Positions 1 through 52,980 of a stretch of DNA of 52,980 bases are shown one piece after another (within the stretch, counting starts at the first letter, position 1; every line of letters begins with the position of its first letter). A program made the translations under genes and the position numbers. Source of the DNA: a virus (Duplodnaviria > Caudoviricetes). The notes under the pieces are model-generated. The model was given only the letters and a program-made list of their open reading frames with translations. It did no database searches and had not been told where the DNA came from. The stretch is taken from the IMG/VR virus record IMGVR_UViG_3300030104_002689, positions 1-52,980 of that record, one strand, 5' to 3'.

Positions 1-647
1 ATGCTAGTTTAAGACATACTATTACAGCAGGTGGTAGTGGAGAAGCATCTTTAGTTTTAACTGCTAATAATAGTACAGGTGATTCATTTGTAAGATGGGA
101 AACTAATGCAAACACCTTTTGTATGGGTCTTGACAATTCTGATAGCAATAAATTTATTTTAAGTGCAGGAAGCGACCCTCATTCTAATAGTGTAATAAAT
201 ATTCAGCCTGATGGTTCAAGTATAGCCATTGATAAGCCTGCAAGTTTTACAGATGTAATAGTAGGTGAAACAAATTCACATATTTCATATACAGCAGGTC
301 AAGCAACAAGCACAGTAACTGGTGGAGCTTTTCGTGCCCCAGGTTCTGATATGGTTACAGGAAGAATTTTTTTCCAAGGCTATCAAAATGGTGCAACTGA
401 TTTAGTAGGTATTAATAATGAATCAGATAAATTAGTAGTTTATAATTACACAGATAGTGCTTATATGTTAAAATTTGATCACGGTGGAAGTGCTGATTTT
501 ACAGGTAATGTTGGAATAAATGGCGATAGATATATGCTCATGGAAAGCGATGCTAACAAAGGATTTTTTGGTAAAGACGATTGGGCAACAAGTGGTGGAA
601 GTGCTGACAATGTAAATGTAGGCTCTTATAATGGTCAGGTTAAAATA
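1..647 (+). repeat. Imperfect direct repeat, copy 1 (matches 52352-52980)
   Basis: Manual alignment gives ~54 mismatches in the first 480 nt (~89%) and one 18-nt in-frame indel (GGSADF present here only). Confidence 0.95.
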
Positions 648-1124
648 ACAGCAGGAGCAGGTTCTAGCTCAACTTCTAATATTGTTTGCTTAACAAATAA
701 ATCAACACATTTTAATAGTTTTATTAATGTTGAAGGAGATGTACAACACAAGGCTTCGTCAGGAAGCGGAGTTACTGTTTATAAATTATGGCAACAAAAT
801 GGAGGATATACTGGAGATATTGACATTGTATGTACTGCAAGTGGTTGGAAAAGTTTTATTTATGATTTAGTAGTAATCGGTCATGGAGGCGGTGGAAATT
901 GGCGTGGATTCGCTTATCACAATGGAGGAATAACTCACGGTTATCAATCAATTAACAATAACAATGGTGCTGTAGGTTCTATGAGTTTAACTACATCAGG
1001 TCAAAGCATGACATTTTCAATTCCTCTTAGCTCTACACTTACTCATGTATTGATTGAATTTACACTTTCAACAGGAGGTGGAGACCTCATAACACAAGAC
1101 GATATAGCAATAAGTATAGATTAA
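3..1124 (+). CDS. Tail fibre / receptor-binding protein, C-terminal part (5'-truncated by window edge)
   Basis: Frame is open from nt 3 (ASLRHTITAGG...), upstream of the tracked ATG at 123. Gly/Ser/Thr/Asn-rich, with fibre-type GNVGI motifs. Homologous to the 3'-truncated ORF starting at 51919. Confidence 0.8.
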   Translation, partial: ASLRHTITAGGSGEASLVLTANNSTGDSFVRWETNANTFCMGLDNSDSNKFILSAGSDPHSNSVINIQPDGSSIAIDKPASFTDVIVGETNSHISYTAGQATSTVTGGAFRAPGSDMVTGRIFFQGYQNGATDLVGINNESDKLVVYNYTDSAYMLKFDHGGSADFTGNVGINGDRYMLMESDANKGFFGKDDWATSGGSADNVNVGSYNGQVKITAGAGSSSTSNIVCLTNKSTHFNSFINVEGDVQHKASSGSGVTVYKLWQQNGGYTGDIDIVCTASGWKSFIYDLVVIGHGGGGNWRGFAYHNGGITHGYQSINNNNGAVGSMSLTTSGQSMTFSIPLSSTLTHVLIEFTLSTGGGDLITQDDIAISID

Positions 1125-1125
1125 T

Positions 1126-3225
1126 ATGGCATTAACTAAGATTAAACTAGATACAATGGTAACAGGCAATTTGCCTGATGCTAATATTCCTAATAATATT
1201 ACTATTAGTAACGCAGGTACAGCTACTGCTCTTGAAACTGCTAGAACTATTAATGGAATTAGTTTTGATGGCTCAGCTAACATTACAGTTACTTCAGCAG
1301 CTGGAACATTAACAGGCAATACTTTAGCTAGTGGAGTAACTGCAAGTTCACTTACTTCAGTAGGCACTCTTGGCTCTTTAACAACTTCAGGTTCAACAGG
1401 TAGTAATTACATAGGTTCATTTACTAATACATCAGCAACAGGTTGGGGCTTATTTGTCAAAGGTGGTTCTGATAATGCAGACTACACATTAAGAGTACAA
1501 GACAAAGATGCAAATGATTTATTGTCAGTAAAATCAGGAGGTCGCACTGGTTTTGGTACGAATGATCCTGAAAGCATACTCCACGTTAAAACTTCAACTA
1601 ATACAAGTGAAAATATAAGAATACAAAACGATGATTCAATGACTACTATAGGTGTTTCATCTGATGGTTACTCATTCCATACATATCAGCATAGTTTGTA
1701 TTGGTCAAGTTGGGATGGTTCTAATTGGTCTACTAAAGCTAGATTAGATAATAATGGAAATTGGGCTATTGGTAGTGGCTCTACCGTTGATACTGATAAA
1801 TTTTACATTACTGATGGTGCTTCTCCTTATGGTGGTGCTAATAGAATGATTCAATTAAAAAGAAATGCAACAAATGGAAATGATTCAAGTTCTTTTTGCT
1901 CTATTTTATTTGGTAACAATTCTAATGGATTTACTATTGGTTACGGAGGAACTACAGATAGATTTAGATTTAATGATGGAGGTGGCGTAGAAAGATTTAC
2001 GATTGTTAATGGTGGAGACGTTGGTATTAACGATACTGCACCTTCAACTGCATTAACAAGCTTTGGTTCTGCTTCAAGAGGTTTATCTATAAAAAATCAA
2101 CAACCTACTATTTCATTTACAGATTCAGATGTTACAAAAAGAGCGCATATTGCATTTGAAGGAGGTTCAAGGCAATTATATCTTTCAAGTCCAGAATCTG
2201 ATGGTATAATAACATTCCAAACAGGTGGATTTAACGAAAGGATGCGTATTTTAGCTGAACGTAAAATTGCTATGTTTGGCACATCAATTCCACAAAACTT
2301 TGGTGATGCAAGAGGACATCTTTTAATATCTTCAGAAGATAATGCAGGTGCTAATAACTACGCTGTATTACAACTACAAGGACATACTATAAACAATGAT
2401 GGTTCTTTAGGTGCTATACATTTTTATGACCATAATAGTAGTAATGCGTCTATTCAAGCAAACAGACAGAATAATAGTGGTAGTGCTAAACTTATGTTTT
2501 CTACATCAGAGTCAGGTGGAAGTAAAAAAACTAGAATGACTATTTTTGACGCAGGTTCTGTTTTAATAGATAATGATAATAGTGGTTCACCTGCTCAGCT
2601 TACAGTGCAAAATGATGGAAGTACAGGATGGTTAGGTACTTGGTTAGTTTTAAATAGTAAAAATCATTCTAATCGTGGTGCAGGTGTAACAATGCACAAT
2701 CAAGCTGCTGACAAAGGATTCTTTACAGGATGTCGTTATCAATCAGGATTTGAGAGGTGGAGTATATGTTTTGAAGGAAGAAATTACGCAGACCAAACAA
2801 CTGCTGATTCTGACCATGAAGTATTGCACGTAAACTATGATGGTGCAGCTTACAACGACCAAAATACATGGGGTTCATCATCTGACGAAAGAATTAAAAA
2901 TAGTATTGTAGATTCAAATTCTCAATGGGATGATATAAAATCATTAAAAATTAAAAATTATAAACTTACTAAACATGGAAAAGATGCTTCAACTTTAATA
3001 GGTGTTATTGCACAAGATTTAGAAAAGTCAGGAATGAATGGTCTTGTAGATGAAACAGAAGCTGATGAATTGCAAATAGCAAGATACGAAGATATAAATG
3101 AAGGAGATAAAATTAAATCTGTTAAATATAGCGTACTTTACATGAAAGCTATTAAAGCTTTACAAGAAGCTATGGAAAAAATAGAAACCTTAGAAACTAA
3201 AGTAGAAGCATTGGAGAACGCATAA
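1126..3225 (+). CDS. Tail fibre with C-terminal intramolecular chaperone (peptidase S74-like)
   Basis: TATALETARTINGISFDGSANIT fibre motif and repeated GxxGxxTxxP units. C-terminus reads SSDERIK...GVIAQDL...YSVLYMKAIKALQE followed by a coiled coil. Confidence 0.88.
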   Translation: MALTKIKLDTMVTGNLPDANIPNNITISNAGTATALETARTINGISFDGSANITVTSAAGTLTGNTLASGVTASSLTSVGTLGSLTTSGSTGSNYIGSFTNTSATGWGLFVKGGSDNADYTLRVQDKDANDLLSVKSGGRTGFGTNDPESILHVKTSTNTSENIRIQNDDSMTTIGVSSDGYSFHTYQHSLYWSSWDGSNWSTKARLDNNGNWAIGSGSTVDTDKFYITDGASPYGGANRMIQLKRNATNGNDSSSFCSILFGNNSNGFTIGYGGTTDRFRFNDGGGVERFTIVNGGDVGINDTAPSTALTSFGSASRGLSIKNQQPTISFTDSDVTKRAHIAFEGGSRQLYLSSPESDGIITFQTGGFNERMRILAERKIAMFGTSIPQNFGDARGHLLISSEDNAGANNYAVLQLQGHTINNDGSLGAIHFYDHNSSNASIQANRQNNSGSAKLMFSTSESGGSKKTRMTIFDAGSVLIDNDNSGSPAQLTVQNDGSTGWLGTWLVLNSKNHSNRGAGVTMHNQAADKGFFTGCRYQSGFERWSICFEGRNYADQTTADSDHEVLHVNYDGAAYNDQNTWGSSSDERIKNSIVDSNSQWDDIKSLKIKNYKLTKHGKDASTLIGVIAQDLEKSGMNGLVDETEADELQIARYEDINEGDKIKSVKYSVLYMKAIKALQEAMEKIETLETKVEALENA

Positions 3226-5093
3226 TGCCTTATCTTGGACATTCACCAACTAACGCTGGAAGTTTCATTGAAATTGATGATTACGGATCTTCTTTCAATG
3301 GAAGCACAACAGCTTTTACCTTACAAGTAGGTGGTGTAGATGTAACACCTAATGCTCAAAACTTATTAGTTATGATAGATGGTGTTATGCAAATGCCAGG
3401 TAGTGCATATAGTGTTTCTGGTAGTACTATTACATATACAGAAGCACCAGCTAACGGAGCAGATTCTTATGTAGTTCTTATGGGTCAATCGGCTAGTATT
3501 GGTCAAGGTACAATAGGTGCCGATGAATTAAAAATAACAGGTAATGGTTCAAGTGGACAACTCTTATCTACAGATGGGGATGGTACTTTTAGTTACCTAT
3601 CAACTACAAGCATTACTTCAGTAGGTACAATAGGTACAGGTGTCTGGCAAGGGACTGCTATCGCTTCTGCTTATCTTGATGCAGACACAGCTCATCTTTC
3701 AGGTACGCAAACATTTAGTGGTGCTAAAACATTTACAGGTGGATTAACAATAGATCCAAGTGGTGATAATTATGTAACTATGACAAGTGGGGCAACTGAT
3801 GCTAATTTAGGATTTTTATTTAAAAACTCATCTAATGCTCAAAAAGGTTTTGTATTATTTGATTCCGATGATTCTATACTAACACTTGATTCTGATGGTG
3901 TAATTAGGCTTGATGCAGATGGTGGTCAAATACAATTCTTAGATGGTGGTACTGAAATTGGTGTTCTTGAAAATAGTAGTTCTGATTTTATAATAGAATC
4001 AAAAGTGCAAGACAAAGATATACTGTTTAGAGGTAATGATGGTGGTACAGGCATAGAGCTTATGCGAATGAATATGTCAGGAGCTAATATAGGAATAAGC
4101 ACAGGAAATAGTATTGGTGCAAAACTTCACGTTGCTGACAATAGAAGCACAGCTTATAGCAGTACAGGAGAACCTGCTGAAACTATTATTGCACATAACA
4201 AAAATGGTACTGATAATAGTGGTGTAAATAATTACGCATCACTATCATTCCAAGTAGCAGATGGAGCTACATCTCAAGGATTTATAAATTATGTAAGAAC
4301 TGGTAATAATACTGGAGATTTTACATTTTCTCAAAGAACTGGTAGTTCAAGCTATGCAGAGGCTATGCGTATTTCATCTGATGGTAAAATAGGTATAAAC
4401 CACACCACACCACAATTTGGCTTAACTTTAGCTCAAGGCAATACAGATAAAGAGGCAATAGGATGGGAAGATGCAAGTAATACCAAAAGAGCATCTATTT
4501 ACACATCAACTTCAGATGATTTCTTAACTTTTAATGTTGCAGGTGGAGACAGAATGAAGTTAGGTAGTAATTCAAGTAATTGGACTTTGCAACTTACAGG
4601 CAACAGCCCTTATGGGATGCAAATAACAACTACTGCGTCTAACTCATCTTCACATGATATGTTTGTAGTAAAAAGAGGAGATGGAACAAAATGTTTTGAA
4701 ATTTTTGGAGATGGTAATGTTTATGGTGTAAATGAATTTATTTCTGATAGGGGCTTTAGAAGTAAAGGAACATCAGGAGCTGCTCCCACAGGCGATGACC
4801 ATCATAATGTACCTATTAAAATGGTAGCATATAGAAAGACTGTTTCTTCAACCGATGTTAGTAATGGATATATTGATTTTGATACAGATATATATAGAGA
4901 TAATATAATTAGTGGAATAACAAATCATTTTGGAGCAGCAGCTACTAATGTTAATAACATAGGGTATAATCCAGGATATGGACATTCATTGCATTTTTAT
5001 GCAGGTGGAGGTTGTCGTCTTTATTTTGGGGGCAGTGTAGTGCAAAATGATAAAATGGGTATAGTTTTATTCTTTCACGGGAGTACAGGCTAA
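3225..5093 (+). CDS. Tail fibre / receptor-binding protein
   Basis: MPYLG N-terminus and FNGSTTAFTL...DGVMQMP...YSVSGSTIT motif typical of marine phage fibres; ExMRI-xxxG-xIGI repeats. Confidence 0.8.
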   Translation: MPYLGHSPTNAGSFIEIDDYGSSFNGSTTAFTLQVGGVDVTPNAQNLLVMIDGVMQMPGSAYSVSGSTITYTEAPANGADSYVVLMGQSASIGQGTIGADELKITGNGSSGQLLSTDGDGTFSYLSTTSITSVGTIGTGVWQGTAIASAYLDADTAHLSGTQTFSGAKTFTGGLTIDPSGDNYVTMTSGATDANLGFLFKNSSNAQKGFVLFDSDDSILTLDSDGVIRLDADGGQIQFLDGGTEIGVLENSSSDFIIESKVQDKDILFRGNDGGTGIELMRMNMSGANIGISTGNSIGAKLHVADNRSTAYSSTGEPAETIIAHNKNGTDNSGVNNYASLSFQVADGATSQGFINYVRTGNNTGDFTFSQRTGSSSYAEAMRISSDGKIGINHTTPQFGLTLAQGNTDKEAIGWEDASNTKRASIYTSTSDDFLTFNVAGGDRMKLGSNSSNWTLQLTGNSPYGMQITTTASNSSSHDMFVVKRGDGTKCFEIFGDGNVYGVNEFISDRGFRSKGTSGAAPTGDDHHNVPIKMVAYRKTVSSTDVSNGYIDFDTDIYRDNIISGITNHFGAAATNVNNIGYNPGYGHSLHFYAGGGCRLYFGGSVVQNDKMGIVLFFHGSTG

Positions 5094-5365
5094 TGCGTAA
5101 AAAATTAAACGAATGGGCAGATGCAAGCAAAGTATTGCACGGATTAGTATTGATCGGATTTGCTATAGCATTTATGGTAAGTATATTAAGCTGTGAAGAT
5201 GATTTTCACATAGGTAAATCAGAAGAAGAAATTAAAACAGAATTATATCAAACTATGTTTGAAGTTGATAGCATTTTATTAAGAATAAAATATCAATTAG
5301 ACACTACTGATATAGATGGTACGTTTTATTTAAATGCTCAAAGAATTAACAATGGTAGTAATTAG
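5093..5365 (+). CDS. Putative lipoprotein
   Basis: Basic N-terminus, hydrophobic stretch, then lipobox-like ILS-C followed by EDD. Confidence 0.55.
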   Translation: MRKKLNEWADASKVLHGLVLIGFAIAFMVSILSCEDDFHIGKSEEEIKTELYQTMFEVDSILLRIKYQLDTTDIDGTFYLNAQRINNGSN

Positions 5366-5417
5366 AATTGCTTTCATTGTTATAGTATGGATAATAATAA
5401 TAACAATAAACCAATAG
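5352..5417 (+). CDS. Putative 21-aa transmembrane micropeptide MVVIRIAFIVIVWIIIITINQ
   Basis: Not in the ORF track. Overlaps the upstream stop, and its TAG abuts the GGAG RBS of the next gene. Confidence 0.4.
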   Translation: MVVIRIAFIVIVWIIIITINQ

Positions 5418-5425
5418 GAGATATT

Positions 5426-5605
5426 GTGGCATCATTAAAAGAAAAACTAGAAGAATTAACTAAGCAGTATAAAGAGGTTTCTGAGCAAGCAGCTCAAACC
5501 AATACTATGAAAGTTAAATTGGAAGGTGCAATTGAAATGACACAAATGCTAATTCAAGAAGAAGAAGCATCGAAGGAAGATAAGAAAGACGATAAGAAAA
5601 AATAA
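5426..5605 (+). CDS. Small coiled-coil protein
   Basis: In frame with tracked ORF 5387-5605. GTG at 5426 follows GGAG and is the likelier start. Confidence 0.65.
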   Translation: MASLKEKLEELTKQYKEVSEQAAQTNTMKVKLEGAIEMTQMLIQEEEASKEDKKDDKKK

Positions 5606-5832
5606 TGTCAAACGTTCAACAACAGCGAGAAGAAATGTTAAAGATGGTTACAGAAACTCGTGCCTATCAAAAAACTATTTTTAAAAAGTTAGATAGGATT
5701 GAAGAACATTTGGCAAAACAAAATGGCAGGATTAATAATTTAGAAAAATCGCAGTCGGTAGTAAAAGGTATAGGTTTAACTTTTTCTGTTATTTTTTCTG
5801 CCATATTAGCAATCATAAAAGGAGAACAATAA
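5605..5832 (+). CDS. Holin/XhlA-like membrane protein
   Basis: Coiled coil (QNGRINNLE) plus one C-terminal TM helix; lies upstream of the endolysin. Confidence 0.55.
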   Translation: MSNVQQQREEMLKMVTETRAYQKTIFKKLDRIEEHLAKQNGRINNLEKSQSVVKGIGLTFSVIFSAILAIIKGEQ

Positions 5833-5833
5833 T

Positions 5834-6067
5834 ATGGATTCATTAATGATTATACTAGGTGTAGTTGCAGCTATTTGTGGCTCATTAGTTGGCATTGTAT
5901 CTGTTCAGAATCGAAAACTTATTGTTGAATTTCAAGAGTTGGCAGAGGTATTGAAGGAAGCCCTAGAAGACAAACAGATTACTAAAGATGAAATGAAAGA
6001 AATTATGGCTGAAGTAATTGATGTTGTAGATGCTCTAAAGGAATCAACATGGCTTTTCAAGAAATAG
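5834..6067 (+). CDS. Membrane protein, possible holin
   Basis: N-terminal TM helix, AAGGAG RBS, overlaps the lysin start. Confidence 0.55.
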   Translation: MDSLMIILGVVAAICGSLVGIVSVQNRKLIVEFQELAEVLKEALEDKQITKDEMKEIMAEVIDVVDALKESTWLFKK

Positions 6068-6519
6068 TAGAACGAGTAATAGAACGTGAAGGGGGTTATG
6101 TAAATCACCCTAATGACCCTGGAGCGGAAACTAACATGGGTATATCTATTAAAGCTCACCCTAAAGAAGATATTAAAAATCTTACTAAAAAAAGAGCTAT
6201 AGAGATATATCATCGTTACTACTGGATACCAAGTAAAGCATCACAGTTGCCCAATAAATTACAAGAAACATATTTTGATATGGCAGTAAATATGGGAACA
6301 TCTCGTGCTGTTAAAATATTGCAAGAGGCTTGTAATTCGAAAGGATGCAAATTAGTTGTAGATGGTAGAATAGGACCAAAAACAATGAAAGCATCAAAAA
6401 AAATAAACAAATCAAGACTGCAAGTATACAGAATATTGTATTACACAGATCTTATAAGAAGAAGAAAATCATTAAAGGTGTTTATAGTTGGTTGGATTAG
6501 AAGGGCTATGGAAGCATGA
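6049..6519 (+). CDS. Endolysin, glycoside hydrolase family 108 with peptidoglycan-binding C-terminus
   Basis: EGGYVNHPNDPGAETNMGI motif, FDMAVNMG, VDGRIGPKT, GWIRR. Confidence 0.92.
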   Translation: MAFQEIVERVIEREGGYVNHPNDPGAETNMGISIKAHPKEDIKNLTKKRAIEIYHRYYWIPSKASQLPNKLQETYFDMAVNMGTSRAVKILQEACNSKGCKLVVDGRIGPKTMKASKKINKSRLQVYRILYYTDLIRRRKSLKVFIVGWIRRAMEA

Positions 6520-7280
6520 TTACTAAAAGAGCTATTGTAATACCAGACCAGCATTTTCCATTGCACGACCAACCTGCTATTAATGTAACCTTACAAGCTA
6601 TGGAAATAATTAAACCAGATATTTTTATCAATCTGGGTGATGTTGGTGAATGGAGTAGTGTTTCAGCTTGGCAATGGAAAGGTAAAAAACAACCTCCTCT
6701 TGAATATCAACTTCCATTTATTAAAGAAGAAATAGAACAAGTAAATGAAGGCATAGATCAATTTGATAAAGTGTTAAATAAAATAAAATGCAAAGAAAGG
6801 TATATTTTAGCAGGAAATCATGATGAATGGTTAACATATGGTTTTTGTGAAAGATACCCTTATATGAAAGACTATACATTTAGAAAGGCTTGTAGATGGG
6901 ATGAAAGAGGATATAAATATTACTCATACAATCAACCCCTTAAATTGGGTAAGGTCAACTTTATTCACGGAGCATATGCAACAACGTACCACGCTAAGAA
7001 ACATCTTGAGGCTTATGGTAGTAATATTATCTACGGGCATACTCATGATATACAACGTCATTCTACTACTAAGCTTGACAGTGGAACGATTGGTGCATGG
7101 AGTATGGGCTGCCTTAAAGATATGAGTCCTAGTAAAAATAAATGGCTAAAAGGTAGACTTCATAACTGGAATCATGCTTTTGGTATTGTAGACTTTTTTA
7201 AAGGTGGCAATTTTAAAGTTGAAGTTGTAGAAATAGTTAAAGGAGTTACCTCTTTATGGGGAGAAAGGATTGAAGGTTAG
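6516..7280 (+). CDS. Calcineurin-like metallophosphoesterase
   Basis: DxH (PDQH), NLGD, GNHD, HG and GHTH motifs in canonical order. Confidence 0.9.
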   Translation: MITKRAIVIPDQHFPLHDQPAINVTLQAMEIIKPDIFINLGDVGEWSSVSAWQWKGKKQPPLEYQLPFIKEEIEQVNEGIDQFDKVLNKIKCKERYILAGNHDEWLTYGFCERYPYMKDYTFRKACRWDERGYKYYSYNQPLKLGKVNFIHGAYATTYHAKKHLEAYGSNIIYGHTHDIQRHSTTKLDSGTIGAWSMGCLKDMSPSKNKWLKGRLHNWNHAFGIVDFFKGGNFKVEVVEIVKGVTSLWGERIEG

Positions 7281-7282
7281 TT

Positions 7283-7447
7283 ATGGCATACGAAAAATAT
7301 GAAGAAACTGAAGATATTATTGATTGGGATGCTGTTGCTAAACAACCATTGTATTATAGAAATGCAATAGCAAAAGGAAAAAGAAAACCACCAACAAAAA
7401 AAATAATACGTAAGGGTAAGCGTAGAGAGGAAAATAAAAATGCCTAG
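7283..7447 (+). CDS. Small protein (54 aa, MAYEKYEETED...)
   Basis: Not in track. Fills the gap between coupled genes; acidic N-half and basic C-half. Confidence 0.55.
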   Translation: MAYEKYEETEDIIDWDAVAKQPLYYRNAIAKGKRKPPTKKIIRKGKRREENKNA

Positions 7448-7613
7448 AGCAAAGAAAAAAGGTTTATACGCAAATATTCATGCTAAACGTAAACGCATAA
7501 AAGCTGGTTCTGGTGAAAAAATGAGAAAACCAGGAACTAAAGGTGCGCCTACTAAAGCACAATTTAAAAGAGCAGCTAAAACTGCTAAAAAAAGAACAAG
7601 GAAAAGAAGATAA
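7440..7613 (+). CDS. Small very basic protein (57 aa, MPRAKKKGLYANIHAKRKRIKAGSGEKMRKPG...)
   Basis: Not in track. GAGG RBS and TAATG coupling to the next gene; I recognise this motif as recurrent in aquatic phages. Confidence 0.8.
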   Translation: MPRAKKKGLYANIHAKRKRIKAGSGEKMRKPGTKGAPTKAQFKRAAKTAKKRTRKRR

Positions 7614-7879
7614 TGGCTAAATCACCTGCATGGCAACGTAAAGAAGGAAAATCACCCAGTGGTGGATTAAATGCTAAAGGTAGGGCTAGTTACAAAGGTG
7701 GTACGTTAAAAGCACCTGTAACTCAAAAAAATCCTAAAGGTAAAGCTAAATCTAGACGTGCATCATTTTGTGCTAGAATGTGTGGAATGAAAAAACGACT
7801 TACTGGCAAAAAAACAGCAAATGATCCAAACTCTAGAATAAATAAAGCGTTAAGAAAATGGAGATGTAAATGTCGTTAG
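7613..7879 (+). CDS. Basic phage protein (DUF6321-like)
   Basis: AWQRKEGK..SGGLNAKGRASY...RRASFCARM...SRINKALRKW.C pattern. Confidence 0.75.
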   Translation: MAKSPAWQRKEGKSPSGGLNAKGRASYKGGTLKAPVTQKNPKGKAKSRRASFCARMCGMKKRLTGKKTANDPNSRINKALRKWRCKCR

Positions 7880-8031
7880 AGACTGAGCAACAAGAGCAAA
7901 GACGCATAGAAGATGAAATTATTGACAACTTTAATTATCAAGAAGCTGAATCATTTATGGATTTAGTTGATTACGATGAGGAATATATAGAAAAAGATGC
8001 CGAAGAAAAGTATAGAAATAAATCCGTTTGA
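7870..8031 (+). CDS. Small acidic protein (53 aa, MSLETEQQEQ...)
   Basis: Not in track. GGAG upstream, overlaps both neighbours, D/E-rich. Confidence 0.5.
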   Translation: MSLETEQQEQRRIEDEIIDNFNYQEAESFMDLVDYDEEYIEKDAEEKYRNKSV

Positions 8032-10657
8032 TGGTGGATTAAATAACTACGCAGATGCTCGTGATATAAAAGAAAACGAGCTTGCTGTAGCAACTAATGT
8101 AGATACAGACCAACCTGGTCGTATTATGATAGGCAAACGTACTAAAGATATGTCTGCAAGGACTGGACCTGCGTCTGTTTCTGCTGGAACAGGCTTGTTT
8201 CAATATAACTCTGATTATAATACTAGTAATGCTGGAGTACCGACAGAATATCAATTATTGTATGATAATAACACATTGTATCGCAGAGATGTTAGTTCTA
8301 CTAATTTTACATCTATAGCTTCATTAGGTTCTGGATATAATCCAGTTTATTATGCATTAGATGGAAACATAAGATTAGGTGATGGGAATCTATCTTCTGA
8401 CACTAAATTTGTTGGAGTAACTGATGTTGATAATTTTGCCAATAATCAAGCATTAGCTTTAACTATTGTTAATAGTTATATAGATCCTCCTACAGATGGT
8501 GATTTAACAAAAGACCCTGCTGACCAAACTGCAGCTCCTTCTAGTCAAAGTACAAATTATATTGATATGATTGTACAACAAAAAACAGGAAGCAAAACAG
8601 ATTGGTTTACATTTGATGGTAGTGATAGTTCAGATAAACAACTTACTAGTATAAAAAATGGTGGTATTAGTAGCAATCCAAGTGTTGTCTCAGCTGCTAC
8701 AATAACTGAGTCAAATATAAATTCACATTCGCTTATAGACACAAGCCACACATTAAATGGTTCAACTGTTAATGCGTCTGATGGTGAATACTATCATGTA
8801 AATAAAGAAAACGGAAGTGTTACTTATAGTGAGTGTCAAATATTTTTTGCTTCAGGGCAAGAAACATCTTTTGAAGATAAAAGTATATTTGTTGATTTGT
8901 ATATTCCTTCTGGAACTAAATCTAATTTAAAAACTGAAGCTATTGTTTTTGAAGTTGGCAACAATGAAAGCAATCATTATAGATATAATATTGCTAACTC
9001 ACAAATAACAGAAGATCAATGGCAAACACATGAATTAAAATTTGGTCATCACGATAGCCAAGATGGCAGTCCTAATGCTGTTGGTATTTTATATTTTAAA
9101 GCAACTGCTCAATTTCAAAGCAGTAGCAATACTAATACTGATTGGGGTATTGACGAACTTAAAACTGGTGATATTACAGTAGGTACATGGAATGGTAGAT
9201 ACAGATTTTTTTATAGTTGGATATATGATAAAGTGCAAGAGAGTATACCTTTTAAGTTTAACAATCAAACTACTTTTTTTGAAGTAGAAAATAAAATATT
9301 GCAATTTAGAGCGCATTTAAAATTAAGCAGTAGTCCAGGTGATAATGATAGAATTACTGGAGCTAATGTTTATTTTGTTGAATATGATTTAGATGACAAT
9401 CCATTAGATACAGATAAAAAATTATTAATGGAAATAGATGTAGAAAAAGGAATTAAAAAAGTAGGTGGTGAAACTTTTGAAGCATGGGGTCAAGCAACAG
9501 GTGGCAGTTCTGGATTTGAAGCACCTTACAACAATGCGCATACTAATTATTTACAAATATTTGACCCTAGTGGATTAGAAACATTTTCTACAAAAGCTGG
9601 ATATAGTGAATATGAAAAACTTAAAAAAATAAAATTTGCTACTGCAGTAGCAATGAATAGACGTTCTTATGTTGGTAATGTTAAAATTACAGATTCTAAC
9701 AATAAAGAAACTTTGTATTCTGATAGAATATATAAATCAGAACCAAATATGCCAGATGTATTTACTGAATTAAACTATGTAGATATTGCAATTAATGATG
9801 GTGAAAAAATAACAGCATTAGCAAATCTAGGTGATTTGTTACTGCAATACAAAGAACGCTCTATGTACATCATTAACTGCACACAAGAAATAGAATACCT
9901 AGAAGATACACATGCATTTAGAGGAGTATGGGGGCAAGGAGCAGTATGCACAACTGATGCTGGTATAGTGTGGGTAAATAAACACGGACTATTTTTGTTT
10001 AATGGGAAACAAGTCACTTCTCTTATAGATAACAAAATAGATCCAACGTATTGGGCAAGTAAAATAGGAACAAAACCTCTTGTTGGGTACGAACCAACAA
10101 ATAGGACTATTTTAGTCGTAGGTGACTCTGATAACGCTAGTAATGGTTTTGTTTTTTCATTAGTTGCTAATTCTTTTAATTATATAACTGCTACTGGTGA
10201 TTTAAGTGGAAATTTATTTACAACAGACATGACTAACTTAGTAAGCAGTAATACTGGAGTATTAAGTTGGTATATAGATAATGGTAGTGATGTAAAAGAA
10301 CAAGAATGGGTTACGTCTTTAGGCGATACGCATATTGAAATATTAACAAGAGATCAAGATTTTAAAGACCCTGCAAGACGCAAAATGGTTAAAAACGTTT
10401 ATTTAACGTACAAACTTCCAAGTGGTCAAGCAGTTCCAACTATAAAATTTAGAACAAACGGTGGCACAACTGATTACAGTTTTGATGCTGCTTTATCAGC
10501 TGGTCATAATGATTGGTATACTCAAGTATTAAAACCAGCAACATCAGCACAAGCCAATAATATATATAGCTTTCAAGTACGCATATATGGGTCAACAGGC
10601 AAAGATTTTCAAATTAACGACATCAACGTCGTCTATAGAGATAAAGTGCTTAAATAA
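7997..10657 (+). CDS. Tail nozzle / stabilisation protein (tail tubular B / P22 gp10-like)
   Basis: F.GGLN...D N-terminus, beta-propeller-like C-half (DGEKITAL...GIVWVNKHGLFLFNG), DF.DP..RK..K.VY near the C-terminus. Position precedes the ejection genes. Confidence 0.7.
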   Translation: MPKKSIEINPFDGGLNNYADARDIKENELAVATNVDTDQPGRIMIGKRTKDMSARTGPASVSAGTGLFQYNSDYNTSNAGVPTEYQLLYDNNTLYRRDVSSTNFTSIASLGSGYNPVYYALDGNIRLGDGNLSSDTKFVGVTDVDNFANNQALALTIVNSYIDPPTDGDLTKDPADQTAAPSSQSTNYIDMIVQQKTGSKTDWFTFDGSDSSDKQLTSIKNGGISSNPSVVSAATITESNINSHSLIDTSHTLNGSTVNASDGEYYHVNKENGSVTYSECQIFFASGQETSFEDKSIFVDLYIPSGTKSNLKTEAIVFEVGNNESNHYRYNIANSQITEDQWQTHELKFGHHDSQDGSPNAVGILYFKATAQFQSSSNTNTDWGIDELKTGDITVGTWNGRYRFFYSWIYDKVQESIPFKFNNQTTFFEVENKILQFRAHLKLSSSPGDNDRITGANVYFVEYDLDDNPLDTDKKLLMEIDVEKGIKKVGGETFEAWGQATGGSSGFEAPYNNAHTNYLQIFDPSGLETFSTKAGYSEYEKLKKIKFATAVAMNRRSYVGNVKITDSNNKETLYSDRIYKSEPNMPDVFTELNYVDIAINDGEKITALANLGDLLLQYKERSMYIINCTQEIEYLEDTHAFRGVWGQGAVCTTDAGIVWVNKHGLFLFNGKQVTSLIDNKIDPTYWASKIGTKPLVGYEPTNRTILVVGDSDNASNGFVFSLVANSFNYITATGDLSGNLFTTDMTNLVSSNTGVLSWYIDNGSDVKEQEWVTSLGDTHIEILTRDQDFKDPARRKMVKNVYLTYKLPSGQAVPTIKFRTNGGTTDYSFDAALSAGHNDWYTQVLKPATSAQANNIYSFQVRIYGSTGKDFQINDINVVYRDKVLK

Positions 10658-10767
10658 TGCCAAATAAAGAAGCAAAACAAAGAAAACGTATGCGTAGGCT
10701 AAAGACTAAACAAATTAAAGAACGCAAAGCAAAATTGCGTAGACAAAAAAAAGATGCCAAGCGATAA
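10657..10767 (+). CDS. K/R-rich micro-protein (36 aa, MPNKEAKQRKRMRRLK...)
   Basis: Not in track. TAATG-coupled to the upstream gene and overlaps the next start. Confidence 0.6.
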   Translation: MPNKEAKQRKRMRRLKTKQIKERKAKLRRQKKDAKR

Positions 10768-12940
10768 ACAAACTAGACAACAACGACACCAAACACAGGT
10801 AAAAACGCAATCTGGTAAAGCAATACGAGGAGCGCAAGCTACTGAGTTTGTTAAAGGTTCTGGTTTTCGTAAAACTGAGTTTATTGGAGGTAAAAAGTTT
10901 TTTACACCTATGAGTTCTGACCCTAATGTATCTGGAGCTGGTGGAGATGTTACTAATATAACTGTAACAGGCTCTAGTGGTGGTGCTGGTGGTGATGTTA
11001 AATCTGATGGCACTGTACATTTTACAGCTCCACAAACTGGTGTAGCACCTACTTCTGATTTGCATTTAGCTACAAAAAAATATGTAGATGACGAAGGTGT
11101 GGTAAGTGCTAACTCTATAACTGTTGATAAACTGCAACAAATTAATACTGATACATTTTTAGGTAGAGATACAGCTGGTACTGGTAATGTAGAAGTAATA
11201 ACATTAGGTCAGCTTGAAACAATGCTTAACCTTGGACAATTTATATCTAGTGCTAGTACAAATACTTTAACCGATATGGCTACTTCTAGTCCTTCTGCTG
11301 GTCATTATTTAAGACATAATGGAACTGCTTTTGTTAATACTGCATTTGTAGTTTCAGATATAAGTGGATTACAAGCAAGTCAAATACCAGCATTAGCTAC
11401 AAGCAAAATAACAAGTGGTACGTTTGCAGATGCAAGAATATCTGAAAGCAGTGTAACACAACACTCAGCAGCAGTTAAATCTTCAGCTAGTCTTATGAAT
11501 AATTTCTTTTTTCAAGAAGCTGATACTAGTACTACATCAGTTGAAGAAGACCATAAAGTTAAAATTGTAACTAATAATGGTGGAGCTCATGGAACAGGAA
11601 CGATATCTACTAGTGGAAGTGGTAGTTCAAGTGTACATACTATAACATTAAATACCCCGAATACTGTTTATAGTGCTGGTACAAATGTTAGTTTTAGTGG
11701 CACTCAAATAAACGCAACTAATACAAATCAGCTTACAAGATTTTATATGAGAGATGATGATAATGACGCTGTTTATTTAGCTCATGACCATTATGTAAAA
11801 TTTGCTACTAGTGGAGGCGTAACTACTAATTGGAGTGCTACAGATGCAGCAGGTAGTTCAGGAGACCCTCATATACTTACAATAGCATTTGATCAAAGCA
11901 GTATTACAACCGTAGGTACTATTACTAGTGGAACGTGGAGCGGTAGTGTAATTCCAAGTAGTAAACTTGACGCAGACACAGCACACTTGTCAGGTACACA
12001 AACATTTTCAGGAGCAAAAAGTTTTAATGCAGCATCTACAATGTCTGGATTACAGATTAATGCTGGAAGTGGAAATAATGTAAGTGGTCAAGATGCTAGT
12101 CTTTATGTAAGTGCAACTTCAGATAATGATTGGGGTATATGGGTTAATAAAGCAAGTAATGAATACGGTGTAAAAATAAGTGTTGCAACTGATAGTAGTC
12201 TTGGATTAGCAGTTTACGGAGGAACAACAAAAAAGTTTAGCGTAACAGGAAATGGAGTAGTAGACACAGGAACATGGAATGGTTCATCAATATCTGCTAC
12301 ATATATAGATTCAGCAATACCTCGTCTTTCAAGTACGCAAAGTTTTACAGGTGATAATACATTTACAACTAAAATAAAAGTTGGTACAACAGCTAGTTTT
12401 CCACATACAGATACTGACCTTTTAGTTGGCGGAGTTAATCATAGCAGTTCAAGTGCTATTGCTCAATTTGCAGGTTTTATAAGAGTGCGAGGTCATGCAA
12501 TTATACATGATGGGTCTAGTGCTAATGCTGTAGGTTGGATGTATGGAAATGGTGGTTTACAAACGTATTCAGAAAGTAGTGGTACACAAAATGTATACGC
12601 TGGAGCTGATGTAGTAGCTTATTATTCTTCTGATCCAAGATTGAAAACAAATAAAAAAAGAATTGAAAAACCATTAACTTTATTATCAAAAATTAATGGA
12701 TATACGTTTGATTGGAAAAAATATGCATCAAAATTTGGTTCTCATCTTGTAGGAAAAGACTATGGTGTTATGGCAGATGAAATAGAAGAAGTAATGCCAG
12801 AGCTTGTACATGACAGAGATAATGGATATAAAGGTGTTAAGTATGAAAAGATTGTACCTTTGCTTATCGAATGTATAAAAGAACAGCAAGTACAAATAAA
12901 CCAATTAAAGAAATGGAAGAGTGATAAAAAATGGATATAA
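10754..12940 (+). CDS. Tail fibre/needle with C-terminal S74-like chaperone
   Basis: HLATKKYVD fibre motif; DVVAYYSSDPRLK...GYTFDW...GVMADE...YEKIVPLLIECIKE. Confidence 0.88.
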   Translation: MPSDKQTRQQRHQTQVKTQSGKAIRGAQATEFVKGSGFRKTEFIGGKKFFTPMSSDPNVSGAGGDVTNITVTGSSGGAGGDVKSDGTVHFTAPQTGVAPTSDLHLATKKYVDDEGVVSANSITVDKLQQINTDTFLGRDTAGTGNVEVITLGQLETMLNLGQFISSASTNTLTDMATSSPSAGHYLRHNGTAFVNTAFVVSDISGLQASQIPALATSKITSGTFADARISESSVTQHSAAVKSSASLMNNFFFQEADTSTTSVEEDHKVKIVTNNGGAHGTGTISTSGSGSSSVHTITLNTPNTVYSAGTNVSFSGTQINATNTNQLTRFYMRDDDNDAVYLAHDHYVKFATSGGVTTNWSATDAAGSSGDPHILTIAFDQSSITTVGTITSGTWSGSVIPSSKLDADTAHLSGTQTFSGAKSFNAASTMSGLQINAGSGNNVSGQDASLYVSATSDNDWGIWVNKASNEYGVKISVATDSSLGLAVYGGTTKKFSVTGNGVVDTGTWNGSSISATYIDSAIPRLSSTQSFTGDNTFTTKIKVGTTASFPHTDTDLLVGGVNHSSSSAIAQFAGFIRVRGHAIIHDGSSANAVGWMYGNGGLQTYSESSGTQNVYAGADVVAYYSSDPRLKTNKKRIEKPLTLLSKINGYTFDWKKYASKFGSHLVGKDYGVMADEIEEVMPELVHDRDNGYKGVKYEKIVPLLIECIKEQQVQINQLKKWKSDKKWI

Positions 12941-13185
12941 TTAAAAATTACAAAGCTATGAAAACTGCTAGTAAAATAGCTATTGCTACAGATGACAATT
13001 CTGGAATTAAGGTAACTAAAAAACAATTTAATTCTGATACTGGAGAAGCTTTAGATGACAAAGTAGAGTATCTTAATTTAGAATTTGTTACTAATAGAAT
13101 AAGTGCTATAGATACGATGACTACAGAATTAGCTGCAGAAAAAGCAGATTTAGAACAATTTAAAACAGATGCAGAGGCTCTTTAA
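12931..13185 (+). CDS. Hypothetical protein
   Basis: Coupled ORF with a C-terminal coiled coil. Confidence 0.7.
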   Translation: MDIIKNYKAMKTASKIAIATDDNSGIKVTKKQFNSDTGEALDDKVEYLNLEFVTNRISAIDTMTTELAAEKADLEQFKTDAEAL

Positions 13186-13436
13186 TGGCATTACCTAGTT
13201 CAGGTCAAATATCTATTAAACAGATATATAATGAAGCAGTGGGTACTGGTGGTCAAGGTAATACGCCAAGTAACGTACATATAACAGCAGGTTTAACAAA
13301 AGTAAGTAACTTAGTTACCTCTATTCTTACAGGATATGGTGGTATAACTAGTCCAGCTGCAGATACAGAAAATTTAAACAGTTCAACACCACATGCTTTG
13401 TCAGAGTTTTATGGTGTAGATTATGATGGAGTATAA
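13185..13436 (+). CDS. Small virion protein (fibre-associated)
   Basis: MALPSSGQISI...LSEFYG pattern, commonly seen downstream of S74 fibres. Confidence 0.65.
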   Translation: MALPSSGQISIKQIYNEAVGTGGQGNTPSNVHITAGLTKVSNLVTSILTGYGGITSPAADTENLNSSTPHALSEFYGVDYDGV

Positions 13437-13454
13437 TTTAAACAGGACAATATT

Positions 13455-13886
13455 ATGGCATATAAATCAAGAAATTTAAATATAACAAGAAACAGAGCAA
13501 GTGCTGCAAATACAAGTGCTTTAACAGATTTAAATGATGCATTATCAGGAATGAATGAATTTAAATCAGGTGTACAAGATTTGTTAAAAATAAAAAAACG
13601 AACTGATAAAGATAAACAAAGCATACAAAAATTAGTTACATTACAACAGTTTAAAAATTTTTCTGAAGATATGTCAATGAAAGAATATGAACAATATAAA
13701 ACTAATTTTATGGATATGGTAGAAAAAGATAAGATAGAAGACTATACGTTTCCTGATTTTGAAGATTTTTACAAACAAAGAACTTTAGCTACAATAAAAG
13801 GAGATACTTATAGTCCTTCTGATTTAAAAGTAAGCTATGACAATTTAAATATTGAAAAAATGAATAGAATTATGAGGATGAAATAA
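13455..13886 (+). CDS. Hypothetical, probable internal virion protein
   Basis: AGGA RBS; first gene of the helical ejection-protein cluster. Confidence 0.6.
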   Translation: MAYKSRNLNITRNRASAANTSALTDLNDALSGMNEFKSGVQDLLKIKKRTDKDKQSIQKLVTLQQFKNFSEDMSMKEYEQYKTNFMDMVEKDKIEDYTFPDFEDFYKQRTLATIKGDTYSPSDLKVSYDNLNIEKMNRIMRMK

Positions 13887-14980
13887 TGCATAGACCAGGA
13901 CATAAATACGGATTAGATGCTTTTTTAGAACAAGATATGTCAAAATTTGATACTGATTTTGGTATGACTACTGATACTACATCATACTCTATGCCTTCAC
14001 AGCCAACTATAACTCCTGTTCAATCTATAGGAGGAACTAATCAACCTATGGGTAATGGTATAGATCCAAGAGGAAACGCACAGGCACAAGCAGTTACAAA
14101 CTTAACTACACCACCACCTGACCCTACATCTGCAATAAACATGAGTGAAATGTATCCAGATGCTCCTAGACCTACAGTAACTGGTGGAATACAAAATACA
14201 GAACAAGCATATAATATGACAGTATCTCCAACAGAACAAGCCTATCAGGCTAGTCTTGAAAATCCTAAAATGGCATTATCTAGGTTAGATAAAGAATATT
14301 TTGCAGCTAATCCAGAAATGGCTTCAGCAGATGCAGTGGCTTCAGCAGGTGCAGATGCTTCAGTAAAAGCAGGAGGGAAAATTTCTGCAGGTACAATAGC
14401 ACAAGGTTTATCTATTGGTCGTGACCTTATAGGTGGTATACAAGAAATAGGGCAAAGAAGACAAAATGTTAAATCTTTAGACAAAACAATAAGCTCATTA
14501 ACATCTATGTTAGGAAGTTTAACAGAAAAAAGAGCTAGTGGAATAGAAGCTATGGATGACCAATATCAAGAAGGCGTAAGGCGTATGGATGCTAGGTCTT
14601 CATTGTCTTTAGGTCAAAGACTTGGTAAAGCTAGAAACAGAAGGGGCAATATAATTTCAGGTAGTCAAGATAGAATGATAGGAAAAGAAATTGATCGTGC
14701 AACTACAGTTAGAGATATAAACGTTGCAAATTTAACTGATAAAGTAGAAGCACAAAAAAGTGTGTTTAGAGAACAATTGGCAAGTCAAAGAGAAAAAGCT
14801 AATGCACAATTAGAAGCTGCAATGGCACAAAAGAAAAAAGAAGAATTAGCAGCTGGACCACTAGGTGTAGCAAATGTTATAGCTGATGTTGGTATAGGCG
14901 TACTAACATTAGGTAATCCAATTTTAGGAACTGCTCTTAAAATGGGCAAAGATGCCTTAACAGATCCATATTTATCATAA
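13886..14980 (+). CDS. Probable internal virion (ejection) protein
   Basis: Low-complexity N-terminus, coiled coil and Gly/Ala hydrophobic segments. Confidence 0.6.
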   Translation: MHRPGHKYGLDAFLEQDMSKFDTDFGMTTDTTSYSMPSQPTITPVQSIGGTNQPMGNGIDPRGNAQAQAVTNLTTPPPDPTSAINMSEMYPDAPRPTVTGGIQNTEQAYNMTVSPTEQAYQASLENPKMALSRLDKEYFAANPEMASADAVASAGADASVKAGGKISAGTIAQGLSIGRDLIGGIQEIGQRRQNVKSLDKTISSLTSMLGSLTEKRASGIEAMDDQYQEGVRRMDARSSLSLGQRLGKARNRRGNIISGSQDRMIGKEIDRATTVRDINVANLTDKVEAQKSVFREQLASQREKANAQLEAAMAQKKKEELAAGPLGVANVIADVGIGVLTLGNPILGTALKMGKDALTDPYLS

Positions 14981-14989
14981 GGAAGAACT

Positions 14990-16273
14990 ATGTCGGAATT
15001 AAATATATTAATAAATCAAATGAAGCTAGACAATCAAAGAAGGCGTCTAGACCAACAGCAAGAACAATTTGAAACTGTGCAATCAAATAAAATGCTTAAT
15101 ACGTTAATACAAAGTAATGTAAGAAGTATTAATGAAATATCTACAGGAATTAACGATGAAAATGATATTGAAGTATTAAATAATGCAATTAACACTATGG
15201 AGCAAACTAAAACTGGCATAGACATAAATGATGAATTTGTTGATGCTAATATATTGAATGTACAAAATAGAATTAACGACATAGAAACTAAAGGAAAAAT
15301 TTTAACTCAATTAAATGATTTAAAAGGTAGGATAGGAAATGAGTCAACTACAGGTGCAAACAAAATTTTAGATGATTTAGGAATGACGTATAGTAGAATC
15401 TCTGATAGTTTAAATGAAGAAAATAAAACTTTAGTTAGAAATCAAATAAATAACACAAGAAATCAATTAGAGGTTCAAGGTTATTTAAATGTAATTGACC
15501 AAGACACAGAAAAAGAAGGTATGCAATTTAAGGACAAAACTACGCAAAAACTTTATAATGAAGTAGTAGATCCATATGTAAAAGTAGCTAGTGTAACAGA
15601 TGATTATGTTACAGCTTTAGCTAGTTTAAGGTCTTTCTTCCCAGCATTAGCACAACAAAAAGAAGATATGTTAAAAGCATATGCAGAGGGGAAAGAAGAT
15701 GCGTTAGAAGCACAAGAAGCAAAAGCAATAGAAGCTAGAAAGAAAACATTAATGGGTTACAAAGCTCAAATGAATGAAGTAGACAGCGTTCTTAGAGGTA
15801 ATATGAATCCTATATTTAGTGGAACAAGTGGCATGGGCAAAATTACATATAATGAATTAGCAGCAAATATGCCTCAGTTTAAAGACTTTGCTTTTGGAAC
15901 TGATGATAGTGATTTAAATGTAGTAGCATACGCTCCTACTTTAAATAGAATTGCTTATAGTTTAGCTCTTATTTCTGAAGGTGAAGAAGCTGAAAAAATA
16001 AGAGATATGGGTCAAGACAGAGCTAACGTTGACCCATTAGTAATGGAAGATCGTGTAAAAACAATGATTGTTCGAAACACTAAAGAAACTAATGGCAAAC
16101 AACGTTACGGAAAATATAATCGTTCAGGGAATAGAACTGACAACACACCATTTGTTATGATAAAATTATATAACGATATATTTAATGAATATCAAAATGT
16201 TGTTAACGAAACACAAAACGAAGGAACACAACCTGTATCTAAAAAAGGAAGATTGACAGGAGGGTTTAAATAA
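14990..16273 (+). CDS. Probable internal virion (ejection) protein
   Basis: Alpha-helical and Q/N/E-rich; directly upstream of the giant gene. Confidence 0.6.
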   Translation: MSELNILINQMKLDNQRRRLDQQQEQFETVQSNKMLNTLIQSNVRSINEISTGINDENDIEVLNNAINTMEQTKTGIDINDEFVDANILNVQNRINDIETKGKILTQLNDLKGRIGNESTTGANKILDDLGMTYSRISDSLNEENKTLVRNQINNTRNQLEVQGYLNVIDQDTEKEGMQFKDKTTQKLYNEVVDPYVKVASVTDDYVTALASLRSFFPALAQQKEDMLKAYAEGKEDALEAQEAKAIEARKKTLMGYKAQMNEVDSVLRGNMNPIFSGTSGMGKITYNELAANMPQFKDFAFGTDDSDLNVVAYAPTLNRIAYSLALISEGEEAEKIRDMGQDRANVDPLVMEDRVKTMIVRNTKETNGKQRYGKYNRSGNRTDNTPFVMIKLYNDIFNEYQNVVNETQNEGTQPVSKKGRLTGGFK

Positions 16274-16275
16274 TA

Positions 16276-19200
16276 ATGTCAGACAGAATACCTAAAAATT
16301 ATATAGATCCAATTAGTGGCGTACCTCTTGGTCAAATTATGGATGATAGCGAAGGTTTCGCTCAAGTAATATTTGACCCTAATAGATTAAATGGAGATGT
16401 AAAAATATACGAAGGCATCCTTAATCAATTTGACAAAGATTATAAAGAGGTTATGAAGATGGATATACAGCGTACAGATAAACCTGTGCGTAAAACATAT
16501 AATTTAGATACAGATGATAGGTTTAATAATAATTATAATCATATAAAAAAAGTAACAGGACAAGTAGCACGAGAAAAAAACTTTGGTGTCAATACTCCTA
16601 AAAATCAAATGGAAAGATTTACATCAGAATGGGCAAGTGAAATAGGTGGTTTAATGAATTACCTAGAAGGTTATTTGCCAGATAAAAAAACAATAGAAGG
16701 TAAAGAATTACATAAAAGATATAACGCATTATTAGATGATGTTTTTGAAAATTTTTATGTACCAGCTATAGAAAAACAAGCTGAGATACTTGAAACAAAA
16801 CATTCTATTGATTCTAAAGGTGATTGGTGGAATAAAACTATAGGCTCTGCAACACAAACACTTGGTACTGGTTTACAGGTTAAATCAAGTGATATTGCAA
16901 AAGTTGCAACAGGAGCTATGAACATGCTTGACCCTACATCTCCAGTAAGGATGGGTAGTGGTAAATGGAGTCGTTATGCAGAAGACTTAGCTCAAGAAAT
17001 ATATGATGCAGGAGATAGTATAGCTGGTTGGGGTGGAAGAAAAATGGAAGGGGCTAAAGAACCTACTGGTGTTTATGCAGAATCTTTTGTAGATAGAATA
17101 GGTAAAGATGGTGTAAAGACTTTTTTAGATGCTAGTTACGTTGGATATAAAGTAGGAGAAAATTTAGGTAGTCAAATGTTTACTACAGCTCCAACATTAG
17201 CTTTACAAACTGCAGCACAATTAAATCCATATGTTAGAGGTATGGGTCTGTTTGCAAGAACAGGAATGGGGCTGTTAGCATCAACACCAGCACTTGCAGT
17301 TGGTAACGTTATGGAAACAGGCGATGCTTATCAATCAGCAAGATCACATTTATTAAATCTAAGACGACGAGCTAAAGGTGAGTTGTCATCTATTAGTTCT
17401 AAAGATGCTGATGCTATGCAAGAATTTAATGATATGTATTCTGTTTATTTAAATGAAGCTGTAACTAAAACAGTAGATAAGTTAGATGACGATGATATAC
17501 ATATGATTTCTAAAGAAATAGCAGATGCTTATGGTTATCTTAGTACAGGTATAGAAGCATTAGGCAATTTGCCACAAGCTGGTATATTGGCAAGAGGAGT
17601 AGCAAATAATCTTGGTATAGAATTAGGGAAGAAAGAAACTAAAAAAGAATTAACTAAATACGTTACTGATAGTTTATACAAACGTATTATGAAAAACAAA
17701 GTAAGCAATGTAGCAGCTAGTGGTGTAAGCGCATATGTCCAAGAAGGCTTAACTGAAGGATTGCAACAATTTACACAAGAAAATATTCTATCTAGAAGAT
17801 TGCCAATGAAAGATGTAGAGATAGACCAAGTGTGGAATGCTGCAATAGCTGGAGGATTTAGTGGAGCTTCTATAAGCACAGGAGTGCAATCAACATTTGC
17901 TCTTGGTGCTAAAATAGGAGAATATAGAGATAATAGAGCTTACGAACAACTTGATGAAGAATATCAATTTATAAAACAAGAAGCAAGAGATAAGACTAGT
18001 TATGACGATACTATAAGATTGTATGGAGCTATGGGTGTAGGATATAAAGACATTGGTGAATTTATATCTAGTAGATACAATGAGGATGAACAAAAAAGCA
18101 TTAGGTTAAAAGTTAAAGAACGTTATTTAAATATGCGTTCTGATATAGAAAACCTTAGAAACAATCCTCAAGGTTTAATAAGTCTTATAAAAAATAACAA
18201 AGAAGAAATTGGTAGTGTTGTTGATTTAAACGAACCTTTTTTACAGGCTTTAGGTTTGCAACCATCACAAATAGCTGATGTACTTGGTGTAAAAATATCT
18301 GACCTTAATCAACAAAAAGGTTTTAATTACGAAAATGTACAAAAAGAAAGACAGCAGTCTTTAGATGAAAGCTCTACAGATTTTACACAACCACCTCAAA
18401 GAGTAGATGGTTCTCAAGCAGATGACCCTACAGTTGGTGGACCCGACCCAACAATAATGGGAGATCCAACGGTAGATTTTGACCCAACAGTGTTTCAAGA
18501 AAAACAAGTTGAAAGATTGCAATCTGAAATAGAATCTTTAAAACGAGGCTCACAAAATACACATTTATCTCCAGAAGAACGAACAGTTCAAATAGAGGCT
18601 TTAGAAAATGAGATAGATAAATTGCAAATAGGAATCATTCCTACTAACGCTCTAACTAAATCTCCATCAGAAATGACTGTAGCTGAATTAAAAGACCTTG
18701 CTAAAGAACAAGGCAAAACTGGTTATTCAAGATTTAGTAAGAAACAACTTGTAGAGCTGGTAAGTGAAGAAACACAAGATGAGCCAGTAGTTAAACAAAG
18801 TACATCGCAAAACGCTATTAATACAGCTGCTAATTTTGCAGCTATGATGGGTTCAGAAGGCATGGGTGCATTTAATATATCAGATAGTTATGATGCGTTA
18901 GAGTTACAAGATTTAGAAGAATTAAATCCAGGTTTTGTTAAACAGCATGCTGAGAAAAAAGGTTTAATAACTGAAAATAAATCAACAAGTGAATTAATTG
19001 AAGAAATAGTTGAAAAGTTTCCTAAACAAATGAATATGGGAATGCCATTAACAGTTAGTCAAAAAGCTAAATGGAATAGAGAATTTAACAAAGCTTGGAT
19101 AACAGCATTAGATAATGTAGAAAATGTAGAAAGAATGGAAGGATTCTTTAGAATGTGGGTAGAAACTAAAGTAGGTCCATTGCTACCTGAACCATTACAA

Positions 19201-22200
19201 AAACATTTTTTAGAATGGGCATCTAATAAAAATCCAGCACAAATAGCTATGGGTGAAACATACTATAAAGTAGCTGATACTTTTATGGGTCTTATATCTT
19301 CTGATGATAAATTTAGTAAATTTGCTGAAAGCGAAATAAAAGAAGTAGAAAATGCTTTTGTTCGTGGTGAAGAATATTTAATGGAAGCTATATATCAAGC
19401 TGATATAGAAAATGCAGATATACAAATAGAAAACTTTACGCATTTAAATTCAAGATTTTTTGAAGCTATGAATGTTACGTTAGACAATGATATGATAAGA
19501 TCTATTGAAAAAGCAGCTGAAGACAACGATACGTTTGAAGGTTTTGTTACAGAAATAAGTAAAAAAGATTACAGTTTGTTAAGTCCAGATGGTGAAACAC
19601 CAAGTGATATTGTAAATAAAAACTCACCTTTAAAAAGAAGATTAAGACAATACTATGTATCTAACAGATCTGAAAATAATGTTATGATTAATATGGGTGA
19701 GCGTGAAAATGGACAAACTCCTAAACAAAAAGCTGTTTATTTAAATATAAATAACGGTTCTAAAGGCTTTACTTATTTTATTAAAGATGCAAGTAAAGGC
19801 AAAAAACGTTTACCAACAAACGCCAGAGCAACAATGGCAGATAAATTTGTTGAAACTCCAATAGTTTGGTTAAATGGTAGTGACTTAACTGCGTACAATC
19901 ATATGAATAAAAAGTTTGAATCAATCTATGGGTTTTTATCTAAAGATTTAATGGATGGTATGATACAAGATGTATTATCACAAGATGGTGTTCATTATGT
20001 TCCTTTATTTGTTCGTGGTGATTCAGATCGTATGGCAATGATACAAATTACTGACGCTGTAAGAAACATGAATCCAGAAGAATATTGGGCTAAAGAATTA
20101 AAAGATAATAAAAAATACGAAGACATTAAAGAAATATACATGAAACCATCTAAGGCTTTTGGTGATGAAATGCTTACTAAGTTAGCTAACATACAAAGAC
20201 ATATAGCATACAAAGAAATACTTGGGGAAGACTATCATACATTATCTGCACATAAGGTTATGCAACGTATAAAAATATTATATACACCAGCTTTAACATT
20301 TACTGGTGGTAAACCAAGTTTAGTAAAAATATTAAATACTAAAAAAGCTTTAGAGGGTAAACAAAATTTTATAACTGAAACAACTTATGAAGATGGAACT
20401 GTTACAACTAAAAATTTAGTAAAGTTAATGAATGGGGTTATGCAGTATACTGGCGATGGATTAACTTTAACATCGGAAAAAGTTTTTAGAGAAAAATATC
20501 CTAATGAAATAGGTGCAAATCCAGAAGCATTTAGAGCAAAGACTGTAAAAGCTTATAGAGGTGAATTAGGTACAGCTTTAATGAAACATCAAGAAATGAC
20601 ATTTGATTTGCCAGAAAATGCTGTAAAGTCAGATGTAATACTTGGTGGTAAAAAAGTTGCAGAAGTTAGACGAGATAAAGGTCAAGTAAATATATTTGTA
20701 GCTGATGATGATGGTGGTTTTACAAAATATGTAGACCATTTAAATACAGATGATGAATCTAAGGTGTTGTTAGGAGATCTATCTAATTACGACAAAGTAC
20801 ATGAATTGCCATCTGAAGCTACTGGTCATATTATGTTAACAGAAGGAGAAAAAGTTAGGGCACCTTTTCCAATGCAGTTAACAAACTACATGAATAATAA
20901 AGATTTTTTAAATGCTTTAAATAATTTAATGGAAGACTCAGACAATTCGCAATCTACTATATCTAAATTAAGAAGAATGATGCAATTAGCACAGAATCCA
21001 GATAGATTAAATGAGTTTTTATTAGAAACAAAATCTAAATATCCTGATAGTGTACCTAGAATGATTATGGAAATGGCTGCATTAGGAGCTGGTCATCATG
21101 AATCTGTGTTTGATATAGCAAGAACTATAGTAAAGAATAGATTATTTTCTGAAGCTATGGATAACAAACAAGATGGTGGTGTTTTAGATTTTAGAGCTAG
21201 TTATACAAGAGATGTAGAAAAAGGTAAAATTATATTACCATACGATTCTCAAAATATGCGTGATACAGTTGCTAGGCAATTAGCTGAACAAACAGATGGT
21301 GATATGTTAAAAATTTCTAATTTACCTGTAGAAGAAATTAATAAGTTGCTCAAGAAAAACCCAGTTAAGATAAACTTAGTTAGACATCCTATACCATCTA
21401 GGGCTGGTTATCGTGTATTACAAGTAGAATCTTTAGATACTGGTATTGGTGATAGTTTTATTATCAACGATGAAGATGTTAAAGAAGTTTTTGAAGGCGA
21501 CTTTGACCATGACACAGGACATATATTTACATTACCTTTTGCTATGCAAAGACAAATGGACAAACAACAAGATTTTGACAGTAAACCTACTAACCTTTCT
21601 CAATATGAAGGAATGGTTAAAGAAGCTAACTTAGGTTCATTAGATGAAACATTAGAATTAATGGTAGAAATGAGTGCTGGGCAAACAGCTATTGGTGAAA
21701 TAGCAAATATGCAACGAGCAATAGGTATAGGGCAACAAGTCTTTGGCAGTATGGAAATAAATGGGAAAACAGTTAAGATGCGTTCTCTTGACGCAGAAAT
21801 AACCGACCCGAAGGTAGGAACTATGTTGTTAGAAGATTTAATGAAACATTATGCACAAGCAGCATTTGATAATGTTAATCTTCGTTTATTAAAAGCCTGG
21901 GATTATTCTCAAGACAATATGATTAAAAAAATATTTTATAACTCAGATAATAGCCCAATAGATGATATACAAGTTCAAGTTTTAAAGGCAACATTTTTAA
22001 ATACAATTAGAACTACTCAAGCAATTAAAAATAATCAAGAGTTTGGTAGCAAACTTGATTTAGATAAAATGTTAGCAAGATCAATTGATTATAAAAACTT
22101 TACTGAAAACAGAGAAACGTATTTAAGAAATAAAGGAAAAGACAAAAATATTGAGTTAGAAGATGGAGAAAAAGTTCCAGCTTCAGATTATATTGGTAAG

Positions 22201-22989
22201 ATTAATATGAAAGATGGTCTGCATCCACATGAAAAATTAATTATCATGGTAACAGAAAGAGCAGATGCAATTCATAGGTTAGATTATAAAAATAAAAAAT
22301 TACTTTATGATGAAGATGGTAATCCTATTACTGGTATAGACGTAGACGAGTTATTTAGATATAGTCCAGCTAAAATAAAAATGGCTCATGATTTAGCTAC
22401 AAGAGAAGTAACTACAGATACAGAAAGATTGTCTATGGTAGAAGATGCTTATGGTGATATTATGGATAATTTAAATCAGGACCAGTTAAGAACTGTTTTA
22501 AAAGATATAGAAACTGGAGAACAATGGGGAGCTACTATGAGGCAAAATCTTATGGAGGTTTATGCTAAAATGGAAGAAAGCAAATCAGATGAAGCTCCAG
22601 CAAAAATAGCAAACAGTCTTACATGGGATTATAATAAAGATTTTGTAGACTTTACACAAAAGTGGCTTAATGGTTTTACTTATGATAATGGAACAGAACA
22701 AGCTGGATATAATCAATTAACTCCTGTAGCACAAGTATCTGCTACCTATCAATTTTTAGAAGGCATTATAGATGCTAGAGATGGACAAGGTAAAAATACA
22801 GTAAGAAAATTACCACCTATTTCTAGAAATACTGGAGAAACATTATTAAATCCAGATATTATGAGTAAATATTTTGATAAATATAATGATGTAATTACTG
22901 ATGTTTTTGAAGATGGTAAAGAATATGGTATGAGACAACCAAACAAAACATTTAATAGATTATTCAAGGAGTTTTATAACTGTGAGTAG
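16276..22989 (+). CDS. Giant internal virion protein containing a two-barrel (DPBB) RNA polymerase; probable virion RNAP
   Basis: D1394-G, K1422, K1437, R1703-H-P, D1742-F-D-H-D1746, I1806-G-E-I-A-N and A-A-F-D1865 occur in the order seen in single-chain two-barrel polymerases. Ejection-type N-terminus; Rho-N-like segment at aa ~798-831. Confidence 0.8.
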   Translation: MSDRIPKNYIDPISGVPLGQIMDDSEGFAQVIFDPNRLNGDVKIYEGILNQFDKDYKEVMKMDIQRTDKPVRKTYNLDTDDRFNNNYNHIKKVTGQVAREKNFGVNTPKNQMERFTSEWASEIGGLMNYLEGYLPDKKTIEGKELHKRYNALLDDVFENFYVPAIEKQAEILETKHSIDSKGDWWNKTIGSATQTLGTGLQVKSSDIAKVATGAMNMLDPTSPVRMGSGKWSRYAEDLAQEIYDAGDSIAGWGGRKMEGAKEPTGVYAESFVDRIGKDGVKTFLDASYVGYKVGENLGSQMFTTAPTLALQTAAQLNPYVRGMGLFARTGMGLLASTPALAVGNVMETGDAYQSARSHLLNLRRRAKGELSSISSKDADAMQEFNDMYSVYLNEAVTKTVDKLDDDDIHMISKEIADAYGYLSTGIEALGNLPQAGILARGVANNLGIELGKKETKKELTKYVTDSLYKRIMKNKVSNVAASGVSAYVQEGLTEGLQQFTQENILSRRLPMKDVEIDQVWNAAIAGGFSGASISTGVQSTFALGAKIGEYRDNRAYEQLDEEYQFIKQEARDKTSYDDTIRLYGAMGVGYKDIGEFISSRYNEDEQKSIRLKVKERYLNMRSDIENLRNNPQGLISLIKNNKEEIGSVVDLNEPFLQALGLQPSQIADVLGVKISDLNQQKGFNYENVQKERQQSLDESSTDFTQPPQRVDGSQADDPTVGGPDPTIMGDPTVDFDPTVFQEKQVERLQSEIESLKRGSQNTHLSPEERTVQIEALENEIDKLQIGIIPTNALTKSPSEMTVAELKDLAKEQGKTGYSRFSKKQLVELVSEETQDEPVVKQSTSQNAINTAANFAAMMGSEGMGAFNISDSYDALELQDLEELNPGFVKQHAEKKGLITENKSTSELIEEIVEKFPKQMNMGMPLTVSQKAKWNREFNKAWITALDNVENVERMEGFFRMWVETKVGPLLPEPLQKHFLEWASNKNPAQIAMGETYYKVADTFMGLISSDDKFSKFAESEIKEVENAFVRGEEYLMEAIYQADIENADIQIENFTHLNSRFFEAMNVTLDNDMIRSIEKAAEDNDTFEGFVTEISKKDYSLLSPDGETPSDIVNKNSPLKRRLRQYYVSNRSENNVMINMGERENGQTPKQKAVYLNINNGSKGFTYFIKDASKGKKRLPTNARATMADKFVETPIVWLNGSDLTAYNHMNKKFESIYGFLSKDLMDGMIQDVLSQDGVHYVPLFVRGDSDRMAMIQITDAVRNMNPEEYWAKELKDNKKYEDIKEIYMKPSKAFGDEMLTKLANIQRHIAYKEILGEDYHTLSAHKVMQRIKILYTPALTFTGGKPSLVKILNTKKALEGKQNFITETTYEDGTVTTKNLVKLMNGVMQYTGDGLTLTSEKVFREKYPNEIGANPEAFRAKTVKAYRGELGTALMKHQEMTFDLPENAVKSDVILGGKKVAEVRRDKGQVNIFVADDDGGFTKYVDHLNTDDESKVLLGDLSNYDKVHELPSEATGHIMLTEGEKVRAPFPMQLTNYMNNKDFLNALNNLMEDSDNSQSTISKLRRMMQLAQNPDRLNEFLLETKSKYPDSVPRMIMEMAALGAGHHESVFDIARTIVKNRLFSEAMDNKQDGGVLDFRASYTRDVEKGKIILPYDSQNMRDTVARQLAEQTDGDMLKISNLPVEEINKLLKKNPVKINLVRHPIPSRAGYRVLQVESLDTGIGDSFIINDEDVKEVFEGDFDHDTGHIFTLPFAMQRQMDKQQDFDSKPTNLSQYEGMVKEANLGSLDETLELMVEMSAGQTAIGEIANMQRAIGIGQQVFGSMEINGKTVKMRSLDAEITDPKVGTMLLEDLMKHYAQAAFDNVNLRLLKAWDYSQDNMIKKIFYNSDNSPIDDIQVQVLKATFLNTIRTTQAIKNNQEFGSKLDLDKMLARSIDYKNFTENRETYLRNKGKDKNIELEDGEKVPASDYIGKINMKDGLHPHEKLIIMVTERADAIHRLDYKNKKLLYDEDGNPITGIDVDELFRYSPAKIKMAHDLATREVTTDTERLSMVEDAYGDIMDNLNQDQLRTVLKDIETGEQWGATMRQNLMEVYAKMEESKSDEAPAKIANSLTWDYNKDFVDFTQKWLNGFTYDNGTEQAGYNQLTPVAQVSATYQFLEGIIDARDGQGKNTVRKLPPISRNTGETLLNPDIMSKYFDKYNDVITDVFEDGKEYGMRQPNKTFNRLFKEFYNCE

Positions 22990-25900
22990 ATGTACAACGT
23001 TAAATCAATCATTAGAAGACCAAAGATTACAAGAGTGGGCTGATAGGCATGCACGAAGAAATCAAATTGAGGGTATGTTGGGTGAGCAAAAAGCTAGTAA
23101 AACTGCTCGTTTAGTAAAATGGTTGTCAGAAAAACAACAAGATGTTCTTACTGAAAAAGAATTAAACAGTGCAATTAAAACATATGTAAAACCACAAGAT
23201 AGAGAGCAAGCTAAATTAGCTCTTGAAATAATTTCTAGAATGGAAGCTAATCCGTTGATAGAAGATCAAATGTATTTTTCTATTCTTGAAAATTCTAGGT
23301 ATTTATCTGAGAACGACATAGACCAAGTAGAATATACTGAAAATAAAAATGGTGATAGAGTTCCAGTATTAGATACATTACCAGTTACTATTCTTAGAAA
23401 CATACAAGGCGATTTAAATGGAGCATTAAATGGTGGTAAAATGTTTCAAAATCGTAGAGGTGTATTAGGTAATATGCAATATGAATGGGGTTCTCCAAGA
23501 CGCACCATGATGAAAGATCCATCTGGAACAATGTTTAAAGTAAACGAAGTTACTGAACAGTTTACTTATAATGCTCAAAGTTTTGCTAATCAATATTTAT
23601 ATGCTCCTAAAAGTAGAACTGGTACAAAAGTTCGTGATTATGGATTTACTACTATAGCTGGAGATGTTGATTTTTTTGCTGATTATACAATGAATATACC
23701 AGCTGAAGATACCTGGAAGTTGTTTTCAGAAGTTATGGAAGGAAGAACTATTTACGACCAAAGAACTGGTTTTATTATGAGGCATCAAGAAGAAGTAAAA
23801 ATGCCTAATGGTCAATTTGAATGGAGAAATCTTAAACCATTTACATACAAAGAAAATGGTAAAGAAAAAATATTAAAAGGTTTTACACCAGCTCAATTAC
23901 AAACATTTCAGCAAATAGAATCAGAAGCTAGGGAAATGTTTAAATTAATTGGTAAAGACATGGAGAATGAAATTTCTTATATATCGCAATCTGAAGGTGC
24001 ATTAAAAAGAAGAGCAAAAGAAGCTGGATTAGAAGATTGGCTAGAATCTATGATAGGTGGAATGATTGATGATGAATTATTAATTGCAGGATTAAATGCT
24101 GGAGAAATGAAATCTGGCAAGTATTACCCTAGAATGTTTTTGCGTGGTAAAATTACTTTAAATCTACAAGAAGCTTTAATTAGTCAAGAAGACGCATTAA
24201 AGAAAAAGAAACAAACTTTAAATAATCCTGACTCTGGTATGGATACACCAACAAAAAAACAATTAGCTGATGAAATATTTGACCATGAATTTTCTATATT
24301 AGCTATACAAAGACAGTTAGATATGGCTTTTGATCAAAATCAATCTTACAGCCCAGCTACTGGAGATTATAATAGAACACAAAGTTGGTATAAAAATTTT
24401 AAAAATGTTACTAGAGTAATGAATCCTAATGATATGCGTTATGATGAAAATGTTATGGAGGATTATGTTAACAATGTTTCTAATGCAGTAATTAGAAATG
24501 ATGCTATAATAAAAGTAGGCAATGCTTTATTAGATGCAAAGATAAATGGTTTTAATGACAATGTTATTGGCGCATCTAAAGATATATTTGATGCTACATT
24601 TTTTCCACAAAATGCTGCTAGTCAAATGTTTGGAAAAGATTTGAGAGCCTCTACAATATCTAAACAAGTTGGTCAAATAGGTATTCCATTAAGCGAAGAA
24701 AGAATAATAAACGGTTCTAATTCTTTATCTAATATGACTACTGCTAATGTTTTGTTTGGAATATTTCAAGGAGTTGTTAATTATTCTGCATTGTTATTAA
24801 AATTAGATAGAGTTGGTTTATCTGATTTTGTTAAAGCAAGTCATGAAATGACAGATCCTAAACGTAGAGATGTTTGGAGAGATATTGTAGCTAAGTCTGG
24901 TATTAATACTTTTTCAGAATTTGTAACTACATATTTTTCACATTCTATGAGACCAGATGAAGTTGCTGCTTACAAAACAGAAATAAATCAATTTAAAGCT
25001 ATGGTAGAAAAAGCAGAAAAAACTGGTAATATTGCTGAAATAAAAAAATATAGAAATTATATTAAAAAACAAAAAAGTAAAATTGCTCCATTTAAAAGAG
25101 CTGTAGAACAAGCAGCTAATTATGTTATTACTAGAAATCTTTATTATAAAAAGAATGCACCTGTTTTAGGTAAAGTTTTAGAGACTGGTTCTTTATACGC
25201 TAAAGTAATGCCATCTATTAATGACACTGAACAAATGTTACGTTCTACTAGTTTTATTATAGGTGCAATGAATGAAGTAAAAACAGGTAGAGCTAAAGAC
25301 ATAAACTCTAAAGAAGCTATTGATGCTGGTATACAGATGGCTATGAATCTTGATTTTGGTTTATCGCATCAGCATGTAGGTGCAGCTTTAAGAGGTCCAA
25401 TTGCTGGACAACAATTAAATAAAATGAAAATATGGCATGTACAAAAAGCTGGTTTTGATATAAGAACATTTACAAAGGCAGTACGTTCTATGACTCCAGA
25501 TTTAGAATTGTCAAATGGTAAATTTAATACAAAAGCTATGAACGCATTTAGATTAGGTACTAGTGGTATAAAGTTATTAGCTACTAATCCATTAACTAAA
25601 GGTGTAGCTGCTGGTTTAATAGCAGGTGGACTTGGAGCTTCTATGCCATTAGCTTATTTAGCTACAGCAGGAGTTACTCTAGGTTCTAATAAATCAAAGA
25701 AAATGCGTAAAGTAAATAATTATGTAGCACATTTTAATAGTGCATTTATTAGACAAGCTATGGTTACTGGTTTAATGGATTTAGTTATATTTGGGGCACC
25801 AGCTACATTACTTGCTAACTCATGGTTAAAAAGAAATTTCTTTGCATCTGGTATGTCGAAAGGAATACAAGGTATGGGGTCTAGTGCTATATCATTAGGT

Positions 25901-26194
25901 ATTGCATTAACACAAATTGCGGCAGGATTATTAAAGGGAGAGGAAGAAAAGGAAATTGAAAAACTTATACCAAGAGCATTGTTTCATACTCCAATTGGTA
26001 TAGGTGCTGGAGCTTTGTACGCTGCTGGTAAATGGGCACAGGATGTTTATAGGCATGATAGAAAATATGAATTAGAAAATTTGGATCATTGGGAAGACAA
26101 TCGTAAAAGAGCGTTATCTCCTTATATTCCATTTGGTAAGTTCGGGTATGGTGTTGCTGCTGAACCTGTGATTCGTCGTCTAAGCGGTACTTAA
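22982..26194 (+). CDS. Large internal virion (ejection) protein
   Basis: 1070 aa, helical, YYPR motif, Gly/Ala-rich hydrophobic C-terminal segments. GTG start after AGGAG; last gene of the late operon. Confidence 0.65.
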   Translation: MSRCTTLNQSLEDQRLQEWADRHARRNQIEGMLGEQKASKTARLVKWLSEKQQDVLTEKELNSAIKTYVKPQDREQAKLALEIISRMEANPLIEDQMYFSILENSRYLSENDIDQVEYTENKNGDRVPVLDTLPVTILRNIQGDLNGALNGGKMFQNRRGVLGNMQYEWGSPRRTMMKDPSGTMFKVNEVTEQFTYNAQSFANQYLYAPKSRTGTKVRDYGFTTIAGDVDFFADYTMNIPAEDTWKLFSEVMEGRTIYDQRTGFIMRHQEEVKMPNGQFEWRNLKPFTYKENGKEKILKGFTPAQLQTFQQIESEAREMFKLIGKDMENEISYISQSEGALKRRAKEAGLEDWLESMIGGMIDDELLIAGLNAGEMKSGKYYPRMFLRGKITLNLQEALISQEDALKKKKQTLNNPDSGMDTPTKKQLADEIFDHEFSILAIQRQLDMAFDQNQSYSPATGDYNRTQSWYKNFKNVTRVMNPNDMRYDENVMEDYVNNVSNAVIRNDAIIKVGNALLDAKINGFNDNVIGASKDIFDATFFPQNAASQMFGKDLRASTISKQVGQIGIPLSEERIINGSNSLSNMTTANVLFGIFQGVVNYSALLLKLDRVGLSDFVKASHEMTDPKRRDVWRDIVAKSGINTFSEFVTTYFSHSMRPDEVAAYKTEINQFKAMVEKAEKTGNIAEIKKYRNYIKKQKSKIAPFKRAVEQAANYVITRNLYYKKNAPVLGKVLETGSLYAKVMPSINDTEQMLRSTSFIIGAMNEVKTGRAKDINSKEAIDAGIQMAMNLDFGLSHQHVGAALRGPIAGQQLNKMKIWHVQKAGFDIRTFTKAVRSMTPDLELSNGKFNTKAMNAFRLGTSGIKLLATNPLTKGVAAGLIAGGLGASMPLAYLATAGVTLGSNKSKKMRKVNNYVAHFNSAFIRQAMVTGLMDLVIFGAPATLLANSWLKRNFFASGMSKGIQGMGSSAISLGIALTQIAAGLLKGEEEKEIEKLIPRALFHTPIGIGAGALYAAGKWAQDVYRHDRKYELENLDHWEDNRKRALSPYIPFGKFGYGVAAEPVIRRLSGT

Positions 26195-26200
26195 AACGCA

Positions 26201-26234
26201 AAAGCCTGTGGTTCTGTCCTTGACCACAGGCTTT
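26201..26234. terminator. Bidirectional intrinsic terminator between the convergent operons
   Basis: AAAGCCTGTGGT-10 nt-ACCACAGGCTTT, a perfect 12-bp inverted repeat at the convergence point. Confidence 0.8.
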
Positions 26235-26304
26235 GCTCACCCATAAGTTAATTAATTGCCCATATCAATTAACCACTACGAAATATTATAAAAAAAAACT
26301 ATCT

Positions 26305-26625
26305 CTAATCAAGAGATTTTTTATTCTTTTTTACAAACCTTTCTAAAAACTCATCATAACGCATTACAATAAGTGGTTCTTCTCTATCTGCTTTGATTAC
26401 TTGGGCATTTACATGCTTACTAGGTATCATCCATTGCCCCATAGCTTTTCTAACTTTAGCTTGAACTTTGAATGATTTACCTAGTAGTACGTCTACTTCT
26501 TCGTGCATGCCGAGAGCTGCGCCATTAGACGCATATGCTCTCTTGCATGCTATTCCCATGGCTTGGGTCATTAATACTATCAATCTTTCGAATCTGTTAC
26601 CTTTTGCTTTACTTGGACTTGCCAT
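26305..26625 (-). CDS. Holliday junction resolvase (Hjc-like PD-(D/E)XK)
   Basis: SKAKGNRFER...VDV...VQAK pattern, 106 aa. Confidence 0.8.
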   Translation of the reverse strand: MASPSKAKGNRFERLIVLMTQAMGIACKRAYASNGAALGMHEEVDVLLGKSFKVQAKVRKAMGQWMIPSKHVNAQVIKADREEPLIVMRYDEFLERFVKKNKKSLD

Positions 26626-26627
26626 TT

Positions 26628-26843
26628 CTAACTCTTTTCTTCGTCAATTGTTTTCATATAGAACGCATCTTGCAATTCTGCTTCTAGCTTATCTTGTTTT
26701 TTTGTTTCTGTAAACATAACAATGCCATCTATAATACCTTTTTTATAAGCACGTGCTTCTATAGTAGTGTCAAAAGCAGCCATAGGAGCATCTCCTTGGT
26801 CGTTTTTTAGAATCTCTTTCCAATATACCATGTATTTACTCAT
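26628..26843 (-). CDS. Hypothetical protein
   Basis: Coupled to the helicase stop. Confidence 0.65.
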   Translation of the reverse strand: MSKYMVYWKEILKNDQGDAPMAAFDTTIEARAYKKGIIDGIVMFTETKKQDKLEAELQDAFYMKTIDEEKS

Positions 26844-28222
26844 TTAATATTGCCAAACCTTTCTATTCGTTTAATGAACTCTTTAGCTTCATCATCATCT
26901 AGCTCATCTACTGAGTTTACAGTTTCATCTACATTTTCTATAAACGAAACTTTGTTACCATCAAAACCAAACACTAGTTTTTTGTTTTCACCATAACGAA
27001 CTTTAGCTGCTACAATTTGTGTTTTGTTCTTACCTAGTGTACTGTTTTCATAATTTACTTTGTAATCATAATACACAAAAAGAACATTTTCTGCAACTTG
27101 TTCTATAGAGCCTGATTCTGCTAAATCACTCATCTTTGGTACTGGGTCAATACGTTTTTCTATATCACGATTAAGCTGACTAACAAGTATAGGTACAATT
27201 TGATATTGTTTAGCAAGCCATTTGTATTCATTCATAACTGTTTCTAGTTCAAATCGTCTTTGATCGTAACCATCCATTTTAATAAGCTGTATATAGTCAT
27301 CAATAATTACATCTGGTTTGTGTCTTGCTATGTGAGTTACAACAGAATCTAAATCTCTTGCAGTGTCTATCATAATTAACTGGTCTTGATATGTTTTCAT
27401 AACATTCATAACTCGCATTAATTCATTATAGCCACCTTTGTCCAAGCCATTGGCACGAATATCACTATAGCTTAGATTACCACTTTCTAGTACAACTAAC
27501 TTTTTCATCATTTCTACATTAGTCATCTCACGATTAATCATAAGAACTTTGTGTCCTTGTTTAACAAAGTTTCTAACTAAATTAACAGAGAATGTAGTTT
27601 TGCCATGACCTGGTCTACCTGCTATAACAGTAACCTCGCCTTTAGTCATACCACCAGCTAGATTGTCTAGTTTATTGTAACCAAATCTAATATAGTTACC
27701 ACCTGTTTTAATTGAGTCTAAAGTTTCATCTATAATTGATTCAATAGATGGATCTTTAATAGGACTTAAAGCTGTTAACGAATCAGTTGTTTTTTTTACT
27801 TTGCGTATTAATTTTTCAAATTCTTCGTTATTCTCGTAAGCACCTTTTTGTATTTTAATACTAGATTTAATTAACTCACGCTTTAAGAACCTCTCCAATA
27901 TTACCTGTGCATGATGCTCAACGTTAGCTGTGGAAGGGATAGAACCAGACAAACCAGTTATATAGTATGCTGATACAGCTTGTTTTTCTTTGCTAGTAAG
28001 TTTAGACATTATAGCTATAGGGTCAATTGGAGATTTGTTCTTACTCAATTCTACTATTTTTTGCCATATTATTTTAGTTTTTTCATGATAAAATACATCT
28101 GGCTTTGGAATGTAGTCTTTAACTACTGTGTATAGTTCTGGGTTAATCATTATGCAACCAAGAACTGATTCTTCTGCTTCTTTACTATGAGGAAAAGCTT
28201 GGTATTCTTCTACACCTCGCAT
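26840..28222 (-). CDS. dnaB: Replicative DNA helicase, DnaB family
   Basis: PHS.EAE.SVLG N-terminus, Walker A AGRPGHGKT, IIDDYIQL, SQLNR, SDLAESGSIEQ, KVRYG. Confidence 0.96.
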   Translation of the reverse strand: MRGVEEYQAFPHSKEAEESVLGCIMINPELYTVVKDYIPKPDVFYHEKTKIIWQKIVELSKNKSPIDPIAIMSKLTSKEKQAVSAYYITGLSGSIPSTANVEHHAQVILERFLKRELIKSSIKIQKGAYENNEEFEKLIRKVKKTTDSLTALSPIKDPSIESIIDETLDSIKTGGNYIRFGYNKLDNLAGGMTKGEVTVIAGRPGHGKTTFSVNLVRNFVKQGHKVLMINREMTNVEMMKKLVVLESGNLSYSDIRANGLDKGGYNELMRVMNVMKTYQDQLIMIDTARDLDSVVTHIARHKPDVIIDDYIQLIKMDGYDQRRFELETVMNEYKWLAKQYQIVPILVSQLNRDIEKRIDPVPKMSDLAESGSIEQVAENVLFVYYDYKVNYENSTLGKNKTQIVAAKVRYGENKKLVFGFDGNKVSFIENVDETVNSVDELDDDEAKEFIKRIERFGNIK

Positions 28223-28473
28223 ACATCACCTACACAATTTGAGTCATTACTCATTACCGACGATTCCATATCTCTTTTTTCTTTAATTTTATTTTTTATT
28301 TCTAGTATTGCTTTACGCAAACTTTCTGTATTTGGTCGGTCTTGTGTAGGGATTGCATCAATTACTTTTAATGCTGTCATTAATGTATTTACTTCTTCCA
28401 TGTTCTGTATCAATAATAAATAATATCCGTTCTCCATAATTTCTTTCTTTTTCTGTTCTGTTAAAACTTCCAT
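28210..28473 (-). CDS. Hypothetical protein
   Basis: AAGGA RBS; ends in CVGDVCEV. Confidence 0.65.
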   Translation of the reverse strand: MEVLTEQKKKEIMENGYYLLLIQNMEEVNTLMTALKVIDAIPTQDRPNTESLRKAILEIKNKIKEKRDMESSVMSNDSNCVGDVCEV

Positions 28474-28491
28474 AATTTTTCCTTTTCTTAT

Positions 28492-28643
28492 TACAGACAG
28501 AAAACCGACTACAAAATACCAGCCTTCTTAAACAGTTCTTTATAAATAGAATCCTAGTTATTAATTAAACGTACTTAAGAAAGCACAGTTACTAAACGCC
28601 AATCCAGTTAATTATGCACTTTGAAAGTCGGTTATTGTCTGTA
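28492..28643 (-). ncRNA. Putative structured RNA element
   Basis: Outer stem 28492-28510/28626-28643 and nested stem 28522-28531/28575-28584; the inner mismatch becomes G-U on the - strand. Confidence 0.5.
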
Positions 28644-28671
28644 TTTTCTATTGTAAAATAGAGTTTTGAAT

Positions 28672-29640
28672 TTAGTTAAGTACCATTTCTTTTGCTACAT
28701 CAAAAGCAAGTTTTTTAGTTTTATAACCCCATCCAAACCCTATAGATTTCATTCTATTGTTATAGTTTTTGCAATGATCTACATACTCTGTTACAGCATT
28801 GTAAGCATCATACATAGTTCTACCATTATTACCTTTGCCATAAACATAGTTATGCATTAATCTTTCAAACTGTGGTTTTGAAAAGTTTGGTGATTTTCTG
28901 CCTGTTAATGGATTAATACTTAAAGCATTTCTATGTTTAATTGCAGGAAATATAGTTTCAAAGTATTCTATAACTTGAGATTTATCAAGTTTAGTAATAT
29001 AGAAATCACGCATTATAGTAATTGCTGTGTCAATATCACCTTCATTAGCTCTAAGAACCTCTGTAAAATCATCCAATCTTTCTCTAGCATTTGTAGTATG
29101 TTTAATGGTTAGTTTTGTACCTTTAGAGTCTAATGAAAAGTCTAAAGTATTTTGACAAACTACACGAACAACTGTAGGTCGTATAACAATACCAGAACTA
29201 CCATCATGACTATTATACAACAACATATATGATTGTAATTCATCTGTATTTATACTATCTACATTAGGTCTTTTAGCTAATATCCATATTTTTTCTCCAT
29301 CGCCTAAAGCACCTGCAGTTTCATATGTATAACCTTTTTCTAACAACACTTCATCAAAAGGTTGAAATGCTTCTAGATTTTGTAATACTTCATATTTTTC
29401 AGAAACATTACCTAATGGTAAAAATTTACCATTTTTATCGTATCTATATGTACAATGATAACCAGTTGGTCTTGTTTCTCCATTAATTACATATGTTTCT
29501 GATTTATGTACTTGCCAATCTAATCCTGCTTGGACCAGTGCTTCTTCTGTTGATGGTGGTATGTTAAGTTCTGTTCCCAATCCGTGCCATGGTGTTTCTC
29601 CAACATAGAACATTGCTTCATTATTCATTATATTATGCAT
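28672..29640 (-). CDS. DUF932 / TIGR03299-family phage-plasmid protein
   Basis: MFYVGETPWHGLG, AGLDW.V, YETAGAL, NSHDGS, RVVCQNTL, AYNAVTEYVDH. Confidence 0.9.
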   Translation of the reverse strand: MHNIMNNEAMFYVGETPWHGLGTELNIPPSTEEALVQAGLDWQVHKSETYVINGETRPTGYHCTYRYDKNGKFLPLGNVSEKYEVLQNLEAFQPFDEVLLEKGYTYETAGALGDGEKIWILAKRPNVDSINTDELQSYMLLYNSHDGSSGIVIRPTVVRVVCQNTLDFSLDSKGTKLTIKHTTNARERLDDFTEVLRANEGDIDTAITIMRDFYITKLDKSQVIEYFETIFPAIKHRNALSINPLTGRKSPNFSKPQFERLMHNYVYGKGNNGRTMYDAYNAVTEYVDHCKNYNNRMKSIGFGWGYKTKKLAFDVAKEMVLN

Positions 29641-29842
29641 TTACTTCTCCTTTATTATAATTTGGATAATCGTATTTAGAGCAAGAGTTACATTGTTCTT
29701 CATCTATTTGATAAGTGTAATCTTTGCCATTTTTTTTATAGATCTTATATCTATATTCTATTACTCTCCTGCCATCGCATCTTGGACAGACATTAGCGTA
29801 CACTTCAGCAAGTAGTTCTTGCTCAGTCTTCTGGCGGGTCAT
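29633..29842 (-). CDS. Small zinc-finger protein
   Basis: CPRCDG ... CNSC. Confidence 0.65.
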   Translation of the reverse strand: MTRQKTEQELLAEVYANVCPRCDGRRVIEYRYKIYKKNGKDYTYQIDEEQCNSCSKYDYPNYNKGEVNA

Positions 29843-30215
29843 AGCCTCTTATTCTCCTTTCTGCTTTTAATTGCGTTTCTTTGTGTTGAACTTTGTTACG
29901 TATCATAGCTGCAAGATATGATAATGGTTTAGCTTTTAAATGCATTTCATCATCTATATATTGTCTTATGCCAAGCATAACATCTCTTAAATCAGCTGTG
30001 CCACCAACTGTGTACAAGAACTTGCTCTTTTCGATACCTGTGAGTTTGCCCTCGTACACATGCTTATCAATTATCTTGAAAAACTCGCTGATGACTTCCT
30101 GAAAAAGAGGACTAAGTTCATCCCAATACATTTTGGCTTCTGTAGTAATTACTTCAGGGTCAGAATGGTAATTACATCTTGGGCATCTAAAGTATCCTCT
30201 TTTTCTTGTTTTCAT
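29823..30215 (-). CDS. Hypothetical, possible replication initiator/loader
   Basis: CPRC knuckle plus a DnaD-like PLSYLAAMIRN helix; located in the replication block. Confidence 0.45.
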   Translation of the reverse strand: MKTRKRGYFRCPRCNYHSDPEVITTEAKMYWDELSPLFQEVISEFFKIIDKHVYEGKLTGIEKSKFLYTVGGTADLRDVMLGIRQYIDDEMHLKAKPLSYLAAMIRNKVQHKETQLKAERRIRGYDPPED

Positions 30216-31906
30216 TTTTTATAATGTCCTATTGAGTAAGGTTGTCCAGGAACTGCATACATTATCGAATGTTTTAATGTAGCAGGTATTTTATTGTATT
30301 TTTTAGTCATAAGATGTTCAACTAATTTCTTTTTACTGTTAAGATTTATACAATCTCCGTCTAATCTTTGTAAAGCAGCAACACCGTAACAATTAAAGAA
30401 CTTTTGTCTAAACTCCTTATTTTTAACAAACTCATGTGTAACATATTGATACAAGCTCAATGGAGACTCAATTGATTTAAGCCATTCATCTATTTCTGCA
30501 TATGAAAATGTGTTGTAATGATGGTTAAACCAGTATGGTGTCATTCTTTGTACAAATGTAGCATCTGTAAATTTCATAGTATGAACAGGATGAGATTTAT
30601 CTTGTATAATTGTTTCACCTTTTTTGTAATCATACGTTGATGGTACTGCTGTACTGAGTTCTCTGTGTTGTATTAAGAATTTAAATGTTGGATCTAAATC
30701 CTTTTTACTATTACCCATACGTTCTTTATATGTTTCTACTACTGAATCTACTATCGGTGCAACAAGTTTATTTATTTTATTGTAAGCCAATCTGTATATA
30801 TCATCTTTACTATCATCTTTTTTATTTTCAGTATCATTTTCTTTACTTACTTGTTTCTTTGTTTCATAATAGATAATAGGTTTTAAAGGATTACCATTCC
30901 ATTTAGTTACAACAATATCACTGTATTTAACTTCTGTTTGTTCTACTAGCCATGATTTTAATGATTTAGAATCTTTTATTTTCCAAACTGATAAATCCCA
31001 ATCATGTATATATGTTTTACCTTGTCTATCAGTGTATTCATTATTTTCTTGAACAGGTAATTCTTTAAATAATTCCTGACCTGCCAAAGTATGTTTTATC
31101 ATAACTTCTGAAAGAAACTGTTCATTGTCATGTATTTCTTTATCTATATACTCATCAAACAATACATTTTGATAATTTGGTGGTTTGACTCCTATTGCTT
31201 TTTCTTCTTTACGCCATACTTTTAAAGGCACAAATTCTAATAGCTTAGATGCAGTACTACCAGACAATCTGCTGTAAGCTTCTCTGCAAAAATCATAGAT
31301 ATTGTCATCATTAATTTCTTTAGCTCCATTTTCTTCAAGAAATTCATCATAGAAACTAATTTGTTTATCAAGTGGCATTTTACCAAACTCAACAATATCT
31401 TCTATGTAATCATCTAAACTTCCATCGTCTTCAGTTTCAGTAGCAAGTTTACTTAATTCACGAAAGATCTTAGGTTCTATGTTAGAAAGGAATGTAGCTA
31501 CTTGAATAAACGCTTTGTTTTTACCAAATAAGGCTTGTAATTGTTTTTGTGTTTTAACAACACCTTTAGCAGCCATTTGATTTATGCCAATAGCACAATC
31601 CCATATAGTTAGTTGTACACGATTCATATTAGTCATTAACTGAGCTAATGTAGAATCCATACCATATTCATCAAGTTGTATTTGATATGCTGGTATTAAG
31701 TCATGTTTTAGTTCTTTAACAATTTGCAAACGTTGATGACCATCTAATACAACTGGTTTCCCATTAATTAATTGATAAGTAATAGGTTGCAGTATACCAT
31801 ATTCATTAATGTTTCTTTTGAGTTCTTTATACTCACTTGTTTTCTTTTTGTTGTTACTACGTGCGTTACTAAAGGACTGAATGTCCTTGATTTTAAGGGT
31901 GTTCAT
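30212..31906 (-). CDS. ParB/Srx N-terminal domain protein with HTH and long C-terminal extension
   Basis: ELKRNINEYGILQPI...VLDGHQRL...NMNRVQL, then TQKQLQALFGKNKAFI (HTH-like). AGGAG RBS. Confidence 0.85.
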   Translation of the reverse strand: MNTLKIKDIQSFSNARSNNKKKTSEYKELKRNINEYGILQPITYQLINGKPVVLDGHQRLQIVKELKHDLIPAYQIQLDEYGMDSTLAQLMTNMNRVQLTIWDCAIGINQMAAKGVVKTQKQLQALFGKNKAFIQVATFLSNIEPKIFRELSKLATETEDDGSLDDYIEDIVEFGKMPLDKQISFYDEFLEENGAKEINDDNIYDFCREAYSRLSGSTASKLLEFVPLKVWRKEEKAIGVKPPNYQNVLFDEYIDKEIHDNEQFLSEVMIKHTLAGQELFKELPVQENNEYTDRQGKTYIHDWDLSVWKIKDSKSLKSWLVEQTEVKYSDIVVTKWNGNPLKPIIYYETKKQVSKENDTENKKDDSKDDIYRLAYNKINKLVAPIVDSVVETYKERMGNSKKDLDPTFKFLIQHRELSTAVPSTYDYKKGETIIQDKSHPVHTMKFTDATFVQRMTPYWFNHHYNTFSYAEIDEWLKSIESPLSLYQYVTHEFVKNKEFRQKFFNCYGVAALQRLDGDCINLNSKKKLVEHLMTKKYNKIPATLKHSIMYAVPGQPYSIGHYKK

Positions 31907-31935
31907 GTTTACTCCTATTGAGGTGGTTAATTAAA

Positions 31936-32220
31936 TAGGGCTAAACTGTTATTATGTATTCATAAACCTTTAACTACTAAATAACTAGTTGTGTTTAGCC
32001 CTAAAATTAATGAGAGTAAATAGTCGCATCCTGTTAGAGGTTACCAAGATACTCCCCAGTATAGACTCGATAACTTAAGTGATATTTACCTATTTACTCT
32101 CAATTATTGATTAAGATTTTGTGATTGGAACAACCGCCCCCAAATGCACAAGAGATGGAGGCGGCGTTGGCGTTGTTTCGCTGTCCAGTTATCAGGAAAG
32201 GGAAATTAAAACTGATAACT
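31936..32220 (-). ncRNA. Tandem set of four stem-closed structured RNA elements
   Basis: Inverted repeats 31936-46/31993-32003 (11 bp perfect), 32011-23/32090-102 (13 bp perfect), 32134-42/32156-64 (G-U on - strand) and 32187-95/32212-20 (9 bp perfect). Confidence 0.55.
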
Positions 32221-32846
32221 TAAAATGGTAAGTCCTCGTCGTCTACGACTGAGCCACTATCGGCAACTAATCCATGATACTGGTTAGCATCATGCCATGG
32301 GTGAACTTCTGTGACTCGGTTTACCATAGTATTTGGGTCATTATATTTAGGTTCTTCTTTAACGTGAACTATTAAAGGCAAACCTTGCCAGTTTTCGAAG
32401 CCTTTATCTAATTTCTTTATATCATTTAGATCAGCAGGGTATTCTGTTACTCCATCTTTTTCCTTCAGTGTTTTATTATACCCAGAATGATTAATTAAAT
32501 GCAAGAATTTTCCATTTACATCTCTAAAATACTCATATTTTTCTTTATCAGTCTTACCTTGTAGTTCTGTAGTTAGAAATACATCTAAATTCAGCCATTT
32601 TCTGCCAAATTCTGGATGTTTTTCGCCATCTACTTCAAGTGTAAACCATAACTTATCGTAAGTTAGACCTTCTTTCTTACCACTTTTGTATTTTAGACCA
32701 CTTTCTGACTTGAAAAACTCAGCATCTACTTCGTTTAATTTAACAATATGTACGCAGTAATCCCCTGGAGGTACTGTTTTTATTTTTTTCTTGTCAGATT
32801 TACTACTTCCTGTTGGAATGTCGTTTGTTGTACCTTTTATTGGCAT
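32220..32846 (-). CDS. Single-stranded DNA-binding protein (DUF669-like)
   Basis: VPPGDY.V.I N-terminus, acidic DDEDLPF tail, adjacent to ERF. Confidence 0.75.
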   Translation of the reverse strand: MPIKGTTNDIPTGSSKSDKKKIKTVPPGDYCVHIVKLNEVDAEFFKSESGLKYKSGKKEGLTYDKLWFTLEVDGEKHPEFGRKWLNLDVFLTTELQGKTDKEKYEYFRDVNGKFLHLINHSGYNKTLKEKDGVTEYPADLNDIKKLDKGFENWQGLPLIVHVKEEPKYNDPNTMVNRVTEVHPWHDANQYHGLVADSGSVVDDEDLPF

Positions 32847-33469
32847 TATTTACTCCTCTTTTGTATAATATTTTCTATTTCTTTTACTACTTTATCGTAT
32901 GTTGATGGATCTTGTTTGATACTAGTTAGTTTACGTTTCATTAAATCAGTATAATCTGATGCATTAATACCACCATTATCATAAAGCTCTTGTATTTTTT
33001 CTTGTAATGCTTGTAACGTCTTAACTTGTTCAGTTTTTAGTTTAGGTGGTGCCAATGCACCATCATCATCATCGCTACTTGCAAGATTTAAATGTGATAG
33101 TAAAGCATAGCGTCTTAAATATGTTATTGCTTGACCTGCACTTTGATAAGAGCTAACTCTTGTATTGGTATCAATAGGAACAGACACATTAGATATAATG
33201 TATTGACCAGATTTATGCATCCATGTGGTTTTTACACCTATCATTCCATCATTACCTATTGGTGCTTGCATAAAAGTTATACCATGTTTTTTCATAATGG
33301 GTTTGATTTTAGGCAAAAGATAATCCATTGATGTGTACTTGAACTGACCTTGCGAATCTTTCTTAATTTTACTGAACTCATCAGTCAGTTTCATTTGAGC
33401 TTCAATAAGTTTAGTTATATCAGCTGACATTACATCGTATGATGTATCTTTATGGGCTATTTCATTCAT
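32846..33469 (-). CDS. erf: ERF-family single-strand annealing protein
   Basis: KY.S.D...HKSGQ...Q.AG.AITYLRRYAL...DDDDG. Confidence 0.92.
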   Translation of the reverse strand: MNEIAHKDTSYDVMSADITKLIEAQMKLTDEFSKIKKDSQGQFKYTSMDYLLPKIKPIMKKHGITFMQAPIGNDGMIGVKTTWMHKSGQYIISNVSVPIDTNTRVSSYQSAGQAITYLRRYALLSHLNLASSDDDDGALAPPKLKTEQVKTLQALQEKIQELYDNGGINASDYTDLMKRKLTSIKQDPSTYDKVVKEIENIIQKRSK

Positions 33470-33470
33470 A

Positions 33471-34232
33471 TTATCCTCTTTTTATATATGGTGAATCACA
33501 AATATCTACATAATCACAATAATCTCCACACTCCCACTTGTAAGCAGGCATGTAGTTATTCATGCTAGGGGTTGGTTCTGTTACGATATTATTTACTCGC
33601 TCCCAATAGTCACGAGCAAAAGTTTTATACGATAGATCTACAGGTTTTATTTTCATTACACTATCGTCTTTTTTATAATACACAAGACCCATTTCTACTA
33701 TTTTTATAGGTGGACCTTCTAATTCAAAGCAATTATCTTCTAACATCATTGCGTATGTGCCAAGTTGGTACTCATAATTATCTTTACTTGATGCTTTATC
33801 ACTAAATATACTTTTCCAACTCCAAACATTGGTAGTTTTCCAATCATACAAGTAACCTTTATTGTTTTCATCAACTATTAACAAGTCAAAACTGCCAGAT
33901 AGATTGTATTTTTTGTGTTTCATATGTATCTCTGTAAAATACAAATAATCTTTTTCACCTTGTGATGCGTACCATTTAATAGCTTTTTCAAAATCATTAC
34001 CTACTATTGTGCCAAGCTGCAATTTTCTGCGTGTAGGATTGCTTTGAGGTCTCATTTTAGCATCGTTTTTTAAGTACCATTGCTTTTTCATGCAAAGACC
34101 AGCACCTGATGCTGTGTACATACCTAACGATTTTTCCCGTCTGTTAAATCTGTTAACTTTTTCTTGTTGTTCTAGGTATGTTTTGTATATATGTAATGGA
34201 TCTTTATCCATTTTATTCCCTTCTGTACTCAT
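33471..34232 (-). CDS. Cas4-like PD-(D/E)XK exonuclease
   Basis: N-terminal Cys (GLC), G.FD...DWKT, YQL..Y, and C-terminal C...C.Y...C. Confidence 0.82.
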   Translation of the reverse strand: MSTEGNKMDKDPLHIYKTYLEQQEKVNRFNRREKSLGMYTASGAGLCMKKQWYLKNDAKMRPQSNPTRRKLQLGTIVGNDFEKAIKWYASQGEKDYLYFTEIHMKHKKYNLSGSFDLLIVDENNKGYLYDWKTTNVWSWKSIFSDKASSKDNYEYQLGTYAMMLEDNCFELEGPPIKIVEMGLVYYKKDDSVMKIKPVDLSYKTFARDYWERVNNIVTEPTPSMNNYMPAYKWECGDYCDYVDICDSPYIKRG

Positions 34233-34256
34233 AATTTACCCTTTATTTATAGTAGT

Positions 34257-34580
34257 TCATAAACCTATTTCGTCTAACTCTTTATTTACTATTGGTTTTT
34301 GTTCATCGGGTATACTATCATAATACTGATGCAATATATCATAACCTTTTTTGTATCTATCTTTCATAGTAATGTCAGATATAATCACACCAGCTACATA
34401 AATAACTAGGTCTATTACTTCTTCATAGGCTTCATTCATGTTATCTCTGTTCATTTCACCGTCTTTAGGCATATCATGTCCAAACTTAACATTACCGAGC
34501 TTTAATCTATCTTTAATTGCTTTAAGAATTAGTTTATTGTTTGTTTCTTCACTAACTATTTTAATTTCATCAGATTTCAT
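34257..34580 (-). CDS. MazG-like all-alpha nucleotide pyrophosphohydrolase (putative)
   Basis: R...G..KFG ... EAYEEVIDLVIY (EExxD). Confidence 0.55.
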   Translation of the reverse strand: MKSDEIKIVSEETNNKLILKAIKDRLKLGNVKFGHDMPKDGEMNRDNMNEAYEEVIDLVIYVAGVIISDITMKDRYKKGYDILHQYYDSIPDEQKPIVNKELDEIGL

Positions 34581-34924
34581 TATCTCTCCTCAACTTCAAA
34601 ATGTTTACATGGTATTACTAGTTTTTTCTCACCGCCAAGTACTTTAAATGTGCCTTTTTCGTACGCTTTCTTTTTATCTATTCTATATACAAACAATTCT
34701 GTGAAATAATATATGTGATCAAAGTCGTGATTAGTTGTTTCATCTAGATTTAGAGTCCAAGAACCTTGATATTGGCGTGGAACTTTCTGTTTTACTACTT
34801 TGCCATCAGGCATTCTGCGTTTTACTGTACTTTTTAAGCCAAGCATACGCAATTTACCTTTTTCTGGCTCTTTTTTTATTAGTTTACGGTCTTCTATTAT
34901 CTGTCCGTATCTCATTTTAGCCAT
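34580..34924 (-). CDS. Hypothetical protein
   Basis: Coupled basic ORF. Confidence 0.65.
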   Translation of the reverse strand: MAKMRYGQIIEDRKLIKKEPEKGKLRMLGLKSTVKRRMPDGKVVKQKVPRQYQGSWTLNLDETTNHDFDHIYYFTELFVYRIDKKKAYEKGTFKVLGGEKKLVIPCKHFEVEER

Positions 34925-34926
34925 AA

Positions 34927-35133
34927 TTAACCTATAAACAGAGGGTTTCCGTCTTCATCAACGTCAGAAAGGTCAGATATGTCAGTTATTTTATTATTTG
35001 CGTAAGAATTACAAATTTTTTCTAATTCTAAAGCTATTGCAGTGATTTTCTTTAATTTTTTAGCGTATTTAAGATTTTTTTGATAAAAGTGTAAGGATAA
35101 TGCTGCAAAAATTAAAATTAATATGTATGTCAT
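34927..35133 (-). CDS. Small membrane-anchored protein
   Basis: N-terminal TM helix; GGAG RBS. Confidence 0.65.
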   Translation of the reverse strand: MTYILILIFAALSLHFYQKNLKYAKKLKKITAIALELEKICNSYANNKITDISDLSDVDEDGNPLFIG

Positions 35134-35134
35134 G

Positions 35135-35317
35135 TTATCTCCAATTCTTTACAAGAACATTATTAGATGTATCTACCTCTAAGCCAAGCTCATTCTCTAA
35201 TGTTTCTAAGTTTTGTAAGAAACTTTTACGTTCTTCACCAGTCTTTTTATTATCTGGTGTTGTATTATGCACCTTTATTTCTATTAATGCATCTATCAAT
35301 TGCTCTATTCTCATCAT
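35135..35317 (-). CDS. Hypothetical protein
   Basis: GAGGG RBS; tight packing with neighbours. Confidence 0.6.
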   Translation of the reverse strand: MMRIEQLIDALIEIKVHNTTPDNKKTGEERKSFLQNLETLENELGLEVDTSNNVLVKNWR

Positions 35318-35324
35318 AATTCCC

Positions 35325-35801
35325 TCAATTTATATTAAAGTATAAATATTCTTCATCGTCATAATACTGTTTAAGTGTAGGACATAGCCATATTGTATTA
35401 CCTTGCGTACGTAATACATCACTATTATACAGTACCCATTCAGAGCTATCATCATCAAACATTTCTGTACGAGTTAATGAATAGCTATTAGGAAAGTAAG
35501 TTGATGAGAAGTTTAAAACAAATTCATTATCTTTTTTATCTGGGAAGTACAATTTTACTATTTCATCGAGCAAATCACTTGCACCACCAACGAACGCTTC
35601 TCGATAAATCCCTTTAGGAGGGTCATCGAACACCCATTGTATACCATGTAGTTTGTATAACTTTACACTATATATGGACATCGCTTTATTACTATCTTTT
35701 TTCTTAGGTTTGATTCCCATTTTCTCTTTAAGTCTTTGCCACACGGGATCTTTGTTAAAGTCTGGCAATGGTCTTCTTTTTTTCTTCATTGGAACTGGCA
35801 T
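35325..35801 (-). CDS. DUF6717-like protein
   Basis: WVFDD....EAFVGGA...F.L.FS...FP...WLCP.L..Y; GAGGAG RBS. Confidence 0.7.
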   Translation of the reverse strand: MPVPMKKKRRPLPDFNKDPVWQRLKEKMGIKPKKKDSNKAMSIYSVKLYKLHGIQWVFDDPPKGIYREAFVGGASDLLDEIVKLYFPDKKDNEFVLNFSSTYFPNSYSLTRTEMFDDDSSEWVLYNSDVLRTQGNTIWLCPTLKQYYDDEEYLYFNIN

Positions 35802-35803
35802 TA

Positions 35804-36094
35804 TTATTCTCCTCTACTTTTTAATCTAAGTACTTCATTTTCTAATATTTTAATACGAGTCTTTAAGTCGGTCATAGCATGTAGCATCAGTCTATCTTCT
35901 CTAAAAACATATTCGTGGTCTGAATCAATATTCTGTTCTTTCATTCTATCTAATTTAAGAGATAGAGTTAAGAACGCATGATATATGTGGTCATCTGGTT
36001 GACCAGCATCTTCCCAATATCTTTCTGCTTCATCCATGAATATATCAACTATTCTAACGAGTGCTGCGTGTTCACGATTGTCGAGTATTATCAT
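35804..36094 (-). CDS. Hypothetical early protein
   Basis: AGGAG RBS. Confidence 0.65.
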   Translation of the reverse strand: MIILDNREHAALVRIVDIFMDEAERYWEDAGQPDDHIYHAFLTLSLKLDRMKEQNIDSDHEYVFREDRLMLHAMTDLKTRIKILENEVLRLKSRGE

Positions 36095-36095
36095 G

Positions 36096-36332
36096 TTATC
36101 TCCTGTATATTTGTGAATGATCTATTATCTCTATTGAACTCATAGTGCGAACTTCTGCTTCGCCTAGACTTTCGTTTTGACAAATAATTGCGACTGCATC
36201 TGCGATACATACATCGCATGTACAAGCTGTTTGGAATAACTGTCCGTCTTCATCCATTTCAAAGTCTACTCCTGAACAATCTAATGTGTTTTCTGAAATT
36301 ATTCTGAACGTTTTCATATCTGTTGGTGTCAT
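36096..36332 (-). CDS. Hypothetical acidic early protein (CTCDVC)
   Basis: AAGGG RBS; Cys cluster. Confidence 0.6.
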   Translation of the reverse strand: MTPTDMKTFRIISENTLDCSGVDFEMDEDGQLFQTACTCDVCIADAVAIICQNESLGEAEVRTMSSIEIIDHSQIYRR

Positions 36333-36430
36333 AATATTTCCCTTATTATTTTGACTTGGTTGTGATTAATGTGAAAGCTATATAGTATACGAGCGCAGTA
36401 ACGACTGCGATTAGAAAGTCATCGGTTATA

Positions 36431-36643
36431 TTAAACATCTTTGTAGACCTTCTTAAGAATCCAATCTGGAAACACACGAGCGAATCTGCTCTTGGCTTTA
36501 TCGAGGTCGCCTGGTTTAGATGACTGACGAAGTGCTGTTTGTTGTGGACTATTTTCGAACTTGTTGATTGCTTTACGAATGTTATTCGCTTTACGACGTT
36601 GTGATGCTGATTGTTTTTTAGTAGGGTGTTTTGAACGAGGCAT
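36431..36643 (-). CDS. Basic early protein
   Basis: GGAG RBS; K/R-rich. Confidence 0.65.
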   Translation of the reverse strand: MPRSKHPTKKQSASQRRKANNIRKAINKFENSPQQTALRQSSKPGDLDKAKSRFARVFPDWILKKVYKDV

Positions 36644-36758
36644 TTAGAACTCCGAATTATGTAGTGTGTGAATACGAGTGATGATAAAAGGGGCGAACGT
36701 TGGAGAGAGTGGTTATAAGCATGACCTTAATAATACACTTTTGTCCGCCCGTTTTACC

Positions 36759-36788
36759 GAAAGAAGAACAAACTCCCGAAGGAGTTTG
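36759..36788 (-). terminator. Intrinsic terminator with cUUCGg tetraloop
   Basis: On - strand CAAACTCC-TTCG-GGAGTTTG followed by TTCTTCTTTC, 7 nt after the stop of 36796-37107. Confidence 0.8.
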
Positions 36789-36795
36789 TGAAGAA

Positions 36796-37107
36796 CTAAC
36801 TTCGAGCAGGCATTGTCAGAGACAATGACTCGCCATCGAAGTAGGTTCGACTGACATCGACATCGAAGGAAGATGGATCGAAGTCAAGCGGACATAGGAT
36901 GGACGTAGGATGTCCTGTGTTCTGCTTGGTCGAGCCATTGATGACGGTGTCCATCTCGACTACTACGCCTTTGACGTCAAGTGCAGTCTTGCCCCACTTG
37001 GCGTCGGTGTAGTAGAACCTACCAGTCGTTTGAGACTGCTGTAGGAAGTAGGTGGTCACCGACTTCTTGTCGATGCTGGGCTTTGGTGATGATTTTCTTG
37101 GTGCCAT
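36796..37107 (-). CDS. First early gene, hypothetical (103 aa), GC-rich
   Basis: AAAGGT RBS; ~50% GC by eye; own terminator. Confidence 0.75.
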   Translation of the reverse strand: MAPRKSSPKPSIDKKSVTTYFLQQSQTTGRFYYTDAKWGKTALDVKGVVVEMDTVINGSTKQNTGHPTSILCPLDFDPSSFDVDVSRTYFDGESLSLTMPARS

Positions 37108-37406
37108 GAGAATAATACCTTTCTATTTTGATTTTCAATGGTAACTAAAAATCGGAAACGAAGTTCCGAAGCAAGCCCGCTTGCAAGTAATATAGTGTCC
37201 GTATTATTTTGTGCAATTTTTGAAAGTTTCTACCATATAAAAAAAACGCATTACCTTACTATTATATTATTTTACAGATATATAAATTGTAAAAGTAGTG
37301 CGCTTTTGCTTCGCTAGAGGGTAATAGTTTTGACCTATATGAAGCAAGTAAAAAATTATAAAAAGATAGTTCTTTCTTTTAAAATAGAGTTTTGCGAATT
37401 TACCAC
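37108..37406. promoter_or_regulatory. Divergent early/late control region with hairpins; possible genome terminus or pac region
   Basis: Only divergent intergenic region in the window; inverted repeats at 37152-37169 and 37171-37184; upstream of the TerS-like gene. Confidence 0.6.
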
Positions 37407-37604
37407 ATGAAAAAATATACATTAACTATCATTTATAATGACAAAACTGGTGATATGGATAGTTTAACAGAAGATGTTGAGGAACTAGATTCTTATCCAA
37501 TATCTGTTACAGCTAGTGCAAAAGTTATGGAACAAATAGATGAGGCTGGACTTATAAAAGAGTTGTGCGTACCATTCCCAGGAGTATGTATAGGGGAGTC
37601 TTGA
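37407..37604 (+). CDS. Hypothetical protein
   Basis: In frame with tracked ORF 37392; ATG at 37407; TGATG coupling to the next gene. Confidence 0.65.
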   Translation: MKKYTLTIIYNDKTGDMDSLTEDVEELDSYPISVTASAKVMEQIDEAGLIKELCVPFPGVCIGES

Positions 37605-38350
37605 TGCGTCAGTATACTATTGGCGGCAAACATCATCCGATCTTTGAAAGCAAAGAGGAGATTCCCAATAATATTGTGGTTATTGAAAATTGGCGTGATG
37701 GAGAAATAGGTGATTGGGTTCGTGCAGACGATGATAACGTTATACAAATATTGCGATGCAGTACTGTATTAAATAGAAAAAACGTTATTAAGTATGTAGG
37801 AACTTGCACAGGAACCTATCTCTGTCGAGATAAAGATAAGATGGACACAGAAAAAAGGGAGAATATATATTCTTTCTCTGCTAGTGCATCTAACAATACA
37901 GCAAAACGGATAAAAACACGAAATTATCTGACTGCCAATGAAGCTGTATTTTCTAAGCTAATTGCTAATGGCTACACACCCGAAGATGCCTACAAGAGAG
38001 CATTTGGTACTGAAAATACCAAGTATGCTAAAATGAAATCAGCTGTCCTAATTAAACAGGAGCGTATCGTGAGTGCTGTTAAAGAAGAACTAGACGTAGT
38101 ATTGAAAAGCGAAGGTATTGATTTGCATTATCTTATTAAAGGTGTCAAGCTAGAGGCAGAAAATGCCGACAAGTCAAACGACCGATTAAGAGCATTATCA
38201 ATGCTATGGGAAGCTGCAGAGGTAATACCTAAACAAAAAGTAACGCAAGTTACTGGTGCAGTATTTCAAGGGTTTGACGATAATATGTTAGAATCAGCAA
38301 AACGCCCAGAGCTAAAAGGCGAGATAGCTGATGCATCAAAAAGACCATAA
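37604..38350 (+). CDS. Putative terminase small subunit
   Basis: HTH-like F...IANG.....AYKRAF and DRLRALSML helix. GGGGAG RBS before ATG 37604; first large late gene upstream of TerL. Confidence 0.6.
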   Translation: MRQYTIGGKHHPIFESKEEIPNNIVVIENWRDGEIGDWVRADDDNVIQILRCSTVLNRKNVIKYVGTCTGTYLCRDKDKMDTEKRENIYSFSASASNNTAKRIKTRNYLTANEAVFSKLIANGYTPEDAYKRAFGTENTKYAKMKSAVLIKQERIVSAVKEELDVVLKSEGIDLHYLIKGVKLEAENADKSNDRLRALSMLWEAAEVIPKQKVTQVTGAVFQGFDDNMLESAKRPELKGEIADASKRP

Positions 38351-39452
38351 GTCGACACAAAATAAAAATTCGGTGGCTACGCCACGCCTGTCTCTAGGGC
38401 AGAGAGTAGTTAACAGATTTCCATCTCAACACGAAGACCCTGAAAAAGCAGCCGAACAAGAGAGAGGACTACGTCAGCTTGTAGACTTACTTATACCACA
38501 ATCAAAAACAGATGTTGCGCTAATGGCGGCTGGACCCGTTGTTGGTAGGGTTGCAAGATCTGCAAGAAAAGTAAGAAAGTATACTAGTGGAGATTTTGAT
38601 GTTACAGAAACTGCTGGTGGTACAAAAAAATTAACATCTGTTATTAAAGAACTGCCTAGATTTGATTTAAAAAAGTCAAGACAAGTATTTAAAGACGATA
38701 CACATGATATAGTAACTGCTGTAACTCCAACTTTTATTCAAGGCAACAAACCTATGAGAGCAAATGTTACAAGCTATATTAAAGGTTCTGAGTTTGGTAG
38801 TAAAAAACTTGGTGATATGAGCATGACGGTTTCACAAAAATCTGATAATGTAAAAGGTAAAAAAATAAATTATTTTGAATTAAGTAATTTAAAGATGAAA
38901 ATAATACCAGACTTAAGACCTAATATGAGTAAAGAGGAAATAAAAAGTGCATTAGCAAAAAATCAAATGGCTGTAGGAAAAATGATGAAAGTTTTAACAG
39001 ATACAGTTGATGATGATTTTGTAGTCAAAGGTGATTCTTATACTATGGATAGTTTTAATACATTAATGAAAGGATTTTTAAGAAAAGTTAAAGAAGTTGA
39101 TTTTAGTACAGATAGAGCAACTATTGCATATGATTATGGAGATGGATATACAGCGTCTGTTTCACCAGCTATAAGAAAATTAAAAGAAGCAAGTAAGAAA
39201 GGCTCTGGTGCTTTTGAAAAAGAATTAGAAAATATTATTGATGATTTCAACAATAGTCTTTTTAAGAATCAAGATAAATTATTTGGAGATCCTAAGTTTG
39301 AAATTGTAAAACCAGGCGATGGTGTTCCAAGAATTGAATACAATACTTTTACTATGAGTACATTTAAAAAATATTTAGCTGGAGTAATGGGTATTCCAGC
39401 AACTCAATTTGATAAATTTGCAGAAGATGTAGCAAAAGATGAAAGCAGTTAA
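38331..39452 (+). CDS. Hypothetical protein (373 aa)
   Basis: Long coupled ORF; no family recognised. Confidence 0.7.
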   Translation: MHQKDHKSTQNKNSVATPRLSLGQRVVNRFPSQHEDPEKAAEQERGLRQLVDLLIPQSKTDVALMAAGPVVGRVARSARKVRKYTSGDFDVTETAGGTKKLTSVIKELPRFDLKKSRQVFKDDTHDIVTAVTPTFIQGNKPMRANVTSYIKGSEFGSKKLGDMSMTVSQKSDNVKGKKINYFELSNLKMKIIPDLRPNMSKEEIKSALAKNQMAVGKMMKVLTDTVDDDFVVKGDSYTMDSFNTLMKGFLRKVKEVDFSTDRATIAYDYGDGYTASVSPAIRKLKEASKKGSGAFEKELENIIDDFNNSLFKNQDKLFGDPKFEIVKPGDGVPRIEYNTFTMSTFKKYLAGVMGIPATQFDKFAEDVAKDESS

Positions 39453-39736
39453 TGATTGAATTTTTATTAGGTTTAGCATTAGGACTAGCTGTAGCTAGTA
39501 CAGATATGGGTGAACCTGTACCTTATCAAACTATTACATATACTGATAGTAGTAGGATTGTAAAAGTGTACAATACTTCTGCTTTTAAATATCGTTATAT
39601 GCCTAACGCTTATGCTATAGGGTGGAATACAAATAATTATAAGTATTGGGATACAAAACCAATAAAACCATTATATGTAAAAACTATTCATGTAAACCCT
39701 AAACCTAAACCGAAACCGAAGGAAAGAAAAGAATGA
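39452..39736 (+). CDS. Secreted or membrane-anchored protein with KP-rich tail
   Basis: Hydrophobic N-terminus; (PK)n C-terminus. Confidence 0.65.
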   Translation: MIEFLLGLALGLAVASTDMGEPVPYQTITYTDSSRIVKVYNTSAFKYRYMPNAYAIGWNTNNYKYWDTKPIKPLYVKTIHVNPKPKPKPKERKE

Positions 39737-39771
39737 AAGATTGTTGTTGTAGTTGTGAGTGTTGTAAATGA
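39733..39771 (+). CDS. Cys-rich micropeptide MKDCCCSCECCK
   Basis: ATGA overlaps at both ends, coupling it to both neighbours. Confidence 0.5.
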   Translation: MKDCCCSCECCK

Positions 39772-40052
39772 GTAAACCAATAGGACAAGATTCAAGTTTA
39801 AACATTAGTTTACCTATGCTTTTTCAAGCTGTAGGAATTATTGGAGCTATGGTGTGGGGTTATGGCGAGTTAAATGGTCGTATTTCTTTTCTTGAATATC
39901 AAGTAAGAATAAATGAAGAGCATATAGAGGCTATTGAAGAAGATGCTAAAGAAAGTCAAAATGCTGAGATTCCTGCTGATATAAGACAGAATGAAAAAAT
40001 TAAAGTTCTAGAAGAAGAAGTAAAAAGATTGCGTAATGAGCAAGGCAATTAA
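39768..40052 (+). CDS. Membrane protein with coiled coil
   Basis: One TM helix plus coiled coil. Confidence 0.7.
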   Translation: MSKPIGQDSSLNISLPMLFQAVGIIGAMVWGYGELNGRISFLEYQVRINEEHIEAIEEDAKESQNAEIPADIRQNEKIKVLEEEVKRLRNEQGN

Positions 40053-40296
40053 CGAAAATGCACAAATACATATTTCGATTGCTTTTCTTATTAAGGCGAT
40101 GGCTGGAGTTGCGATTGTGGTTGGCAGTTGGTACCAGGCACAAATGCAGTTCGCAGAACAAGAAAGAAGAATAGAAGATTTAGAAGACAAAGTAACTGTG
40201 CTTTCTGCATCTGTTGAAGGTTTAGAAACACAAAAAATACAAGCTCTAGAAGAAGAAAATAGAAGCCTAATGCAAAGACTGGGGATTAGAAAATGA
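40036..40296 (+). CDS. Membrane protein with coiled coil (paralogue-like to the previous gene)
   Basis: MSKAINEN..I.ISI..L aligns with MSKPIGQD..L.ISL..L. Confidence 0.7.
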   Translation: MSKAINENAQIHISIAFLIKAMAGVAIVVGSWYQAQMQFAEQERRIEDLEDKVTVLSASVEGLETQKIQALEEENRSLMQRLGIRK

Positions 40297-40598
40297 TAGA
40301 AACATATGCTGAATACGGTGCAATTGGGGTTATAGTTGCATTATTTGGGTTTATGATTATAAACCTTATACAGAGTCAAAAAGCTCAAAATGAAGATTTA
40401 GATTCCATAAGACAAGATATAGCATCAACAACAAAGGTGCTAACAAATACAGAAGGAATCTTACTAAAGATGCTAGACAGATGGAATAGATCAGACGAAA
40501 CAAGTCAAAGGCATAGAGAGGACATAATCAAGGAACTTAACGATGTGACTGATGATTTAGCTTATCTCAAAGGTCGCATAAACGGAAAGGCAAACTAA
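40293..40598 (+). CDS. Membrane protein, holin-like
   Basis: EYGAIGV N-terminal TM helix plus coiled coil ending LKGRING. Confidence 0.65.
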   Translation: MIETYAEYGAIGVIVALFGFMIINLIQSQKAQNEDLDSIRQDIASTTKVLTNTEGILLKMLDRWNRSDETSQRHREDIIKELNDVTDDLAYLKGRINGKAN

Positions 40599-40747
40599 TG
40601 CTAAAACGAATCATTGGCAAACTAGTTAAAAAGCATGGTATGAAAGGACTACTTATAATGGTAGGCGATTATGCTGTTAAAGCTACTAAGTCAAAAGAAG
40701 ACGATAAAATTTGGGAAGAAGTAAAAGCTTTATTAGATACATTCTAA
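40598..40747 (+). CDS. Small protein (49 aa, MLKRIIGKLVKKHG...)
   Basis: Not in track. TAATG coupling; T.SKEDDKIW pattern; fills the gap before TerL. Confidence 0.65.
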   Translation: MLKRIIGKLVKKHGMKGLLIMVGDYAVKATKSKEDDKIWEEVKALLDTF

Positions 40748-40754
40748 AAAAACT

Positions 40755-42308
40755 TTGAATATAAATACTCAAAATGTTAGCAAGGCAGAAAATGCTTTGC
40801 TAGAAGCGTCAAAAGACATGATTGCATTTGGTAAATTATTTTTACCTGATGACTATATGCGTTCTGAAACTCCATGGTTTCATTACGAAATATCTGATGC
40901 AATTATGGACAAAGAGACCAAGCAATTAGCTGTCATCATGCCACGAGGACATGGTAAAACAGTTTTAACAAAATGCGACATCCTTTGGTCATTTTTATTT
41001 ACAACTAAAGAACCATTGTTTTACGGATGGGTATCGGCGACAGCTAAGCTTGCTACAGGTAATATGGATTACATTAAACATCATTTAGAGTTTAATGATC
41101 GTATAAAATATTACTTTGGTAATTTAAAAGGTAGAAAATGGACAGAAGAAGATATTGAGCTTAATACAGGACACAAACTTCTGTGCAAATCAAACATATC
41201 AGGTATTAGGGGAGGTGCAAAGCTCCACAAACGCTATGACTTGGTAATATTGGATGATTTTGAAGATGAAAATAATACAATTACTCCAGATGCTAGAGCA
41301 AAGAACAGTAACCTTATCACTGCGGTTGTTTATCCTGCTTTGGAGCCTCATACTGGCAGGCTGCGTATTAACGGTACTCCTGTGCATTATGATTCCTTTA
41401 TTAATAATCTTTTAACTAATTACGAAAAAGCTAAAAGAGATAAAAAAAGTTTTGCATGGACAGTTAAAACGTACAAAGCAATAGACAAAAAAGGTAATTC
41501 TTTATGGGATTCTTGGTTTCCTATAAAAAAATTAGACGAAAAAAAGAAATTTTACCAAGATTCTGGACAACCACAAAAATTCTATCAAGAATATATGATG
41601 GAAGTACAATCTCAAGAAGATTCTATATTTAATATGCGTCATATAAAACATTGGGAAGGTACGTTTGTTCATGAAGAACAAACTGGGATTAGTTATATAG
41701 TTAAAGATGATGATGCAGTTCCTGTAAATGTTTTTGCTGGAGTAGATCCTGCAACTGATTCACATAGAAGGGATTCTGATTTTTCTGTTATTATGGTTGT
41801 AGCTGTAGATGAAAACAACAATATATATGTTTTAGACTACATAAGAGAACGTGGATTGCCAGTTATAGGTATTCCTGGAGATAGCAAAGAAGGAATAGTA
41901 GATAAAATGTATAAAATGGAAAAAATTTACCATCCTTCGCTTTTTGTAGTCGAAGATACTACAATGTCTAGACCTATATTTCAAACTTTAATGTCAGAAT
42001 CTAGAAGAAGAAATGATTTTAGTGTAAAATGGCGTGAAGAAAAACCTGGAACAAGACAAAGTAAATTAGATAGAATACAAGGAGTGCTTGCACAACGAAT
42101 GACTATTGGTTCAATAAAGATTAAAAAAAGTCATTATGATTTACAACATGAAATTGTTACATTTGGTCCTAGAATGGCGCATGATGACACCATTGATGCG
42201 CTAGCATACGCAGTAAAGTACGCTTACCCGCCCCAACATTTATCTGTTCGTAAAGACGGAACTTACCGTAGAAAAATTAAAAAGCCCAAAGATTGGATTA
42301 TTGCATAA
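40755..42308 (+). CDS. terL: Terminase large subunit
   Basis: Walker A PRGHGKT, Walker B LVILDD, GTP coupling motif, RNase H GVDPA and HDDTIDA. Confidence 0.96.
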   Translation: MNINTQNVSKAENALLEASKDMIAFGKLFLPDDYMRSETPWFHYEISDAIMDKETKQLAVIMPRGHGKTVLTKCDILWSFLFTTKEPLFYGWVSATAKLATGNMDYIKHHLEFNDRIKYYFGNLKGRKWTEEDIELNTGHKLLCKSNISGIRGGAKLHKRYDLVILDDFEDENNTITPDARAKNSNLITAVVYPALEPHTGRLRINGTPVHYDSFINNLLTNYEKAKRDKKSFAWTVKTYKAIDKKGNSLWDSWFPIKKLDEKKKFYQDSGQPQKFYQEYMMEVQSQEDSIFNMRHIKHWEGTFVHEEQTGISYIVKDDDAVPVNVFAGVDPATDSHRRDSDFSVIMVVAVDENNNIYVLDYIRERGLPVIGIPGDSKEGIVDKMYKMEKIYHPSLFVVEDTTMSRPIFQTLMSESRRRNDFSVKWREEKPGTRQSKLDRIQGVLAQRMTIGSIKIKKSHYDLQHEIVTFGPRMAHDDTIDALAYAVKYAYPPQHLSVRKDGTYRRKIKKPKDWIIA

Positions 42309-42311
42309 AAA

Positions 42312-44546
42312 ATGGCAAAAAAACAAAATAGCAAAGCAGATAGACTAAAAACTCTTTTTGATTCTCTAAAAAACTCACATCGTGATAATTGGGAGTCTGT
42401 AAATCAAGAAGGTTATGATTTTTATTTAGATAATCAATTGTCTGCTACAGAAAAAGAAGCATTGCAAGAAACTGGTATGCCAACATTTACAATTAATCGT
42501 GTTATACCTGTTGTTGAAATGTTAAACTATTATGCTACAGCATCAAATCCTAGATGGCAAGCAATTGGAGCTGAAGGTGATGATTCTGGTGTCGCTGCTG
42601 TATTTTCTGATATTGCTGATTATATATGGAATGGCTCTAACGGACAAGCCCTATATAGTAATGTAGTTAATGATGCTATTACAAAAAGTGTAGGATATTT
42701 GCTTGTTACAGTTGATGCTAATGCTGACCAAGGCATGGGTGAGATTGTAATACAGCAACCAGAACCTTTTGATATTTTTATAGACCCAAAGTCAAGAGAT
42801 CCATTGTTTAGAGATGCTGCACATATTATGATACGAAAAGTATTTAGCAGAACACAGTTAATGCAACAATACCCACAATATGCTAATAAAATAAAAAAAG
42901 CATCTGGAAATTATAGCGATACTGATAGTTTATCATTAAATGCTACAGATACCTCTGATATACAATACAAAGACATCAAAGAGGCTTACACTACGGATGG
43001 TGGTCAAGATGATTTGGTAGAATTATTTGAATTGTATGAAAAAGTCCAAGAAAAATTTTATAACGTATTCTATAGAACAGTACCTACAGAAGAAGAAATG
43101 AAACAGATAACACAACAAGTTTCTGTGCAAATACAAGAAATGCAAAAAGAAATGTCTGTTCGTATGCAAGAAATGCAACAAAAACTTGCACAAGCTGTTG
43201 AAACTGGTGAAATGTTACCAGAAAGAATGGAATTAGAGATAGAACGAGAAACTAAAATGAACGAAACGCAATTGCAAAATGCACAACAGCAATTGATGGC
43301 AGAAGCACAAAAAGCTGCAAGTATAGTTCAAAATAATGTTGTAAACGAAAAAGAATATAAAGTATTGCAAACAGATACAAACTTTGTAGATATGATTGTA
43401 GATGTTGTTGAATTTTATAAGCCTGCAATAAAACAATGTTGTGTTGCTGGTGATGTATTCCTGTATGAAGAAATGTTGCCCATAGAGCATTATCCACTTG
43501 TTCCATTTACTTACAAATGGACAGGTACACCATACCCTATGAGCGCTGTGAGTCCATTAGTTGGGAAACAGCGTGAGATTAATAAGGCGCATCAGCTTAT
43601 GATTCACAACGCTTCTCTGGGTTCATCATTAAGATGGATGTATTCAGAAGGATCTATTGATACTGATTATTGGGAAAAAAATGCTACTGCTCCAGGTGCA
43701 TTATTACCAATAAATCAAGGTTTTGAAGCACCAACTCAAGTCCAACCTGCAGGATTAAGTAGTGCATTTTTTCAAATTGTACAAGCAGGTAAAAATGATA
43801 TGGAATATTTAGCTGGTATTTATTCTACTGCACAGGGAGATGGCACACAAGCTAACGATACATATAGAGGTATGTTAGCATTAGACGAATATGGAACTCG
43901 TCGTGTTAAACAATGGTTAAAAAGCAGTATTGAACCAGCATTGAAACAATTAGGTGAAGTTGTAAAACAATATTCACAATCTGTGTATCAAACACATAAA
44001 GTATTTAGAATTGTACAACCAAACTCATTGCAGCAAGATAAAGAAGTAGAAATAAACGTTCCTATATTTAATGATATGGGAGAATCTATAGGAAAATGGA
44101 ATGATTATGGTTCAGCTAAATTTGATGTTAGAATTGTAGCTGGTAGTACATTGCCTGTTAATAGATGGGCATATTTAGCAGAATTAAAAGAATTAATGAA
44201 ATTGGGAGTTGTTGATGACTTAGCTGTTCTTGCAGAAACTGATATAAAAGACAAGACTGCAATAGCAAAACGTAAAAGTTTATATCAACAACTTCAACAA
44301 TCTGTTCAGAAAATGCAAGAGCAAATCAAGGATAAGGATGGTACAATTGAAACACTCGAAAGACAACTGGTTCAAGCAGGTATCCGTGATAAAATCAGAA
44401 CAGTAGAGACAGAGCTTCGCAAAGGCGCAACTAAGGCTCAAGGTCGCATGACTTTGACTGCTGATAAAGCTGAAGCGGATGCTAAAATTAACAAAGCTCT
44501 AAAAGAGCAAACACAATCAAGGAGTAAAAATGGCAAAACAGAGTAA
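42312..44546 (+). CDS. Portal protein (P22-like)
   Basis: Follows TerL; 744 aa; FY...Q...P.FTINR, DIFIDP.SRD, C-terminal coiled barrel. Confidence 0.88.
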   Translation: MAKKQNSKADRLKTLFDSLKNSHRDNWESVNQEGYDFYLDNQLSATEKEALQETGMPTFTINRVIPVVEMLNYYATASNPRWQAIGAEGDDSGVAAVFSDIADYIWNGSNGQALYSNVVNDAITKSVGYLLVTVDANADQGMGEIVIQQPEPFDIFIDPKSRDPLFRDAAHIMIRKVFSRTQLMQQYPQYANKIKKASGNYSDTDSLSLNATDTSDIQYKDIKEAYTTDGGQDDLVELFELYEKVQEKFYNVFYRTVPTEEEMKQITQQVSVQIQEMQKEMSVRMQEMQQKLAQAVETGEMLPERMELEIERETKMNETQLQNAQQQLMAEAQKAASIVQNNVVNEKEYKVLQTDTNFVDMIVDVVEFYKPAIKQCCVAGDVFLYEEMLPIEHYPLVPFTYKWTGTPYPMSAVSPLVGKQREINKAHQLMIHNASLGSSLRWMYSEGSIDTDYWEKNATAPGALLPINQGFEAPTQVQPAGLSSAFFQIVQAGKNDMEYLAGIYSTAQGDGTQANDTYRGMLALDEYGTRRVKQWLKSSIEPALKQLGEVVKQYSQSVYQTHKVFRIVQPNSLQQDKEVEINVPIFNDMGESIGKWNDYGSAKFDVRIVAGSTLPVNRWAYLAELKELMKLGVVDDLAVLAETDIKDKTAIAKRKSLYQQLQQSVQKMQEQIKDKDGTIETLERQLVQAGIRDKIRTVETELRKGATKAQGRMTLTADKAEADAKINKALKEQTQSRSKNGKTE

Positions 44547-45432
44547 CGCTGGTAACTCTCCTACTGATGCTGAACTTAATCCTAATGTTGATTTAACATT
44601 GGATGATGCAGGCGTTGGTAATGACTCTAGCGACCTTTTTGACGATTTAGACCGTGAGGTGAACGGTTTAATACTTGACGATGCAGATAATGATGGAGCA
44701 GAATTTACAAGTGAACAGGAAACTCAGGATGTACCTGACCCTGCACCTGTAGATACAAGCGATCACCAGCACGATTATGAAAAGAGATACAAAGACTCAT
44801 CTCGTGAAGCTAGAAAGTTAAAAGATGAACTTGATAGTCTTAAACAGTATACTCCCATAATCGAGCGCCTCAAAGAAGACACGGGAATGGTAAATGTAAT
44901 TAAAAACTACGTTGAAAATGGTGAACAACCACAAAACGTAAAAGAGGCACTTCAACTTCCTGAAGATTTCGTATTCGACTTAGATGAAGCGATGTCAAAT
45001 CCTGGTTCTTTAAGCGGAAAAGCTTTAGAACATACGATTTCAAGCGTTGTCGATAACCGTGTCAATACACAACTTGCTAAAGAACGTGAGATACAATCAC
45101 AAGAAACTGAAAAGCAACAACAAGCTCGTGAAGCTGATTCTTTTAAAAAGCAATACAATATTTCTAATGATGAATATGAGGATATGATGGATTGGGCGAA
45201 TAGTCATAAAACATCTTTAGAAGATATTTATTATTTAAAGAATCGTGATTCTAGAGACCAAAAAGTTGCTCGAGGTGTAAAGGAAGATGTGTTGAAACAA
45301 ATGAAATCTGTAAGAAGTATACCAAGTAGTGTTGCTAATAAAAACACAGAAAAAGTAGAAGCTGACCCTAATGACAAATTATTTGATGCATTAGCGAACG
45401 TAGATGCTGGACTGGAAGGTTTATTTAAGTAA
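44530..45432 (+). CDS. Capsid scaffolding protein
   Basis: Acidic, YEKRYKDSSREA motif, between portal and capsid. Confidence 0.75.
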   Translation: MAKQSNAGNSPTDAELNPNVDLTLDDAGVGNDSSDLFDDLDREVNGLILDDADNDGAEFTSEQETQDVPDPAPVDTSDHQHDYEKRYKDSSREARKLKDELDSLKQYTPIIERLKEDTGMVNVIKNYVENGEQPQNVKEALQLPEDFVFDLDEAMSNPGSLSGKALEHTISSVVDNRVNTQLAKEREIQSQETEKQQQAREADSFKKQYNISNDEYEDMMDWANSHKTSLEDIYYLKNRDSRDQKVARGVKEDVLKQMKSVRSIPSSVANKNTEKVEADPNDKLFDALANVDAGLEGLFK

Positions 45433-45472
45433 CATCTTGTTAGTGTCTCATTAAAAGAAAGATGAGGCTAAA

Positions 45473-47017
45473 ATGGCTGACAACCCTTTGAAACTGAGTA
45501 CACATGCTCAGTCGCAAGTTGAAAGTAGTTTTAATACTGGTGATCTGCGTAGACGGTTTGATTTCTCGGAAAGAGTTTCTGAGCTATCTGTAGACCAAAC
45601 TCCTTTTTTCCGAGTATTAAGTAAGATTGGTAAAAAATCTACTACTGACCCTGAGTTTAAGACTCTAGAACAACGTCATATGTGGCATAAGCGTTATGCT
45701 TACGCTACTGCAATGGATCTAAACGGTGGAGTCATCGGCTCTGGCGATAATGATAATGAATATGTGGATTTTTCATTTGCAAGTACTGATTTGCAATTGG
45801 ATGATGAGATGAATGTTAAGTTTGAAACTGACTATTTATCTGCTGGTAACGTACAAAATGTACTTGGTCAAACAGGTACTGCTGTAGGTGCTGCTGGTAC
45901 AAAACCAATATTCTTCTTAGTTAATCAAATCGTGAAGATTCCAGTAAGAGTATTTGCAAGCGCAATTGCCGCTGGTAAAGACAACACTGCTCCTGATGGT
46001 TTTAAAAAAGACTATCTAATGGTTAAAATTACTGCAATTGGTTCTCCTAATACTGGAGCTGATGCACAAGCAGTTTATGCAAAGTGTAAAGTAATTAGAC
46101 CAGTTGCAGTTGGTTCTGACACTTACTGGACATTACCTGGTGCTCAATATCACCATGGTGGTACAACGTTTGATGCTATGATAACTAATGCTTATACAGA
46201 AGCTGATAAGTGTTATGTCGTTGGTTCAGCACACGCTGAAGGTTCAAGTTTCCCAGATACCTACAAAGATACACCTTACAAAGATGTAGTAGGTTATACA
46301 CAAATCTGGAAGACAACCTGTCAAATGACCAATACTGCTCGTGCTACTGAACTCAAACTTGCAAAAGATGAGTGGATGAGAATTTGGAAGAACAAACTTA
46401 TCGAACATAAGTACGATATTGAAACAGATCTTCTTTTCTCTTCAAAACAAAAAGATGCTGATGGTGTTCGCTATACAGCTGGTTTAGTTGACTATGTATT
46501 ATCAAGTGGTAATATATTTTCAATTAACTTGGCTTCAGGTGGAACAACTTCAGATGACTTCTTGGATAACATGAGTGATTTCATGGACCCACGTTACAAC
46601 AACGCTAATGCAACTATGTTTATGTGCGATACTGCAACATATAACTGGTTACATAAGCTAGGTGGTTTCCAAAAGAACGATGTCGAAATTAGCAGTCAAT
46701 TCCGTTTTGACTTTGCTATTAGCGGCAAAAAACAGCTCTTTGGTTTACCTGTAACGCAAATCAGTACTCCTTACGGTGATATGAACGTTGTTCGCAACAT
46801 TCACTTAGATGCATCACCAGTAAGAATCGTAGCTGTGAATCTAAAGCACGTTGCTTACAGACCATTGGTCGGTAATGGCGTAAACAGAGATACGCAAATC
46901 TACGTTGGTGTACAAAGTTTAGAGAACACAGGTGTTGACCGCAGAATCGACCTCATTCAGACCGAAGCTGGTCTAGAGATCGTTATGCCAGAAGCACACG
47001 CTGTTTGGAAAGACTAA
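45473..47017 (+). CDS. Major capsid protein
   Basis: Position; TPF...L, YTQIWKT, EHK.DIE..LLF, TPYG, TEAGLEI..PEAHA; high-expression codon bias. Confidence 0.9.
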   Translation: MADNPLKLSTHAQSQVESSFNTGDLRRRFDFSERVSELSVDQTPFFRVLSKIGKKSTTDPEFKTLEQRHMWHKRYAYATAMDLNGGVIGSGDNDNEYVDFSFASTDLQLDDEMNVKFETDYLSAGNVQNVLGQTGTAVGAAGTKPIFFLVNQIVKIPVRVFASAIAAGKDNTAPDGFKKDYLMVKITAIGSPNTGADAQAVYAKCKVIRPVAVGSDTYWTLPGAQYHHGGTTFDAMITNAYTEADKCYVVGSAHAEGSSFPDTYKDTPYKDVVGYTQIWKTTCQMTNTARATELKLAKDEWMRIWKNKLIEHKYDIETDLLFSSKQKDADGVRYTAGLVDYVLSSGNIFSINLASGGTTSDDFLDNMSDFMDPRYNNANATMFMCDTATYNWLHKLGGFQKNDVEISSQFRFDFAISGKKQLFGLPVTQISTPYGDMNVVRNIHLDASPVRIVAVNLKHVAYRPLVGNGVNRDTQIYVGVQSLENTGVDRRIDLIQTEAGLEIVMPEAHAVWKD

Positions 47018-47047
47018 TCTGATTAACCAATAAACAAAATCGTAAAT

Positions 47048-47071
47048 GCTAGGGGGCTAGTTCCCCCTAGC
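47048..47071 (+). terminator. Stem-loop after the capsid gene (weak terminator or stability element)
   Basis: GCTAGGGGG-CTAGTT-CCCCCTAGC, with a poor U-tract. Confidence 0.55.
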
Positions 47072-47089
47072 TAGATTTAAGGAGCAAAA

Positions 47090-47203
47090 ATGCCAAGTGG
47101 AAAAGGAACTTACGGTTCAAAAAGAGGAAGACCATCAAAAAAAGCTAAAATGGCTGGTAGAAAAAAAATGGCAAAACCAGCAAAAAGAAGAAAACGTAAA
47201 TAA
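47090..47203 (+). CDS. Basic AT-hook-like micro-protein (37 aa, MPSGKGTYGSKRGRPSKK...)
   Basis: Not in track. AAGGAG RBS, RGRP motif, TAATG coupling. Confidence 0.8.
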   Translation: MPSGKGTYGSKRGRPSKKAKMAGRKKMAKPAKRRKRK

Positions 47204-48747
47204 TGGCGAGCTTACAAACTCAAGTTCGTGGATTAGCTGGTACTTCTACTAATGAACTACAATGGGTCAATGATGGAATAAGAGCTGTTGTTGACAGAGT
47301 TTTGTCAATTGACCCAGGTTCTGCATATTTGTTTACACAAAGTCTTGATGGTGGTGGTTCTGGTTTTGCAACTGTAACTAATAGACAGCATGTATTAAGT
47401 GTTGCAGTGGGAAGTAAAAGTGCAACAGAAATACCTGCAAGTAAAAGATTTGTAGCAGCTGAAGCTAGTTCGCTTCAAAAAGCGACAGCAGATTATCCAC
47501 AATACTATTTTTTAAATCAAAAATTATTTGTTATACCATCTGGTAGTTTTACCTACAGTGCAGTTGAGTACACTACATTAGCTAATTTGAATGGTACAAC
47601 TATAAGCAATTTTCCTACTAGTCTAATACCTACTGTAGTGAATTATGCAGCTATGAAATCTTTAAATGAAAAAATGGTCGGCTATACGGGGCTCTCTGGT
47701 TTATCTCTTACTCTACCTTCTGTACCTCCGCAACCATCATTAGTTTTTTCTGTGACGGATACGATTACGGCGGTGAATACTGCAGAAATTACTAATGTCT
47801 CGCTACCAGAGTTTGTTTCGGTAGCCGACCCTAATATTTCTACGTTGGATCTATCAAGTTTTAATGTACCTGTAACACCTGATGCTCCATCATTTTCATA
47901 TAGTGACGCTAGTTTGCAAAAAGCATTTGCATCGTTAAATGTTCAGTTTAGTACATCTGCGCCAACGTATACTGCTCCAAGCATGAAACCTATAGATTTT
48001 ACAAAAATATCATCGTTAATTGAAGATGATGAAGATATAGAATTAGCACAAATCAAACTTTCTGAAGAACAAGTTAAAGTTTCAGAATTTTCTGCTGAAG
48101 TTCAAGATAGCGTAAATGCTTTTAATAAAGAAAACACAGAGTACCAAATACAATATCAAAAGTCCGTACAGGAATTTGAAAGCCAAGTTAACCAAAGAAT
48201 ACAAGAAATGTCTATTTCTAGTAACATAGACCTTCAAAACAAGGCTAAATCGCTTGAAAAAGAAGTAAGTGAGTACTCATCTAAGCTACAAAGATATACG
48301 CAGGATTTACAGCGTTATCAAGCCGATGTAAGCAAATCTGTGCAAGAGTGGACATTGAATAACTTGCAATATAAATTTGCTAAGTATCAAACAGACATAA
48401 ATGAGAATCTAAACGAGTATCAAGCTAAAGTAGGTTCTACTTTGCAAAAATATTCTGCTGATATAACAAAATTAGGTACAATAACCCAAACCGAAGCAAA
48501 TAAACTTGGAGCTAATCTTCAAAAAGATTCTGCTAAAAATAATGTAGAACTACAAAAGTTTAATTCTGCATTACAAGATTTTTCACAACAATCACAAGTG
48601 TATATAAGCGAATTTAATTCTAAAATGCAAAAATCGCAGATAGAATACCAATGGTATGAAAAGCAATATGCAATTGTACAACAACAATATGAAAAAGGTT
48701 TTGAACCTTTTATGATAAGGAGACAACAAGATGGCGAACAGAGTTGA
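47203..48747 (+). CDS. Virion structural protein (adaptor-like N-terminus, Pro-rich linker, long coiled coil)
   Basis: P.YY....KLFVIP and FP..L...VV.YAA adaptor-like motifs; Q/E/K helical C-half. Confidence 0.6.
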   Translation: MASLQTQVRGLAGTSTNELQWVNDGIRAVVDRVLSIDPGSAYLFTQSLDGGGSGFATVTNRQHVLSVAVGSKSATEIPASKRFVAAEASSLQKATADYPQYYFLNQKLFVIPSGSFTYSAVEYTTLANLNGTTISNFPTSLIPTVVNYAAMKSLNEKMVGYTGLSGLSLTLPSVPPQPSLVFSVTDTITAVNTAEITNVSLPEFVSVADPNISTLDLSSFNVPVTPDAPSFSYSDASLQKAFASLNVQFSTSAPTYTAPSMKPIDFTKISSLIEDDEDIELAQIKLSEEQVKVSEFSAEVQDSVNAFNKENTEYQIQYQKSVQEFESQVNQRIQEMSISSNIDLQNKAKSLEKEVSEYSSKLQRYTQDLQRYQADVSKSVQEWTLNNLQYKFAKYQTDINENLNEYQAKVGSTLQKYSADITKLGTITQTEANKLGANLQKDSAKNNVELQKFNSALQDFSQQSQVYISEFNSKMQKSQIEYQWYEKQYAIVQQQYEKGFEPFMIRRQQDGEQS

Positions 48748-49243
48748 ATACGCAGTTAGTGTTACTCCTGTAAAATCTACTACTTTTGGTGTAGACTATG
48801 CCGCAAGTGATGTTACAGATTTAACAGGTCAAGCACATGATTACATACACCCAGAAGTAGCAAAAACTTTAGGAGGCAGTGGTACTATTTCAGGGATCGC
48901 TGCAACAGTTGTTGGCTACGGGAATGCTACAGATGGAGAACCAGATTATTTAAATACTTCAAGTGGTAGTGGTACATTAGCAACATCTGCAGCTCAAGAT
49001 ATGGTTTTTATAAAAAATCCTGGATTAAAAACTGATGGAACAGAATTTACAGGAAAAATTTCAGTTAAAATGAAATTAACAAGTGGTGGGGCAGATCAAG
49101 GGGAGTTTTGCTCACTTTCAAAAGGAATGGCAATTGCACTGCCTGATGTTCCTACTGGTAAAACATTTACATTTACAGCTGTGGGTGGAAACATTGGCTC
49201 AGGCGATGATGATGTAAAAGTTGAATATATGATGATTACTTGA
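48731..49243 (+). CDS. Virion structural protein
   Basis: Gly/Thr-rich, beta-type, in the structural operon. Confidence 0.6.
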   Translation: MANRVEYAVSVTPVKSTTFGVDYAASDVTDLTGQAHDYIHPEVAKTLGGSGTISGIAATVVGYGNATDGEPDYLNTSSGSGTLATSAAQDMVFIKNPGLKTDGTEFTGKISVKMKLTSGGADQGEFCSLSKGMAIALPDVPTGKTFTFTAVGGNIGSGDDDVKVEYMMIT

Positions 49244-49437
49244 TGGAAGATTGGACAACAGTAGAAGCAACACCAAATACTAATTGGGGCGACTCAGTAG
49301 CTGACCCTTCTACGTCTTATTCAACATCAGTTAATAGTGTCGCAACAACGTATAAATCTTTTCAAGTATTGTTTTTTGCAGACAATCTTAATGCTAGTTG
49401 GGAAGGTTTGGATAATATAGTATGGGGTTTTGAATGA
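49240..49437 (+). CDS. Small structural protein
   Basis: Coupled ORF, Trp/Thr/Ser-rich. Confidence 0.55.
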   Translation: MMEDWTTVEATPNTNWGDSVADPSTSYSTSVNSVATTYKSFQVLFFADNLNASWEGLDNIVWGFE

Positions 49438-49706
49438 CGTTAAAAGAATTAATGGAAAGAGTTGGAACAACAAATCAAGGTTATGCTATAGCGTATACAA
49501 AAGATGCTATGCGTGAAATAAACATGATGATTGAAGATAATGTAGCCTTGAGTAAAGCAACTATTACTAAAGGTCAAAGATTTTATTCATTTCCTGATGA
49601 TTTTATATCACTAAAAAATGTAATGGTTTATGATACAACTGAAACTAAATATGTTAAAATAAAAAGAACGTTAGAAGTTAAAGACGTAGATTCGGATAAT
49701 ACATAA
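49434..49706 (+). CDS. Head-tail adaptor-like protein (N-terminal-type half)
   Basis: MTLKEL..RV....AMREI and GQRFYSFPDDF. Confidence 0.6.
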   Translation: MTLKELMERVGTTNQGYAIAYTKDAMREINMMIEDNVALSKATITKGQRFYSFPDDFISLKNVMVYDTTETKYVKIKRTLEVKDVDSDNT

Positions 49707-50059
49707 TGGCTATAGATTTTTTATATTATTTACAAGGAGCTAACATTGCTCTTGTAGAAAAAGAAGAAAACACAGAGCAATACAAAAGTCCAAGCACTAC
49801 TATTAATGATGGTTTGCAATTAGAATATTCTAAAATGCCTACTGCTCCAACTGCTGATAACAGTACTATAGATCTTTCAGAAGAATTATGTTTAGCTGTT
49901 GTTGATTATTTAAAAGCAAAATTTGCTGAAAATGAACAGCAGTATGATAAAAGAAATTTTCATATGGCTGAGTTTAAACGTAAAGTATTTCAATACCAAA
50001 GAAATCGTTTTGGTGGATTAAGAAAAGTAGAACAAAAAGAACCATACGCAATTAAATGA
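49706..50059 (+). CDS. Head-tail adaptor-like protein (C-terminal-type half)
   Basis: LEYSKMP....IDLSEEL..AVVDYLKAK. Confidence 0.6.
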   Translation: MAIDFLYYLQGANIALVEKEENTEQYKSPSTTINDGLQLEYSKMPTAPTADNSTIDLSEELCLAVVDYLKAKFAENEQQYDKRNFHMAEFKRKVFQYQRNRFGGLRKVEQKEPYAIK

Positions 50060-50066
50060 GGATAAT

Positions 50067-50396
50067 ATGCCAAATAGTTTAGTAGGACAATCAATCGGAA
50101 CAACATATAAACAACTTACTCATGTTGATGGTGGGTTAGAAAGTTCTGATAAAAAACTTTTAGATGGAGATGGTACAGAAGCATCAATAGAGCTTGGTAC
50201 TGACAATATAAATGTTGTTACTCATAACGGGTCCAACAAAGGATTAAAATTACAAGGAACTCTGCTCACTGCTAGTGCAACGGAGTTAAATCAACTAGAC
50301 AATAAAACAGTTGGTGGAAGTGGGTCTACGGATATACCAACCAACAATGGTACTGCTTCTTTCGACAATAAAACAATAGATGGAGGCTCATACTAA
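50067..50396 (+). CDS. Small fibre/collar protein
   Basis: TASATELNQLD fibre motif; IDGGSY end. Confidence 0.6.
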   Translation: MPNSLVGQSIGTTYKQLTHVDGGLESSDKKLLDGDGTEASIELGTDNINVVTHNGSNKGLKLQGTLLTASATELNQLDNKTVGGSGSTDIPTNNGTASFDNKTIDGGSY

Positions 50397-51364
50397 TGGC
50401 TAATACTATTCAATTTAGGAGAGGTACAACAGTTCCTTCGAGTGGTCTGAACGCTGGTGAACCTCTATTCAAAACAAACGATGCTAGATTTTATATAGCA
50501 TCAGGAGCTTCAACAGCTAACTGGGTTGGCGCACCAATCTTAGATGAAGACAATATGGCAAGTGATAGTGCGACTAAACTTGCTACTCAACAATCAATTA
50601 AAGCATATGTAGATGCTCAAGTAGCAACACATGATGCATTTGAGGAGTTAGTAGATACTAATATTAGCAATCCACAATCTGGTCAAATGGCTATATACGA
50701 TGGTACTAATAGCTGGGATAATGTATCTATGGGTGGTGATGCTACAATGAACGCTGCTGGTCAAGTAACTATTGCTAATGATGCAATCACAAATGCAAAA
50801 GTTGCTGATGACGCAATAGATTCTGCTCAAATTGCTGATGGATCTATTGATACAGCTCATATTGCAAACTCACAAGTAACAAACGCTAAACTTGCTAACT
50901 CAACTACTACTTTTGCTGGAGATTCTGGCAGTAACCAGGCTATGGCTTTAGGAAGTACTTTTACAATAGAAGGTACTGCTAATGAAATAGAAACAACTAT
51001 GGCTACAAATAAAGTAACTGTAGGTTTACCTAACAACGTAACAGTTAGTGGTAATTTAACTGTAAATGGTACAATGACAACTGCAACTAGTCAACAAGTA
51101 GAGCTAGGTGATGTTAATATTATGATGGCTAAAGAAAACTCAGCAAACTCTGTTGATATAGGATTCTTTGGCAAATACGTTGCTAGTGGAACAAAATACA
51201 AAGGAATATTTTCAGATCAAGACAATTCAGATACTTGGACATTTTTTAAAGGAACTGGTACTGAACCAGCTTCTACAGTAGATACTAGTGCTTCTGGATA
51301 TGCATTAGCTGGTATTAAATGTGCGAGTGTAGATGGTGCTACCATTGATGGTGGTACATATTAA
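50396..51364 (+). CDS. Short tail fibre (Mtd-N-like N-terminus)
   Basis: IQFRRGT..P..L..GEP; LATQQSIKAYVD; (I/V)TxAK(I/L)A repeats; IDGGTY end. Confidence 0.7.
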   Translation: MANTIQFRRGTTVPSSGLNAGEPLFKTNDARFYIASGASTANWVGAPILDEDNMASDSATKLATQQSIKAYVDAQVATHDAFEELVDTNISNPQSGQMAIYDGTNSWDNVSMGGDATMNAAGQVTIANDAITNAKVADDAIDSAQIADGSIDTAHIANSQVTNAKLANSTTTFAGDSGSNQAMALGSTFTIEGTANEIETTMATNKVTVGLPNNVTVSGNLTVNGTMTTATSQQVELGDVNIMMAKENSANSVDIGFFGKYVASGTKYKGIFSDQDNSDTWTFFKGTGTEPASTVDTSASGYALAGIKCASVDGATIDGGTY

Positions 51365-51576
51365 TGGCAAATACATTACAATTAAAACGAAAAACAAATG
51401 CTACTGGCTCTCCTACAGCAGGAAATCTTTCTGAAGGAGAATTAGCTATAAACACTGTTGATAAGAAACTTTTTTTTAAAGACTCATCTAACAATGTGCA
51501 AGAAATAAAAGATAGCACAACACAAACTGAAGAAGCATTGGCAAATTCAGTTGCTATGGCTGTAGCTTTAGGATAA
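51364..51576 (+). CDS. Small fibre-anchor protein
   Basis: LQLKR....P....L.EGELAIN..D.KLF; AMAVALG end. Confidence 0.7.
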   Translation: MANTLQLKRKTNATGSPTAGNLSEGELAINTVDKKLFFKDSSNNVQEIKDSTTQTEEALANSVAMAVALG

Positions 51577-51580
51577 CATT

Positions 51581-51919
51581 ATGGCAAATACATTTAAAGC
51601 AAAGACTAAACTAAATGTATCAGGCTCTGCGGGTAGTCCTACGACTATCTATACTGTACCTAGCTCTACAACTGCTGTTGTACTAGGATTAACCCTTTCG
51701 AACACAACTGCATCAACATCAATTACAGTAACTGTTAAAATGGAAAACAATGATGGCGACAATATTACTGTACTTAAAAATGCACCTGTTCCATCTGGTG
51801 GATCATTGGAGGTTATGTCTGGTAATAAAATAGTCATGGAGGCTAGCGATATACTTAAAGTATATGCAAGTGGTGCTAGTTCTTGTGACTGCTTACTATC
51901 ACTAATGGAGATTACTTAA
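51581..51919 (+). CDS. Virion structural protein
   Basis: MANTFK...YTVP...LSN...K.V.E..D.L....S.MEIT pattern common in aquatic phages. Confidence 0.7.
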   Translation: MANTFKAKTKLNVSGSAGSPTTIYTVPSSTTAVVLGLTLSNTTASTSITVTVKMENNDGDNITVLKNAPVPSGGSLEVMSGNKIVMEASDILKVYASGASSCDCLLSLMEIT

Positions 51920-52980
51920 TGCCTTTTATTGGTAATAAAGTAGCTGATGTTGCAGTAACTGTTGGTCAGGGAGTTATTGATGCTAGCCACATACAAGACG
52001 CTAGTATTACTACTGCTGACATTGGTAACGATGCAATTACACCTAATAAAGTAGACGACGACGGAACTGGATTCCAAATGGGATCACTTGGGCTTGGTAC
52101 TGCTGTATCAGGTTCTCATAAACTAACTGTTGGTGGTACTGCTTCATTTACAGGAATAGTATCTTTAGGTGATTTAGATATAACACCAACTTCATCTAAT
52201 GTATCTGTTATAAAACACGATAGTGGTAGTGGTTCATTAACTTTACAAGGCGACCAAATTAATATTAAAAATAGAGCAGGAGATGAGACAGGTTTAACTT
52301 ACAATGATGGTGGAGGAGTTACTTTTGGGGGCAGTATAACGCAATCTGCTAATGCTAATTTAAGACATACTATTACAGCAGGTGGTAGTGGAGAAGCATC
52401 TTTAGTTTTAACTGCTAACAATAGTACAGGTGATTCTTTTGTAAGATGGGAAACAAATTCTACAACTTTTTGTTTAGGTTTTGATAATTCTGATAGTGAT
52501 AAATTTATTTTAAGTGCAGGAAGTGACCCTCATTCTAATAGTGTAATAAACATACAACCTGATGGTTCATCAATAGCCATAGATAAACCTTTAAGTTTTA
52601 CAGATGTAGTAACAGGTAAAACAAATTCACATATTTCATATACAGCAGGTCAAGGAACAGACACGGTAACTGGTGGAGCTTTTCGTGCCCCAGGTTCTGA
52701 TATAGTTACAGGAAGATTATTTTTACAAGGGTATCAAAATGGAGCAACTGATTTAGTAGGATTTAATAACGAATCAAGCCAATTAGTATTATATAATTAT
52801 ACAGACAGTGCTTATATGGTAAAATTAGACCATACAGGCAATGTTTCTATAAATGGTGACAGATTTATGCTTATGGAAAGCAATACTGATAAAGGATTCT
52901 TTGGTAAAGACGATTGGGCAACAAGTGGTGGAAGTGCTGACAATGTAAATGTAGGCTCTTATAGTGGTCAGGTTAAATTA
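51919..52980 (+). CDS. Tail fibre, N-terminal part (3'-truncated by window edge)
   Basis: Not in track. ATG at 51919 (TAATG coupling), MPFIGNKVADV..., open to the end; in frame with the homologue of nt 3-647. Confidence 0.85.
   Translation, partial: MPFIGNKVADVAVTVGQGVIDASHIQDASITTADIGNDAITPNKVDDDGTGFQMGSLGLGTAVSGSHKLTVGGTASFTGIVSLGDLDITPTSSNVSVIKHDSGSGSLTLQGDQINIKNRAGDETGLTYNDGGGVTFGGSITQSANANLRHTITAGGSGEASLVLTANNSTGDSFVRWETNSTTFCLGFDNSDSDKFILSAGSDPHSNSVINIQPDGSSIAIDKPLSFTDVVTGKTNSHISYTAGQGTDTVTGGAFRAPGSDIVTGRLFLQGYQNGATDLVGFNNESSQLVLYNYTDSAYMVKLDHTGNVSINGDRFMLMESNTDKGFFGKDDWATSGGSADNVNVGSYSGQVKL
52352..52980 (+). repeat. Imperfect direct repeat, copy 2 (matches 1-647)
   Basis: ~89% identity by manual alignment; 18 nt shorter than copy 1. 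Confidence 0.95.

What the first reader, a model, noticed from the sequence alone, without database searches (positions are those of the whole stretch)
16276..22989. Hidden single-chain two-barrel RNA polymerase (catalytic DFDHD) in a giant ejection protein
Seen: YTGDG (D1394, nt 20455), then K1422 and K1437; LVRHP (R1703, nt 21382) 39 aa before EGDFDHD (D1742/1744/1746, nt 21499-21513); then AIGEIAN (1805-1811) and AQAAFDN (D1865). Known: two-barrel polymerases have RxP ~35-45 aa before a DxDxD loop (NADFDGD in beta', DLDGD in eukaryotic RdRP/QDE-1, DFDID in the crAss-like phi14:2 virion RNAP gp66). They also have DG plus lysines in the other barrel, and RdRP-type enzymes have LGxIxN and AVD helices downstream. 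Inference: a virion-packaged RNAP that is injected to transcribe the early block. His at the normally Gly position of the loop is a variant I do not recognise; it may be an auto-inhibited or otherwise distinct active site, as proposed for the Ile in gp66.
Basis: partly seen in the sequence, partly recalled or inferred. Interest (0 to 1): 0.92.

Follow-up and report, generated by a model that had tools for sequence, protein, structure and literature searches.

The report
Two-barrel RNA polymerase in giant phage protein
The last ~1,090 residues of a 2,237-residue protein in a 53-kb uncultured phage fold as a single-chain RNA polymerase of the crAss-phage gp66 / RNAi-polymerase type, which suggests that injecting such an enzyme to start infection occurs well beyond crAss-like phages.

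Summary
ORF 16276-22989 (+) encodes 2,237 aa, and every motif sits at the stated residue. The motifs alone are weak evidence: a DxDxD is expected about once by chance in this protein.

The decisive evidence is conservation and fold:
- Residues 1150-2237 have 116 metagenomic relatives.
- D1742/D1744/D1746, R1703, P1705, G1711, K1437, Q1861 and D1865 are invariant in them; D1394, G1395 and K1422 are nearly so.

No sequence method links it to gp66, Pfam RdRP or any deposited phage.

The gene closes the late structural operon. A four-gene module (~364, ~427, giant, ~1,070 aa) recurs in related 45-59-kb viral contigs. Virion packaging, injection and early-gene transcription are inferred by analogy, not shown.

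The His in DFDHD marks one subgroup (19 of 71 sequences); 47 of 71 have the canonical Gly.

Verdict: a new, sequence-distinct family of a known kind of enzyme.

The parts
16276..22989 (+). Giant ORF of 2,237 aa (P0001). The N-terminal half is helical and the C-terminal half is a two-barrel RNA polymerase.
16276..19725 (+). N-terminal half, aa 1-1150. It is predicted to be almost entirely alpha-helical and has no known fold. It is conserved in close relatives and is the presumed packaging/ejection part (inferred).
   Evidence: AF2 pLDDT 64.2, pTM 0.42. Foldseek against PDB gave no hit at E<=1e-3. Conservation is seen in A3.
18667..18774 (+). Rho_N / SAP / HeH-like helix-extended-helix motif, aa 798-833. 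It is below Pfam's cut-off.
   Evidence: Pfam Rho_N E 0.0011, 19.3 bits against a cut-off of 24.9. PHROG hits cover aa 794-833.
19723..22986 (+). RNA polymerase module, aa 1150-2237.
   Evidence: 116 homologues. AF2 pLDDT 90.0. Fold matches.
20317..20865 (+). Beta-rich region, aa ~1348-1530 (model 199-381). It is taken to be the first (beta-like) barrel with insertions; the boundaries are approximate.
   Evidence: Secondary structure. Global alignments to P74 gp62, QDE-1, RDR2 and gp66 span it. It was not matched as an isolated domain.
20446..20460 (+). YTGDG motif, aa 1391-1395. D1394 and G1395 are each conserved in 53/54 sequences.
20539..20586 (+). Stretch from K1422 (52/54) to K1437 (54/54): conserved lysines on two adjacent strands.
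21160..21588 (+). Second (beta'-like) double-psi beta-barrel, aa 1629-1771 (model 480-622).
21382..21390 (+). R1703-H-P1705 (RxP). R is conserved in 67/67 and P in 68/68; G1711 follows at 68/68.
21499..21513 (+). Presumed catalytic loop D1742-F-D1744-H-D1746. The three Asp are invariant (71/71, 71/71, 72/72).
21640..21741 (+). 34-residue helix, aa 1789-1822, directly after the second barrel. It carries AIGEIAN and is a bridge-helix candidate.
   Evidence: Helix H640-673 in the model. G1802 is conserved in 75/78 and I1806 in 67/77.
21853..21873 (+). AQAAFDN motif, aa 1860-1866. Q1861 is conserved in 82/82 and D1865 in 81/81.
22982..26194 (+). Downstream 1,070-aa protein. It has a GTG start that overlaps the giant ORF by 8 nt and four hydrophobic Gly/Ala-rich segments in its C-terminal half. 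It is a conserved partner of the polymerase gene.
   Evidence: A homologue lies directly downstream in 25 of 44 related loci. The same layout is seen in L002, L004, L012 and L044.
13886..16273 (+). Two upstream genes (364 aa and 427 aa) with no family match. Genes of similar size precede the giant gene in relatives.
26305..37107 (-). Opposite-strand replication/recombination block (DnaB, DUF932, ParB-like, Erf, Cas4-like exonuclease, small ORFs). It is the presumed early block and the presumed template of the polymerase.
   Evidence: Its timing and template role are inferred.

Best explanation
The window is a near-complete 53-kb tailed-phage genome. The last gene but one of its late (structural) operon encodes a 2,237-aa protein in two halves.

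Residues ~1150-2237 form a single-chain two-barrel nucleotide polymerase of the clade that holds crAss-like phage gp66, the P23-45-type phage RNAPs and the eukaryotic RNAi polymerases QDE-1/RDR2. Two double-psi beta-barrels face each other. The second carries the metal-binding loop D1742-x-D1744-x-D1746, preceded by R1703-x-P. The first carries D1394-G and the lysines K1422 and K1437. A long helix after the second barrel (aa 1789-1822) would act as the bridge helix.

The helical N-terminal half (aa 1-1150) would serve packaging into the capsid and passage through the tail.

By analogy with gp66, copies made late in infection are packaged. They would then be ejected with the DNA, together with the neighbouring 364-, 427- and 1,070-aa proteins. 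The enzyme would then transcribe the opposite-strand early block (26305-37107) independently of host RNA polymerase.

Shown here: the motifs, their conservation, the fold, the gene position, and the conserved four-gene module.

Inferred: RNA (rather than DNA) synthesis, a DNA template, virion location, ejection, and the early-gene role.
For: Fold:
- AF2 model of aa 1150-2237 has pLDDT 90.0 and pTM 0.86.
- Foldseek against PDB: 6vr4_A gp66 E 1.4e-9, QDE-1 2.3e-9, RDR2 2.2e-7, P74 gp62 1.2e-4, then bacterial beta'.

Conservation:
- 116 representatives at E<=1e-3, 50 of them at E<=1e-30.
- The three Asp, R1703, P1705, G1711, K1437, Q1861 and D1865 are invariant; D1394, G1395 and K1422 are conserved in at least 96%.
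- hhalign's only alignment to gp66, and to a crAss profile, pairs RxP...DxDxD with gp66 R-I-P...DFDID 1361-1365. It is not significant.

Context:
- The gene order is TerL, portal, MCP, tail fibres, endolysin, phosphoesterase, structural genes, giant protein, then a large protein. It is followed by a strand switch to the replication genes.
- This order mirrors the phi14:2 late operon, which ends with g066 (RNAP) and g065.
- The module of ~364-392 aa, ~427-540 aa, a giant protein and ~1,070-1,127 aa recurs in L002, L004, L012 and L044.
- A homologue of the 1,070-aa protein lies downstream in 25 of 44 loci.
- Related contigs reach 45-59 kb.
- No other RNAP was recognised in the genome.

Precedents:
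- gp66 is virion-packaged and transcribes early genes (bioRxiv 10.1101/2020.03.07.982082, passages).
- The P23-45 virion RNAP was found by looking for DxDxD in virion proteins (PMC10770324, passages).
Against: - There is no experimental or proteomic evidence that the protein is in virions.
- No sequence-level link exists to any characterised RNAP. Pfam, PHROGs, NCBIfam, phmmer and profile searches of PDB, and tblastn of 50,697 phage records found nothing for the polymerase part. BLASTP against gp66 gave a best E of 2.1. hhalign gave E 0.45 and E 0.039, with probability at most 1.3%.
- The first barrel was not confirmed as an isolated domain.
- The fourth loop residue is His, not Gly, and its effect on metal binding is unknown.
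- The genome also lacks a recognisable primase and DNA polymerase. A role in priming is therefore not excluded.
- No repeated promoter-like motif was found for the early block. None was found for gp66 either.
Confidence: 0.72

Rival explanations
1. The two-barrel module is a primase-like or replication-priming polymerase. It would make RNA primers on the incoming or replicating phage DNA rather than messenger RNA.
For: The 99%-complete genome encodes a DnaB-like helicase, Erf and an exonuclease, but no recognisable primase or DNA polymerase. A priming role for phage and selfish-element RdRP-like enzymes was proposed in PMC3417536 (passages). Transferred primases are a known class of injected protein (PMC5512222, passages).
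Against: The gene sits in the late structural operon, not in the replication block. Its closest structural relatives among phage enzymes (gp66, P23-45-type gp62/gp64 and gp96) are transcriptases. A DnaB-type helicase can recruit the host primase (general knowledge).
Confidence: 0.1
2. It is a non-virion RNA polymerase, made during infection and used for middle or late transcription. It is not packaged or injected.
Against: Non-virion RNAPs of that type are small (about 590 residues), and the P23-45 one is encoded by a pre-early gene (PMC10770324 abstract and passages). Here the module is fused behind 1,150 helical residues. It is encoded at the end of the structural operon beside large proteins with hydrophobic segments, as in phi14:2.
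Confidence: 0.08
3. It acts on RNA or makes non-coding RNA, as a QDE-1/RDR-like RNA-dependent polymerase. It might, for example, serve as an injected counter-defence enzyme rather than a general early transcriptase.
Confidence: 0.05
4. It is a catalytically dead structural or ejection protein that merely retains a polymerase fold. The Gly-to-His change would have inactivated the loop.
For: In all RNAPs studied before gp66 the fourth loop position was Gly. Here it is His.
Against: All three Asp, RxP, the lysines and QAxxD stay invariant within the His subgroup and across the family. That pattern is expected only under selection for catalysis. gp66 has Ile at this position and is active.
Confidence: 0.04

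Closest known systems
gp66, virion RNA polymerase of crAss-like Cellulophaga phage phi14:2 (PDB 6VR4)
   Same: - Both are single chains of similar size (2,180 against 2,237 aa) that contain two DPBB barrels.
- Both have an RxP...DxDxD arrangement with a non-Gly fourth residue (Ile in gp66).
- In both, the gene lies at the end of the late structural operon and is followed by another very large gene.
   Different: - There is no detectable sequence similarity. BLASTP best E is 2.1, and hhalign gives E 0.45 and 0.039 with probability at most 1.3%.
- gp66 finds 141 phage records by tblastn; this protein finds none in the same collection.
- The polymerase lies at the C-terminus here (catalytic loop at 1742 of 2,237), whereas gp66 has DFDID at 1361 of 2,180.
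- The host genome is 53 kb, not ~100 kb. Its MCP and portal show no BLASTP similarity to those of phi14:2.
- No cleft-blocking domain was identified.
Eukaryotic RNAi polymerases QDE-1 and RDR2 (Pfam RdRP PF05183)
   Different: No Pfam RdRP hit in the query (E<=1), 17 long relatives (E<=0.001) or 12 further relatives (E<=1). The gene is in a phage structural operon. The second loop residue is highly variable and the fourth is His in this subgroup.
P23-45-type phage RNAPs: gp96 tape-measure-fused virion RNAP, and the gp64 / P74 gp62 non-virion RNAP
   Different: In gp96 the polymerase is N-terminal and is fused to a tape measure protein of a long-tailed phage. Here it is C-terminal, in a phage with no tape measure recognised. 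There is no sequence similarity.
N4-type virion RNA polymerase (gp50) and injected 'polyvalent' proteins
   Same: The logic is the same: a giant protein with a helical region and a polymerase module, encoded with late genes and delivered with the DNA. In N4 the 998-residue N-terminal helical region serves injection (PMC5512222, passages). Distant relatives of the present family carry HExxH and SprT-like, helicase and other conflict-type domains.
   Different: The N4 polymerase is a T7-like right-hand enzyme, an unrelated fold. PMC5512222 contains no occurrence of the terms 'double-psi', 'DPBB' or 'RdRP'.

Membership tests
Two-barrel (double-psi beta-barrel) RNA polymerase superfamily | Two DPBB domains forming one active-site cleft (here within a single chain). 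| tested here: met
Two-barrel (double-psi beta-barrel) RNA polymerase superfamily | Invariant DxDxD metal-binding loop in the beta'-like barrel. | tested here: met
   DFDHD at 1742-1746 lies inside the region that aligns to beta' barrels (model 480-622). The three Asp are conserved in 71/71, 71/71 and 72/72 sequences.
Two-barrel (double-psi beta-barrel) RNA polymerase superfamily | Conserved basic residues in the beta-like barrel that contact the substrate or RNA 3' end. | tested here: inconclusive
   K1422 (52/54) and K1437 (54/54) are conserved on adjacent strands. Their equivalence to the catalytic lysines of beta or QDE-1 could not be checked without a residue-level superposition.
Two-barrel (double-psi beta-barrel) RNA polymerase superfamily | Bridge helix and trigger loop after the second barrel. 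| tested here: inconclusive
   A 34-residue helix (aa 1789-1822) with conserved G1802, I1806 and G1817 follows the barrel. No trigger loop was identified.
Two-barrel (double-psi beta-barrel) RNA polymerase superfamily | Template-dependent RNA synthesis that needs Mg2+ and the three Asp. | not testable with these tools
   This needs a biochemical assay.
crAss-like phage virion RNAP (gp66 family) | Detectable sequence homology to gp66 orthologues. | tested here: not met
   BLASTP best E 2.1. hhalign of the family profile against gp66 gave E 0.45. Against an 8-sequence crAss profile it gave E 0.039 with probability 1.3%. tblastn of the phage collection gave 0 hits, against 141 for gp66.
crAss-like phage virion RNAP (gp66 family) | Phage genome of the Crassvirales type (about 90-100 kb, with related MCP, portal and TerL). 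| tested here: not met
   The genome is 52,980 bp and 99% complete. MCP and portal show no BLASTP similarity to those of phi14:2. The best TerL hits are ~25% identical, and all 15 listed rows are non-crAss phages.
crAss-like phage virion RNAP (gp66 family) | Protein present in virions and delivered into the cell. | not testable with these tools
   Only positional evidence is available.
Eukaryotic-type RdRP (Pfam PF05183) | Match to the Pfam RdRP model. | tested here: not met
   No hit in the query at E<=1, in 17 long relatives at E<=0.001, or in 12 further relatives at E<=1. The ESM Atlas's nearest named cluster is an RdRP cluster at 0.83, which counts as a lead only.
Injected polyvalent proteins (Iyer, Burroughs & Aravind 2017) | Several unrelated effector or enzyme domains in one giant polypeptide encoded with late or packaging genes. 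| tested here: inconclusive
   Of 17 distant relatives, 4 carry an SF1 helicase, 3 an AlkB-like oxygenase, 2 cpYpsA, 1 SAP, 1 SprT and 1 GNAT. HExxH motifs lie upstream of the loop in most DxDGD-type full-length members. The query itself has only the polymerase, a sub-threshold HeH-like motif and an unassigned helical half.

The most novel reading that the evidence does not exclude
A whole lineage of uncultured ~45-59-kb phages has no sequence-level relationship to Crassvirales, yet carries its own ancient family of injected single-chain two-barrel RNA polymerases. The polymerase is always paired with a ~1,070-1,130-aa membrane-active partner.

In one branch the universal Gly of the catalytic loop has been replaced by His, within a fixed DxDHD-TGH signature. 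This would be a previously undescribed active-site type, perhaps with a His-assisted or differently regulated metal site.

Probability: 0.3. Interest if true: 0.82.

Novelty: new variant of a known kind. Interest (0 to 1): 0.7.

Why it matters
Virion-delivered two-barrel RNA polymerases are so far documented for crAss-like phages (gp66) and, fused to a tape measure, for P23-45-like Thermus phages.

This finding adds a third family, which sequence methods cannot link to the others. It has 116 clusters at 50% identity and sits in a lineage of small (~50-kb) uncultured phages. The strategy of bringing one's own RdRP-like transcriptase may therefore be much more widespread than the known families suggest.

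The family offers:
- a compact, confidently modelled polymerase module (~1,090 aa) for biochemistry;
- a natural Gly-to-His variant of the universal metal-binding loop, with canonical-Gly relatives as controls;
- fusions to helicase, AlkB-like and zincin domains that tie two-barrel RNAPs to injected multi-domain conflict proteins;
- new data on whether eukaryotic RNAi polymerases derive from phage enzymes.

For annotation, it assigns a function to a large set of hypothetical giant proteins in marine and other metagenomes.

Tried and rejected
Sequence searches that found nothing for the polymerase part:
- Pfam, PHROGs and NCBIfam. The only hits were a sub-threshold Rho_N/HeH-like motif at aa ~798-833 and an L20-fusion artefact.
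- phmmer and a family-profile hmmsearch against PDB sequences.
- tblastn against 50,697 phage records.

Comparisons with phi14:2:
- BLASTP of the giant protein, the 1,070-aa protein, MCP and portal against their counterparts was not significant.
- hhalign against gp66 and against a crAss profile was not significant, although it aligned the right motifs.

N-terminal half: the AF2 model is of low confidence (pLDDT 64.2) and Foldseek found nothing at E<=1e-3. No fold is assigned. This is not evidence of a new fold.

Promoter search:
- Direct repeats showed no shared early-block motif.
- The sigma-70 scan found 69 sites against 68.2 expected.
- Inspection of the intergenic sequences found nothing obvious.
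- This is uninformative, because gp66 early transcripts also lack a common motif.

Other searches:
- Rfam and tRNA scans found nothing.
- The search for related loci failed with A2 and with P0039 alone. It succeeded with the single query, A4 and A7.
- PolD-type DNA polymerase as the closest fold: no such chain is among the 50 rows shown. That is an absence from the listed rows, not an exclusion.
- Literature searches for DFDHD, DxDHD, DYDHD and DHDHD found no relevant paper. A search for NIOZ-UU157 gave nothing useful.

Full report
THE OBSERVATION

The window is a complete IMG/VR virus record of 52,980 bp, estimated 99% complete, with 33.5% G+C. ORF 16276-22989 (+) starts with ATG, three bases after the stop of the preceding gene, and encodes 2,237 aa.
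- YTGDG at 1391-1395
- K1422 and K1437
- LVRHP at 1701-1705
- EGDFDHD at 1740-1746
- AIGEIAN at 1805-1811
- AQAAFDN at 1860-1866

DFDHD is the only DxDxD in the protein.

Taken alone this is weak evidence. Asp makes up 7.6% of the protein, so about one DxDxD is expected. Of 5,000 shuffles, 60% contain at least one, and 2.6% contain an RxP 30-50 residues upstream of a DxDxD. Three other DxDxD strings occur in other ORFs of the window.

SEQUENCE SEARCHES

No curated library recognises the polymerase part:
- Pfam found only a sub-threshold Rho_N-like motif at aa 799-827.
- PHROGs found only hits to the same short motif.
- NCBIfam found nothing relevant.
- phmmer and a family-profile hmmsearch against all PDB sequences found no polymerase.
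- tblastn against 50,697 deposited phage genomes found no match at all.

An exhaustive phmmer search of 1.84 billion cluster representatives with aa 1150-2237 did find relatives. It returned 116 at E<=1e-3, 93 at E<=1e-10 and 50 at E<=1e-30. Many are 2,000-3,600 aa long with the match at their C-terminus. A second search returned 27 relatives, all metagenomic and unnamed. Only one (P0138) had Pfam domains on record (2OG-Fe(II) oxygenase, cpYpsA), and none had an RNA polymerase family.

CONSERVATION

- D1742 71/71, D1744 71/71, D1746 72/72
- R1703 67/67, P1705 68/68, G1711 68/68
- D1394 53/54, G1395 53/54
- K1422 52/54, K1437 54/54
- Q1861 82/82, D1865 81/81

The family consensus reads RSPxPxxxG ... 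EGDxDGD ... AIGEIAN ... LQAAVDNxK.

The second loop residue is free: G 20, H 15, Y 9, N 9, F 8, M 4, Q 3, W 2 and S 1 of 71. The fourth is Gly in 47, His in 19, and Y, N, Q, A or I once each. All 19 His forms also carry His four residues later, mostly as DxDHD-TGH.

In a FastTree of 51 core sequences the His forms fall in two groups, separated by DGDGD and DFDGD branches. Support values were not examined, so the number of Gly/His switches is open.

FOLD OF THE C-TERMINAL HALF

AlphaFold2 on aa 1150-2237, with a 51-sequence alignment, gave pLDDT 90.0 and pTM 0.86.

Foldseek against the PDB ranks these first:
- phi14:2 gp66 (6vr4_A), E 1.4e-9
- QDE-1, E 2.3e-9
- RDR2, E 2.2e-7
- P74 gp62 and P32 gp64, about 1e-4
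- then bacterial beta' subunits

VIA-align on Foldseek's list gives:

- RDR2, gp66, QDE-1 and gp62;
- the AR9 and PhiKZ non-virion RNAPs;
- Pol I, II, III, IV and V;
- the bacterial, archaeal, plastid, vaccinia and ASFV enzymes;
- P23-45 gp96.

Mapping the motifs on the model:
- LVRHP lies on strand 549-554.
- DFDHD lies in the loop between helix 583-589 and strand 598-602.
- YTGDG lies in a hairpin turn (strands 239-242 and 247-250).
- K1422 and K1437 lie on adjacent strands 271-280 and 283-292.
- AIGEIAN lies in a 34-residue helix (640-673) directly after the second barrel.
- AQAAFDN lies in helix 703-715.

The first barrel is covered only by the global alignments.

In BFVD the closest predicted viral structures are three unnamed UniProt entries (E 1.4e-56 to 8.7e-31, TM 0.70-0.79, 14-22% identity). 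Then come more unnamed entries, a 'RNA dependent RNA polymerase' of an uncultured podovirus, many crAss-like proteins, phi14:2 gp66 itself (3.2e-6) and a P23-45 protein.

RELATION TO GP66

The link to gp66 is structural, not sequence-based.
- BLASTP of the two proteins gives nothing (best E 2.1).
- hhalign of the family profile against gp66 gives E 0.45.
- hhalign against a profile of eight crAss-like polymerase segments, built here, gives E 0.039 with probability 1.3%.
- In both hhalign runs the single reported alignment pairs R1703-x-P...DFDHD with gp66 R-I-P...DFDID 1361-1365. This is the correct register, but it is not significant.
- gp66 itself finds 141 phage records by tblastn, dominated by crAss-like, Bacteroides and Flavobacterium phages. 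The present protein finds none.

The phage is not recognisably a member of Crassvirales:
- It is 53 kb.
- Its MCP and portal show no BLASTP similarity to those of phi14:2.
- Its TerL is at best ~25% identical to terminases of unrelated podoviruses such as ICP2, Lentibacter ICBM2 and CRP-5.
- Its portal and MCP have only 2 and 1 weak hits among deposited phages.

GENOMIC CONTEXT

On the + strand the order is as follows:
- a weak small-terminase candidate (phrog_51, E 1.9e-4), TerL, portal, a 300-aa gene, MCP;
- tail-fibre-like genes (the record's ends fall here);
- more tail-fibre genes, endolysin, metallophosphoesterase;
- an 886-aa gene, a 728-aa fibre-like gene, and genes of 143, 364 and 427 aa;
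- the 2,237-aa gene and then a 1,070-aa gene.

The 1,070-aa gene has a GTG start that overlaps the giant gene by 8 nt.

The strand then switches to a block with DnaB helicase, DUF932, a ParB-like protein, Erf, a Cas4-like exonuclease and small ORFs.

This order parallels the phi14:2 late operon. That operon runs TerL, portal, MCP, tail genes, endolysin, phosphoesterase and structural genes. It ends with g067, g066 (the RNAP) and g065 (the 'RNA polymerase associated protein'), all detected in virions by proteomics according to the record.

The 1,070-aa protein has four moderately hydrophobic Gly/Ala-rich segments in its C-terminal half. The 364-aa protein has one and the giant protein none.

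The module is conserved:
- L002 has 532, 449, 2,273 and 1,078 aa.
- L004 has 513, 465, 2,292 and 1,093 aa.
- L012 has 363, 533, 3,444 and 1,113 aa.
- L044 has 392, 540, 2,996 and 1,127 aa.

Each is followed by a strand switch.

By tblastn against 44 related loci, the polymerase module is found in 43. A homologue of the 1,070-aa protein lies downstream on the same strand in 25. DUF932 lies on the opposite strand in 15, and DnaB in 5. The related viral contigs reach 45-59 kb.

THE N-TERMINAL HALF AND DISTANT RELATIVES

Residues 1-1150 are conserved among close relatives and predicted to be almost entirely helical. The model is of low confidence (pLDDT 64.2, pTM 0.42) and has no Foldseek match at E<=1e-3.

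Distant, longer family members carry further domains upstream of the polymerase. Of 17 scanned:
- SF1 helicase domains (AAA_30, AAA_19, UvrD_C_2) occur in 4.
- An AlkB-like 2OG-Fe(II) oxygenase occurs in 3, and PIF1 in 3.
- cpYpsA occurs in 2.
- SAP, SprT-like and GNAT occur in 1 each.

Most full-length DxDGD-type members have an HExxH motif roughly 480-1,900 residues upstream of the catalytic loop. The query's close relatives lack one at that distance.

These architectures resemble the injected 'polyvalent proteins' of Iyer et al. 2017. That paper (passages read) describes N4-type RNAP and primase modules fused to zincin peptidases, and contains no occurrence of the terms 'double-psi', 'DPBB' or 'RdRP'.

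HOW IT MOST LIKELY WORKS

The C-terminal module is a two-barrel polymerase with an intact, selected active site. I put this at about 0.9.

Its position at the end of the structural operon, its fusion to a long helical region, its conserved pairing with a protein bearing hydrophobic segments, and the gp66, gp96 and N4 precedents together make a virion-packaged, injected early transcriptase the best reading. I put this at about 0.65-0.7.

No other RNAP was recognised in the genome.

The main rival is a priming role. No primase or DNA polymerase was recognised either, and such a role has been proposed for phage RdRP-like enzymes.

Nothing here shows template type, product, virion presence or timing.

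NOVELTY AND ITS LIMITS

The kind of enzyme, a giant virion protein carrying a two-barrel RNAP, is known. The following appear to be new:
- the family;
- the lineage of ~50-kb phages that carries it;
- the C-terminal placement of the polymerase;
- the conserved ~1,070-aa partner;
- the DxDHD-TGH loop.

Literature searches for the His-loop strings found nothing relevant. Searches on virion and two-barrel RNAPs returned only the crAss, P23-45, jumbo-phage, YonO, QDE-1 and N4 literature.

Several caveats apply:
- Chaban et al. 2024 mention 23 previously described two-barrel RNAP families, whose alignments are in supplements I could not open. This family could be among them.
- UniProt already holds unnamed relatives.

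The papers were read as passages or single sections only: bioRxiv 10.1101/2020.03.07.982082, PMC10770324, PMC3417536, PMC5512222 and PMC7886860.

Noticed in passing
window 1-647 and 52352-52980: The two ends of the record are about 90% identical over ~630 nt, with an 18-nt indel. Both lie inside open-ended tail-fibre-like ORFs (3..1124 and 51919..52980). This is either an imperfect terminal overlap of a circularly assembled genome with strain variation, or two paralogous fibre genes.
   Followed up: partly
window 31907-32219 (minus-strand sense): A 313-nt gene-free stretch inside the early block. In the minus-strand sense it opens with an inverted repeat (GTTATCAG...CTGATAAC) followed by a G+C-rich pair (GCCGCCTCC...GGGGGCGG), and it has AT-rich repeats. 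There is no Rfam match. It may be an origin, a regulatory region or a non-coding RNA; phi14:2 has highly transcribed intergenic regions.
   Followed up: partly
whole window: No DNA polymerase, primase, tRNA or second RNA polymerase was recognised in a genome rated 99% complete. The replication genes seen are DnaB, Erf, a Cas4-like exonuclease, a ParB-like protein and DUF932.
   Followed up: partly
window 18667-18774 (aa 798-833 of the giant protein), and aa ~700-735: A Rho_N/SAP/HeH-like DNA-binding motif, below Pfam's cut-off, sits in the middle of the helical half. Just before it is an Asp/Pro-rich low-complexity linker, which is disordered in the model.
   Followed up: no
proteins P0019-P0061 and P0138 (distant relatives): Long relatives fuse the polymerase to SF1 helicase, AlkB-like oxygenase, cpYpsA, GNAT, SAP and SprT/HExxH domains. 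This links two-barrel RNAPs to polyvalent-type injected proteins.
   Followed up: partly
L004 (contig CAYPWN010000015.1, 23.8 kb): The only relative found in the prokaryote genome collection lies on a contig of a MAG labelled Candidatus Poseidoniales (an archaeon). It has the same phage gene module. Probably a phage contig was binned by mistake. The window has an endolysin, which points to a bacterial host.
   Followed up: no
window 22982-26194: The 1,070-aa downstream protein is co-conserved with the polymerase gene (25 of 44 loci). It has four hydrophobic Gly/Ala-rich segments (aa 588-606, 875-893, 921-939 and 966-984) and no family match. It is a candidate membrane-inserting ejection partner, analogous in position to phi14:2 gp65.
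   Followed up: partly
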